Of a stretch of DNA of 64,000 bases, positions 1 through 64,000 are shown one piece after another. Position numbers and translations under genes: made by a program. The notes below the pieces were generated by a model. The model was not told the origin of the DNA. It ran no database searches and saw only the letters and a list, made by a program, of their open reading frames with translations. Position 1 is the first letter of the stretch. Each line of letters starts with the position of its first letter. The DNA is from Eledone cirrhosa (Eukaryota): NCBI GenBank assembly GCA_964016885.1, contig OZ024742.1, forward strand, positions 80,352,001-80,416,000, given 5' to 3'.

Positions 1-2149
1 ATTAGTAATTACAAAATCTAATAACAAGTAATCATACATAGATATACACCTGCTAAGACTCATTAGCATATCTGTAAGATAGCACAGTCACATACAGAAG
101 CACAAAACCAAGTTGCATCTCGCACGCCGTCATGGACAAATTGACCTCTTTTAAATAGTTAGCACATATACACATAGTTAGCACATCTCAGTCTGATCTC
201 TTTTCACTTGACAAAATTATTTAGTTACTGCAGCCACGTGTATCATTCCATCTACCACAAACAGTCATCTACCCAACAAGAGACACCTTTGCCAGTTATC
301 AATGTGTAAAAGACGTAAATCCCACCCTATCTTCACTCTCCTTTTAATTGCATTGAATCTACTATTACATTATCCAGTATACCTTATTTCATTTGAGCAC
401 AGAATTTTCATCTCACTGTGTATCATTTTTCTGAATATACCTCATTTTCGACTTCAGCTCAAACTCCTTACAATCATATTCCCTCCGGTTCAAACACACA
501 CGCATGCACCATACACACAAATACACATACACACACATACACACGCACACAAACACCCACCCAGACACCTAAGCCCCACACACAAACACTGGAAAAAACA
601 GTTTCCTGTGCGACACAACGCATTCACATACAACCACAGTTACATACAGGAAAATACAATTAGAGGTCGGACCTTTACGCCGAACCCAAACACAATCTAA
701 TAATAATAATAACACCGGAAACAATATCAATAATAATCATGATAATTATGATTTTACTTGAGGAAAATACAAATACAAAGACAACACTACAGAACAGAAA
801 TTGGAGTTCACGACAAGTAGAGTAAAGAAGACCTCACTGATGTGAAAGCTGTAAGAATAACTGTAATGGAATTTGAATTATATATATATATGATAGAAGA
901 AAAAGAAAACAATAATAAGTATTAGCCAGAACATTTTCCCCAATATTGGTTGATTGTACTTGACTGAAGCACGGTCAAGGAGAAGATCTAATGCACGAAA
1001 AGCGACCAAGACGGTTGGGCTTCACATTTTTCGCCGTCGTTGAAGTACTTGTTTTACTTTCCCAAGTACGTTAGTTGTATGTCATGTGTGTCCATCAAAA
1101 GTGAGGGTACTACTAGTCCACCATGGAATGGTTGTGTGTAGCAAAATGATTTTATGAGCAATAGGATTTATCTTTTCTACAAGTGGAAGAACGTTCTTTC
1201 CAATTTGGTTTGGTGATTTTTGTATGCACGGTATGAAAGGGAATCGATTATATACTATCAAAACATTGCAGCGCTTGTCATCTTTCTCTGACTATTGACG
1301 AACCTGTAATTCTCTTTCACTTTCTGGTAAGATTGACTTCCTTGGCTGTGACCTCTTTGCAGTCGTTGTTGGCATGATCCTTCCTCTGCACATGCTGCAC
1401 TCACTCCCCACTTTTCTTTTCTTTCTTGGCAGTGCCATTACGTGCAGGCTTGCCTGAATGGGGTGTTCTCATGCTGTGACCGCTTTCGAGATCATAATAA
1501 ACAAAGCCAGCATGTAGGAGTTAACAACTGCCCTGAAGATTTCTCCTTCGCAGATTGCCTCAGTTTGTGCTACTTCATCAGCTAAGATTGGTATTTCGCA
1601 ACAATTTGCCTCCTTCGTTGAGAATCAAATTCTAAGCAACCACTGAGATGAAGTTTATCATGAATAGATCTGCCAGAGATTGCACATATCTGTCCAGCGT
1701 TACTATAGAAAATCGCCAACCTCTGCTCCGCAACATTTTCCAAAACGTTCAACTTTGAGACGTGAGGATTTTTTTTTATAATGCTCTGCTTTTTACCTTG
1801 TATTTTCCCCAGCTAAGATGATTAGGGATTCTCCAAGTCTGCCACATGCAGTAGAGAATTGCCTTGACAATAACGAAAATGTATGTTATGTAGAAGTAGA
1901 ACTCCTTTGGTACAACGTCGAATACCGAACTAAGATGTGCTTTACGCTATACATTGCCTATCTGGTGAAGGATATCTGGGATTATATCCATTTCTTCTGG
2001 CTTGATGTGCAGAAATACTTCGGAACTGATGCCAGACCACTTCTCAATTCGTATTTTGTTAACTTCCAAGAGAATCTTGTTCATTCGCAAGAAAAATAGA
2101 TGCCAGTAACCAACAAATGTCACTCACCAATAATTATAGTTTCAATTCT

Positions 2150-2620
2150 AGTCTCCCTCTATCAGTTGTTTTTCTTCCCTTTCTATCTTCCCTCTTTCCG
2201 TAGTTATTCTTTCCTTTCCAGGCCCCTCTATCAGTAGCTATTCTTCCCTTTCCAGCGCTTTCTATCAGTATTTATTCTTCCCTTTCTAGCTTCACTTATT
2301 CAGTAGTTGTTCTTTCGTTTCTAGCGTCCCTCTATGAGTAGTTATTCCTTCCCTTTCTTGCCCCCATCTTTCAGCAGTTATTGTCCCCTTTCTAACCGTC
2401 ATATATCAGTAGTTATTCTACCCTATCTAGCATCCTTCCTAGCTGTTGTTATTCTTCCCTGTCTATCGTCCTTCTTTCAGTAGTTCATTATCCATATTTA
2501 GCCTCCCTGTTCCCGTAATTATTCTTCTCTTTCTAACCTCCCCTTATATCAGTATTTTTCTTCCCTTTTTTAGCCTCCCCTTTTCAGTAGTTGTTTTTCC
2601 CTTTCTAGCCTCTCTCTAGC
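2150..2620. repeat. Degenerate minisatellite, ~37-38 bp unit, roughly 12 copies
   Basis: Recurrent unit resembling TTCTTCCCTTTCTAGCCTCCCTCTATCAGTAGTTA read directly. Confidence 0.8.
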
Positions 2621-3144
2621 ATAATTGTTGCTGATGAAGAGAGCCACATAATGCTTGATGTTGCGGAGTTCGCATTTATGAAGCAAGTTTATGCCTTCCT
2701 TCTACAAATTCAATGCTAGCGCAATTTCAGATCCTGTCTAAATTACATATATTTAGATAAATTAGCCGATTGTAACAAATACGAGAATTTGTTTAACATT
2801 TTACATAATCTTGCTAATATTGCAGCTATTTATGCGTATATGTACTGGTTATTGATTGTATTATTTTCTTGTTGATATTGTTGTTTTTTTGCCTATTAAA
2901 TATGTAGTTGTTGTTCATGTCACAATTATTTTTATTGCTACTTTCTGATATATATCCTTGCAGTAGTGGTGGTGGGACGGCGGTATTATTTTTAATATCT
3001 TTTTGTTTCTCACTGGTAATACCATTGATGTTGATTTTAGTGGAGTTAATTTTGTTGTCGTAGTGGTGTCGACGGTGTCGTTTGCAATGTCTTAAAACAA
3101 CTGTTGTATGTTTCTCGTGCTTCACATGCGCTTTGCTGTAAATA

Positions 3145-3188
<44 letters not shown>

Positions 3189-3638
3189 TGGCTGTGTTGC
3201 TGTCATTGTTGTGCTTGTTTTTCTTCTCATTTTTTCTAACATTTTTACATTTACTTAACTTCTGTGATGATTAAACTTTCAGATGAAGTGTGCCAGTTTT
3301 GCTAATGTAAATTTTGAAGATTAACAAATCATACTGAGCGATATTTAAAAAGGTTTGACAAACCAGCAACATAATAATACTGCTTTCTTTATTAACCATG
3401 AGGGTTTACACAAAGTAGACATTAAGGACAATACAGAACAATACAGGACGGTACAAATGGGCATTTCTGCATGTAAAAAAAAACAAAAAAACAGAGGATG
3501 TAACGAAAAAAGAAACAATGAAAAATTCCCCAATAGGGGGGAGGCTTCCGAGGGACATTCGTGGAGAAAGCCCATTAAAAAGCCACGGTGACCCTGACCA
3601 TAAGGGCAAGTGCCCACTCCTAGTTTTCCACCTTCAAT

Positions 3639-6600
3639 TTACAGGCTAACACTCAGGACATTCTTGCCTCTCTTACCCATCTTTCAACAAAATGCTGGGA
3701 AGAGAGCATTCTTTCCCTGATTTTCCGTTTTAAATGAAATTTGAAAAAGTTAATCAGGGCATCACCGTAGAGGTAAGTGGTCATCTTCAGCCCTTTCAAA
3801 CGCGTCCACAATACTATCTCTTTCGCCATGGCTACCAGACAGATCAAAATTGCCTGCCCTTCCCGGCTAAAGGGAGAGGACGTGGCAATCCTCATGATGG
3901 ACTCAGCTGATAGCTGTATCCGTCCTACACGCGACAGCAGGTGTTCAACATAAACCCACAAGTTAGCAATGCTGGGACACTGCAGGAGTGCGGGCAGGAT
4001 GGTTTCGTCGCCCTGCGCGCATCTCGCACATGTCCGGATGACGGCACCTCCATGACTATAGAATTTATCCCGAACTGGCAAAGGTCCTCGGTAGAACTGC
4101 CAGGCCAGCGATTTCTGGAAGTTGTCCATAGGCCCCGACCCTAAAGTACTTCCAAAGATATTGGCTAGTTGATTTTCGTCGACGCCTAGAGTTTCTCCAA
4201 GTACGTCGTCGCTCTTCCCCTTCACTAATCCTCTATAGAACGCCAAGGTGGTGTTTCCACCGATCACATTGCCCGATTGGTCGAGGGCTGTGAGGGCCTG
4301 GAGACATTCCAGTCTCCAAGAGCTCCCACTCGGTCTTCGCTTGACCCAAGACAGTAGCTCCGTCAAGGAGACGAGCGGGGGAAATACGTGTCTAGAAAAC
4401 GGCGACCACACCTGATCAACGTGGAGAAAGATGTGGAGATGTCGTAGCCTGAGCGCGTGTCTGCGAATCATCAGCCACGGCATGCCCAGCCCTCCACGTA
4501 GAGGGTGTTCACGGCAGATGGACCGCCTGACCATCGGAGCGCGTCCCTTCCACAAAAAGGGAAAGAGCAAACTCTCCAGCGCAGTCAGGTGAGGCTTAGA
4601 ACAAGGCACAACGGTCAGGCGGTAGTAGGTAACGGACGCGATGTAAGCCTACCCCACCTTCGCTCAACATTTCAGGGATAGCTTCCGCTCTGTCCATTTC
4701 TGGGAGAGAGAAGCCACCCTGCTCGTCACCTCGTCCCAGTTTTTGTCCGTCAAGAGGTCCTGACCGAACCAGATCCCTAACAATTTAACAGGTCCGCCCG
4801 TTCAGCGCCCGATGACGCTGTTGGACGGCATGGACATGTCTCTCCAGGTGCCGTGTTGCAGGCCCACCGAAGTTTCCATGTTGTTCATGGCTCCTGTCAC
4901 CGCTTCGTATTCTATTAGTGTAGTGCCGATCGCCTCGATGTGTTTGGCGTTCGACACCACTACGGTGACATCGTCCGCATATGCTGACACGGATCTTCCT
5001 CATCCTAGACCGCGCGGGACCCCCTCAACGTCTCAAGTTTGTTCAGTAATGCCTCGAGAATCAATACGTACAAGAGGGGCGAGAGGGCACATCTTGGCGA
5101 ACCGAATGCAAGATGTTGAACGGTTCCGAAAGATAACCGTTCACTCTCACCACAGGACTGATGTAGCTGTGCATGGTAGTGATCCAGCCTCTGAAGACGG
5201 GCCCAAAGCCAGCCGCCCTCAGAACTGCCGCCAGATAACGATGGTCGACCCTATCGAAAGCTTTCGACTGATCTAAATTGATCAAAGACCCACCCGTGCT
5301 ACGTTCTCTAGCTACCCTCTCCACGATGTATCGCATGAGGTGGCGGATGTCGTGGTTGGATCTGTCTGTAATGGTGCATTTCTGCACCTCTCCCACCAGA
5401 CAACAAACGACAAGTCCCAACCTCTTTACTAGCACCTTGGCCAAAATCTTGAACTATGAGTTTAGCAGAGTTATGGGCCGGAAACGATCGGATCATTTCG
5501 CAGCAGCGCCACCGCTGATCGGCTCATGGAGCTTGGAAATCCTCCCGTTATGTTGCCAGTTACAGTAGACGTCCGCCAAGAGGCCTCCGAACAAGTATTG
5601 CATCAGTACGTAAAGTTCATAGGGCAGACCATCCGAACCAGGTGATTTACCCCTTGTGCGGCCAGTCATTACCTCCCTTACTTCAGCGGCTGTTATCGGC
5701 TTTCGCAACACTCCGCCTCAGTGGCCGTGAGCCGCGGTAGTCCCTCGAGGTAGGCGCTAAATGTCTTTCCTCTATCCGGCATGCCACTGCCCCCGAACAG
5801 CTGAGCGAAGAGTCGCTAAAAAGCTTCAGACATTGCCCGGGATCGAGTAGCATGCGCCCGCCGTGATCCACCAAAGACCGGATTGTGCCTTTGTTGCCAC
5901 GAGGCGCCTCCGCCACTCGGGCCCATTGAATCACTTTCGCCCCCTCGTGTCTAAGAGCACGCACCTAGCTCTGACAACGCAGCCTTCCTGCTTTGATTCG
6001 AAGAATAGGTCAAGGGCCACTTTCGCCGCAAGTACGTCGGTCGCGATGCCTTTACTAAGCGCCTCGTCTAATTTTCTAACTAGTTCTCATTCTGCTCTAT
6101 TTTTCTATTGCTAAAGCCTTACTAAACCTAATGGACTCTATTCTAATCGCACTTTTCAGAGCAAACCACCACTTGTTGTTGACGATGGCCCCCGTCAACT
6201 CCGCTTAACTAGTTCGTTAATCCGGTCTCTGTAGACCTTGCGCGCTGTTAATGACGCGTTTAGCTTCCAGTAGCCGGGTCCCTGTCTACGAAGTATATCT
6301 AAGTCAACCTCACAGATCACGAATTTGTGGTCCGTGTAGTCGACTATATTGACATGTGGACAACTTATGCTAGATCTATCTGTTTCGCAGCAAAATATCT
6401 TATCTAGATATGATCTGGATGGCGCGATGCGGTTTGTCCATGTCCACATTGGTACATTCGGTAAATCCAGACGGTACCTGTCAGACAGTTAAAACCATCT
6501 GAGTAGGGTTGCGAGGGTTCTACACCGTCCTCCCCTATCCGCTAATCCCACATACTCCCAGCGTGCATCTAAGATCCCGTTCCAGTCGCCCACTAACACT

Positions 6601-7007
6601 AAAGAGTGGGATGTTCCAAGAAAATTCTCCAGTCGCCGGAAGAAATCAGGCCGCCCTGCTCCTGTCGGGGCATAGACGGCTACTATCCTGAAAGCTTGCA
6701 CGTCTCCGCTGGTCACGTTCAGCACCACCAACTTACCTTCTGGGTCGAGGAAGATGGCCCGTATGGCAAGATCTAAACCTCTCCGAAAGAGCACAACAAC
6801 TCTTCCCCCCGATCCAGGATGGCTGGGAGATGCGTACACATCATAGCCACCGAAGATCGGTGCGAAGGCCCGTGCTTCGGAGATTCTGGTCTCGCTGATG
6901 GCCACCACATCTATGTTTAGTGACCCGAGGTAGTTGAGAAGGTGGCCCTGCTTCCATGACGACCCCAGGCCAAGCGCATTTGTGCTGCCTATTCTGAATG
7001 AAGTCAT
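3639..7007 (-). pseudogene. Tx1 ORF2 (APE endonuclease + reverse transcriptase), disrupted
   Basis: ORF fragments 6489-7007 (ISET, VYAP, GDWN), 6195-6449 (TDH, YWKLN), 5061-5444 (LDQSKAFDRVDH), 4802-4990 (SAYADD), 3653-4609 (GGLGMP, CARC). Confidence 0.9.
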
Positions 7008-7042
7008 ATTGAAAAGGAGTGGAAAAAGATGGGAAAGACCAC

Positions 7043-9538
7043 TTACCTCACATCTCGTAGAGGGAGGAAGGTTTATCCATCCTTCGCACTGAATGTGTGC
7101 TCCTCCGAAAGGATGTCCTTATAAATCCTCCTGGAGAGTATTTGTCAGAAATCTCCGATGTCCTTGGGGAACTTTTGTTTTAGTGTCGTGTACGTTTTCT
7201 GTGTGATGCGAGTAATTTGTGTATGGAGGTGGTGTGAACTTTTGGGGTGTTGTGTAGTCTATTTCTGTGATGCTGGTGTTGTGTTGGATATAGTGTAATA
7301 ATTGGTTGTTGTTAAAATTTAATTGTTTCTTTTTTAGGCACAAGGCCAGCAATTACGCAGTACTTTACTGGTACTTTATTTTATCGACCCCGTAAGGATG
7401 AAAGGCAAAGTTAACCTCGGCGGGATTTGAACTGAGATCATAAAAGGACATAACTCTATACTTCAAAGCATGGTGTCCGACTCTTGTTGTTGTTAAAATT
7501 TAATGCTGTGTAGTGTGTATCGTTTTGGTTATATTGTTCTGTGTGCGTTTTCTGTGGGTTTGTTTCTGTTCCGCTTTTTGGTTATTTTTGTTGTGTTGGT
7601 GATGGTGGTTGTGTGGTTAATGATGGTGATGATGTTGGTGTTTGTGGTGATGGGGCTGGTGATGCTCGTATGGGTGGTGGCATAGCTGTCTTAGCTTTTG
7701 GGGGTTTGTTTGCTCATTTGTTTCCCCCTGCATTTTATTTATGGAGGACAAAGGAAGAGGATTTTTTTTTTTTTGGGGGGGGGGTCTTTCTTTCTTTTTC
7801 TTTTTTCGTGATGCCATTTCCCACTCATCCTCATCGTCACAATCTGTCTCCAGTTGGGATAGGTCGGGCAGTGGAAAAGCCTCCACAGGCGTTGGTTTTG
7901 GTTTGTGGCGTGGTGGACGGTGGAGGCGCTGGTGCTAATTCTGGCGTGGTGGGTGGTAGTGTTGGTTTTGCTACTGTTGCTGGGCTTGTTGGTGCTATAG
8001 TTGCTTCTGTTGTTGCTGCTACAGTTGTTGCTGCTATTTTTGCTGCTGGTGGTTTTAATGGTTGAGTCACTGGGGTGGGTAGGAGAGGTGGCCTCAACTT
8101 TTTAGCCTGAGGGCAGAAATTCCTTTAGGTGGGTTCCATCGCCACAAAAGACACACCTAGGCCTTCTACCCTCGACGATTACCGTGAGGTGGCTGCCATC
8201 ATTGAGGTCTATCACCTCTGGAATTTCCTCAATGTTTTTTTGGTCCGCTTAGATCAGGATCTCCATCCCATATCCGGACCAGTTCTCCTGTTTTTCTTGA
8301 GGTACCTCAATTATTTTCGTGTTGGCCTCGATCCTGGGGAGGACGACAGCCATTAGACAGGGAATTTCGATGGCCGGCGAAACGTGGATCACCCTGATCT
8401 TCACAAATCTCTGACCACAATAGCTTGGGATGAGTGTGAATTTGTCACTTCTTAATGAGGCTATGGAGTGTTATCTTGCCTCTGTGATGTTTCAAAGAGC
8501 ACGTCCACGGTTCCATATTTCTGCCCTCGTCTATGTGGGTTTTTTTGCCCACACATGTCCCAAAGCTTTTTTGATTTGGGACTCGGATGCCCGTTCCACT
8601 CGGCGCGATTTTATGTTAATTGTCCGATAAGACACGGTGCATAGGCGCCGATGCTCCATGTTCATTAGGTGGGGAGGGGCTGACCCTGTCCCATCTTTCT
8701 TTACCATTCCTTTGGCTTCTTCTAATTTCTCCTGAGTTACCTGGATCGCTTAGCACGTTTTTGCTACTCTGGCAAAACTCAAGGTAGTTTTCTTAATTTC
8801 ATTGTTGCTGTTGTTGTTATCGTTATTTTTGTTATTATTAATTTTAGTTTCAGTTGTGGTTGTGGTGGTGTCAGTGGTGTTCGGTGTGGAAGAGTTCATT
8901 TTGGTTGAATTCTTTTCGATATCATGAGTTAATTTTTTTCTTTTGTTTCTCTCGTTTCCTTTGGTGTTCCAAAGAACATGTCCACGGTTCCATATGTCTG
9001 ATGTGGGTTTTTTGGCTCACACATGTCCCAAAGCTTTTTGCCCGTTCCACTCAGCGTGATTTTGTGTTTATCGTCTCATATCACACGCTGCATAGGCGTC
9101 AATGCTCCATTTCATTATAAGGGGGGATTGGCTGACCCTATACCCATCTTTTGTTACCTTTCTCTTGGCTTGATTTAATTCATTCTGGCTTACCTCGATT
9201 GTTTCGCTTTTCTTGGCTGCTTTGACAAACGACACATTTTTTTGCGCTGGTGTTGATATTCTTGTTGTTGCTGTTATTGTTATTTTTGTTATTGTTATTT
9301 TTAGTTTCAGTTGGGATTCTTTTTGACATTGTTGTAGTGGGGTGGTGGTTTTAACACCTGCAGTTATTGGTAATGGCGGGAAATCCATGTCTTTATGCGG
9401 CAAAACTAAATAATTGAGACTGCTATTAATTATATTTTCAGTGTTGGTAACAGTGGCAATGCTTACAATGGTGTTGGTGAGGGAGGGGAATGTTGGTCTG
9501 TTAAAAACAGGAGATTTGTCGTCCATGTTTTTTTTCAA
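7043..9538 (-). pseudogene. Tx1 ORF1 (gag-like) of copy A, frameshifted and partly duplicated
   Basis: CVFCGDGTH..EFC knuckle near 8110-8160; T/P-rich tracts; KNVSFV..ELNQAKRKV segment homologous to copy D ORF1. Confidence 0.7.
7324..7485 (-). mobile_element. tRNA-derived SINE, 5'-truncated, 19-bp TSD
   Basis: Matches the SINE body; GTTGTTGTTAAAATTTAAT at 7305-7323 and 7486-7504. Confidence 0.9.
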
Positions 9539-9752
9539 AGAAATATATTGTTTGATAAATAAAGTTTAAATTTTGGGCTCAAGTCCCAATATTATTGAGT
9601 GTCCTTTTCAGAACGCAATATATGTGAATTTATAAACACTTAACAACAAAAATTTTCCATAACTGGGAATTTGAAACAACTGAAAACAACAAACTTTTGT
9701 GGAGCTCATGATAATACGATTTCCTACGTAGGTCGCCAATAATAATAATAAT

Positions 9753-9936
9753 TGTTTCTACTTTAGGCACAAGGCCAGCAAATTATCCAGTGCATTACTG
9801 GTACTTTATTTTATCGACCCCGTAAGGATGAAAGGCAAAGTCAACCTCGGCGGGATTTGAACTCAGATTGTAAAGGGACGTAACTATGCTGGAAAGAATG
9901 GCGTCGACCCTCTACCGATACTGCCAATCCACCGCC
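9753..9936 (-). mobile_element. tRNA-derived SINE, full length, embedded in (AAT)n
   Basis: A-box-like TGGCAGTATCGG and B-box GAGTTCAAATCC on minus strand; AAT repeats on both sides. Confidence 0.9.
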
Positions 9937-9967
9937 AATAATAATAATAATAATAATAATAACAATA

Positions 9968-10262
9968 ATTGTTTACTTTGCAACTTCTCAGAATGTGGTA
10001 AATTGTTTACTTTGCACTCACAATTTACCACATTCTGAGTGCCAAGCAAATAATTTACCACATTCTGAGAAGTTGCAAAGTAAACAATTTACCACATTCT
10101 GAGTGCAAAGTAAATAATTTACCACATTCTGAGTGCAAAGTAAATCATTTACCACATTCTGAGAAGATGCAAAGTAAACAATTTACCACATTCTGAGTGC
10201 AAAGTAAATAATTTACCACATTCTGAGAAGTTGCAAAGTAAACAATTTACCACATTCTGAGA
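9968..10262. repeat. 29/34-bp tandem repeat with an inverted first block at the 5' junction of an R4-like fragment
   Basis: Unit (GAAGT)TGCAAAGTAAACAATTTACCACATTCTGA about 8 times; 9968-10020 is its reverse complement. Confidence 0.85.
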
Positions 10263-10736
10263 AGTGGTATGAGCATAAGCCAGAGTTGGGGATAGAAAAC
10301 GATCAGGTGAAGGTGCTGTGGGTTTTTAGGATACAGACGGACAAGAAACTGGAACACAATAGACCTGACCTGGTGGTTTTGGACAAGGAAAAAAGATCGT
10401 GCCTGATTGTGGATGTGGCCTGCCCATTCGACACGAGAGTGCAAGAGAAGGAGAGGGAGAAAATTAACCGATACCAGGACTTAGAGTGGGAGGTAAAAAG
10501 GATCTGGAACTGCCATGAAGTCAAAGCGCACTAGGTACTATCGCAAAAGGTTTCCAGGGATGGTTAAAGAAAATTGGCCCCGCCCCGCTTTTTGGAACGC
10601 GTCAAAAGGCATGGTTGCTGGGAACAGCAAGAACCCTCCGATACGTCCTGAATATCTGAGGCTGAAGGTAATGGCTTGATAGTCATTTCAACAAACTTTC
10701 CAGTTAACTAACATCAATGACTGAGACTCAAAGAAC

Positions 10737-10737
<1 letters not shown>
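10255..10737 (+). mobile_element. 3' fragment of R4/Dong-clade retrotransposon (restriction-like endonuclease) ending in (TAA)n
   Basis: ORF 10286-10534 HNRPDLVV..CLIVDVACPFD..KINRYQDL is a PD-(D/E)xK RLE motif; AAT tract follows. Confidence 0.8.
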
Positions 10738-10770
<33 letters not shown>

Positions 10771-11387
10771 TAATAATTATTATTATTATAATGCTTTCTA
10801 TTTTAGACACATAAGACTGACACTAAGCAATAAAAAAACTGAACATTTAAAATTAAGCATCAAACCAAATTCTTCCAATGGAGCTAGACTCCTAAATGCC
10901 ATTCGTGGAGACAGCACACAAAAAGCCACAGCCTCTTTACTACTAGTTTCAGTGCCCTCTATCTCTAATGTCTTACCCCATTCTATAAGTGTATTCTCAG
11001 GACTAATTACTTAATGTGCGACGATTATCTCTCTTTAATATATGAGTCCCATTCTCATACTGCTAAAAAAAAAGAAAATGCTTCCATCTTATTTTTCCTT
11101 TTTCTTACTCAGGTCTATCATTCTATTTCTCCTTCTATCTCTCATCTTCCCTTCCAATGAATGAATGAAGTTTGAATAGTTAAGGCTCGTTTACTATTAT
11201 ATAAAGTGTTAAACAAATATATATCATCAATGTAACCTGTTTTAAACCCATATAAATATTTTGAAACACACTGGCATATACATGCACGCTAACAACCACA
11301 CACACACATACACACATATATATACATACACACACACACACGCACACACACACCCCCACACCCACACAAACACACACACACACACAT

Positions 11388-11422
<35 letters not shown>

Positions 11423-11423
11423 A

Positions 11424-11455
<32 letters not shown>

Positions 11456-11530
11456 GTATGCATGTATATGTGTGTGTGTATAATATATAGATTCCCGACT
11501 GGTGACACGGGGTAATCACAGTTTAATAAT

Positions 11531-11715
11531 TGTTCTACATTTGGCACAAGGCCAGCAATTACCCAGTACATTACTTGTACTTTATTTTATCGACCTTGTA
11601 AGGATGAAAGGCAAAGTTAACCTTGGCGGGATTTGACCTCAGAATGGAATGGGCCGTAACTCTATGCGTCAAAGCATGTCGTCGGACTCTCTAGCGTTAC
11701 TGCCAATCCACCGCC
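11531..11715 (-). mobile_element. tRNA-derived SINE, full length, 17-bp TSD
   Basis: AATCACAGTTTAATAAT at 11514-11530 and 11716-11732. Confidence 0.9.
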
Positions 11716-12290
11716 AATCACAGTTTAATAATGTACTAGATACGTTCGAAGAATACAGGCATCTTTATTATATAGAGAAACGACGTCTACAGGAAAGAAA
11801 AAGAAATAAAACTGTTCAATTATATTTGTATTGTAAATCATTTTTTTTTTTTATCAATATACGTATGTTGGGAAAATATCAATTAACACTCTTAATATAT
11901 AGATAAAACTAAATACAGAGAAATTAATGGTTTCACAATCCAAATATCTTAATTAATTACGTAAATATATTACATGAAAAGCATTCCTTTTACAAAGAGT
12001 GTGTATACACTAAATATTCTGTGTTTTGCATAAGATTACTTTTAATGTCAATATGGAAAATGAAGGACAGGGGTATAATAAACTAGTAGCAATAAAAACA
12101 GTTTAAGCTATATAGAATTTATTAAATCAAAATTGAAATTTTATACAATGAAATTTCTGGTTGCAAATCTCACTCGTATTCAGAAGTATAATACAATAAA
12201 ATATACAAGAGAAACACACATCATTTTAACCATATATATTGAATTCTAGATTAAGAAAATTCCATTTATTTGAGAAATTATTCACCACGA

Positions 12291-12350
12291 TTAAACATTC
12301 CTTTGCAATCTGAATATATATATATATTCAGATTGCAAAGGAATGTTTAA
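12291..12350. repeat. Perfect 60-bp palindrome centred on (TA)n
   Basis: TTAAACATTCCTTTGCAATCTGAA-(TA)n-TTCAGATTGCAAAGGAATGTTTAA. Confidence 0.9.
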
Positions 12351-12846
12351 TATATATATATACGTTAACATATGTTAATTAATAACAAAGGAATTACATC
12401 GGAATAAATATTTATCTCCATAAATATTAAAATTGCGGAATACATAATAATTTTAACCTCATATGCGTATAAAAGCACTATAATCTCTATACTTATAAAG
12501 CCCTATTGAAAACCTAAAAATGGCAAATAAAATATATTTTACTTATGAACTTATTTGTCTAGTTATATTCATCTATCCATAATAACAATTCAAATGAAGA
12601 AATATATTTTTTAACTATTAATCATGTCTCAGCAAGCAGGCATTTGAAAATTAATATCTACCATTCAGCATTTATTAATTATTCAGTAGTAAAGGATAAA
12701 TATAAGTTTAAATGTTTACAAAATCTCAAATGTTTCAGAATTCAAAAGAGGTATTTTCTAGTAACAAAAACAAAAAGGAAATTAATATTTTTTTCTGATT
12801 GAGTATAATTAATGATTAATATCGAATTCCAAGAGTAAATGATCAG

Positions 12847-12896
<50 letters not shown>

Positions 12897-12914
12897 CATA
12901 ATAATAATAATAAT

Positions 12915-15900
12915 GATTTCTTTATTAACCACAAGGGTTTACATAAAGTAGACATTAAGGACAGTGCAGGACAATGCAGGACGGTACAAATGGGCATTTC
13001 TGCGTGTAAAAAACAAAAAAACAGAGGATGTAACAAAAAATAACAATGAAAAATTCCCCAATAGGGGGGAGACTTCGGAGGGACATTTGTGGAGAAAGCC
13101 CAGTAAAAGGCCACAATGACACTGACCACCAAGGCAAGTGCCCTCTCCCAGTTTTCCACCTTTAATTTACAGATATATACTCAGAGTAGGCCCATTCACT
13201 CGGGCCATTCTTGCTTCTCTCACCCATCTTTCAACAAAATGCTGGGAAGCGAGCACTTCCCTCTCTACTCTGATTTTCCTTTTCAAATGAAATTTGAAAA
13301 AGTCAATCAGAGCATCACCGAAGAGGTAAGTGTTGGTCTTCAGCCCTTTCAAACGTGTCCACCATACTATCTCTTTCGCCATGGCCACCAGACAGATAAA
13401 AACTGCCTGCCGTTCCCGGCTAAAGGAAGAGGGCGGGGCAATCCTCACGATGGACTCAGATGATAGACGGATCCGTCCTAAACGCGACAGCAGGTGTTCC
13501 ACATAAACCCACAAGTCCGCAATTTTCGGACACTGGACGAGTGCGTGCAGGACGGTTTCGTCGCCCTGCGCGCATCTTGGACATGCCCGGCGGAGGGCAC
13601 CTCCATGCCTGTAGAGTGTATCCCAAACTGGCAAGGCTCCTCGGTTTTTGTCCGTCTGGAGGTCCGGACCGAACCAGACCCCTAGCAATTTAACCGGTCC
13701 GTCCGTCCAGCGCCCGACGACGCTGTTGGACGGCATGGACCTGCCTCTCCAGGTGCCGAGCTGCAGGCCCACTGACTTTTCCTGGTTGATCATTGCTCCT
13801 GTCACCGCTTCGTATTCTCTTAGTGTAGTGCCGATCGCCTCGATGTGTTTGGCGTTCGACACCACTACGGTGACATCGTCCGCATATGCTGACACGGATC
13901 TTCCGCATCCTAGTTCGCGCGGGACGCCCCTCAACGTCTACAGTTTGTGCAGTAATGGCTCGAGAGTCAATATGTACAAGAGGGACGAGAGGGGACATAC
14001 TTGACGGACCGAGCGCACGATGTGGAACGGTTCCGACAGGTGACCGTTCACTCTCACCACAGAGCAGATGTCGCTGTGCATGGCAGCGATCCAGCCTCTG
14101 AAGACGGGCCCAAAGCCCCCCGCCCTCAGGACTGCCGCTAGGTAACGATGGTCGACCCTATCGAAAGATTTCGACTGATAAAAATTGATCAATGACCCAT
14201 CCGTGCCAGGTTCCCTAGCTACCTTCTCTACGATGTATCGCATGAGGTGGAGGTTGTCGTGGATGGATCTGTCGGGAATGGCGCATGTCTGCGCCTCTTC
14301 CACCAGACCACCAACGACAAGCGCCATCTTTGCTAGCACCTTGGCTAAAGTCTTGAACTCTGTGTTTAGCATGGTTATGGGCCGGAAATTATCTATGTTA
14401 TCCCCCTTGTTCGGATCCTTTCTCAGCAGTACCACCGCTCCTCGGCTCACAGAACTGGGAATTGTCCCGTTCTGTTGCCAGTTGCAGTAGACGTCCGCCA
14501 AGAGGCCTCCGAACAAGTCTGGCGGCTGTACGTAAAGTTCATAGGGCAGACCATCCAAACCAGGCGATTTACCCTTGTGCAGCCAGTCATTGCCTCCCTT
14601 ACTTCAGCGGCTGTTATCGGCTTTTCGCAACACTTCGCCTCAGTGGCCGAGAGCCGCGGCAGTCCGTCGAGGTAGACACTAAAGTCCATCCCTCGAACCG
14701 GCCCACCGCTACCCCCGAACAACTGAGCGAAGTGTCGCTGAAAAGATTCACACATTTGCCCGGGATTGAGTAGCATGCGCCCGTCGTGGTCCACCAAAGA
14801 ACGGATCGCGCCTCCGCCACTCGGGCCCATTGAACTGCTTTCGTCCCCTCGTGTCTGAGAGCACGCACTCTTGCTCTGACAACGCAACCTTCGTGCTTTG
14901 CATTGAAGAATTGGTCAAGAGCCAATTCCGCCGCAAGCACGTCGGTCGCAATGCCTTTGCTAAACGCCTCGTCTAATTTTCTAAATAGTTCTCCCTCTGC
15001 TCTATTTTTCTCTATTGCTAAAGCCTTACTAAACCTAATGGATTCTATACTAATCGCTCTTTTCAGAGCAAACCACCACTTGTTGTTGACGATGGCCCCC
15101 GTCAACGCCCGCTTAACTAGTTCGCTAATCCGGTCTCTGTAGGCCTTGCGCGCTGGTAAGGACGCGTTTAACTTCCAGTAGCCGGGTCCTCGTCTATGAA
15201 GCCTATCTAAGTCAAGCACACAGATCCCGAATTTGTGGTCCGTGTAGCTGACTATCTTAAATTGTGGACAGCCTATGCTAGACCTATCTATTTCCCTACA
15301 AAATACTCTATCTAGATATGATCTGGATGACCCTATGCGATTTGTCCAAGTCCACCTTGGCACATTGGGGAAATCCAATCGGTAGCTGTCAGACAGTTAA
15401 AAACGCCTGAGCAGGTTGGTGAGGATCTTGCACCCTCCACCCCTATCCGCTAATCCCACACAGTCCCAGCGTGCATCTAAGATCCCGTTCCAGTCGCCCA
15501 CTAACACTAAAGAGCGGGACCTTCCCAGAAAGATCTCCAGACGCCGGAAGTAATCAGGCCGCCCTGCTCCTGTCGGGGCATAGACGGCCACTAGCCTGAA
15601 AGCTTGCCCGTCTCCGCTGATAACGTCCAGCACCACCAGCTTACCCTCTGGGTCCAGGAAGATGGCCCGTATGGCGAGATCCAAACCTCTCCGAAAAAGC
15701 ACAGCAACTCCACCCCCCGATCCAGGACGGCTGGGAGATGCGTACACATCGTAGCCGCCGAAGATCGGTGCGAAGGCCCGTGCTTCGAAGATTCTGGTCT
15801 CGCTGATGGCCACTACATCTATGTTTAGTGACCTGAGGTCGTTGAGGAGGTGACCCTGCTTCCATGACGACCCCAAGCCACGCGCATTTATGCTGCCTAT

Positions 15901-17110
15901 CATGAGTGAGGTCATGTTTAAAATAGAGTGGAAAAGATGGGAAAGACCACTTACCGTACTTTTCGTAGAGGAGGGATGGTTTTTACATCCCTTTTCACTT
16001 GATCGTCTGGTGAAGGGACCGTTGAATCGTCCCTTCGGCTGGTCATCGGCTCTTCCATGAGTATGTCCGAATATACTCTTCGAGTGATAGTTCCTCCTAG
16101 GTCCCTGAAATCACCAACTGCGTTGGGGAATTTCGTGTTAATGTTTGTGTATTGTTTCTGTGCTATTTTTAGCAGTCTTATGTTAGTTGGCGTTTTGATT
16201 GGTGCTGGTTTTATGTAGTCGTGTTGTGAAATATCTGTGTGTTCAATTATGTAAGTCATTAGTTTCTTGTTGTGTGTATTTATTGCCTTGAATTTGTTTT
16301 TCTGGGGGTGGGGTGTGGTTCTGCTATTTTCTTGTCGTTGTTGCTCGGTGTGTGTGTTTTGTTGTTGTGTTTGCGATGTTGGTGCTTGTGGTGGTGGTGT
16401 TGAAGGTGTTGTTTGCGGTGGGGTTGTCGCCGGTGGTGATGGTGGTGCTAGTGTGGGTGGTGATGGTGTTGGTGGGGTTTGCTGCTGTGAGTCTCTTTGC
16501 AGTAGACTTTACCCTTTTTTCATTTCTTTCCTCCCTTTTCAAAGGCGACGATGCGCTGCTTCTGCGTTTGTGCCTTCTTACGAACTTTTGCCATCCCTCT
16601 CCCACCTCACACTCCATGTCTGATTCTGTGAGGTGGGGAGGGGTACCAGCTCCACTCTTTCACTTGTTGTTGTTGGTGATGTTTCGTCGTCGTTGTCGTC
16701 GTCGTGGAGAAATCTTGCACGCTTTGCACGAAACTTTTCTTTTCTGTCGTCGCTTGCGAAAGAGAAGGGAGGGAGAGAGACACATTTAAAGAAGGAAGGG
16801 AGAGAGACAATCTTCTCTCTGCTGTAGTGACGATTGAGGAAAAAGAAGACGGAATGAGTGGGAGTGACCTATGAAAATTCTTTTTCGTAGCCATGTTGTT
16901 TTTTTTGTTTAAAATAAATATTGGGCACAAAACCCCAATAAGCAGTTATTTAACCCCGAAGGGCCAAATAACGGGCAGAAAGACCCCTCTCACGAGGAGA
17001 AGGGTTTTTTTGTCTACAAGTTGGTTAAAGTTTTCAACAATTTACAATTGTTATAACTGTCAAAATTTACAATACCTTACAGAGCCGAGCCTCCGTCAAC
17101 CATAGCATTC
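12915..17110 (-). mobile_element. Tx1-clade LINE copy B, both termini present, two large internal deletions
   Basis: Colinear with copy D except deletions at ~13643 and ~16682; (AAT)n on both flanks. Confidence 0.92.
13167..15915 (-). pseudogene. Tx1 ORF2 of copy B, disrupted
   Basis: SINARG/ISET/GDWN/TDH endonuclease motifs, FRPITMLN, SAYADD, CPRC..HALVQC. Confidence 0.9.
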
Positions 17111-17138
17111 AATAATAATATATAATAATAATAATAAT

Positions 17139-17315
17139 TGTTTCTACTTTAGGCACAAGGCCAGCAATTATCCAGTGCATTACTGGTACTTTATTTTATC
17201 GACCCCGTAAGGATGAAAGGCAAAGTCAACCTCGGCGGGATTTGAACTCAGATCGTAAAGGGACGTCACTATGCTGGAATGCATGGAGTCCGACCGTCCA
17301 CCGATACTGCCAATT

Positions 17316-17320
<5 letters not shown>
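17139..17320 (-). mobile_element. tRNA-derived SINE directly upstream of Tx1 copy B
   Basis: Near full-length SINE match. Confidence 0.9.
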
Positions 17321-17377
<57 letters not shown>

Positions 17378-17723
17378 TCGCTTGCGTAATGATCTTCGAT
17401 ATATCTGTTTCATCCTATATATTGTTTCTGAACATCGTTGTAAAAATATGTTTGTAGCAATGAATACCTTCATTCGTTTCGTCGTGCCTATTATTATACG
17501 CTCTGTACCACCGCATTTATAAAACCCAATGGATGTATTCACATCAGGCTTGATTCTTAAATAATTTTACGCAGTAAACCAGAAAAGAGAGGATTCAACT
17601 TATCTTCCTGATTCTGGAATTTTATTGTGCTTGAAACATTTTTGGTACACATATTTTTTACTAAACATTTATCCTTGTGATACACACAAATGCACACACA
17701 CACACACACATAGATACATATGC

Positions 17724-17852
<129 letters not shown>

Positions 17853-18683
17853 TGCATTAAAGCCCGGCGTTGCTCGGGGACAGTAAGTTACCAAAGTTAG
17901 GTTGCACTACCTATTTTATGGCAGCACTTTTTTGTCTGCCAGGCAATGGTTGAATGAATTGCAAACCTGCACTGCGAAAGCAGGAGCTGCGGCAGGTGCT
18001 GCGTCAGCAGTGACAATTGTAGTTTCGCCTATTGATATTATCTGTGTGGAAAGAAGTGTTCAAATTTATTGTTTAACAGTACTTGCGTAACACGCGCTTA
18101 GACGATGCCATCCGAACAACAGAGCTGCGATGGAGTTGTTCTGCATGACATGGTTTAACGGGGGAGGGGTGGGTTGAGGGAACCTCAAACAGGGGTAATG
18201 AAAATATTGTCGAATTTTGACAACCAAAAAAGAGCAAGAAGGGTCATTTTATGGTTGGTGCATCATGTACGTCGGACGTAGAAGATGAGCCTGCTGCTGT
18301 GCCGACGGGGGGTGGGAAATAGAGCTGAGCGGAGGCCAGGTGTCGGTGAAGTGTGAAGTAATTGCAGAGAACGGCCTAAACATTTAAATCCCGTCATTAA
18401 AGCATTGTTCACCCTTTGAAAGTCGTACGGAGGTGAAATACTAACCTGTCCACCGTCCTCCGAGGCCCACCAAACGGGGTTTGGTGAGGAGCTTCAGCTG
18501 ATATTTGAGTAGGGTCACATTTGCAATGAAGCTTTGTAACGCCGCGAGAATCAGCCTTTGTACGGCAGATAGTGGGGAGTGTCCAATGCCCCTGCAGTGA
18601 AGGGTAACCTACTTAGAAAGTACTCACGAAAAGGCAAAAAATGAAAAAATAAAAAAGTTTTAAAATTAGGAATCGAGGTATTC

Positions 18684-21600
18684 CTATAAAACCTCCTTGT
18701 ACACAATGTTTTTTGTTTTTCCTTGCGGAACGAACGCGAAATCATCTCTCCTGCTGCCGACACGCGAGCAGCCAACGTAAAGCTGACCATAAGAGAAACA
18801 CGGCTCCCTCAAATGTATTCCCGCGACAGACAGTGTTTGCCCCTTCGCTCTGTTAATTGACATTGCGAAGCATGGCCTGACCGGGAACTGGGACCTCCGA
18901 AATGTGTAAGTAAGGTCTGCTCCTGATGGGAAAATATGCATCCTCGGAATGAGCACAACCTTGCTCCGACCGCACCCTGTGATTATCGTAGCCTCAATCA
19001 GATTGGGAGATAAGGACTTAACGACCAAACGTGTGCCATTGCATTGTATCGGCGGAACCAAATTTCGAATGAGCATTATAGGGGCACCAACTTTAAATTT
19101 CAAAATGTGTGGGGGTAATCCGGGGGGGGGGGGGGGGATAACAGAAATTTAATACCTCTATTGGATAGTTCATGACGTCCTCGGGGTCAGGAGTTCTATA
19201 TACGTAGCCAAACCCAGGAATGAGTTTTAGCATTTGATCATTAATATGGTTAACAGTTTTATTCCTCGGGGCCAGAATAGCCCTTTGGACAAGCCAATCT
19301 ATATTCTGATAATTTGCTTGGAGATCTGGTAACACTGCATCCCTGAGATCAGAAGGCGTACTAACAACGGTACAAAGTGAGTCTATGGCAATATAACCCC
19401 GGGTGTTTTGCCTTCGCCAAGTGCAAGGAGGGTATGAGAAAATGCTGCTGATGCGATATCACCTCGCATATGAACACGCATGTTAGTGTGAAGTTTCAGA
19501 GTCTTCACTAGGGGTCACAATGCTGATGACTTAAGACACGCACGTACTGCATCAGATCTGGTCCCATTGGGAAAAAGGGGAAGCGTTTGCCTGAAGTCCT
19601 CTGAAAGAAGAAGTGTTATGCCTTCCATGGGAGCCGTAGAGTCTTTGATGTCTCTCAGAGTTCTATCTAGGGCCTCAAGAGCACCTCTGTGGGCCATCGT
19701 GCATTCGTCCCAAACGATAGGCTTGCATCGTCTGAACACTTCTGCGTGATCGGAGCTCTTACTGATGTTGCAAGTGGGTGTCTCAGTCTTCGCTAAGTCA
19801 AGCGGGAGCTTGAAATAGGAGTGAGCTGTCCTGCCCCCCGGCTACAAAGTAGCCGCAATTCCAGATGATGCCACAGCTAAGGCAATTCCCTCTGTTCACC
19901 TAATCTCAGCTAATATTAATTTGGTGACAACATTTTTCCCAGTCCCCCCAGGAGCGTCCAGGAAAAAAATCCCGCCAGCTTTGCCCCGGACAGAATTAAC
20001 AACGGAGTTGTAAGCGAATTTCTGTTCTGGAAGGAGCTTTGGCTCATTCTCCGCTATGACCTGGGCAAGCTCATCAACATTATTAGATGTCTCACGCAGT
20101 AAATCTGAAGACAGAGTGTTTGCGCCTTCCCGGTTTGGTGAAGGTAGGTTATACACCACCAACGCACTACCGCCCATATCGAGAACAGTATCTTCGATTC
20201 AAGCATCGCCCTGTTGTAAATGAGGTCACTGTACCCGACCTCCATCGATGGGTTTAGCAACTGATCGTGACGCAGGAAATCCTCAGACAGGTAATATTTG
20301 TAGCTAAGCCATAAAGAGGCCGGATCACCCAAGTCGCCCCATAGGAGTAGAATAGCGAAAAGCCATCTTAGTCTTTTAGGAGATTTCAACAAAACGTTCT
20401 CTGCCATAGTGGCGCCCCATTGGGAATCATCCTCAAAAAGGCCACGCCTAAAGCAGGCTTCCCAGAAAGTATCACATAATTCACCGTCAACAGTTCTTAT
20501 GTCTCGAAAGCTTTGTGTGCCAAAAGCCTCATAGAGGAGAAGGCGCAGGTGAAAACACTCATGCTGGTTGGGAGGTACAGTGTACACTCTTCCTAGACAA
20601 CAGTCAAACTTGACACCAGGATGTCCTTCAACATCCAGACCTGACTTCCTACGCACCCAAGTGTTGTTTGACCACACGTAGTAAGACGGGACCTGAGGAT
20701 ATGAAAGTGTTTTTGCAAATGTGTCAAGTTGGCAAAGCGTAAAAAAACAGTCAAAGTTGTTTCTTTTGGATTGGTCGCCAAATGAGCAGCAGTCTGTTCA
20801 GTAAAGTAAGCCGGCTGGCCGTTTTCCAAATGGACCGCTAGTTGTATGATGGCGGGGTGCCTTTGGTGAAGTGGAAACACAAATATCCGACAAAAAGCTT
20901 CACCACTGCTGATATATCGATCTGCCAAGTACTCCGAGACCTCGTCCCTGCTATAATCGTTTTGAAGGCCGAACATAGCAGCACCGGAACCCTTGTTAAC
21001 ATATTTACATATGTACTTTATCGACTTCACTGAATGACAGAACTCCACATTTATATGAGCGTTGAAAGTTTTCATCAGAAATGGACAGTACGGGACCACC
21101 CATCTATTATCAACTGATGACCCCGTAACGTCATAGTGAATCCACCGTTCTCAGATCGCCTTCTTTTGTACAGTGGGTATCCGTCGCCGCCGGTCTGGGT
21201 CTCCTCAACAAACCTCTTTGGGTATCGTTTACTGCACACATGGTCCTTCTAGCATGAAGAGAACTCTTGAAAACCGGGACCGCACGGACCGTGCACCATG
21301 TGTGCCTTCACAATGTCGTACAGCTGCCGGTCAACAACGGGGTCCGGTATTTCCGCTGTCATGACGTCATCTAAAACTGTAGGGTCAATTTTAGTAACCA
21401 ACCAAACCAAAATGTGCGTGTGTGGCAACTCTCTCTTCTGCCACTCAACAGTATACATGTGGCACCTAACAGGCCCGAACACCTTCCCATTTTTTTATTA
21501 AATCAATTAGCTTAGCCAGCTTCTGACTGAAAACCCTGGCAATAATATCATGCCGATGGCAGTACTGCTGCCCTGGGATAAGTTCCCGTGACCTGTGCTG

Positions 21601-23042
21601 AAATCGTTAGGCCTCGTCATGAAGCGGTTTTAGATATTGCAGCTGTGGGCTCGTTTGGTTTGCGCTGAGGAATGCCGAAATGGTACCCGTCTTCTCCGTA
21701 TGCAAAAAGAAGGGGATACTGCAGGGCGTCGTATGAACGATGCGTCTCATTAATACGTCGAAGACCACTGTCACGATTTTGAAGACTATGACTCTCTTAT
21801 TGTGCTGTTCACCATGGATAACTACGGCCACTTCATTGCACGAAGGAGCGTTATAACGGCGTGCGTGCTCCCCAGAAGGTCTTTTGTCAGCATCGATGAC
21901 AATGGTGAGTTTGGTGAAGGATTTGTTTCCAATGCGTATTTGAAACTTCGAATATAACTGTTGTGCTCCTGAAGCATGTTTTGATGACCGAACAGCACGT
22001 CCCTTTCAAAGGCGTCAGCGTCAGTGTTTGCAGGTGTTGGAATAATGCCGAACCGCGCATCAACTGGCCTACTGTGGTTAGAAATGAAGTAAATTTGAAG
22101 GGACGAAGTCTTGCAATTGTGTAGTGGCTGGAGCGACCCAATAAGATGTTACACCTGCCCCTGGACCTTGAAAGTAGGCATCCAACCACTTTCTCTGACA
22201 ACGTTAGCCCCTAAAGTAGTCATTTGGAACGCACAATTGTACTTCCTGATGAGGTGAAGGAATTTGGATGACCTTGAGGTAGAACCAGTAAGTAGTTCCT
22301 TCAAAGGCTCTGGTGGTTCTCGAAGAGGCGGCAAGCTGACCTTACCGTTTAAGCAGCACATTGCAGGTGGCTCCCCAGCCCACTTTTTAGCATTGCAGAA
22401 TTTGCAATTGAAGCGCATTTCCCCTATATTTATGTCGGCACGCATCGAGTAGTTAACGTTGAGTTCATACTTGAAAGCCCGTATGTGCCAGTATTGGCTG
22501 TTGGGGCTCGTCACACCGCGGGCAGCTTCTTGTTGTCGACTGTTCCGCTCCAACGTAGAATGTTGCTCCTGTGGGTCGTGGGAAGGTCTCGCAGCAGTAG
22601 CAGAAGCCACCTTTGCAATCCTAATGGAGCGCCCGTCTGCATCTTCGGAAGCCATGGAAGCAGTCATAGCCGCAGCGTTCCTAGCAAGGCGATTCGTCAG
22701 CCGTTCCAAACCTTCCAAAGCCCTGGAAGCAGCAGTAGCCGCAGCGTTTCTAGTTAGTCGAACCGCCCTTTGATCCTGGCCCTCTGCTTTTTTTTTGGAA
22801 TGTCGTATCGCCCGCTCTGAATCGCACATTGCAGCACGTCTCGCGGCGTCATATGAAGCCATCTTGGCTAGGCGTGCGGTGCATTGTTGAAAACTTTCAG
22901 CAGCTCTGCATTCCGCTGAACGTAAGGCGCTCTGTGAAAGTCTTAAAGCAGTTTCCTCGGGGGACTCGTTTGCTCTAATCGCCCTCTGCGCCGCCGCTGA
23001 CGGGGTTTGGCGACCGAGGCGACTTCTCTTTTTATGTGGCAT
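18684..23042 (-). pseudogene. Helitron RepHel transposase (HUH Rep + Pif1-like helicase), frameshifted
   Basis: CKFCNAKKW..CCLNGKV, VEWQKRELPHTHIL (HUH), [58 protein letters not shown]. Confidence 0.92.
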
Positions 23043-23620
23043 TTTATGTGAAAAAGAAAGGGTGAGGTTACTTCTACAGCAAAATTGCCTTTGAAAGTAA
23101 AAGGCCGAAAACTGTCGGCGTTCCGCAGGGAAATAAATGGGAGAACGAACGGCAAATAAATAACTCACGGATTGTTGAAAGCGCGCTTCTGTCAGCAATT
23201 CGAAGTTGTTTGGCCAAAAGCCCCTATGTGTTTTTTTTTTCACTCAATAAACGTGTAAATATGTTATACACAAAATGTAATTGTGTGTGAGTTGGTGATA
23301 GATGTTTTAAAAAGAGATTTTAAGCGTATATAAGAGAAGGTTGCATCATGTATTTTTTTTTTCGATTTTTAAGTCGAGTAGAGAGAGGATTTCACATAGT
23401 ATTAGAGGGGTAAAACGTCATGTATTTAGTTTTATCGATTATTTCCGTAATTGTGGGTGATTTTGAAATAAATAAATAGTCTTTGACCTATGTTAGACCA
23501 TTTAGAACATTCTTACAGACATCGAGTCGAATTGGTTAGAAATTGTACAAATGTATAAACATGGAACATGCACATACACACACACACAACAACAACAACA
23601 ATCTGCCTTTTATAGATAAT

Positions 23621-23803
23621 TGTTTCTACTTTTGGCACAGGGCCAGCAATTACCCAGTGCATTACTGGTACTTTATTTTATCGCCCCCGTAAGGATGAAA
23701 GGCAAAGTTAACCTCGGCGGGATTTGAACTCAGAATGGCAAGGGCCGTAACTATGCGTTAAAGCATGGCGTCCTACTCTCCACCGATACTGCCAATCCCC
23801 CCT
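23621..23803 (-). mobile_element. tRNA-derived SINE, 19-bp TSD duplicating the Helitron subterminus
   Basis: TCTGCCTTTTATAGATAAT at 23602-23620 and 23804-23822. Confidence 0.9.
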
Positions 23804-23878
23804 TCTGCCTTTTATAGATAATGATTCATATATGTGTGTAAAGTTTACACTTTATTCCATTTTAACAAGAACCTCCTG

Positions 23879-24056
<178 letters not shown>

Positions 24057-24199
24057 TTCTTTACATATATATATATATATATATATGTAAAGAAATAAAG
24101 CCTTGACCTAAAATAGTTTACTTTTTATTCCATTGTAACACGAACCCCCTAAATAATATATACATACACACGCATATATATATATATATATATATATAG

Positions 24200-25372
24200 G
24201 CTTTATTTCTCTATACAGATACCGTCATCATTCTTTGCGTTCGAAAACGATGATGCCTTTCATCTATACAGCCATGACAGAACTGTGGGTCTTGATACTG
24301 TAACCAGGTCAATATACCCATTTTTACATCATTTTTCGGTCTCAGATTGTGTACATTTATACAAAAGTGAGTTCAAGAAATAAGAAAAGAATCAGAAGTT
24401 GCCTAATCTGGTTTGTAGGCTGGAGGTCTAATAATTTTCTGTGAAATCCTTACAAGGTTTCCTTCGTTTGACGACAGGATTGTGCAAGTCCATTGTCATG
24501 GTGGAAAACATGAAAATTTTCAGGTCGCTTTTCTGCTGAATTTCTGACTAATATAATGAGCAGCTTAGTGTTGTTCGTGCTCCTCGGAAGCCGCGTAACA
24601 AAGCACTCATAGCACCCCTAAGTATTGATAACATATCCCTTCCTACTGAACGTTTCACTCTGCTTTGAACGGGCGTTTCCACCTTTGGGTTACCGTTGCT
24701 TTCTCTGAGGCCTGTCTTCAGTTTCGTACTGGTAATGCCACATATGATTCCCAGTCATAATTTGATTCAGAAAACTTTCTGGATTTTGATACCATTTGGA
24801 TAACATTTCTAAATAAATTATCCATTCTTGTTTGTTGATCTGGATACCAACGTATCGGCACGATCCGGGCAGAAAGATTATCAGTTTCAATTTATTACTT
24901 TAAATTTTGTGAACCAATCAAACGGAGATGGCAAAAGTTTGAGCTATGTTTTCTGCAATTAATCACCGGGAAACCCCAACTGAATCGCAAAAGGCTGATG
25001 GTCTGCACATGCCTGCATCATTTTCAATTTCGTATGGTCCTTGTTTGAAATGAGTTATTCAATTGTAAATTGCTGATACGTAAGGGAAAGCAACCCCATA
25101 AACATTCTCTAAGCTTCAATGATTTGCTCCCCCCCCCCCCCCAACAAGTTTTACCATTAATTTGATGTTGGTTCTTGTTTCAGTTTCGGTACATGTTGAT
25201 TTAAGGGTGGTTGTATCTAAAATGGTGTACATTCCAATCAATTGCTTCAAATTACCGCAAGATACTACGGGTGAAAACATTCATCCAGGCTTAAGCTACT
25301 GTATCAAGCAAAATATTTGTATAGTGTTCTTATAGAAGACATTTTCTATGAGCTTTTTGAATGCACTTCGTA
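24200..25372 (-). mobile_element. Degenerate Tc1/mariner transposon remnant
   Basis: FLNQIMTGNHMWHYQYETEDRPQRKQ resembles mariner FL.RIVTGDETW..QYDPE.K.QS.QW; HHDNG near 24490-24505; TIR-like ACGAAGTGCATTCAAAAAG at right end. Confidence 0.65.
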
Positions 25373-25639
25373 TATGTATATATATATATATATAAATATA
25401 TATATATACATAAGATCCTGTCTTTATTTTTTCGTACTCACGAAGAAGGGATAAAGCCCGACATGTCGAATTTTCATTCCCTATTTCCATATAACGCGTG
25501 AATATAATAAGATTGTTTGTATCTCTGCTGTGTCGTTTCCTGGATATATATACATATATACATACGTACATACATCAAGGGTGAAAGCAGCGATTTTTTG
25601 TTTAAACTTTAACCTGTTATTTTAATATATATTTGCTCA

Positions 25640-25818
25640 ATTGGCAGTATCGGTAGAGGGTCGGACGCCATGCTTTGACGCATAGAGTTACGGCCCTTGC
25701 CATTCTGAGTTCAAATCCCGCCGAGGTTAACTTTGCCTTTCATCCTTACGGGGTCGATAAAATAAAGTACCAGTAATACACTGGGTAATTGCTGGCCTTG
25801 TGTCTAACGTAGAAACAA
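25640..25818 (+). mobile_element. tRNA-derived SINE
   Basis: TGGCAGTATCGG ... GAGTTCAAATCC ... AGAAACA followed by ATTATTA. Confidence 0.9.
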
Positions 25819-25859
25819 TTATTACTATATATATATATATATATATATACAGGAAAATG

Positions 25860-26790
25860 TTCAAGACCGCGACGACAGAGCTCAAGCTAGTAACACAACA
25901 GCTAGTTCACCATACCGAGAACAATTGTTTCACCTTAGCGGATCTTCAGATCGTAGTGGTCATGGTTATACGGAACAGGTAGAGCAGTCGTATGAACGAG
26001 CATGAGCGCAAACGATCACTTCACCCAAGCGATAAAAATGCCACGGGGGAAAGGTGTAAGAGAGATAACTGCGAAAGTCCGGAAAAGGTGTTCGAGTTGA
26101 TTAGAAAATTAGAATGTTGTTGTTATTCAATCCGGAGTTTTTAGTTACGCAAGAGGTGTTTCCAGAGATGTGGACAGCGTGAGAAGATTTCAACTCTTGA
26201 ATTTAAGCAATCGCTATTGCGTAATCTCCATTGAATGGAGTAGTCTATACCTGAGTCATTGAGGGACTTCTAAGGGGATTACGCAATAGCGATTAATAAA
26301 TCAAGAAATGAAATCTTCTCACGCTGTCCAAATGTCTGGAAGCACCTATTTCAACTACAAAGCTACGGATTGAATAACAACAACATTATAATTTTCTAAT
26401 CAACTCGAACACCTTTTCCTGACTTTCGCAGTTATCTCAATTACACCTTTCGCCCGTGGCTTTGTAACGCTTGGGTGAAGTGACCGTTTCTGCGCATGCG
26501 CGTTCATATGGTTGTTCTTCATGTTCCGTATAACCATGACCAAGACACGATCAGGATATTGATTCTTTCTTCAATGCACAAGACGGATTACCATTTCCGC
26601 ATGGCTTAGATTTAGTAATAACTTTCCATTTGATAGGGTAATCCACGCTTGTGTCCTTCAGGAACCATACGTGGCTCGCGAGCTTCGTGGACCATCGTTT
26701 GCTCGCGTCTCTGAAGGTCGACTGATGATTCAGGAAGAGTACTTTAAAGCGAACCTCTGCCATACCTACTTAGGATTTGACATCTTGTTG
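25860..26790 (-). mobile_element. Penelope-like element 3' remnant (GIY-YIG endonuclease) with inverted duplication
   Basis: ORF 26551-26763 (RFK..NHQSTF..STKLASHVWFLKD..YPIKWKVI) and CLNSRVEIFSRCPH near 26150-26220 match the PLE GIY-YIG C-terminus; diverged inverted arms ~25958-26230 and ~26276-26540. Confidence 0.75.
25916..25953 (-). ncRNA. Minimal type I hammerhead ribozyme, slightly degenerate
   Basis: cgat CTGAAGA tcc-gctaa-ggt GAAA caattg TT ctcg; palindromic stem III; one mismatch each in stems I and II. Confidence 0.6.
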
Positions 26791-26916
26791 TTAATTTGTT
26801 AGAAGTGACCACAGTTTCGAAAGTTATAGCGGGTGTGTTACAGTGTTGTGAGCCTTCATTTAAAAGCAACAGAAGGCCGCAGGGAAAACATTCTTTTAAA
26901 TTTTAATTCTGCGAAA

Positions 26917-26988
26917 ACACTAGATATTTCAATGGCCTAATTTCATCACCCGATCGTGATGAAAGACTTACGCGATTTCATCAGTTGT
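26917..26988 (-). ncRNA. Degenerate hammerhead-like motif with long stem II
   Basis: CTGATGA aatcgcgtaa..TTTCATCAC-gatcgg-GTGATGAAA ttaggccatt GAAA tatc TA; stems I and III imperfect. Confidence 0.45.
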
Positions 26989-27179
26989 TGATTGCTATTC
27001 ATATTTTGCCAACACTGATATTCTTTGCGGCTTTGATTACTAAATCATCTTTATTTTCCTTTGTATCTGAATGTAACCTCTTTTTCCTTTAGTAAACTGC
27101 ATACGTTTTTATCATCTAGTCATCTGTCGTTTTGATCTACTGATTGAGTTCAATATTCGATATCCTGTATGAAAGCTGA

Positions 27180-27730
27180 TGTGTTCTATTATTGGTCAAA
27201 AGTTCCTGATTTTGGTATCTATTTTCTTAATTGCGTTAATGTTCCAATTTATAATTTTGAAACTGTAGGTGACAACTAGGATTATATGCGCATTTATTGA
27301 AGATAATTCATTTCTCGTGTTCATCTGGAGTTTTCATGGCAGCATGTACACTCCGCCACGTACTCAGCTTCATGTCATCCATATAAAAGAGGCAATTTAT
27401 GGTCTTGCTATCTATTTTATATACATTTTGCTTTGCTGAGAGTTAAAGACAGCGGCGTGAGTGCAATGCAAATAATGAGAGGAGAAAATGTATAACCTTT
27501 AAAATACCACATTTAATACTTTTGCTCCTGGAATTTATAGTTTCGTTATTGTGTATCAATGATAGCCTTTCATTCCATATAGATATATTTAATAGTTTTG
27601 TATTCCATACAGACATATTTTTGTTATTATTGTAGTTGTACTTGTTTTCTTCTGTGCTTGTCCTTGTTCAATTCTCTAGACAGTCGATTGATTTATTTCT
27701 GCAGATAATATTTCTTCATCCACCATGCTT
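27180..27730 (-). mobile_element. Highly degraded R4-like RT remnant
   Basis: INCLFYMDDMKL near 27365-27400 and FSP....IALTPLS near 27450-27490 on minus strand. Confidence 0.55.
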
Positions 27731-28101
27731 CGTTTCAAAATAATGAGATGTTTGCAAAATAAATACAGACTTAGCTCATACGTTCTACAAATAGACGAAA
27801 ACCATCCGGCTCACTAGCAACACATTTGGTTTAGCTAAATATTATGAAATATCCCATGAACACATTAGATTTTGTATATATCATCTGCTCCACAACGGCA
27901 AAAATGACGTGGCTGGGAACCACTATCGCAGTAATGACGACTTCATATCTGCTGTTGATGACTGCTTTGATCAACAGCATGAAAGCTTCTTCACCAAGCG
28001 CTAAAACACAAATGAAAGAAAAATGTGGACCACAAGGGGGATTATTGTAAAAAAAAATAAACCTTACGTGGTCATATTCCAAAACTGTTCAACCAACATT
28101 C

Positions 28102-28254
<153 letters not shown>

Positions 28255-28529
28255 ATTGAGTAAAATATATAAAATTTGGGTTCGTTAATTATACATTATA
28301 TATATACTGCTATATATATTTCGGTGAGAGCCATCATTGGCTGTGACCTTTTCAGGCAATCCGAATTGTTGTGGGAAAGACAGGCACACATGTTGTTCAA
28401 ATGTGTTTTACTCCGTCAATATATCGATATGTCCAGCTCCTGGTTGTGTTGTTATTCCTCTGAGGAACTGGAATCATATATTTTATATATATATATATAT
28501 ATTCTAAGGTGTGTAAAATTCCCGAGATC

Positions 28530-29400
28530 CATATACAAGTTCTCTCTAACGGTTTCTGTCTTTCATCATCGCCGGCATGTCCTGCGTCTCCCAGAGACTG
28601 GTGTCTGTCCTTAGGCCATCGGTATATGCCATCCACCGTCTCCCACTTCTAGTGTATCAGTTTAGGGGCTCTCTCAGGACCATTGAGTGCTGTGTCAACT
28701 TTGAATATCGGTGAGCATGTCCAGCTAACAACATTCTCTTCTGTCTTAATATCGAGATGACTTTTGGGAGGTTCCCGTGCAGCCCTGAGATATTCCTCAG
28801 TGTGTACTGATTAATTTTCAGAGCCATCCTCAGTATTCTCAGTAGCACCCATCCTACATTTCAGTGATTCTCTTTGTCAGTGACCAAATCTCAGAACCGT
28901 ACAACACCACAGACACCACTGTAGCAACGAAGATACGGATATTCAGGTCTTTACGAAGGTCCGACTTCCAAACCGATCTCAAACTATGGCATGCCGCCCA
29001 GGTGCTGCTCTTCCAGTCAATCACATCATCCTATGTGTTCCCAATCTGTGCTCCCAGATACAGGAAGTCCTCAATCAAATCTAGCGTTTTCCCACCTACA
29101 TTCGTGATCTACTCTGGCTTCTTAATATTCTCTACCAGATACTTCATCTTAATCTCATTCATTCTAAGCCCCGCACTCAATGACACAGTCTACGCCTCCT
29201 GCAGCAACCCTTCTTCCCCCTTCACTGTGTTTGTCACCATAACTATGTCGTCAGCAAATTCAGCATCTGATATCTTTTTAGCCTTATCTCCCCGGCTCGG
29301 AGCCAGTGCTAGAGTAAAGCCAGATTCCTTATGTTTCTCCAGTGCAAGGCGCATACAATAGTTCGCTGCGATGATAAACAGGTAGGGAGCCAATATATCT
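28530..29400 (-). mobile_element. RTE-type LINE 3' fragment
   Basis: APYLFII..DAEFADDIV (29190-29393), LYGSEIWSL, LAGHAHR. Confidence 0.75.
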
Positions 29401-31021
29401 CCATGTGTGTGCTTGTGTATGTGAGTCTCTGTGTGTGTATGTGTGTCGGTACAAGAGTGATACGCTTACATGTAATACGTTAGAAATAAGTAACGACAGT
29501 AATGTCGTAATATATCTTAATACTGCGTTAATTGAAATATATGTTAGTGCCGTGTTCTCAAATTCAGTCCATTCTTGTTTTAGCCTACATTGGTAAAGAT
29601 AAAAGGTATATATATCCACAATATAGATAAATATTATGTTGGTATATTGTGTTCAACGATCATAGTGTTGCTAAGGCAAATGTTTATGTCACAAACCTGT
29701 GAAAGTATATTCTCTTCCTTGTTTAAAATGTCTATTTGTTAAAGGATTAATTGAACCTACTAGCATTATTTATATTTTCCAGCAACTTTACGTTTCTTCA
29801 AATATTGAATGTCATATTTCATTTTTCATGTTAATGTTTCTTTTGAAGTAATTTATTTATAACAAATATATCGTACTTTTCCGTTTCTTTTTGATATATT
29901 AGTCTGCAATTTGTTTGTTGAACTTTTGTTTCTTAGTATTTTATTAAACAAGCGAGACAAAAAGCTATTAAATACTATACTATTCTATATCAAGACGCAA
30001 ACTTTGTAAAATATACATTATTGTCAGTGTTATATATTTTACATAAACATAAACAATTACATATCCATGTATCTCCCAATTGTGACACAGCTGGTGTAAC
30101 TACTGTCTGTGAATGTCAAGCTAATTTACTTTTACTATAGATAATATACATTTGTAAGCTGGAAGTTGTTAGAAATAAAATCTCAATTCCTCGTTCACGT
30201 CCGATGCCATTTAGGTGAATGTAAGAGCTATTTATTCAATCTCCCTGAAAGTATTCATGGACACATTTAGGTATGAGACTGGTTTGGTTTTGCTAAATGA
30301 TGATAGAATAAATGGTATATTTGCAATGCAGAAAAGTTTTCTTAAAATCAGAGATGAATGATGTACATTAGTGTTAAGGCAAATATATATTTATGATGAC
30401 ATTGACAAGATGGAAAACTGTTGTTACTTAAAGTTTCACCGTACCAAAAATTAATGAGCAACATACGAAGGTGTTTTTCCAGAAAGTACTCAATCATAGG
30501 TGAGCTAGATTAGGACTAATATTTTGCTTAATAGTAAGAATAATAAACAAATGGTAATCAATTATGCCTGGAAAGAGTATAAATATTATTTGTTTTAAAC
30601 AACTATACAGACAGAAATCATGGTTTTCCGTGAAAGGTAAATTGGTTTGAAATGATCTAGTAGTGACAATCAATCGCGTACACACACACACAGACACACG
30701 TGCGCATATATATATTGTATGTATATATCTAGGATTGAGTTAGTGCTCTTTTCACATAATGTTTACGAAATTCATTACACGATATAAAAGTATGTATATA
30801 TATATATAAGCCTCCAGTTGATGGACGCTAATCCGAAATATAAGGACAATTAAATCTCTCCCATGGTAACTCTATCTCGTGTTATTTTATTTTATTTTTA
30901 CGCTCTTTCCTACGTTCCTCTACACACTATACATCTCATTCTACACTCCCTTACATCTCTCTCTTCACTACCGGATTCTGATACCCGGAGATTTACACAT
31001 CTACATTGTTAAGTATTCCAA

Positions 31022-31061
<40 letters not shown>

Positions 31062-31510
31062 ATAGATAGATATATATAGTTAAAGAGTGAATAATAACAT
31101 TGTCAACAGTACAAGAAGGGTTTTATTTACAGTATTAACTATTGTTTCATTGATTAAGGTGTCTTAAAATTGCTAATCACTTGCAGTTGTGTCACCGGTG
31201 TTGGTGATTAAAATATAAAGATATTATGGAATAAACATGAAAGTATTATGATTTGGTTAAGCATACATCGTATTTAAAATTGAGTGACACATTTGTTAAT
31301 ACTGTACATAAAACCTTTCTTATACTGTTGACCAAGTTATTATTCTCTCTTTCACTATTATTACTTCAAGATTAACTTACAAAGGAATTCTCGAGAACTC
31401 ATATCGTCAAACAAAGCCGTACGCTAAATCTATCCACAATATGGAGTATTCACAGCCTCGAGCTGGATTGCCTATAACGATAACTTGTTATCCCTTATAT
31501 ATATATATAT

Positions 31511-32113
31511 ATAATAAAGTATGTCTCCCTACATGCAAAATGCATATAGGGACACATGTATTATCCAACGGTATGCCAATGTGGTTCAACCGTACGGTAA
31601 GGGTAATTACAGCAGATATTGTGAACTTTTTAAAATTTATTTTAAAACTTTTTCTTATTTGCTAAACCTTGATTATATATGTTCTGGCTCGTTAATTTAT
31701 TAAGCTGCCATAGAACCACATTGGATAATACATGTGTCCCTATATGCATTTTGCATGTATGGAGACATACATTATTATTATTAATCTCCCCTGGTCGAGA
31801 TAACATTTTGATCGTTTTAAATGCTGCAATTTCTAGGGACAGTAGATTGACATTTCCGCCCCTGCCTTCTATCTTTACACACGGCACTAGACAAAATTGT
31901 TTCTTCATCATACACTCTCATCTCGGGAACAGTTCTATATGGCGCCAGTTCGTGATTTGAACTAGGGAATTTTACATTCTCCGAGCGAGAAGAACGTTCT
32001 GACGAAAGTCTTTTTCTCAATAGATTTTCGCATGGATTGTCCATTTATTTTGAGACTTGAAACCGTACCTTTTAAAATTTATTTAAAAACCTTTTCTTAT
32101 TTGCTAAACCTTG

Positions 32114-32120
<7 letters not shown>
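31511..32120 (+). mobile_element. Rearranged non-coding repeat with inverted and direct duplications and a split hammerhead-like motif
   Basis: 31511-31590 inverted at ~31710-31780; ~31627-31680 repeated at ~32070-32120; CTGACGA-AAGTCT...AGACTT-GAAACCGTAC at 31999-32068 and AACCGTACGGTA at ~31588. Confidence 0.5.
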
Positions 32121-32190
<70 letters not shown>

Positions 32191-32332
32191 ATATATATAT
32201 ACAGACATACATAAATATGTGTGTATATGTATATATATACACATATACACATGTATATATATATACACATGTGATATGTATATATATATATACATATAAA
32301 AATATATATTTACATATATATATATATGTAAA

Positions 32333-32364
<32 letters not shown>

Positions 32365-32376
32365 GGAACCAGTAAG

Positions 32377-32470
32377 ACCCCGACAGCTGAGCTCAAGCCG
32401 TTTCGACGGCTAATTCTGGACTAAATGAAAATTTATCCTGGTATTTAAATAGCCGATCTTCTCAAGGGGT
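32377..32470 (-). ncRNA. Type I hammerhead ribozyme, U3-A8 core variant
   Basis: Reverse complement of the 33290-33383 motif. Confidence 0.75.
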
Positions 32471-33289
32471 AATTCCATATATGGTCAAAGTGATTGTCAA
32501 AAATCAGTAGTAATTCTGTGGTTGCAAATTAGTAAGGGAGATGGTGGCTAAACCTGCCAGTAGGAGAAAGAGGGGAGGGGGTGGAGTAGACCCAATCAAG
32601 CGTTGGTAGTGCCAGCTACAGCTGGGCATGAGGTCAAAGAAGATACTGGGGAGGGGGAGGGGGAGGAAGTCGGAACGGTAGGTAGAACAATGGGGGGTAG
32701 AAATATATATGAAAGAAAAAATACTGAGTGAAGAAAAGCAAATATTGTGCCCGGGATGGAAACCTTTATTGTTTATTTCGTGGTAGTCTCTTTAGTATTT
32801 TGGCCCCTTTTGTTGACCCGTCACCGTATCATTTACGTACTTATACCTCTTAAAAGGGTCCTTGCCTTATCCGTCCCACCTAGTTCTTTTACTTATTTCG
32901 TTATTTCTTTATTTCTTTCTTTACTTATTTCTTTCTTTCTTTATTTATTTATTCTAGCCTAACAATAGCTAGAGGCCTAGGTCGTAGAATTTACTTTACT
33001 TTTTTCTTTACACTTATTTGCTTTTCTTCACTCTCAGTATTTTTTCTTTCATATATATTTCTACCCCCCATTGTTCTACCTACCGTTCCGACTTCCTCCC
33101 CATCCCCCTCCCCAGTATCTTCTTTGACCTCATGCCCAGCTGTAGCTGGCACTACCAACGCTTGATTGGGTCTACTCCACCCCTCCCCTCTTTCTCCTAC
33201 TGGCAGGTTTAGCCACCATCTCCCCTACTAATTTGCAACCACAGAATTACTACTGATTTTTGACAATCACTTTGACCATATATGGAATT

Positions 33290-33383
33290 ACCCCTTGAGA
33301 AGATCGGCTATTTAAATACCAGGATAAATTTTCATTTAGTCCAGAATTAGCCATCGAAACGGCTTGAGCTCAGCTGTCGGGGT
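33290..33383 (+). ncRNA. Type I hammerhead ribozyme, U3-A8 core variant, predicted GUC cleavage after 33378
   Basis: ACCCC TTGAGAA gatcggcta...tagccatc GAAA CGGC ttgagctca GCTG TC GGGGT; all three stems pair. Confidence 0.78.
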
Positions 33384-33474
33384 CTTACTGGTTCCTATTA
33401 CCCACTCTACTACCCCAAGTATTGAGTACTTTGGTGCGTTATGGTCCACCTGGTTCCTTACCACATTTCCTTCG

Positions 33475-33552
<78 letters not shown>

Positions 33553-33615
33553 ATACATATGTATATATATATACATACAAATATATATGTGTATATGTAT
33601 ATATATGTGTGTATA

Positions 33616-33676
<61 letters not shown>

Positions 33677-33714
33677 GAGAGTAAGGTAAAACAGGGGTTG
33701 TAGAGAAAAGGTGT

Positions 33715-33974
33715 AATTGGAAATAGCGCGAAAAATATATTTAAAGATCTCTGTTTATTTTTATCTTCTTTGATACGTCAAAGTGACAATAAAGAAGTTT
33801 TATAATCTCTATAAAATATGTAACATGTAACCGATTTCAATGTATCGGTGTAATCCATCTTATCAAATGTTGCATATTACAATTAAAAAGAATTAAACAT
33901 GATTAACAATTTTAAAAAGTGGTACCGTATATATAGTGAGAAGTAATTATAACAGTAGTAGTAGTAGTAGTAGC

Positions 33975-34023
<49 letters not shown>

Positions 34024-34760
34024 TCGTTTCACAGAACAAAATTATTTTTGGGTTGTGTATAGAGTGTGTTGTATCTCATTTATGTTAAAGGACTGGTCAA
34101 GAGCTCAGATGGGTGTTGCGCAGAGGGGAATTGTAAGCTACAGACAATTGTAAAAAAAATTATTTTAGGAATATACATACATATATATATATATACACAC
34201 ACATGTCTATTTTCGCTCCCTAAAAATATTGTTTCTAGTTTTGGCACATGGCCAACAATTAACCAGTGCATTGCTGGTACTTTATTTTATCGACTCCGTA
34301 AGGTTGAAAGGCAAAGTTAACCTCGGCGGATTTGAATAACAGTATGGCAAGGGCCGTAACTCTATGCGTCAAAGCATGGCGTCCAAATGTTGTTCTATGA
34401 AAAGGACACAACTACCACATCTACTACTACTACTACTATGACTAACTCTCTCTCTCTAAATATACGGTTCCATTTTAGACCCAGTCTTCTCAACTAGAAA
34501 GATGAACAGACTGGTAACAGTTAATTTCAATTTTTTTATTCTTTTTAATTCTTTTTAATTGTAATATTCAACATTTGATAAGATAGATTACACCGATACA
34601 TCGAAACCGGTTGTATTTTATATATTTTATATATATTATAAAACGCCTTTTTCTTTCAAAAAATTATTCCTCTCGTTATTTTCAATAATGTAACTTTGAC
34701 GAATTAAAGAATTAAAAAAGAAAAGCATCCTTAAATATATTTTTCGTGCTCTGTCCAATT
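33715..34760. repeat. Old head-to-head inverted repeat (arms ~33715-34045 and ~34386-34760) with degenerate U3-A8 hammerhead motifs
   Basis: acat TTGATAA gat..catc GAAA ccgg TT at 34571-34612 (+), mirrored at 33823-33870 (-); (TAG)n/(CTA)n also mirrored. Confidence 0.6.
34228..34385 (-). mobile_element. tRNA-derived SINE, truncated
   Basis: SINE body match. Confidence 0.85.
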
Positions 34761-34882
34761 CCTCTCTCTCTCTCTCTCTCTGTATATATATATACATATG
34801 TGTGTGTGTGTGTGTTGATGTGTGTGTGTGAGTATGTGTGCGTGTGCGTGTGTGTGTGTGTATGTGTGTGTGTGTGTGCGTG

Positions 34883-34922
<40 letters not shown>

Positions 34923-35194
34923 TTTGTTTGTGTTTGGTTGCTTGTTTCTGTGGGTATGTGCCTGTCAGCCAAACCGTTGAAAATTACAATAGACCATTTT
35001 TCTGAATTTGACATATCTATTAAAGTACATATATTTTCTTAGATGTTTTCAGCTGTTATTTTGTTATTGCACTTCTATAATGTCCTTGTCTCTTTCTTTA
35101 GTTATAGAAGTGCGTTTATAATATAAATATATATACTTTCTGTGACGCTAGAAAATCTCTTCAGAAAATACTTTAGAATAATTTTAAGGATAAT

Positions 35195-35378
35195 TGTTTC
35201 TACTTTAGGCACAAGGCCAGCAATTACCCAGTGCATTACTGGTACTTTATTTTATCGACCCCGTATGGATGAAAGGCAAAGTCAACCTCGGCGGGATTTG
35301 AACTCAGATCGTAAAGGGACGTAACTATGCTGGAAAGCATGGCGTCCGACCCTCTACCGATACTGCCAATCCACCACC
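35195..35378 (-). mobile_element. tRNA-derived SINE, full length, 21-bp TSD
   Basis: TAGAATAATTTTAAGGATAAT at 35174-35194 and 35380-35400. Confidence 0.9.
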
Positions 35379-35593
35379 ATAGAATAATTTTAAGGATAAT
35401 GTTGAAATTATATATCAAAGGAATAATTTTGGTTTTGCCATTCTCAAGGATATTTATTTCGAATGAATAGACTTAAACGAATAGGGCTCCAGAAAAATAA
35501 AATAAATTAATCACATTGTAATTAATTAGATGTATTTGTGTACGTCTCTCTGTCTCTCTCTCTCTCTCTCTCGCTCTCACTCTCTCTCTCTCT

Positions 35594-35687
<94 letters not shown>

Positions 35688-35709
35688 CTATATATCTATA
35701 TCTATAGGT

Positions 35710-35742
<33 letters not shown>

Positions 35743-35761
35743 GGTGTGTGTGTGTGTTTAT

Positions 35762-35792
<31 letters not shown>

Positions 35793-35796
35793 TAAT

Positions 35797-37743
35797 GCTT
35801 TTATTATTTACTACAAGGGTTTACATAAAGTAGACATTAAGGACAGTGCATGACAATACAGGACGGTAGAAATGGGCATTTCTGCGTGTAAAAAAAACAA
35901 GAAACAGATCATGTAATAATAGAACAATGAAAAAATTTTCCAATAGGAGGGAGACTTCTGAGGGACATTCGTGGAGAAAGCCCATTAAAAAGGCACAGTT
36001 ACCCTGACCACCAGGGCAAGTGCCCTCTCCCAGTTTTCCACCTTTAATTTACAGACACATACTCAGAGTAGGCCCATTAACTCGGGCCATTCTTGCCTCT
36101 CTCACCCATCTTTCAACAAAATGCTGGGAAGAGAGCACTTCCCTTTCTACCCTGATTTTCCTTTTTAAATGAAATTTGAAAAAGTTAATCAGGGCATCAC
36201 CAAAGAGGAAAGTGCTCGTCTTCAGCCCTTTCAAACGCGTCCACCTTATTATCTCTTTCACCATGGCCACCAGACAGATAAAAACTTCCTGCCCTTCCCG
36301 GCTAAATGTAGAGGGCGAGACACTCCTCACGATGTACTCAGCTTATAGCCCGATCCGTCCTACACGCGTTCCACATAAACCCACAAGTCAGCATAGTCGG
36401 ACACTGGACGAGTGTGTGCAGGTCGGTTTCGTCTCCTTGCGCGAATCTCGGACATGCCCGACTGACGGCACTTGCATGCCTCTAGAGTTTATCTCGAACT
36501 GGCGAAGCTCCTCGGTAGCACTGCCAGACCAGGGATTTCTGGAAGTTGTCCATAGGCCTCAGCCCGAGAGTTCTTCCGAAGAGATTGGCTAGTTGATTTT
36601 CGTCGACGCCTAGAGTTTCCGCAAGTACGCCGTCGCTCTTCCCCTCCAGTAATCGTCTATAGAACGCCAATGTGGAGTTTCCATCGATCACATTGCACGA
36701 TTGGTCGAGGGCTGTGAGCGCCTGAAGACATTCCAGTCTCAATGCGCTCCCTCTCGGTCTTTGCTTGACCCAGGACTGCTTCTCCGTCAAGGAGACGACC
36801 TGGAAAGACGCGTCTAGCAAACGGCGACCCCACCTGATCACCGTCGAGGAAGAGGTGGAGATGTCGTAGCCTGAGCGCGTGTCTGCGCATCATCAGCCAC
36901 GGCATGCCCAGCCTTCCACGTAGCGCGTATTGATAGCAGATGGACCGCCAGACCATCGAAGCGCGTTCCTTCCACACAAAGCGAAAGAGCAAACGCCCCA
37001 GCGCAGTCAAACGAGGCTTAGAAGAAGGCACGACGGTCAGGCTGTAGTAGATGACGCGTTAGCCACCCCCGCTCGACTTTTCAGGGATAGCTTCCTCTCC
37101 GCACATTTCGTCCCAGTTTTCGTCCGTCTGGAGGTCCGGACCGAACCAGACCCCTAGCAATTTAACTGGTCCGTCCGTCCAGCGCCCGACGATGTTGTTG
37201 GACGATATGACCCTGCCTCTCCAGGTGCCGAGCTGCAGGCCCACTGACTTTTCCTGGTTGATCATTCCTCCTCTCACCGCTTCGTATTCTCTTAGTGTAG
37301 TGCCGATCGCCTCGATGTGTTTGGTATTCGACACCTCTACGGTGACATCGTCCGCATATGCTGAAATGGATCTTCCGCATCCTAGTTCGCGCGGGACCCC
37401 ATCAATGTCTCCAGTTTGTTCAGTAATGCCTCGAGAGTCAATACGTACAAGAGGGACGAGAGGCGACATCCTTGACGGACCGAGCGCATGATGTTGAACG
37501 GTTCCGAAAGGTGACCGTTCACTCTCACCACAGAGCAGCTGTCGCTGGGCATGGCAGCGATCCAGCCTCTGAAGACGGGCCCAAAGCCAGCCGCCCTCAG
37601 GGCTGCCGCCAGATAACGATGATCGACCCTATCGAAAGCTTTCGATTGATCTAAATTGATCAAGGACCCACCCGTGCCAGTTTCCCTAGCTACCCTCTCC
37701 ACGATGTATCGCATGAGGTGGAGGTTGTCTTGGATGGATCTGT
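35797..37743 (-). mobile_element. Tx1-clade LINE copy C, 5'-truncated within RT
   Basis: LDQSKAFDRVDH, VRQGC, SAYADD, shared 3' UTR ending at (AAT)n. Confidence 0.9.
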
Positions 37744-38445
37744 GAGACTATTGGTAACAAATTAAGGGCAATTGCATGGACTATTATCCTCTGTGAAGCA
37801 GTTCAGTGATGATATTAAAATTGAGTTTGGACTACTTAAATGCACCAATGCCGCGATCACCTAAGGAAAGCTGCTGAGAATTTCAGACATTAATTTTGAT
37901 CGGGGGAATGTGATAAGAGAACTTGATCAAGAAGAAACGTATAAATATGTGTTTGTGAAGCAGACGGAATCAAGCACTCGACCATGAGGTAAAGTATAAG
38001 GAAGGAATGTTACCGCAGAGTAAGAGTTATCTTGAGAACAGAGTTGAATGCAAGGAATAGAATCGATGCGATAAACACATTTGCCATACCAGTAGTAACT
38101 TACAGTTTCATTGTCATCAACTGGTGAAACACAGAGATCCGTAGCCTCGACACGAACATAAGAAAATTCTTACCCATGAATAGTATGCATCACCCTAAGG
38201 CATATACAGATATAATACATGTCTTTCATCTATACGCAGACTTCCTGCGACTTGGGTAAGTAATCATTCGACCCCTTAGGTATCGTTCCTAAATCGCCTA
38301 CAACCACTGGTATTGTTTTAATTCTCAACTTCGACATTTTCCAATCTCTATCTCCAGGTCTTTTTACTTGCTCAATCTTTCAAATGTTTTTATAGATACA
38401 TTCTTGTCTATAGGAACGGACATGTCAAATAGCAGGCATAGATTA
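37744..38445. mobile_element. R4/Dong-clade remnants: RT-thumb region on + (37744-38210) and RLE region on - (~38230-38445)
   Basis: FSDDIKIEFGLLKC, YRRVRVILRTELNARNRIDAINTFAIPVVTYSF, MHHPKA on +; CLLFDMSVP..KDLEIEI..TIPVVVG on -. Confidence 0.75.
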
Positions 38446-38877
38446 TTTTTATAAGATATACTAATTCTATATAGTTATCTCCAAATTATTTGTTGAGCAA
38501 GAATTTGCCGAAATTACTGCTATGGTTCATGGTAGTAGTCAAGCTCCTGTCTTATTAGCACCCCACTCCTCACTGATTAACCTCAGTGTCACGTGATTGA
38601 TTCTTTTGAATTTGCCACTGACCAAGTAGGCAGTGCATTTTTTCAATGTGCTGGAATTTAGTCCCCGCTCGCTTTTTTCCATCCACTGAATTATTTTTGT
38701 ATAAGTTCCCTGTGTCCACGCATTGCCTAGGAACTTAGCTGAGAATAGACTCCCTGATGACGTAAGGATTATCTATGGTTACGTTCGGTAACCATATTTA
38801 TTCTCTTACAGAAACTAATTAGTTGGAGTGACATTTTAGTAAGTAAGTTGATTTTCATAATTTTCTTATTTTACGTC

Positions 38878-38880
<3 letters not shown>
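38445..38880 (+). mobile_element. Diverged partial copy of the 533-nt hammerhead-bearing repeat
   Basis: Colinear with ~49820-50250; ends TTACGTCTTT at (TA)n. Confidence 0.8.
38749..38829 (+). ncRNA. Type I hammerhead ribozyme, predicted GUU cleavage after 38824
   Basis: ACTCC CTGATGA c-GTAAGG..TATGGTTAC gttcg GTAACCATA..TCTTAC-a GAAA CTAATTAG TT GGAGT. Confidence 0.8.
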
Positions 38881-38960
<80 letters not shown>

Positions 38961-38963
<3 letters not shown>

Positions 38964-39110
38964 CGAAGGAAGTGTGGTAAGGAACCAGATGGACCATAAC
39001 GCACTAGAGTACTCAATAATTTGGGTAGTAGAGTGAGTAATAGGAACAAGTTCAGGACCTCGACGGCAGAGCTCAGCCCGTTTCGACGGCTATTTCTGTA
39101 CGAGTCCAGA
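38961..39110 (-). mobile_element. 5'-truncated copy of the 32363-33477 family (3' half of hammerhead only)
   Basis: tagccgtc GAAAC gggctgagctctgcc GTC gaggt ... ttccttcgtta then (TA)n. Confidence 0.75.
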
Positions 39111-39314
39111 AATATATATATATGCACACATATATGAAAATAATATAGAAATATCCGAGGTGCTTCTCTGAAATTCTCAGCACATGCAAAAAGACAGACT
39201 GCTTAGACGGATTCGCTGTGTGTCGGCATTATGACTCCCCTACAGAACAATATACGTCGAGATACCATATAGTCTATTGAATATACACATTTCTGTCACA
39301 CTATTGTCACCATA

Positions 39315-39447
39315 GATTTACGCCCCTTTACGGTCTGAGTTCAAATCCCGTCGAGGTTAACTTTGCCTTTCACCCTTATGAGGTCGATAAAATAAGGTAC
39401 CAGTAATGTACTGCGTAATTGTTGGCCTTGTGCTAAAAGTAGAAACA
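39315..39447 (+). mobile_element. tRNA-derived SINE, truncated
   Basis: B box and 3' body ending AGAAACAATTATT. Confidence 0.85.
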
Positions 39448-40371
39448 ATTATTTTGTTATGTGGTGTTGGATGAGGAGAAAAGCTAGGTGATATAGTTTC
39501 TTACATAAAATATAGGAATAAATGTTATGCGTTATATTTTTTTACCCATTGTAATCTGATAGTAATTAATAATATTAAAATGTTAATTACATACGGACTT
39601 CTTTAACCTTTTCATGATCTTCTTAATTACTCTCATCTATGAGACATTACATGGTTTATTTTCATAGCATAAATTTCTTTGTACTTTTTTAATACACACA
39701 CAGGCACACCGACACACAGACACACACACAACATATATATATATATAACTATATCAATTTATTTATTTATATTCATATAAACACACATATATACACACAC
39801 ACTCACTCACTCCCACACACACTCACACACAAAGATATATATATATATATAATATGTATGGTAATTGTGCCTCTCAATAAAGAAAAAGAACGATCAGCAG
39901 AAACACCCTCTCCCCGTACAGCACCGCACTCTTTCATACACCCACTCATAGATCTACCACATCCAGACACACACCCACACCCAGGCCCTTCGCCTCACCA
40001 AATACATGCCAAAATATCGATGATAAACCAAAACACCACATCCCCGAAACTCACATCAACCATCGCTCCCCACCACCACCTCGTCATTATGTTCACCCCA
40101 CCCCCCTATCATACATGCCAAAATATTCCTCACAGAAAAACCACCAATCAAAACAAAAGGATCTGACCACCATATGAACACGAAACATTATAAACATATC
40201 TATGCTTTATATGATCGTTCTTTCATTGCCACAGCCGAGGTCCGGCGAGTATTTAATTCCAGAGTCGGGTCAGATCGATACAGATCGAACCTTGAGCTGA
40301 TCAATAGCGAAACGCGGGTAATCAATCAATAAACGTAATGAATACATAACAAATCGTCCTTTTATTATATA

Positions 40372-40741
40372 CTAGCATTAAAGCCCGGCGTTGCTCGGTG
40401 ACAGTAGGTTACCAAAGTTAGGTTGCACCACCCATTTTATGGCAGCACTTTTTTGTCTGCCAGGCACTGGGTGAATGAATTGCAGACCTGGACTGCCGAA
40501 GCAGGAGCTGCGGCAGCAGTGACACTTGTAGTTTCGCCTATGGATATTATCTATGTGCAAAGAAGTGTTGAAATTTATTGTTTCACAGTACTTGCGCAAC
40601 ACGCGCTTAGACGATGCCAGCCGAACAACAGAGCTGCGACGGAGTTGTTCTGCATCGTTGTCTAATGTGTGTTTTTTAATAAGTTCTCTTCGTTGACATT
40701 GATGTAAATAAAGATTTGACCGTCCCACACTTAAAAACAAA

Positions 40742-40823
<82 letters not shown>

Positions 40824-41223
40824 CTCTCTCTCTCTCACACACACACACCTTCTCTCTCTCACACTCCTTCATTTGTTTATCTCTTCTTTCTTCCGAGTTC
40901 CTAAAGGAAGTTTGTAAGGTTAAGCGTATATGAGAGAAAGTTACGACATGCATGTAGTTTTATCGAATTTTCAGGGGAGTAGAGAGAGGAATCAGATTGT
41001 AAGAGAAGGGTAAAGCGTCATGTATTTAGTTTTATCGATTGTCTCCGTAATTGTGGGTGAGTTTGAAGTAAATAAAGAGTCGTTGACCTAAGTTAGACCA
41101 TTTACAACATTCTTACAGATGTTGAGTCTAATCGGTTTGAAATTGTGCAAATGTATAAACATGGAACATGTACACACACACAGACATACACAACAACAAC
41201 AATCTGCCTTTTATAGATAATGA
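40372..41223 (-). mobile_element. Non-autonomous Helitron (~850 bp) related to the 17851-23824 element
   Basis: 5' TCATTATCTATAAAAGG, 3' hairpin + CTAG|T; both ends align to the large Helitron; internal (CT)n. Confidence 0.9.
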
Positions 41224-41239
41224 TAATGATGATGATAAA

Positions 41240-41896
41240 TCCAGTATTTTTCTTTCGATTTTTAAGGGAGAGGAAATCAGATTGTATTAGATGGGTAAAG
41301 CGTCATGTATTTAATGTTTGTCTCTGTCTCTCAGTCTCAGGCTCACTCCCTTATTTTTTCTCTCTCTCTCTAAAGGGAATTAGTAAGGAGTGGGTTTATA
41401 AGCGTATATAAGAGAAGGTTGCAGCATGTATTTATTTTCGATTTTTAAGGGAAGTAGAGAGATGTAATTAGATTTTATTAGAGGGGCAAAGCGTCATGTA
41501 TTAAAAGTTTTTCTCTGTCTCTCACTCTCTGGCTCACTCGCTTATTTTTTCTCTCTCTCTCTCTCTAAAGGTAATTTGTAAGGAGTGGGTTTATAAGCGT
41601 ATATAAGAGAAGGTTGCAGCATGTATTTTTTTTTTCGATATTTAAAGGGAGTGAGAGAGCTAATCAGATTGTATTAGAGGAGTAAAGCGTCATATATTTA
41701 GTTTTATCGATTATTTCCGTAATTGTGAGTGATTCTGAAATAAATAAATAGTCGTTGACCTAAGTTAGTGCATTTAAAACATTCTTACAGACTTTGAGAC
41801 GAATGGGTTTGAAATTTTGCAAATGTATAAACGTGGAACACGCAGACAAACACACACACACAACAACAACAACAATCTGTCTTTTATAGATAATGA
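41240..41896 (-). mobile_element. Second Helitron 5' segment with internal duplications, in tandem with 40372-41223
   Basis: Same 5' terminus (TCATTATCTATAAAAG) at 41896; repeated AAGCGTATATAAGAGAAGGTTGCAGCATG blocks. Confidence 0.8.
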
Positions 41897-42347
41897 TGTA
41901 TGCTTACATGCATACACACATACATGCTTACATATAGATATATGCATGCATGTATATTTCTTTTTATGTATATATGCATATATGCATTCAATTGTAGTGT
42001 CATATATTTGAAAAATTATATTGAAATAATATATTGAAATCTCAAGTAAACGAACTGATAATGAGTATTTAGTATGTATGCATATGGGTTTGCATGCTGT
42101 TGAGCGAGCAAGAAAATACATGTGTGCGCGAGTGGACAGTTGTATGTTTGACAACACATCTATTTGCACGCATTTGACAAGTTTGTTGTAAAGTAAAGAA
42201 AATAACTATATCGCTAAGCACGTTATAATCGAGAAAAAACTCCATATTAAGAACGAGAAAGAATATGACATGATTTTCTGTAGCATAAAGACAATGACGT
42301 TTGTCCTACGCAGCTATACGTTTAATTGCACATGTTTGTCAGTTCAG

Positions 42348-42463
<116 letters not shown>

Positions 42464-42778
42464 TGGTAGCTAAGATTCTTCCATAGGTGATATGCCGGTT
42501 GGGCACTCTATGCTCTTAAAGAGCAGAGTACGATAGAATAGAAAACAAAAAATCAGTGATGCATCTGAACTCAATTTATTGTGTGTTACGATTGTTTCGC
42601 CGGCGGACAGCTCGAAACGCGATTATTGTGTGGATCTGTCTGATTCTGGACCCGCAGGTTCGACGTACACGTCTAATGATTTCGGAGTATATTCTCTCAT
42701 TCTTAATCATTAGATGTGTCCGCCGAATCTACTTTTGGCACAAGGCCAGCAATTATCCCAGTGTAAAAATAATAATAA

Positions 42779-42810
<32 letters not shown>

Positions 42811-43059
42811 ATTTCTTTATTAACCACAAGGGTTTACATAAAGCAGACATTAAGGACAGTGCAGGACAATACAGTACGGTACAAATAGGCATTTCTGCGT
42901 GTAAAAAACAAAAACAGAGGATGTAACAAAAAAATAACAATGAAAAATTCCCCAATAGGGGGGACACTTCGGAGGGACATTTGTGGAGAAAGCCCAGTAA
43001 AAGGCCACAGTGACCCTGACCACCAAGGCAAGTGCCCTCTCCCAGTTTTCCACCTTCAT

Positions 43060-46000
43060 TTACAGATATATACTCAGAGTAGGCTCATTCACTCGGGCCA
43101 TTCTTGCTTCGCTCACCCATCTTTCAACAAAATGCTGGGAAGAGAGCACTTCCCTCTCTACTCTGATTTTCCTTTTCAAATGAAATTTGAAAAAGTCAAT
43201 CAGGGCATCACCGAAGAGGTAAGTGCTCGTCTTCAGCCCTTTCAAACGTGTCCACCATACTATCTCTTTCGCCATGGCCACCAGACAGATAAAAACTGGC
43301 TGCCCTTCCCGGCTAAAGGAGGAGGGCGGGGCAATCCTCACGATGGACTCAGATGATAGCCGGATCCGTCCTACACGCGAAAGCAGGTGTTCGACATAAA
43401 CCCATAAGTCAGCAATTTTCGAACACTGGACGAGTGCCTGCAGGACGGTTTCATCGCCCTGCGCGCATCTCGGACATGCCCGGCTGACGGCACCTATATG
43501 CCTGTAGAAATTATCTCGAACTAGCAAGGCTCCTCGGTAGCACTGCCAGGCCAGAGATTTCTGTAAGTTGTCCATAGGCCCCGGCCCGAAAGTTCTTCCG
43601 AAGAGATTGGCTCGTTGATTTTCGTCGACGCCTAGGGTTTCCCCAAGTACGTAGTCGCTCTTCCCCTCCACTAATCCTCTATAGAACGCTGAGGTGGAGT
43701 TTCCACCGATGACGTTGCCCGATTGGTCGAGGGCTGTGAGCGCCTGAAGACATTCCAGTCTCCAGGCGCTCCCTCTCGGTCTTCGCTTGACCCAGGACTG
43801 CAGCTCCGTCAAGTAAACGATCTGGGGAAATACGAGTCTAGCAAACGGTGACCACACCTGATCACCGTCGAGGAAGAGGTGGAGATGTCGTAGCCCGAGC
43901 GCGTGCATGCGCATCATCAGCCACGGCATGCCCAGCCCTCCACGTAGCGAGTGTTGACAACAGATGACCGCCTGACCATCGGAGCGCTTCCCTTCCACAA
44001 AAAGCGAAAGAGTAAACGCTCCAGCGCAGTCAGGCGAGGCTTAGGACAAGGTACGACGGTCAGGCGGTAGCAGATGACAGACGCGATGTACGCATTAGCC
44101 ACCTCCGCTAGACCTTTCAGGGATAGCTTCCTCTCCACCCATTTCTGGGTGAGAGAAGCCACCCTGCTCGTCACCTCGTCCCAGTTTTTGTCAGTCTGGA
44201 GGTCCGGACCGAACCAGACCCCTAGCAATTTAACCGGTCCGTCCGTCCAGCGTCCGACGGCATGGACCTGCCACTCCAGGTGCCGAGCTGCAGGCCCACT
44301 GACTTTTCCTGGTTGATCATTGCTCCTGTCACCGCTTCGTATTCTCTTAGTGTAGTGCCGATCGCCTCGATGTGTTTGGCGTTCGACATCACTACGGTGA
44401 TATCGTCCGCATATGCTGACACGGATCTTCCGCATCCTATTTCGCGCGGGACGCCCCTCAAAGTCTGCAGTTTGTGCAGTAATGGCTCGAGAGTCAATAC
44501 GTACAAGAGGGACGAGAGGGGACATCCTTGGCGGACCCAGCGCATGATGTTGAACGGTTCCGAAAGGTGACCGTTTACTCTCACCACAGAGCAGATGTCG
44601 CTGTGCATGGCAGCGATCCAGCCTCTGAAGACGGGCCCAAAGCCCCCCGCCCCCAGGACTGCCGCTAGGTAACGATGGTCGACCCTATCGAAAGATTTCG
44701 ACTGATCTAAATTGATCAAGGACCCACCCGTGCCAGTTTCCCTAGCTTCCCTCTCTACGATGTATCGCATGTGGTGGAGGTTGTCGTGGATGGATCTGTC
44801 GGGAATGGATCATGTCTGCGCCTCTCCCACCAGACCACCAACGACAAGCGCCAACCTCTTTGCTAGCACCTTGGCCAAAATCTTGAACTCTGTGTTTAGC
44901 AGAGTTATGGGCCTGAAATTATCTATGTTATCCCCCTTGTTCGGATCCTTTCTCAGCAGTGCCACCGCTCCTCGCTCACAGAACTGGGAATTCTCCCGTT
45001 CTGTTGCCAGTTGCAGGAGACGTCCGCCAAGAGGCCTCCGAACAAGTCTAGCATCTGTACGTAAAGTTCATAGGGCAGACCATCCAAACCAGGCGATTTA
45101 CCCCTTGTGCAGCCAATCATTGCCACCCGTACTTCAGCGGCTGTTATCGGCTTTTCGCAACACTCCGCCTCAGTGGTCGAGAGCCGCGGCAGTCTGTCGA
45201 GATAGACACTAAAGTCCATCCCTCGACCCGGCCCACCGCTGCCCCCGAACCGCTGAGTGAAGTGTCGCTGAAAAGCTTCACACATTTGCCCGGGATTGAG
45301 TAGCATGCGCCCGTCGTGGTCCGACAAAGACCGGATCGTGGCTTTGTTGCCACGACGCGCCTCCGCCAATCGGGCCTATTGAACGGCTATCGTCCCTTCG
45401 TGTCTGAGAGCACGCACCCTAGCTCTGACAACGCAGCCTTCGTGCTTTGCATTGAAGAATTGGTCAAGGGCCAATTTCGCCGCAAGCACGTCGGTCGCAA
45501 TGCCTTTGCTAAGCGCCTCGTCTAATTTTCTAGCTAGTTCTCCCTCTGCTCTATTTTTCGCTATTGCTAAAGCCTTACTAAACCTAATGGATTCTATTCT
45601 AATCGCTCTTTTCAGGGCAAACCACCACTTGTTGTTGACGATGGCCCCCGTCAACGCCCGCTTAACTAGTTCGCTAATCCGGTCTATGTAGGCCTTGCGC
45701 GCTGGTAAGGACGCGTTTAGCTTTCAGTAGCCGGGTCCTCGTCTATGAAGCCTATCTAAGTCAAGCACACAGATCACGAATTTGTGGTCCGTGTAGCTGA
45801 CTATCTTAAATTGTGGACAGCCTATGCTAGACCTATCTATTTCCCTACAAAATACTCTATCTAGATATGATCTGGATGAACCTATGCGATTTGTCCAAGT
45901 TCACATTGGCACATTCTGGAAATCCAATCGGTACCTGTCAGAGAGTTAAAAACGCCTAAGCAGGTTGGTGAGGCTCTTGCACCCTCCACCCCTATCCGCT

Positions 46001-46463
46001 AATCCCACACAGTCCCAGCGTGCATATAAGATCCTGTTCCAGTTGCCCACTAACACTAAAGAGCGGGAGGTTCCAAGAAAGGTCACCAGACGCCGGAAGA
46101 AATCAGCCCGCCCTGTTCCTGTCGGGGGATAGACGGCCACTAGCCTGAAAGCTTGCCCGTCTCCGCTGGTCACGTCCAGCACCACCAACTTACCCTCTGG
46201 GTCCAGGAAGATGGCCCGTATGGCGAGATCCAAACCTCTCCGAAAAAGCACAGCAACTCCTCCCCCGATCCAGGACGGCTGGGAGATGCGTACACATCGT
46301 AGCCGCCGAAGATCGGTGCGAAGGCCCGTGCTTTGGAGATTCTGGTCTCGCTGATGGCCATTAAATCTATGTTTAGTGACCTGAGATCGTTGAGCAGGTG
46401 ACCCTGCTTCCATGACGACCCCAAGCCACGCGCATTTATGCTGCCTATTCTGAGTGAGGTCAT
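43060..46463 (-). pseudogene. Tx1 ORF2 of copy D (APE-EN, RT, C-terminal zinc finger), disrupted
   Basis: ORF fragments 46170-46463, 45946-46413, 45376-45654, 44953-45369, 44222-44770 (VRQGCPLS, SAYADD), 43060-43998. Confidence 0.92.
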
Positions 46464-46498
46464 GTTTAAAATAGAGTGGAAAAGATGGGAAAGACCAC

Positions 46499-48596
46499 TT
46501 ACCGTACTTTTCGTAGAGGAGGGATGGTTTTTACATCCCTTTTCACTTGATCGTCTGGTGAATGGACCGTTGAATCGTTCCTTCGGCTGGTCGTCGGCTA
46601 TTCTATGAGTATGTCCGAATATACTCTTCGGTTGAGTGTCCCTCCCAGGTCTCTGAAATCACCAACTGCGTTGTGGAATTTCGTTTTAATGTTTGTGTAT
46701 TGTTTCTGTGCTATTTTTAGCAGTCTTATGTTAGTTGGCGTTTTGATTGGTGCTGGTTTTATGTAGTCATGTTGTGAAATGTCTGTGTGTTCAATTATGT
46801 AAGTCATTAGTTTCTTGTTGTGTGTATTTATTGCCGTGCATTTGTTTTTCTGGGGGTGGGGTGTGGTTCTGCTATTTTCTTGTCGTTGTTGTTGGGTGTG
46901 TGTGTTTTGTTGTTGTGTTTGCGATGTTGGTGCTTGTGGTGGTGGTGTTGAAGGTGCTGTTGGCGCTGGGATTGTCGCTGGTGGTGATGGTGGTGTTAGT
47001 GTGGGTGGTGATGGTGTTGGTGGTGTTGCTGCTGTGAGTCTCTTTGCAGTAGCCTTTACCCTTTTTTAATTTCTTTCCTCCCTTTTCAAAGGCGACGATG
47101 CGCTGCTTCTGCGTTTGTGCCTTCTTACGACCTTTTGCCATCCCTCTCCCACCTCACACTCCATGTCTGATTCTGTGAGGTAGGGGAGGGGTACCAGCTC
47201 CACTCTTTCACTTGTTGTTGTTGGTGATGTTTTCACTGGAGTCTCTGTTGCAGCTGCATTTGCTATTGCTGTTGTTGTTGTTAATACTTCCACTGCTGCT
47301 GCTGTTTTTGATTTCCGTGGCGTGGGTATGGGTGCCACGGACCTATCATTCCTGGTTGCCGCTTGTCCTGTTGTTGGTAGCCGTGGAGCCGGTTTCGTAA
47401 GGAGGGGTTTTTTCTCCTTTCTCAGGGTCTTCTCGTTGCAGAAAGCCCTGAGGTGCGTCTTCGATCCACAGCGAAAGCATTCCGGGCGTTTGCCCTCAAC
47501 ACTTAGGGGCAGTTGAGTGCCGTTATCGAAGTCTATCACATCCGGGATAGCTTCGATGCACTCCTGGTTGGTTTGGATTAACATCTCAATGGAGGTGCCG
47601 ACCCAATCCTCTCTTACTTTTTTATGTACTTGCAGTACAGTTGTTTTGTCCTTGATTCCGACGAGGACAGACGCGGCCAGCCAAGAAGGGGCCATCCCGT
47701 CGTGGGTCAGTTTGATCCTCACAATTTTTTGCCCGCAGAAGGAGGGCACCAGCACCATTTCCTCGCTCCTTAGGGTCACCAAGGATTGAGCCTTTGGCTC
47801 CTGGGGTGTTGCAAAATGTACGTCTACGGTGGCATATTTTTTGCCTCGGGTGATGTGCGTTTTCCGCTGCCACACAGACCCCAAGGCTTTTTGTATTTGA
47901 GCCTCTGTGGCTCTTTCAACCCTACGGGATTTTGTACTTACTGTACGGGACGTGACCGAACAGTGCTGTTGGGTTTCGAAAAAATTTTCCGCGGCCTTGC
48001 AGATTGCTCGGTGTCCACTTTTTGACACCATCTTCTTCGCTTCCTCTAATTCCTCATTTATTATGAGGATGGTTTCCAGGTTCTTTGAGATACCTGCAAA
48101 CGAGATTGGTTTTTCTTTGCTGCTGTTGTTGTTGTTGTCGTCAGAGCTGCTGTTACTTTTGTTGTTGCTGCAGGTACTACGACTACTGCCGCCGCCGCTG
48201 TTGCTGTGGTTGTTTTTGTTGTTGCTGTTGCTAATGCTGTTGTTATTTATACTGCTGCTTATGCTGTTGCGGCTGCTACAGTTGTTTTCATTGTAACTGT
48301 TGTTGTTGTTATTACGGCTGCTACTGCTATTATTCCTGACGTCAGACGAATAAAAATGGGTTTTCGTATTTCCCGCACACCTGTTTCGTCGTTGTCGTCG
48401 TCGTCGTGGAGAAATCTTGCACGCTTTGCACGAGACTTTTCTTTTCTGTCGTCGCTTGCGAAAGAGAAGGGAGGGAGGGAGACACATTTAAAGAAGGGAG
48501 GGAGAGAGGCAATCTTCTCTCTGCTGTAGTGACGATTGAGGAAGAAGAAGACGGAATGAGTGGGAGTGACCTATGAACATTCTTTTTTGTAGCCAT
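46499..48596 (-). pseudogene. Tx1 ORF1 (gag-like, CCHC knuckle) of copy D
   Basis: 473-aa ORF 47066-48487 containing CFRCGSKTHLRAFC; low-complexity N- and C-terminal tracts; frameshifts and stops. Confidence 0.85.
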
Positions 48597-48811
48597 ATTG
48601 TTTTGTTGTTTAAAATAAATATTGGGCACAAAACCCCAATAAGCAGTTATTTAACCCCGAAGGGCCAAAGAACGGGCAGAAAGACCCCTCTCACGAGGAG
48701 GAGGGTGTTTTTGTCTACAAGTTGGTTAAAGTTTTAAACAATTTACAATTGTTATAGCGGTCAAAATTTACAATAGCTTACAGAGCCGAGCCTCCGTCAA
48801 CCATAGCATTC

Positions 48812-48844
<33 letters not shown>

Positions 48845-49000
48845 TGTTTCCACTTTTAGCACAAGGCTAGCAATTAACCAGTTCATTACTGGTCCTTTAT
48901 TTTATCGACACGGTAAGGATGAAAGGCAAAGTAAACCTCGACGGGATTTGAACTCAGACCGTAAAGGGACGTAACTATGCTGGAAAGCATGGCGTCCGAC
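48845..49000 (-). mobile_element. tRNA-derived SINE directly upstream of Tx1 copy D
   Basis: SINE body match, 5'-truncated. Confidence 0.9.
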
Positions 49001-49001
49001 T

Positions 49002-49045
<44 letters not shown>

Positions 49046-49093
49046 CGTAAAATAAGAAAATTTTAAAAAATTAACTTACTTACTAAAATTTTC

Positions 49094-49174
49094 ACTCCAA
49101 CTAATTAGTTTCTGCAATGGGATAAAGACAGTTACGTAATAAACTGTCAAGAATTCATTGCGTCATCAGGGAGT
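49094..49174 (-). ncRNA. Type I hammerhead ribozyme
   Basis: Reverse complement of the 50117-50197 motif. Confidence 0.8.
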
Positions 49175-50116
49175 CTATTCTCAGCTAAGTCTCCAGGCAA
49201 TGCGCGGACACTGGGGACTCATATAAAAATAATAATAATTCGGTAAATGGAACAGCTAGCTGGGACTGGATTCCATGTACTGAAAAGCTCGCTGTCACTG
49301 GTCAAATGGCAGATTCTAAAGAATCAATCACGTGACACTGAGGCTAGTCGGTAGGAGTGGGATGGTAAGATGACAGAAGCCTACTAACACACCAATAAAT
49401 TAGTAGTGGTTTTGGCAGGTTTGCTCGACAAATAAGTAATTTGGAGATAAATATAGAGAATTTAGTATATCTAATAACATATGCGTACAGATGTACGCTA
49501 ATGCCAGCAAATACACAGGTTATGTCAAAGTACCTAGGTGGTTCAATGCAGGAGGATGCTGAACAATAATATAAAAGACGTAAAATAATAAAATTTTAAA
49601 AAATTAACTTACTTACTAAAATTTTCACTCCAACTAATTAGTTTCTGCAATGGGATAAAGGAGTGAACATTTTAGTAAGTAAGTTAATTTTTTTTAATTT
49701 TCTTATTTTACGTCTTTTATATTATTGTTCTGCATCCTCCTGCATTGAACCACCTAGGTACTTTGACATAACCTGTGTATTTGCTGGCATTAGCGTACAT
49801 CTGTACGCATATGTTAGTAGATATACTAAATTCTCTATATTTATCTCCAAATTACTTATTTGTCGAGCAAACCTGCCAAAAACACTACTAATTTATTGGT
49901 GTGTTAGTAGGCTTCTGTCATCTTACCATCCCACCCCTACCGACTAGCCTCAGTCTCACGTGATTGATTCTTTAGAATCTGCCATTTGACCAGTCACAGC
50001 GAGCTTTTCAGTACATGGAATCCAGTCCCCGCTACCTGTTCCATTTACCGAATTATTATTATTTTTATATGAGTCCCCAGTGTCCGCGCATTGCCTGGAG
50101 ACTTAGCTGAAAATAG

Positions 50117-50197
50117 ACTCCCTGATGACGCAATGAATTCTCGACAGTTTATTACGTAACTGTCTTTATCCCATTGCAGAAACTAATTAGTTGGAGT
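50117..50197 (+). ncRNA. Type I hammerhead ribozyme, predicted GUU cleavage after 50192
   Basis: ACTCC CTGATGA c-GCAATG..GACAGTT..AACTGTC..CATTGC-a GAAA CTAATTAG TT GGAGT. Confidence 0.82.
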
Positions 50198-50515
50198 GAA
50201 AATTTTAGTAAGTAAGTTAATTTTTTAAAATTTTCTTATTTTACGTCTTTTATATTATTGTTCTGCATCCTCCTGCATTGAACCACCTAGGCACTTTGAC
50301 ATAACCTGTGTATTTGCTGGCATTAGCGTACATCTGTACGCATATGTTAGTAGATATACTAAATTCACTCTCTCTATATATATATAGTAATAATAATAAA
50401 TGTGAAGCCTAAAATCCAAAGAGGGCTCGATAATGGTAAATATATATCAAATATATTTAACATTAAGGGTGAAAGCAGCGATTCTTTGCTTAATCATTAA
50501 TCTATTATTTTTATA

Positions 50516-50612
<97 letters not shown>

Positions 50613-50617
50613 CAGTG

Positions 50618-50669
<52 letters not shown>

Positions 50670-50795
50670 TTAGTACTTAGCAACGGAATTGCCAGCCAAC
50701 CAACACATCGTATATGGTCTAGCATAGTGTTGGTAAACAATAGTCGTTTTTAGCTTAGATACCATCTAGGTGCTGTAGTGTGTGTGTCTGAATGC

Positions 50796-50843
<48 letters not shown>

Positions 50844-52089
50844 ATGTGTGTGTGTGTATATATATGTGTGTGTGTGTATGTGTGCATGTGTGTGTATGTG
50901 TGTGTCTGCGTGTGTGTATACGAGATATATCTGAAACAAAAACAGGACAGTGGTTGCAATCAAAATATTTCAAACCCAAACTGCCTGTGTGCCTTTGTGT
51001 GTGTACCTGGGTCTGCGAGCATATGTGTTGATGACACACTCTGACATCGAAAATTTAATAGTTATCTTTGGAAATTGATGTGTTGACTGACACATATAAA
51101 TAGATATTGAGAAATCCTTACCAAGAACACCTCTTTATTTTCTCACTCCACTTTTGTCCATTAATTCATTGTTGCACAAAGTTGTTCAGACACTTGCGTT
51201 TTATTATTGTGATACGTATCATTTTCAAGGCAAATTTATATTGAAATACAAACATATAATTTAATTAGAAACAATCTCTATTAGACGAATGTAATACAAT
51301 CCTTTCAACTACTTATCTGTACGCAAATATTAGTGCCATCTGAATATAATTAACCTTAAGATTCCATCTCAAACAGGAAGTAGAATATTGCTGAAGAATC
51401 TAATTTTTATAATATGTATACGTGTATTCATTTTATCATGAGTATTTATGACATGGCTATTTATTATAGATCGCATTATGAAGATTTCAATTTTCATCAA
51501 TGTATATACTAATATATCTTTTGAAATAACTCTCTGTTTTGAAGGAATAATTGTAAACACCTTGAATAATGTTGTTCAATTTATAATCAATTTGAACACA
51601 TAAGTATAGATACATGCAGATACCTATATAATCCTGTTCAAATAAAAAATACACATACACATCTGTTCCCATACATGGACGTATGCATATAAAAAATATT
51701 CAATTAAGTATGGGTAAAATAGAAAAAAAAAGAGAGAAAACTTAAAAATAATGCCACTTACATTTTCAACCGATTAAATCTAACTGGATTCCCCAGTGTC
51801 ACAATCTTTTGTAACAGCTTAAAGAAAAACATCACCGAATAACTCAGCGGGGTATAACATTGATATTTAAAGGGCGGAACAAATTCAGTCTAACACACTT
51901 AATCCAACACACTTAATCAGATAGAAATAGAAACCTGACATTTTGAAGAAAACATACGAGGGAAGTCCGATAAGTAAATATAAGTAACCACATCTGTACA
52001 GTAGACTAAATGTTAGTAGATAAACAACGGTGTTTCTAAGACTCAAATACAGACTTTTTTGCATCACATAACTACAATAGCGCTTACAA

Positions 52090-52293
52090 TACGAGGGTTG
52101 GGGGGAAAGTTCATAGGCTGACCAAGATACCACCATGGAATGATCAAATGATGTTTATTTTTCAACACAGTGCCTGGAAAGAAACAGTGCAGTTCTTAAT
52201 AAGAAAAGTTAAAATTAATGCATGCAATATTTCACAGCCCGCGTATCACTACTTCATAGACAGCCTATAAACTATTTCAGACCACCCTCAGTA
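52090..52293. mobile_element. Mariner-type MITE (~200 bp)
   Basis: Imperfect TIRs TACGAGGGTTGG..AAAGTTCATAGGCTG / CAGCCTATAAACT..ACCACCCTCAGTA with TA ends. Confidence 0.6.
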
Positions 52294-55066
52294 CAATACA
52301 TCATCCTAAGGTATTATCCATTCAGCTGCCAGAACGTCTGTATAAGGCTAAGTGATATATTATCGATACATGTGATATATACTTGATATTAAAAAATCAT
52401 TGCACTCTGATCTTTAATATGCGGTATTATAGAAGGTGACAGTTATTTTCTGCTTGGTATAATAGTTCCCATTTCACTGCTAATTGAAGAAATAGATACT
52501 AAAAGGGATCTCGCAGAACAAAGTGTCATATGTTCTGCTCATTGTTGGAAAATCGACAATTTAAATGGGATACTTATATAAGATATTGCCCTTTTATATT
52601 TGAGGAAATATCAGAAGTTGTCATTAAGATGTATTTTCTGAAAGATTGGTTCTATTGGAAGGGAGCAATGATTCTATGTAGAAACTTTTACCGAAAGCAA
52701 ATATATTCAGAGGATTGACAGGAACATCAAATTCCTAATTCAAGATAAATTCTTGTATAACTAGATGCAAAGTCTTGTGATAGTAAATGTAAAATGTAGA
52801 TTGCTTCCGAGGAGAGTATATATAATGAAGTAGAAGAATATTATTCAAATTAAAGTGGAATTACCTCATTCATAACATAGATAAATTGATATAGATAAAT
52901 AAAATCACGTATCTTTTATATAAGATACATTTATAAGCAAATAAATGTTAGACTATATAGTAGGAAACAATTCTTAATATTTAATTAGTGTTGGCCAATG
53001 TTAGATGATGTAATACCATCATATTAATAGTTAATAACCAAAACTTTTGCAGAAATAAAAATGTTATCGATTAGAGAAAGAATAAATTAATCGGGATTCG
53101 CAAGCCTACGGAATATAAATTTCAAATTTAAAAATAATTCACAAATCGTAAAACGATTTGTATAATAAGTGTAAATTGTATAATAAGTGTAATGCTATTT
53201 AGACAGACGATTTCAATATCTTAATCAAAATTAAATACGTTAGCGGATTAGCAGTTGATGATTCAATAAGCAGGTTATCGGTACGTTAGAGGCGATATCA
53301 AATATATTTCAGCCTACAGAAAATATTTTTATTTCAAATCAATTTTACAGCGGTTCTTTCCTGATTACATGGCCCCCCGCGTCAGCTATGAATCTAATTT
53401 TCTCAATAATGTTTCGTGGCTCTGTTACAGTAGATTAGATACTTTTGACGAAATGCCTGAACAGACTGAGGACATTGAAACAGCAACAGCCGTTAAATTC
53501 TGGGGTCGAAAACAGGTGATGTCCCTGTAATTAGCAGTATGAGCCACTGGTTCAATCAATAATTTAAAAATACCACTCGAGAAAAGGAACAGGAGGCTTA
53601 CAAAGCTTGGTTTGTAAATAAGGCTTCCTTCTCACACCTGTTGTAAAGCAGGCACAACACATTGCACCAGAGACTGTAAATGCGTATATATATAAAACAT
53701 GGGAATGCATTGAAGTTAAGGTGTAATATCCGTCTTTAGATAGGCAAATAAATTATTCTGGTAGAGCATCTAGCGATTTCGTAATAATATTTCTCCAATC
53801 ATCTATGCTATCATAAACTCCTTTAAGGTTCTTCACTCTGAAGCAAGGGGTGCCCTCATGAGTTAGATAGAATATTTTGTTGATCTCTTAATTCCGGTCA
53901 CAAGAATATAATATACATGAAGTGCAACTAGGGGAGGATATTAACCTTCGCAATGCTGAGGTCAGCAAATCAATTAAAGCTCTCATATATGACAGCGTAT
54001 CAGGCGAGGACGATTTTAAAGCCTTATATAGAGAATTCATGCTCCGACTGATGTATGTTCTTGGGGTGTCCGTCCTAGAAAACTGTAAATGGACCAACAA
54101 CAATGGCAATCGGGTGTGATGATTTCAATTTTCAAAACAGGGGACAGGGGAGGTTGCTCTAATTAGAGTGGAATATACTCGGTGTAATCCTTTGGTAAAG
54201 TATATGATAAGTATCGGAGATATAGATGTAGGGATATTGTCGAGTGTAATCGAGATGGCGCACGATTGTGGTTCTCAATCCGGATATAGCATAGCCAACC
54301 AATTATTCAATATGTGATATGTTTTTGAAACATTCTTTGAATATTGCCTGTTGGTGTAAGCCTTTTTCTGAATTAAATAGGCATTCGGAAGTGTTCCAGA
54401 GAAATGGTATTGAAATGATTCGCAAGACACGTTCTTTTTGCCCTTAACACGCATTATCAATGCCCTAGTATTTGTGCTCGGAAAAAAGGAGCAGAGTCAA
54501 AACTATTCAATGTGAGTGTCGGATTTCCTTAAGGGTGTTTATTATCGCCTGTCATTTATAATATTCATATTATTCATGAAAATCATTGATATGTACCTCC
54601 AGTTTTAAAGGTGGCATCAACCCTGCCGATTGGAGAAGGAATGTGCTGTTACATACAGACGATAAATCATACATATCTTGTCCAAATGTGTTCTCCGACA
54701 ATCACTGGATATGTTTGCTTCCGTGTGCTACAGGGCAGGAATTAAAATCAATTCCGGGAATGAAAATCAGCCCCATTTATGTTCTGGAGTCCGCCTGTGC
54801 AGTGTTGTGTATGTAATTTGAGTTAGTTACAGGGAATTACTTTAGTTTTGATGAATCGCCCGTTTGACGTGCAGATCGACACTGTAGAGGAGTCCATAAT
54901 TTGAATGGGTGAATTTGAGCCAATCCTCTGCGAACTGTGCGTTATATATCGATAGAAAATAAGCCCTAATTACGTATAAACGAAATTTCATGAACTTTCT
55001 TAATATATATATATACGCACACACACACACATACACACACACACATACGCACGCACACACACAAGC

Positions 55067-55099
<33 letters not shown>

Positions 55100-55385
55100 G
55101 TATATTCTTAGAAACTTTAGTAATCTCTGACGATTCAAATAAATGTTATCGTAGTCGATTCCTATAAGAAATAGTTTAGAATATTTGTTGAAGCAAGCTG
55201 TGAACAGCAGATACAGGAAATCGTAATCCACTTCCCTCAACTTCTCAATAATTCAGCGCTCTAGACATTGTAGTACTGCAGTTACATATGTATTTACATG
55301 GGTTAGGACTGCAAATTTAAAAAGCACTATGGTAGTATCTAAGCTATTATATATATGCATACGTATGTATATATATATATTTATT

Positions 55386-56817
55386 CTCTCTACTGACCTC
55401 TTCCTCACACTTCCACTCCCCCACTCACTGTTTCTCCCCTTCTCACTTCCCCCCGTTCGCGACGTTAACGATTTTCCTTCTTTCTTACATCGGATACATC
55501 TCGAAAGGTCTATTTTCTACTCGCTCATATATTCACCCAGCTTATACTGATAGAATAACTATGTAGCTTGTGACTCTTCCTATCTTCGGTTAGCTTTCCT
55601 CTGTGTTGTTTACTAGTCTCACTCGCTTTACGCGTTTTAATTGTCCTAATAACTTATTTTAGTTATTATTGCGCCAACGTGAGGTATATGATTTTTAATG
55701 CAATGACATACCTATGACCGTTGGTAAATCACTGATGAGGGACTCATTTTATAACATGTTATCCATGTGCAACCATGCAGTATTCTTCTCCCCATTTTTT
55801 CACATATATTTACCTAAACTGCGATTCTGTTTTTCTCTCTCTCTTACTGTTCCCTCGTTCTCTCTGTTTCTTTAACTTTCTTTCGTCCCCTCTGTCATGT
55901 CAGTTAACACTGTCTCTCTACTGACCTCTTTCTCACTATTCCACTCCCTCACTGTTTCTCCCCTTTTCACTTCCCCCCGTTCGCGACGTTAACGATTTTC
56001 CTTCTTTCTTACATCGGATTCATCTCGAAAGGTCTATTTTCTACTCGCTCATATATTCACCCAACTTATACTGATAGAATAACTATGTAGCTTGTGTCTC
56101 TTCCTATCTTCGGTTAGCTTTCCTCTGTGTTGTTTATTAGTCTCACTCGGTTTACGCGTTTTAATTGTCCTAATAACTTATTTTAGTTATTATTGCGCCA
56201 ACGTGAGGTATATGATTTTTAATGCAATGAAATACCTATGACCGTTGGTAAATCACTGATGAGGGACTCATTTTATAACATGTTATCCATGTGCAACATA
56301 TGCAGTATTCTTCTCCCCATTTTTTCACATATATTTACCTAAACTGCGATTCTGTTTTTCTCTCTCTCTCTCTCTTACTGCTCCCTCGTTCTCTCTGTTT
56401 CTCTTACTTTCTTTCGTCCCCTCTGTCATGTCAGTTAACACTTTCTCTCTACTGACCTCTTTCTCACACTTCCACTCCCTCCCTCACTGTTTCTCCCCTT
56501 CTCACTTCCCCCCGTTCGCGACGTTAACGATTTTCCTTCTTTCTTACATCGGATTCATCTCAAAAGGTCTATTTTCTACTCGCTCATATATTCACCCAGC
56601 TTATACTGATAGAATAACTATGTAGCTTGTGTCTCTTCCTATCTTCGATTAGCTTTCCTCTGTGTTGTTTACGCCAACGCAATAATAACTAAAATAAGTT
56701 ATTAGTACAATTAAATGCAATGAAATACCTATGACCGTTGGTAAATCACTGATGAGGGACGCATTTTATAACATGTTATCTATGTGCAACCATGCAGTGT
56801 TCTTCTTCCCATTTTTT

Positions 56818-56820
<3 letters not shown>
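55386..56820 (+). repeat. ~530-bp tandem repeat, about 2.7 copies, between (TA)n tracts
   Basis: Unit starts CTCTCTACTGACCTCTT at ~55386, ~55914, ~56445. Confidence 0.9.
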
Positions 56821-56875
<55 letters not shown>

Positions 56876-56915
56876 TAGATAAATAGATAGATAGATTGAT
56901 AGAAACATACATACA

Positions 56916-56949
<34 letters not shown>

Positions 56950-58187
56950 CATACTTACATACATACATAGATACATACATACATACGTTCGTACATACAT
57001 ACATACGTAAATACATGTATATTCTGAGTAAATGGCTTAGACTTGACTAACTGGTATAGGATTATACTTTGAGTTACTGACTATTTTGTCTAACAAGGAA
57101 GTTGGATTCATTGAGTCAGCTGTGAAAAAGTTAATTTTCTTCAATATTGACTGTGGTCTTGCAAGAGTTACCTACCTTGATCTTACCCTTTTCGCTCATA
57201 ATTAGATAGAACAAAATAACTATTTTCTAAATTATCGGCCTTTGTTTAAACTCTCAATTTATATTTCTGAAAGAAACCAAATTAAACCTTCAGCCATCTT
57301 CATTTTTATTTTTCTTATCACAGCCTGAATGTGTGTGTTTGTATTGAAGAATGAAAAAAACAAAACAAGTAGAAATTATTTGAAATATACTGAATTAAAA
57401 AAAATATGGCTTAGATTATATGCATGCATGTGTGAGTGTATGTTTGTGTGGATGTGTGCGTGTGTACACACACATGTGTAGTGTGTGTGTTTGTCTCAAA
57501 TCGTTTATTCGCTTGACCAGCAAACGTGTGAAATACATTTATAATATATCCTTCTTCTAATTGAATCCGTCGGAAGCAATTATCTGTGAATAATTTTTCT
57601 GGAAAATGCATAATTTTCAAGGAAAATGCGTAATTATAAAACGTTGGACGTTTTCAATTGATTAAATACATTTACTTGTAGAACCGTCACCCTATATGTC
57701 TAGTCTGTATCAAGAACCATGTGTTCTTGATCGATAAAAATACTGAAGCCTATAATAACTGCCCCAATGGTAAAGTTCATCGTGTCCATTTAGATTTAAC
57801 TTCAAACGTCACAGATGTGTCATATCTCCATCAATTGAAATCAAAGAGTACGGACGTGACAGTTCAATAACTAAGATCGCAAGCTATCCCATTGGATAGT
57901 TCGATCAATATTTTAGTATCCTTGCTGTGTTCCGGGCGAAAACATGGTATATTGTTACAGTTGTCAATTTCAGAATAAACAGTATTTTATTTGACACACC
58001 TTAAACATCAATATTATCAGGTTTGTTAAATAACACTATGGAATTATGAATGTTTCCATGGAATATAAAAACGAACCAGGAGAAATTGAATATTACGCAG
58101 ATCATATTTCACATATAGATAACGGCATAGTCTTTCTTCATTCATTTCATTTCGCAATATGAAAAATCAAATCCGAAAAAAAATAAT

Positions 58188-58294
58188 GGTTTCTACTTTA
58201 GGCACAAGGCCAGCAAATACCCAGTGCATTACTGGTACTTTATTTTATCGACCCCGTAAGGATGAAAGGCAAAGTTAACCTCGGCAGGATTTGA
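58188..58294 (-). mobile_element. tRNA-derived SINE, 3' part
   Basis: SINE body match. Confidence 0.85.
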
Positions 58295-58850
58295 AAAAAA
58301 TATAATAATACTAGTAATTATAATTACTTCTCTTAACATGTGGTTTCAACTTCATTATAACAGAATGATATGATGTCTTCGATAATGGGAACTAATGTGC
58401 ATTAAACATGCTCGGTTGATAATTCATTTTGTCCCGTTTATATTACCATCGTCTAGTTGATAATCTACTGCTACACTGTCGTTTCGAAACGCAGTTGCCA
58501 CGTAATTGGTTGTTTTCCATTCCATCAAAAAGAGCTCATGTTAAAAAGGGTATTAAAAATCTACATATTTGGCATAATTAATATCGATTATAACGTTGGT
58601 AGAAATAAATAAATAACCTTGAATTATAGTATAGCGTAGAACGACTTCTAAGTTTGGAGGTTCGTATAGTGGGTCAGTCACTGCATTCTATTCGTTGCTA
58701 CTAAGGCTTTTACATCACGACTATCACTGTTCTTGAAGCTATACAGAATCTTCGCATTATACAAATGGTGCGTTGCTATAGGTTGAGATTTGTACCTGCG
58801 TAGATTCCCAACTTCGTCAGACCAGCAGTATTCTCGATTATTTCTAGGAA

Positions 58851-58932
<82 letters not shown>

Positions 58933-59181
58933 AGAAGTTATATTTAATCTGCTGAGATACAACAAGCAAATATTCTTATAACTGATATAAAGCACTTAAC
59001 TAGCCGGGAGCTTCCAACCGACATGGTCGCATTATTTAAGGGTATGTCAATATGTGTTTATAAAACTGATCTATATTATATTTTATCTGATGAAAGTGCA
59101 CCATAATTTGCTTTGGTGTCCTTGAAATGTGTATAATGAAATAAATATGGTTTTATAAATATAGTTTCCATTTGTTAATAT

Positions 59182-59227
<46 letters not shown>

Positions 59228-59229
59228 GA

Positions 59230-59790
59230 GGCAAAAAAGGGTTCGAAAAGGATAACATTTTGAGAGAACTGATACCTGCTACAGGTAAAGTGCAGGAAAA
59301 AGTGGAGGAGGCTAGATGCTACAGGCTAGATATATTCGGTGTTTCCTCAACAATATTCTGTATCTCTGGAACTTTAGATATGGATGAGTGATGGAAACTC
59401 TACTATTCGGGTGTGGTGACAGAAATGACGGCATAATTAGAAGTGGGGATACTTACAAGCCAGTGTATGTCACAATATTTTATGGACGGGATAGCATTAA
59501 GAGGGAGGATTTGCCTCTTTAAGCCCAGGCTGAAAGATCGATGTCTGTGGTTGGTGCAAGTTTATGCTGCAAAGAATTAACATCGTTCCCTGATGAAATC
59601 ACTGCAGCGTCAGCCTTAGATTTAATTAACACAGATTCATATATTCTAGTGGGAGATGTCAATGCATATGGTGGCACTGTCCCAATGCCAAGAAAAGGAG
59701 TGACTGGTAGGAACAACGATCTCGATCTAAATTCGAATGGAGGGCCCTTATTAGAGTTCTGCTCTATGTCAATTAAGGAAGCCTTCTCAT
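59230..59790 (+). mobile_element. RTE-like APE endonuclease remnant
   Basis: WKLYYSGV, SYILVGDVNAYGG, NSNGGPLLEFC. Confidence 0.65.
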
Positions 59791-60090
59791 ACGTAGAATA
59801 GAATTAATCGACAAATAAAAAACAGACTAGATGCAACCTATACAAACATTCATACGAGAAAATTGGTTCCATGAAATATTAAATCGAGCATCGCCGTCAT
59901 CATTTACGCTCTAGTGAATAACAACGCTTGAACATGGTTTAAGAGAAGAAACAGGAACATTTATCTCTGAGAGTTCCTTATACTCTGAAGATGGGAATTC
60001 TACATCTGGATATATAAGGTCGAAAGAAACAAACAAAAGTAACAAAATAAGGATTACCAGGTACCTTTCTCGTTACCTTCATATTACCGT

Positions 60091-60170
<80 letters not shown>

Positions 60171-60969
60171 CTATATCCAGTTAATTTACTAACGAATAAG
60201 TTCACTAAGCAGCAAGCCTATTGTAGTATACAGAAAAAGGAAGACTTACATGCTTGATATATTTCCAACAAGTTAACGAAACTACAAATCGCTGAAATTT
60301 CAGTCTATTGCAGAATATTTTCTAAGGTAAAACTGGAAATTCATGCAGATTAATTATTTGAATACAATGTAAGCTTTTCAAGGCGCATATAAGTAGATGT
60401 CCTCGATTTCAGGTGCATAGGCAAATTTATTTCCGCATCAGAAAAATACTAGACTGCGTTTGTATCAGTACATTTACAATTTCTGTACAAACATCACCGA
60501 AATCAGTCTTTCTTTTCATCATGACTGCATCGAGAAAGATGTATAATCAAGTCATGTTTATATTAAAATTAATTATTAAACCATATAACTATTATTAATA
60601 TCTTTTAAATATTTTCTTCTGGTGATCTGTTTCAGAGTTTTATATTACCGCATTTTAAATCCGCACTTACATCACATTCACACTGAATTGTCTGTAAAAT
60701 AAAGTGTCAAAATTCGTTGCATGGAATATGTTAACTTTTTGTTTCTTATTTCATTTATATCCCAGAAGTTTGTAATCTAAGTGTCATATTAACTATTCCA
60801 TGATGCGTTCGATATATGTAATTCATTCGTCGACTAATGAACAGAACTATCATTCCGATGGTTATGATGGTTTTGAGCTTTGATTTTATTGATTGATATT
60901 TTCGATATTGATGTTATATGAGAAATATTAACTTAATGTTGATGATGATTTGATGGCTTCTATTTACGA

Positions 60970-61402
60970 TGATGAACATAAGCGAATACCAACTGCCGAA
61001 ATGGGGATGCTTCGAAGGGCTTTTGGAATAACGTTACTCGATAAAGTGCGTAGTTCGGTGATCAGTGAGTTACTGCAGCTAGAGGCGGTACTTCTCAATC
61101 TTGAGAAATCACAGCTCCATGAATATGGGCATTAGGTTAGAATGTCTCAGGAAAGAATTGCCGGACAGATTTTACGGGCAGAAACCAATGAGCTTGGCTG
61201 GTCTAACTTGGGATCTAGTTGGATCAGTTAGAGATGGTTGCTTCTGACAGGATACACTGAACTGAGTGTTTGAGGACAGTTTCGATGACCCTCTCATGAA
61301 TAAGTGGGCAGGGGGCGGCGGCGGCGAAGAAGAAGAAGAAGAAGAAGAAGAAGAAGAAGAAGAAGAAGAAGAAGAAGAAGAAGAAGAAGAAGAAGAAGAA
61401 GG
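60970..61402 (+). mobile_element. RTE-clade LINE 3' fragment with (GAA)n tail
   Basis: AEMGMLRRAFGITLLDKVRS..QLHEYGH.VRM is a typical RTE C-terminus; GAA tract 61326-61400. Confidence 0.75.
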
Positions 61403-61454
61403 AGGATTTGGAATCAGAATTACTAAAAGCTGTCAATGGATCTAATATTTTAGT

Positions 61455-61610
61455 TATATCGGTAGAGGGTCGTACGCCATGCTGTGCAGCAAAGAGTTAC
61501 GGCCCTTTATGGTGTGATTTCAAATCCCGCCGAGGTTATCTTTGCCTTTCATCCTTACGGGGGGGGGGTCCGATGAAATAAAGTACCAGTAATACACTGT
61601 AATAATTGCT
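61455..61610 (+). mobile_element. Older SINE copy
   Basis: Diverged match to the SINE body. Confidence 0.8.
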
Positions 61611-62528
61611 GCGTACATTCATTTAATATCCAGTACAATATAATACTAAATCCAGCGTAATCATTGTAAATTGATAAAGATTTATTACACTTTCTTCATC
61701 ATCAACAGCCTCATCAAATTCTTTATCAAAAACACAACCTTCGACATCATCACCATTCTCAGCACATCTTGTTTCATTGACAACGTTTTCATAATTGTAG
61801 TTGTTGGTGTTATTGTTCTTTTCCTTTGGAAATCGTCAATAACATCTCGAAAAAAATTTCAAATTTATTTAGCATCACCGTCGTTGTCCTATTCCCCTTC
61901 CTCCTCCTCCTCCTCCCCCTCCTCCTCCTCCTCCTCCTCCAACCCCTACTCCTCCTCCTCCTACTCCTCCTCCCCATCATCATCATCATCATCGCCATCG
62001 TCATCGTCGTCGTCATCATCATCATGATCATCATCATTTGTCATCAGCAAAAATAATTTCTTTTTTTTTTTTAAATCTCGCCATGAAGCCATTTTATTAA
62101 ATATTATTTAATTGAAGAGTTATTCTATTAATACTATTACCAGAATTACCCTCTACCCTCTTTTATCATCACCCTCACTGACCTCTATTTTAAAAGAATC
62201 ATTGTCTTCATTGTCAGCGCTATTATGTTCGCCGTTAGATCAATTGAAACGTCATAATTTACATATATTTTAAAGTTACATTTACTATGTATATTCACAT
62301 CATTTTTATTCTGAAAAACATACCCATCATCGTTCTGTTTACTCGTTTCAATTTCGTATACACTCATTATTTTTTAATATAATCCGACATTTTCGCAGTA
62401 GAACGAAATATTTTCTGGAGTATATTTTTAATTTCTGGGAATGTTTCTAGCTTGAAAACAACTTGGGAAATTGACAATATAAATTCATAAAATAATTTAT
62501 ATTATAATTGTAGACATTCATATATGTC

Positions 62529-62620
<92 letters not shown>

Positions 62621-62922
62621 TGTATGTATGTATATATATATGTATGTATATACATAATCATAAAATACAATGAAAATGACTTGACTAGAGATACGAAAAA
62701 TAAAATGTGTAAGCAATTTTGTTTACAAGATTCTGAACAAAAGAATTATCGCATTGTTAAATAAGAACTTTTAAGGAGGTGAATTATGCTAAACACTGTG
62801 GAAGAAGAAATTATATCAGATTCGGAAGAATATAATATAACATTAAAATAAAAACGAGTGTGTGTGTGTGTATTTGTGTGTGTGTATATGAATGTGTATG
62901 TGTGAGTATGTGTGTGTGTCTG

Positions 62923-62953
<31 letters not shown>

Positions 62954-63147
62954 ATTTGTGTAAGTAATAATGTTATGTTCTTATTATTTTCTGCATTTTC
63001 ATATGTATTACAAACTATAACTATTTTTCTTTCTGTAATATTATCGTATGAGTAAGCTCTGGAATACTATATTTTTACGTCAAATTCCCATTGCAGTTTT
63101 ATAGAACAACTAAATCTAGAGATTTTATTTCGATGTATTTATGCACG

Positions 63148-63227
<80 letters not shown>

Positions 63228-63319
63228 GCACACACACACACACAGACACACACACACACACACATATATACACATATATATATATATCTATATGTTTCTA
63301 TATCTATCTATCTATCTCT

Positions 63320-64000
63320 GGGATGGACACACGCGTATAACTTTCTGAGTAAGTTCTGTTTAAATATCTATAGAAATTCTTGTCTGTAAACTTTAATTTT
63401 CGTACCATTTTGTAGAGGGACTGCCAGGTCAAACTTTGATCTGGTCAGTCTCTCAAAATATTCTACGCCTTTAGGCGAAATAGTTAAACAAAAAAGTTTT
63501 TTTTGTTGAAAAGTTAACATTTTTAAAAATGGCTGAAGCTTCTTCACCAAAATTCGAAGGAGGAAAGGGGAAGATAAGCTTACAGCTTCCCCCTGCCACT
63601 GTCACAGTAGCAGAGGTCAAAAACAAAGGTCAGCCAGAGGAAGGATTTTCTCCACCAGCTGATCGACAACTTGACGTTGCCATGGCAACAAACGAAAGAA
63701 CCAGCGGCACCAGCAACAACAACAACACCAACAATGCTACCGACGAAAACAACACCAATAACAATAACAACAACAACAAGACCAATAACTGTGATAACAA
63801 CAACAATGATAACAACAACACCACCAACTACAACAGCAACACAAACAAGGAAAAAGTCTCCTTCGCCCAGACGGCAAGGAAAACCCTCGACTATCTGCCA
63901 GTAGATATTACCAAATCGAAGGAGCTACTGGCAGAGGCAAAAAAATACATAATGTACGGGGAGAATGGTGCGTTTTCGATCCCCCCCCCCCCCCGGAGCT
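63320..64000 (+). mobile_element. Probable 5' UTR and ORF1 start of another Tx1 subfamily (runs off the window)
   Basis: ATG at 63529, Thr/Asn-rich tract, then KEKVSFAQTARK..KELLAEAKK, homologous to KPISFAGISK..EELEEAKK (copy D) and KNVSFVKAAKK..ELNQAKRK (copy A). Confidence 0.55.

What the first reader, a model, noticed from the sequence alone, without database searches (positions are those of the whole stretch)
49039..50365. 533-nt hammerhead-delimited retrozyme-like unit whose insertion begins exactly at the predicted cleavage site
Seen: the plus arm starts at 49660 with GGAGTG, the sequence immediately 3' of the predicted GUU cut. It runs one 533-nt monomer to the next hammerhead (cut after 50192) and ~170 nt further. 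The minus arm is also slightly longer than one monomer, and there is no credible ORF. Established: Penelope-like elements and non-LTR retrozymes carry type I hammerheads with palindromic stem III (here ACTAATTAGT) that can act as dimers and yield monomeric or circular RNAs. Inference: this is a young non-autonomous ribozyme-processed retroelement, and the junction records in vivo self-cleavage.
Basis: partly seen in the sequence, partly recalled or inferred. Interest (0 to 1): 0.75.

Follow-up and report, generated by a model that had tools for sequence, protein, structure and literature searches.

The report
Two-armed hammerhead retrozyme insertion, Penelope-type
This is one mirror-image insertion of a 533-base protein-less repeat with a predicted self-cutting RNA motif, a known kind of element (animal retrozyme) present thousands of times in this genome; the ends of its copies suggest it was likely copied from cut RNA by Penelope-type jumping-gene enzymes.

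Summary
Window 49036-50366 is a head-to-head pair of partial tandem copies of a 533-nt unit set in (TA)n. The plus arm starts at 49660 with GGAGTG, the base after the predicted hammerhead (HHR) cut.

The motif (CUGAUGA, 50-nt helix II, GAAA, palindromic ACUAAUUAGU, GUU|G) occurs 9073 times in this genome. Its stems covary across subfamilies. Rfam hammerhead models do not score it.

In 129 arms from 90 loci, 121 3' ends fall at two fixed sites (about q57-63 and q174-185), and 117 of those abut (TA)n. 5' ends vary. Of 49 two-armed insertions, 42 carry one end of each kind and 1 carries two of the same kind.

5' ends at the predicted cut are about 7-8 times commoner than at two control sites (33/1471 against 8/2536). 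They are still only a few percent.

This is the insertion signature described for Penelope-like elements (PLEs), so I read it as a non-autonomous animal non-LTR retrozyme: a new member of a known kind.

- No autonomous partner was found.
- No RNA data were available.
- Cleavage and circles remain untested.

Earlier notes of this scan read other retrozyme families (310-615 nt) in this same genome, on other DNA, the same way.

The parts
49006..49040 (.). (AT)17 microsatellite flanking the outer (3') end of the minus arm. The target is the A/T-rich tail of a SINE-like repeat.
   Evidence: TRF 49006-49040, period 2, 17.5 copies.
49036..49660 (-). Minus arm: q505-533, one full 533-nt unit, then q1 to about q60, ending at the short (S) 3' terminus ACGTCTTTTATAT that merges into (AT)n.
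49093..49175 (-). Complete predicted type I hammerhead of the minus arm. The predicted cut lies between 49099 and 49098 on the minus strand.
   Evidence: motif 49099-49169; stems read; covariation.
49632..49660 (-). Inner end of the minus arm: the last 28-29 nt before the cut site (3' part of helix II, GAAA, stem III). This is an incomplete hammerhead without the CUGAUGA box.
49660..49660 (.). Head-to-head junction. The G is shared by the two arms (1-nt overlap) and is the first base 3' of the predicted cut for the plus arm.
49660..50366 (+). Plus arm: one full unit (49660-50192) plus q1-174 (50193-50366), ending at the long (L) 3' terminus ...ACTAAATTC.
50117..50197 (+). Complete predicted type I hammerhead of the plus arm.
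- Stem I: ACTCC/GGAGT.
- CTGATGA at 50122-50128.
- Long helix II.
- GAAA, then the palindrome ACTAATTAGT.
- Predicted cut after 50192.
50308..50359 (+). Conserved 22-bp hairpin (q116-167), 7-9 nt upstream of the L terminus. It also occurs at 49775-49826 (+) and 49465-49516 (-).
   Evidence: 26 sequences, 22 pairs, 4 with compensatory changes.
50367..50386 (.). ACTCTCTC(TA)n flank at the outer end of the plus arm.
38454..38885 (+). Single-arm, 5'-truncated copy (q160-533 plus q1-63) of a sister subfamily. It has its own hammerhead (motif 38754-38824), ends at the S terminus and abuts (TA)n.

Best explanation
The locus is a head-to-head pair of partial tandem copies of a 533-nt protein-less repeat carrying a predicted type I hammerhead motif, set in a (TA)n microsatellite. 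It is likely one insertion of a non-autonomous retrozyme-type retroelement that a Penelope-like reverse transcriptase/GIY-YIG endonuclease would have written in from both sides of a DNA break.

Proposed course, with the basis of each step:
1. Arrays of the unit are transcribed (inferred).
2. Hammerheads of neighbouring units pair through the palindromic stem III and cut after GUU, giving 533-nt RNAs that start with GGAGUG and may be ligated into circles (inferred by analogy with other animal retrozymes).
3. A PLE protein supplied in trans nicks both strands of a (TA)n tract (inferred from the literature on PLEs).
4. Each free 3' end primes cDNA at one of two internal sites. The S site (q57-63, UAUAU) follows a fold-predicted hairpin. 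The L site (about q174, before UCUAUAU) follows a conserved hairpin. The two fixed ends, and one of each per insertion, are shown. Priming there is inferred.
5. The enzymes copy towards the RNA 5' end, often through more than one unit. They stop at variable points or run off at the cut 5' end. Variable 5' ends with a peak at the predicted cut are shown.
6. The two cDNAs are joined 5' end to 5' end with 0-3 extra or shared bases (the junctions are shown; the joining route is inferred).

In this window the L-type arm ran off at the cut site and the S-type arm stopped 28 nt beyond it.
For: Motif:
- All core hammerhead bases are present.
- There are 9073 exact genome matches, against 0 for the reversed pattern.
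- Across 48 distinct sequences of several subfamilies, 95.3% of cells in stems I and II pair, against 35-45% when partners are slid. 9 of 16 pairs show changes on both sides. 0 of 500 shuffles reach the observed score.
- Only 26 scattered variants have a short helix II.
- The dimer cofold forms the intermolecular palindrome helix: -53.8 kcal/mol against 2 x -22.1.
- The circular 533-nt fold is -128.4 kcal/mol, z = -6.6 against 100 shuffles.

Retrotransposition signature, from 129 distinct arms in 90 loci:
- 3' ends: 64 S, 57 L, 8 other.
- 117 of the 121 S or L ends abut (TA)4 or longer.
- 5' ends are scattered over the unit.
- Of 49 head-to-head pairs, 42 are S+L, 1 is L+L and 6 have an odd end; binomial p = 1e-11.

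Ends at the cut site:
- The 24-mer starting at q1 occurs 1471 times.
- 33 of these have non-native bases at -4 and -3.
- All 30 fetched have unrelated upstream sequence.
- The same test at q73 gives 6 non-native against 2142 native, and at q241 gives 2 against 386.
- Fisher odds ratio against both controls together is 7.3, p = 1.7e-8.
- Local profile under one filter: 8 start at q1, at most 2 at q2, at most 3 at q3.
- 29 of 41 arms starting at q1-3 contain no further unit, as expected for a monomeric cut RNA.
- 5 loci have both arms meeting at the cut site with 0-3 bases between.

Context:
- The genome holds many RT plus C-terminal GIY-YIG elements (10596 first-look GIY-YIG candidates; all 150 scored passed the cut-off; Pfam).
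- One family ends in (TA)n and has its own HHR-like motif.

Literature:
- PLE insertions show 5' truncation, partial tandems, an adjacent inverted truncated copy, a tail at one end only and a (TA)n preference (PMC8557442, passages).
- A purified PLE protein cuts and extends both strands and starts reverse transcription at two internal sites just downstream of its HHR (PMC11167929, main text).
- Animal retrozymes are proposed to be PLE derivatives (preprint 10.64898/2026.07.22.740005, abstract and first part of Results).
Against: - No Rfam hammerhead model matches, even at E up to 10.
- The motif has an unusual C after CUGAUGA and A before GAAA at the base of helix II. Its effect on catalysis is unknown.
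- Stem III shows no covariation: 38 single variants, none compensated. Dimer action therefore rests on analogy and a fold.
- No autonomous PLE sharing the unit's HHR or 3' ends was found in 24 PLE loci.
- Cut-site 5' ends are rare: 2.2% of q1 sites and 1 of 38 arms in the sample not chosen for them, where 10 more arms start at q5-38.
- For the one PLE studied in vitro, HHR mutants did not affect insertion, no RNA-seq reads ended at the cut site, and no strand difference in start site was seen (PMC11167929).
- No excess of A>G changes (33, against 63 T>C) that would mark an edited RNA intermediate.
Confidence: 0.78

Rival explanations
1. Same element and same Penelope-type insertion, but the 5' ends at q1 do not record ribozyme cleavage. 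The reverse transcriptase would stop at the base of the folded, uncut hammerhead junction, or the RNA would simply start there because transcription initiates at GGAGUG.
For: - 5' ends cluster more broadly in q1-q38: 13 of 38 arms in set B by BLAST coordinates, of which the check removes 2.
- The excess of q1 over q2 and q3 rests on small numbers: 8 against at most 2 and 3.
- For PAc, unprocessed RNA was the main substrate and no RNA ends were seen at the cut site (PMC11167929).
Against: - The peak falls on the bond predicted independently from the hammerhead core geometry.
- 29 of 41 such arms have no further unit, and both arms can end at the same base, as for run-off on a molecule that really ends there.
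- A start of transcription falling exactly on the scissile bond would be a coincidence.
Confidence: 0.18
2. The unit is only the pseudo-LTR or terminal part of an ordinary autonomous Penelope-like element, and the copies seen are truncated tails of it.
For: - PLE HHRs lie in pLTRs, and most dispersed HHRs were thought to be truncated PLEs (PMC4209133).
- Only 24 of over 10000 candidate PLE loci were inspected.
- L082 has a unit fragment 1.9 kb downstream of a PLE frame on the same strand.
Against: - Arms run through up to 3.3 whole units, with nothing but the unit between hammerheads.
- All six or so subfamilies have a 520-570-nt spacing.
- PLE coding sequence near the unit was on the opposite strand in 3 of the 4 cases and a separate truncated fragment in the fourth.
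- A roughly 200-kb array consists of the unit alone in every stretch I sampled.
Confidence: 0.05
3. This is a satellite DNA and a local inverted duplication made by DNA-level events (unequal exchange, fold-back replication), with no RNA intermediate.
For: - A roughly 200-kb tandem array of the family exists.
- The palindromic stem III could favour fold-back.
Against: - There are thousands of dispersed short copies with the same two outer ends in (TA)n and variable inner ends.
- Junctions are not centred on the palindrome.
- Stems covary, as for a functional RNA.
Confidence: 0.02

Closest known systems
Metazoan non-LTR retrozymes (Cervera and de la Pena 2020, PMC7229834, passages read; Li, Clavereau and Pollet 2026 preprint 10.64898/2026.07.22.740005, abstract and first part of Results read)
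   Same: - Non-coding tandem units, each with a type I hammerhead that has a weak palindromic helix III.
- No LTR, primer binding site or polypurine tract.
- GC below 50% (37.7%).
- Unit length inside the reported 51-972 bp range.
- Co-occurrence with PLEs.
- A stable, highly paired predicted circle.
   Different: - Helix II is about 50 nt instead of about 4 bp.
- There is a C/A apposition at its base.
- Circular RNA and expression are not shown here.
- The passages I read do not describe the two fixed 3' ends, one of each per insertion, or the excess of 5' ends at the cut.
Insertion architecture of Penelope-like elements, especially (TA)n-targeting clades such as Hydra, Naiad and Neptune (Craig et al. 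2021, PMC8557442, passages; Frangieh et al. 2024, PMC11167929, main text)
   Same: - 5' truncation and partial tandems.
- An inverted truncated copy at the 5' side.
- An extension present at only one end.
- Microsatellite (TA)n targets.
- An HHR just upstream of the cDNA start sites.
- Both DNA strands used as primers.
   Different: - There is no RT/EN frame.
- The 'tail' between the two start sites is about 115-125 nt, not 30-40.
- Both start sites lie at UAUAU-like stretches that could pair with the (TA)n primer, whereas PAc starts without homology.
- PAc showed no strand bias of start site, whereas here 42 of 43 classifiable pairs are mixed.
PLE hammerheads that act as dimers (Cervera and de la Pena 2014, PMC4209133, passages; Lunse et al. 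2017, seen only as a citation)
   Same: - A longer helix II and a short helix I (5 bp).
- An extra nucleotide between A9 and G10.1, with G10.1-C11.1 kept.
- A palindromic helix III.
   Different: - Helix II is far longer, with an internal loop and a covarying distal hairpin.
- There is an additional A between C11.1 and G12.
- Helix III is a full 10-nt palindrome.
Ribozyme-defined 5' ends of non-LTR retrotransposons: HDV-like ribozymes of R2 and L1Tc, twister in RTE (mentioned in PMC7761336, passage; details recalled)
   Same: A self-cleaving RNA would set the 5' end of the RNA that is reverse transcribed, so genomic copies begin at the cut.
   Different: - The ribozyme class differs.
- Here the ribozyme lies upstream of the cut in a repeated unit.
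- Only a few percent of copies begin there.
Plant LTR retrozymes (Cervera et al. 2016, PMC4918200; search listing and abstract only)
   Same: A non-autonomous element with hammerheads that yields unit-length RNA.
   Different: Plant elements have type III hammerheads in LTRs, a primer binding site and polypurine tract, and Ty3/Gypsy-type mobilisation. None of these is present here.

Membership tests
Hammerhead ribozyme, type I | Conserved core: C3 U4 G5 A6 N7 G8 A9, G12 A13 A14, A15.1-U16.1, and a cleavable H17. | tested here: met
   CUGAUGA ... GAAA-C...G-U-U|G in all three window copies and in the 61 distinct variants collected.
Hammerhead ribozyme, type I | Helices I and II flank the core, with helix I open. 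| tested here: met
   95.3% of cells paired, 9 of 16 pairs with compensatory change, 0 of 500 shuffles as high, slid controls 35-45%.
Hammerhead ribozyme, type I | Helix III is formed, in one molecule or as a dimer. | tested here: inconclusive
   The 10-nt palindrome pairs between two molecules in the cofold. No covariation: 38 single variants, none compensated.
Hammerhead ribozyme, type I | G10.1-C11.1 lies directly next to the core. | tested here: inconclusive
   G-C is present but flanked by an extra C (5') and an extra A (3') in 98 or more of the 100 listed copies. An extra 5' nucleotide is known in PLE hammerheads (PMC4209133). The 3' A was not described in the passages read.
Hammerhead ribozyme, type I | Match to curated covariance models (Rfam hammerhead families). 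| tested here: not met
   no hammerhead family at gathering score or at E up to 10. The long helix II and loop-less helix III probably prevent a match.
Hammerhead ribozyme, type I | Self-cleavage at the predicted bond. | not testable with these tools
   Only indirect evidence: 5' ends of genomic copies are enriched at that bond.
Animal non-LTR retrozyme | Non-coding tandem unit with one type I HHR per unit, and no LTR, PBS or PPT. | tested here: met
   The longest open frame is 101 aa and crosses the junction.
Animal non-LTR retrozyme | Many dispersed copies in the genome. | tested here: met
   2084 first-look candidates; 9073 HHRs of the superfamily.
Animal non-LTR retrozyme | Expressed as unit-length linear and circular RNA. 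| not testable with these tools
   No RNA run could be examined.
PLE-type (Penelope-like) insertion | Variable 5' truncation with fixed 3' ends, and partial tandems. | tested here: met
PLE-type (Penelope-like) insertion | An inverted truncated copy adjoining the 5' end. | tested here: met
   49 head-to-head pairs take in 98 of the 129 arms.
PLE-type (Penelope-like) insertion | An optional extension ('tail') at one end only, from two cDNA start sites. | tested here: met
   42 of 43 classifiable pairs have one S end and one L end. The extension is about 115-125 nt, not 30-40.
PLE-type (Penelope-like) insertion | Insertion bias for microsatellites. | tested here: met
   117 of 121 S or L ends abut (TA)4 or longer.
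Autonomous Penelope-like element | Encodes an RT with a GIY-YIG endonuclease. | tested here: not met
   No such frame in the unit or on its strand in the 60 loci chosen for the unit.

The most novel reading that the evidence does not exclude
The two-armed copies, with one short-type and one long-type outer end and with inner ends that pile up on the predicted scissile bond, are the genomic footprint of a Penelope-type enzyme dimer. The dimer copies one self-cleaved (or circular) retrozyme RNA at once from two hairpin-marked start sites. This would be sequence-level proof that animal hammerheads cut in vivo and set the template's 5' end, and it would name the long-sought machinery that moves animal retrozymes.
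Probability: 0.4. Interest if true: 0.7.

Novelty: new member of a known kind. Interest (0 to 1): 0.5.

Why it matters
[quoted passage not shown] They also say that animal retrozyme repeats show no motif that reveals which enzyme moves them.

The one biochemical study found no RNA ends at the cut site (PMC11167929).

This family, with thousands of copies, gives countable genomic read-outs that bear on both questions:
- two fixed cDNA start sites, with one of each per insertion;
- (TA)n targets;
- a 7-8-fold excess of copy starts at the predicted cut.

It also offers a clean substrate for bench tests.

The kind of element is known. Earlier notes of this scan read sister families of this genome the same way, so the gain is evidence and detail rather than a new category.

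Tried and rejected
- Rfam at gathering score on the whole window, and at E up to 10 on 48900-50500: no hammerhead family. The hits were chance miRNA/snoRNA-like matches to the inverted repeat.
- RNA evidence: no RNA holder was listed. The four runs are Logan contigs of unknown kind. Laying them gave short repeat contigs, with no ends or joints that can be interpreted.
- Autonomous partner: 12 top GIY-YIG loci and 12 long-frame PLE loci carry neither the unit nor its terminal motifs or hairpin loop. Exceptions are a unit fragment 1.9 kb downstream of the PLE frame in L082 and a separate unit copy in L085. PLE frames beside the unit in L029 and L032/L033 are tail-to-tail neighbours in the same (TA)n tract. 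A search for a short-helix-II version of the same hammerhead found only 26 scattered deletion variants.
- Covariation in the stem III palindrome: none.
- Shared variants between the inner and outer units of the two window arms, to tell a circle from a multimer: too few differences to decide. Units within one insertion are about 98-99.6% alike over full units, more than most copies at other loci. That fits one template but does not show a circle.
- Look-up of this unit among earlier findings by sequence: nothing.
It was repeated with 12 chosen frames.
Full report
**What is there**

Two arms lie head to head: 49036-49631 and 49660-50255, 596 nt, 98% complementary, with 28 nt between them. Each arm is a partial tandem of a 533-nt unit.

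I number the unit from q1, the G at 49660.
- Plus arm: q1-533 (49660-50192) followed by q1-174 (50193-50366).
- Minus arm, read on its own strand: q505-533, q1-533, then q1 to about q60.

The plus arm begins exactly with GGAGTG, and one G is shared with the inner end of the minus arm. The outer ends run into (AT)17 on the left and ACTCTCTC(TA)n on the right. No frame longer than 101 aa crosses the element.

**The ribozyme motif**

Each full unit holds, in order:
- ACUCC;
- CUGAUGA;
- C, then a roughly 50-nt helix II, then A;
- GAAA;
- the palindrome ACUAAUUAGU (helix III), whose first A ends that GAAA;
- a further U, then the predicted cut, then GGAGU.

All core positions of a hammerhead are present, and helix I is open (type I). 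The pattern matches three times in the window and never in 100 shuffles. It matches 9073 times in the 3.0-Gb genome, against 0 for the reversed pattern.

The genome copies fall into several subfamilies with a 520-570-nt spacing and different helix II sequences. On an alignment of 49 sequences (48 distinct):
- 95.3% of cells in helices I, II-proximal and II-distal pair, against 35-45% when partners are slid;
- 9 of 16 pairs have changes on both sides;
- no shuffle of 500 reaches the observed score.

One subfamily has a compensated insertion of a whole pair in helix I. Only 26 scattered copies have a shortened helix II.

Points against a plain membership:
- No Rfam hammerhead model scores the motif, even at E up to 10.
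- A conserved C and A flank helix II. PLE hammerheads are described with an extra nucleotide on the 5' side only (PMC4209133, passages).
- The palindrome shows no covariation (38 single variants).

Action as a dimer therefore rests on the literature analogy and on a cofold of -53.8 against 2 x -22.1 kcal/mol. The unit folded as a circle gives -128.4 kcal/mol, z = -6.6.

**How the copies are built**

The unit has 2084 first-look candidates in its genome, of which 40 were scored, with copies up to 98% identical. I analysed 90 fetched loci in three sets:
- set A, 30 loci chosen by similarity to the unit;
- set B, the first 30 loci with an intact motif on contig 1;
- set C, 30 loci chosen for a non-native sequence before q1.

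Duplicates and arms within 40 nt of a locus end were dropped. That left 129 distinct arms.

Their 3' ends fall at two sites: S (ACGTCUUUUAUAU, q57-63) in 64 arms, L (ACUAAAUUC, about q174; BLAST extends it to about 185) in 57, and elsewhere in 8. Of the 121 S or L ends, 117 abut (TA)4 or longer. The 5' ends are spread over the unit.

Forty-nine insertions are two-armed, with both outer ends being 3' ends. Of these, 42 have one S and one L end, 1 has two L ends, and 6 have an odd end (binomial p = 1e-11). The window's copy is of the common kind, S on the left and L on the right.

A 22-bp hairpin lies 7-9 nt before the L end and is conserved in 26 sequences of several subfamilies, with compensatory changes in 4 pairs. 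The fold also predicts a hairpin (q15-48) before the S end.

Between the window's two subfamilies, q1-63 is 90% identical while the rest of the unit is 74%.

**Copy starts at the predicted cut**

In set A, 8 of 43 arms start at q1 by BLAST. Six are exact. Two carry 3-4 native bases before it.

In set B only one of 38 arms starts there (with TT before it). Two apparent cases are alignment artefacts. Ten more arms start at q5-38. Such starts are therefore a minority.

Genome-wide counts:
- The 24-mer from q1 occurs 1471 times.
- 33 of these have non-native bases at both -4 and -3.
- All 30 that were fetched have unrelated upstream sequence.
- At q73 the same design gives 6 non-native against 2142 native.
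- At q241 it gives 2 against 386.
- The odds ratio against the pooled controls is 7.3, p = 1.7e-8. Against q241 alone it is 4.4, p = 0.02.

With one common filter, 8 copies start at q1, at most 2 at q2 and at most 3 at q3.

Of 41 arms in set C that start at q1-3, 29 contain no further unit. They run only from q1 to the S or L end.

In roughly a dozen of the 30 loci the partner arm also starts at or within a few bases of q1. That gives a palindrome centred on the cut with 0-3 bases between. Five such junctions with perfect 14-mers on both sides exist genome-wide.

This is what run-off of two cDNAs on an RNA that truly begins at G1 would leave. It does not exclude arrest of the enzyme at an uncut, folded hammerhead. 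A start of transcription on that very bond would be a coincidence.

**What it is**

These features are the ones described for Penelope-like elements.
- Craig et al. 2021 (PMC8557442, passages) describe strong 5' truncation, partial tandems, an adjacent inverted truncated copy, an extension at one end only, a (TA)n preference in several clades, and HHRs in the terminal repeats.
- Frangieh et al. 2024 (PMC11167929, whole main text) show that a purified PLE protein cuts and extends both strands. It starts cDNA at two internal sites about 85-120 nt downstream of its HHR cut.

The genome is rich in such elements:
- There are 10596 first-look GIY-YIG candidates, and all 150 scored are above the cut-off.
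- One 636-aa family has an HHR-like motif in its 3' UTR and ends in (TA)n.

The unit itself is not part of any PLE body that I inspected. I therefore file it as a non-autonomous animal non-LTR retrozyme (Cervera and de la Pena 2020, PMC7229834, passages). Such elements are proposed to derive from and depend on PLEs (PMC7761336, passages; Li et al. 2026 preprint).

The partner is not identified. Only 24 of thousands of PLE loci were looked at.

**Differences from what I read**
- Helix II is very long. Craig et al. mention eight PLE cases with core halves 35-50 nt apart.
- About 115-125 nt separate the two start sites, rather than 30-40.
- Both start sites lie at UAUAU-like stretches that could pair with a (TA)n primer, whereas PAc starts without homology.
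- S and L ends are almost obligatorily paired in one insertion, whereas PAc showed no strand difference in vitro.
- There is a measurable excess of copy starts at the cut, whereas for PAc no RNA reads ended there.

None of the passages I read reports copy starts at the hammerhead cut or the one-of-each rule. I read passages rather than whole papers, except the main text of PMC11167929. Supplements were not opened, so this is not a claim of absence from print.

**Earlier notes of this scan**

Searches returned earlier notes, which are AI notes and not independent evidence. They describe other retrozyme families of 310, 422, 430, 467 and 615 nt in the same genome, read in the same way. They report two-armed copies, two fixed ends, (TA)n targets and hairpins at the ends. 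One reports RNA-editing scars.

I had counted the S/L rule before seeing them. I tested the editing idea on this family and found no A>G excess. I tested the hairpin idea for the L site.

**Age and template**

The two full units in the window differ at 14 of 533 positions. Full units within one insertion elsewhere are 97.6-99.6% alike, and arms of a pair mostly 97-99.6%. Copies of the same subfamily at other loci are about 94-98% identical to the window unit.

This fits one template per insertion followed by decay. It does not separate a circle from a homogeneous multimer.

**A giant array**

The second control search revealed a tandem array of this family on contig 28.
- Probes every 20 kb across it, plus both boundaries, were read.
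- It begins with a roughly 206-nt minus arm ending at an S terminus.
- It turns head to head into a plus arm that starts at q162.
- It runs as the unit alone in every probe and ends at an L terminus about 199.6 kb further on. That is roughly 370 units of about 541 nt.
- Units across it are 97.7% alike (median of 347 pairs).

The array therefore has the same outer signature as the small insertions. I cannot say whether its size comes from copying or from later unequal exchange. It is a candidate source of multimeric transcripts.

**Verdict**

The locus is best explained as a Penelope-type two-armed insertion. It is a new member of a known kind, of moderate interest for the countable evidence it gives on how such elements are copied.

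Noticed in passing
G000 contig 28, about 8782640-8982194 (loci L136-L146, L159): A roughly 199.6-kb tandem array (about 370 units of about 541 nt) of this family. Units are 97.7% alike across it.

It keeps the canonical layout: a short minus arm with an S end, a head-to-head junction, and a giant plus arm ending at an L terminus. It could be a source locus or an extreme copying product.
   Followed up: partly
window 38454-38885 (+), (TA)n at 38886-38961: A single-arm, 5'-truncated copy of a sister subfamily (74% identity in the body, 90% in q1-63). It has a compensated helix II and lies directly after a LINE fragment.
   Followed up: partly
window about 48870-49000: A tRNA-like SINE copy whose A/T-rich tail (TAATAAT...) hosts the insertion. 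The same tail sequence resumes right of the element (50387-50403), so a short target duplication is possible but cannot be told in low-complexity DNA. This SINE has by far the highest depth in the laid runs.
   Followed up: no
window 3653-4648, 6489-7118, 13167-16110, 37059-37628, 43060-44040 (all -): Fragments of LINE-type retrotransposons (Exo_endo_phos, RVT_1, zf-RVT). The window is largely repeat DNA.
   Followed up: no
window 22149-23243 (-): A 364-aa open frame with a Pfam STPRs match (E = 3e-14). It may be an exon or a gene fragment.
   Followed up: no
L083:7568-8599 (+): Another hammerhead-like motif (CTGATGA-T-AGCT...AGCT-T-GAAAC...), three times at 483-511-nt spacing, about 3 kb downstream of a PLE frame. 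This is probably a further retrozyme family.
   Followed up: no
L076, L077, L080 (3' flanks of 514-636-aa RT/GIY-YIG frames): A PLE family with a roughly 530-nt 3' UTR that holds a CUGAAGA...GAAA hammerhead-like motif and ends in ...ATTAATATA(TA)n. It is a (TA)n-targeting candidate class of mobiliser, without sequence similarity to the 533-nt unit.
   Followed up: partly
window 50512-50666 and 50778-50917: Long (TA)76 and (GT)70 microsatellites just right of the element.
   Followed up: no
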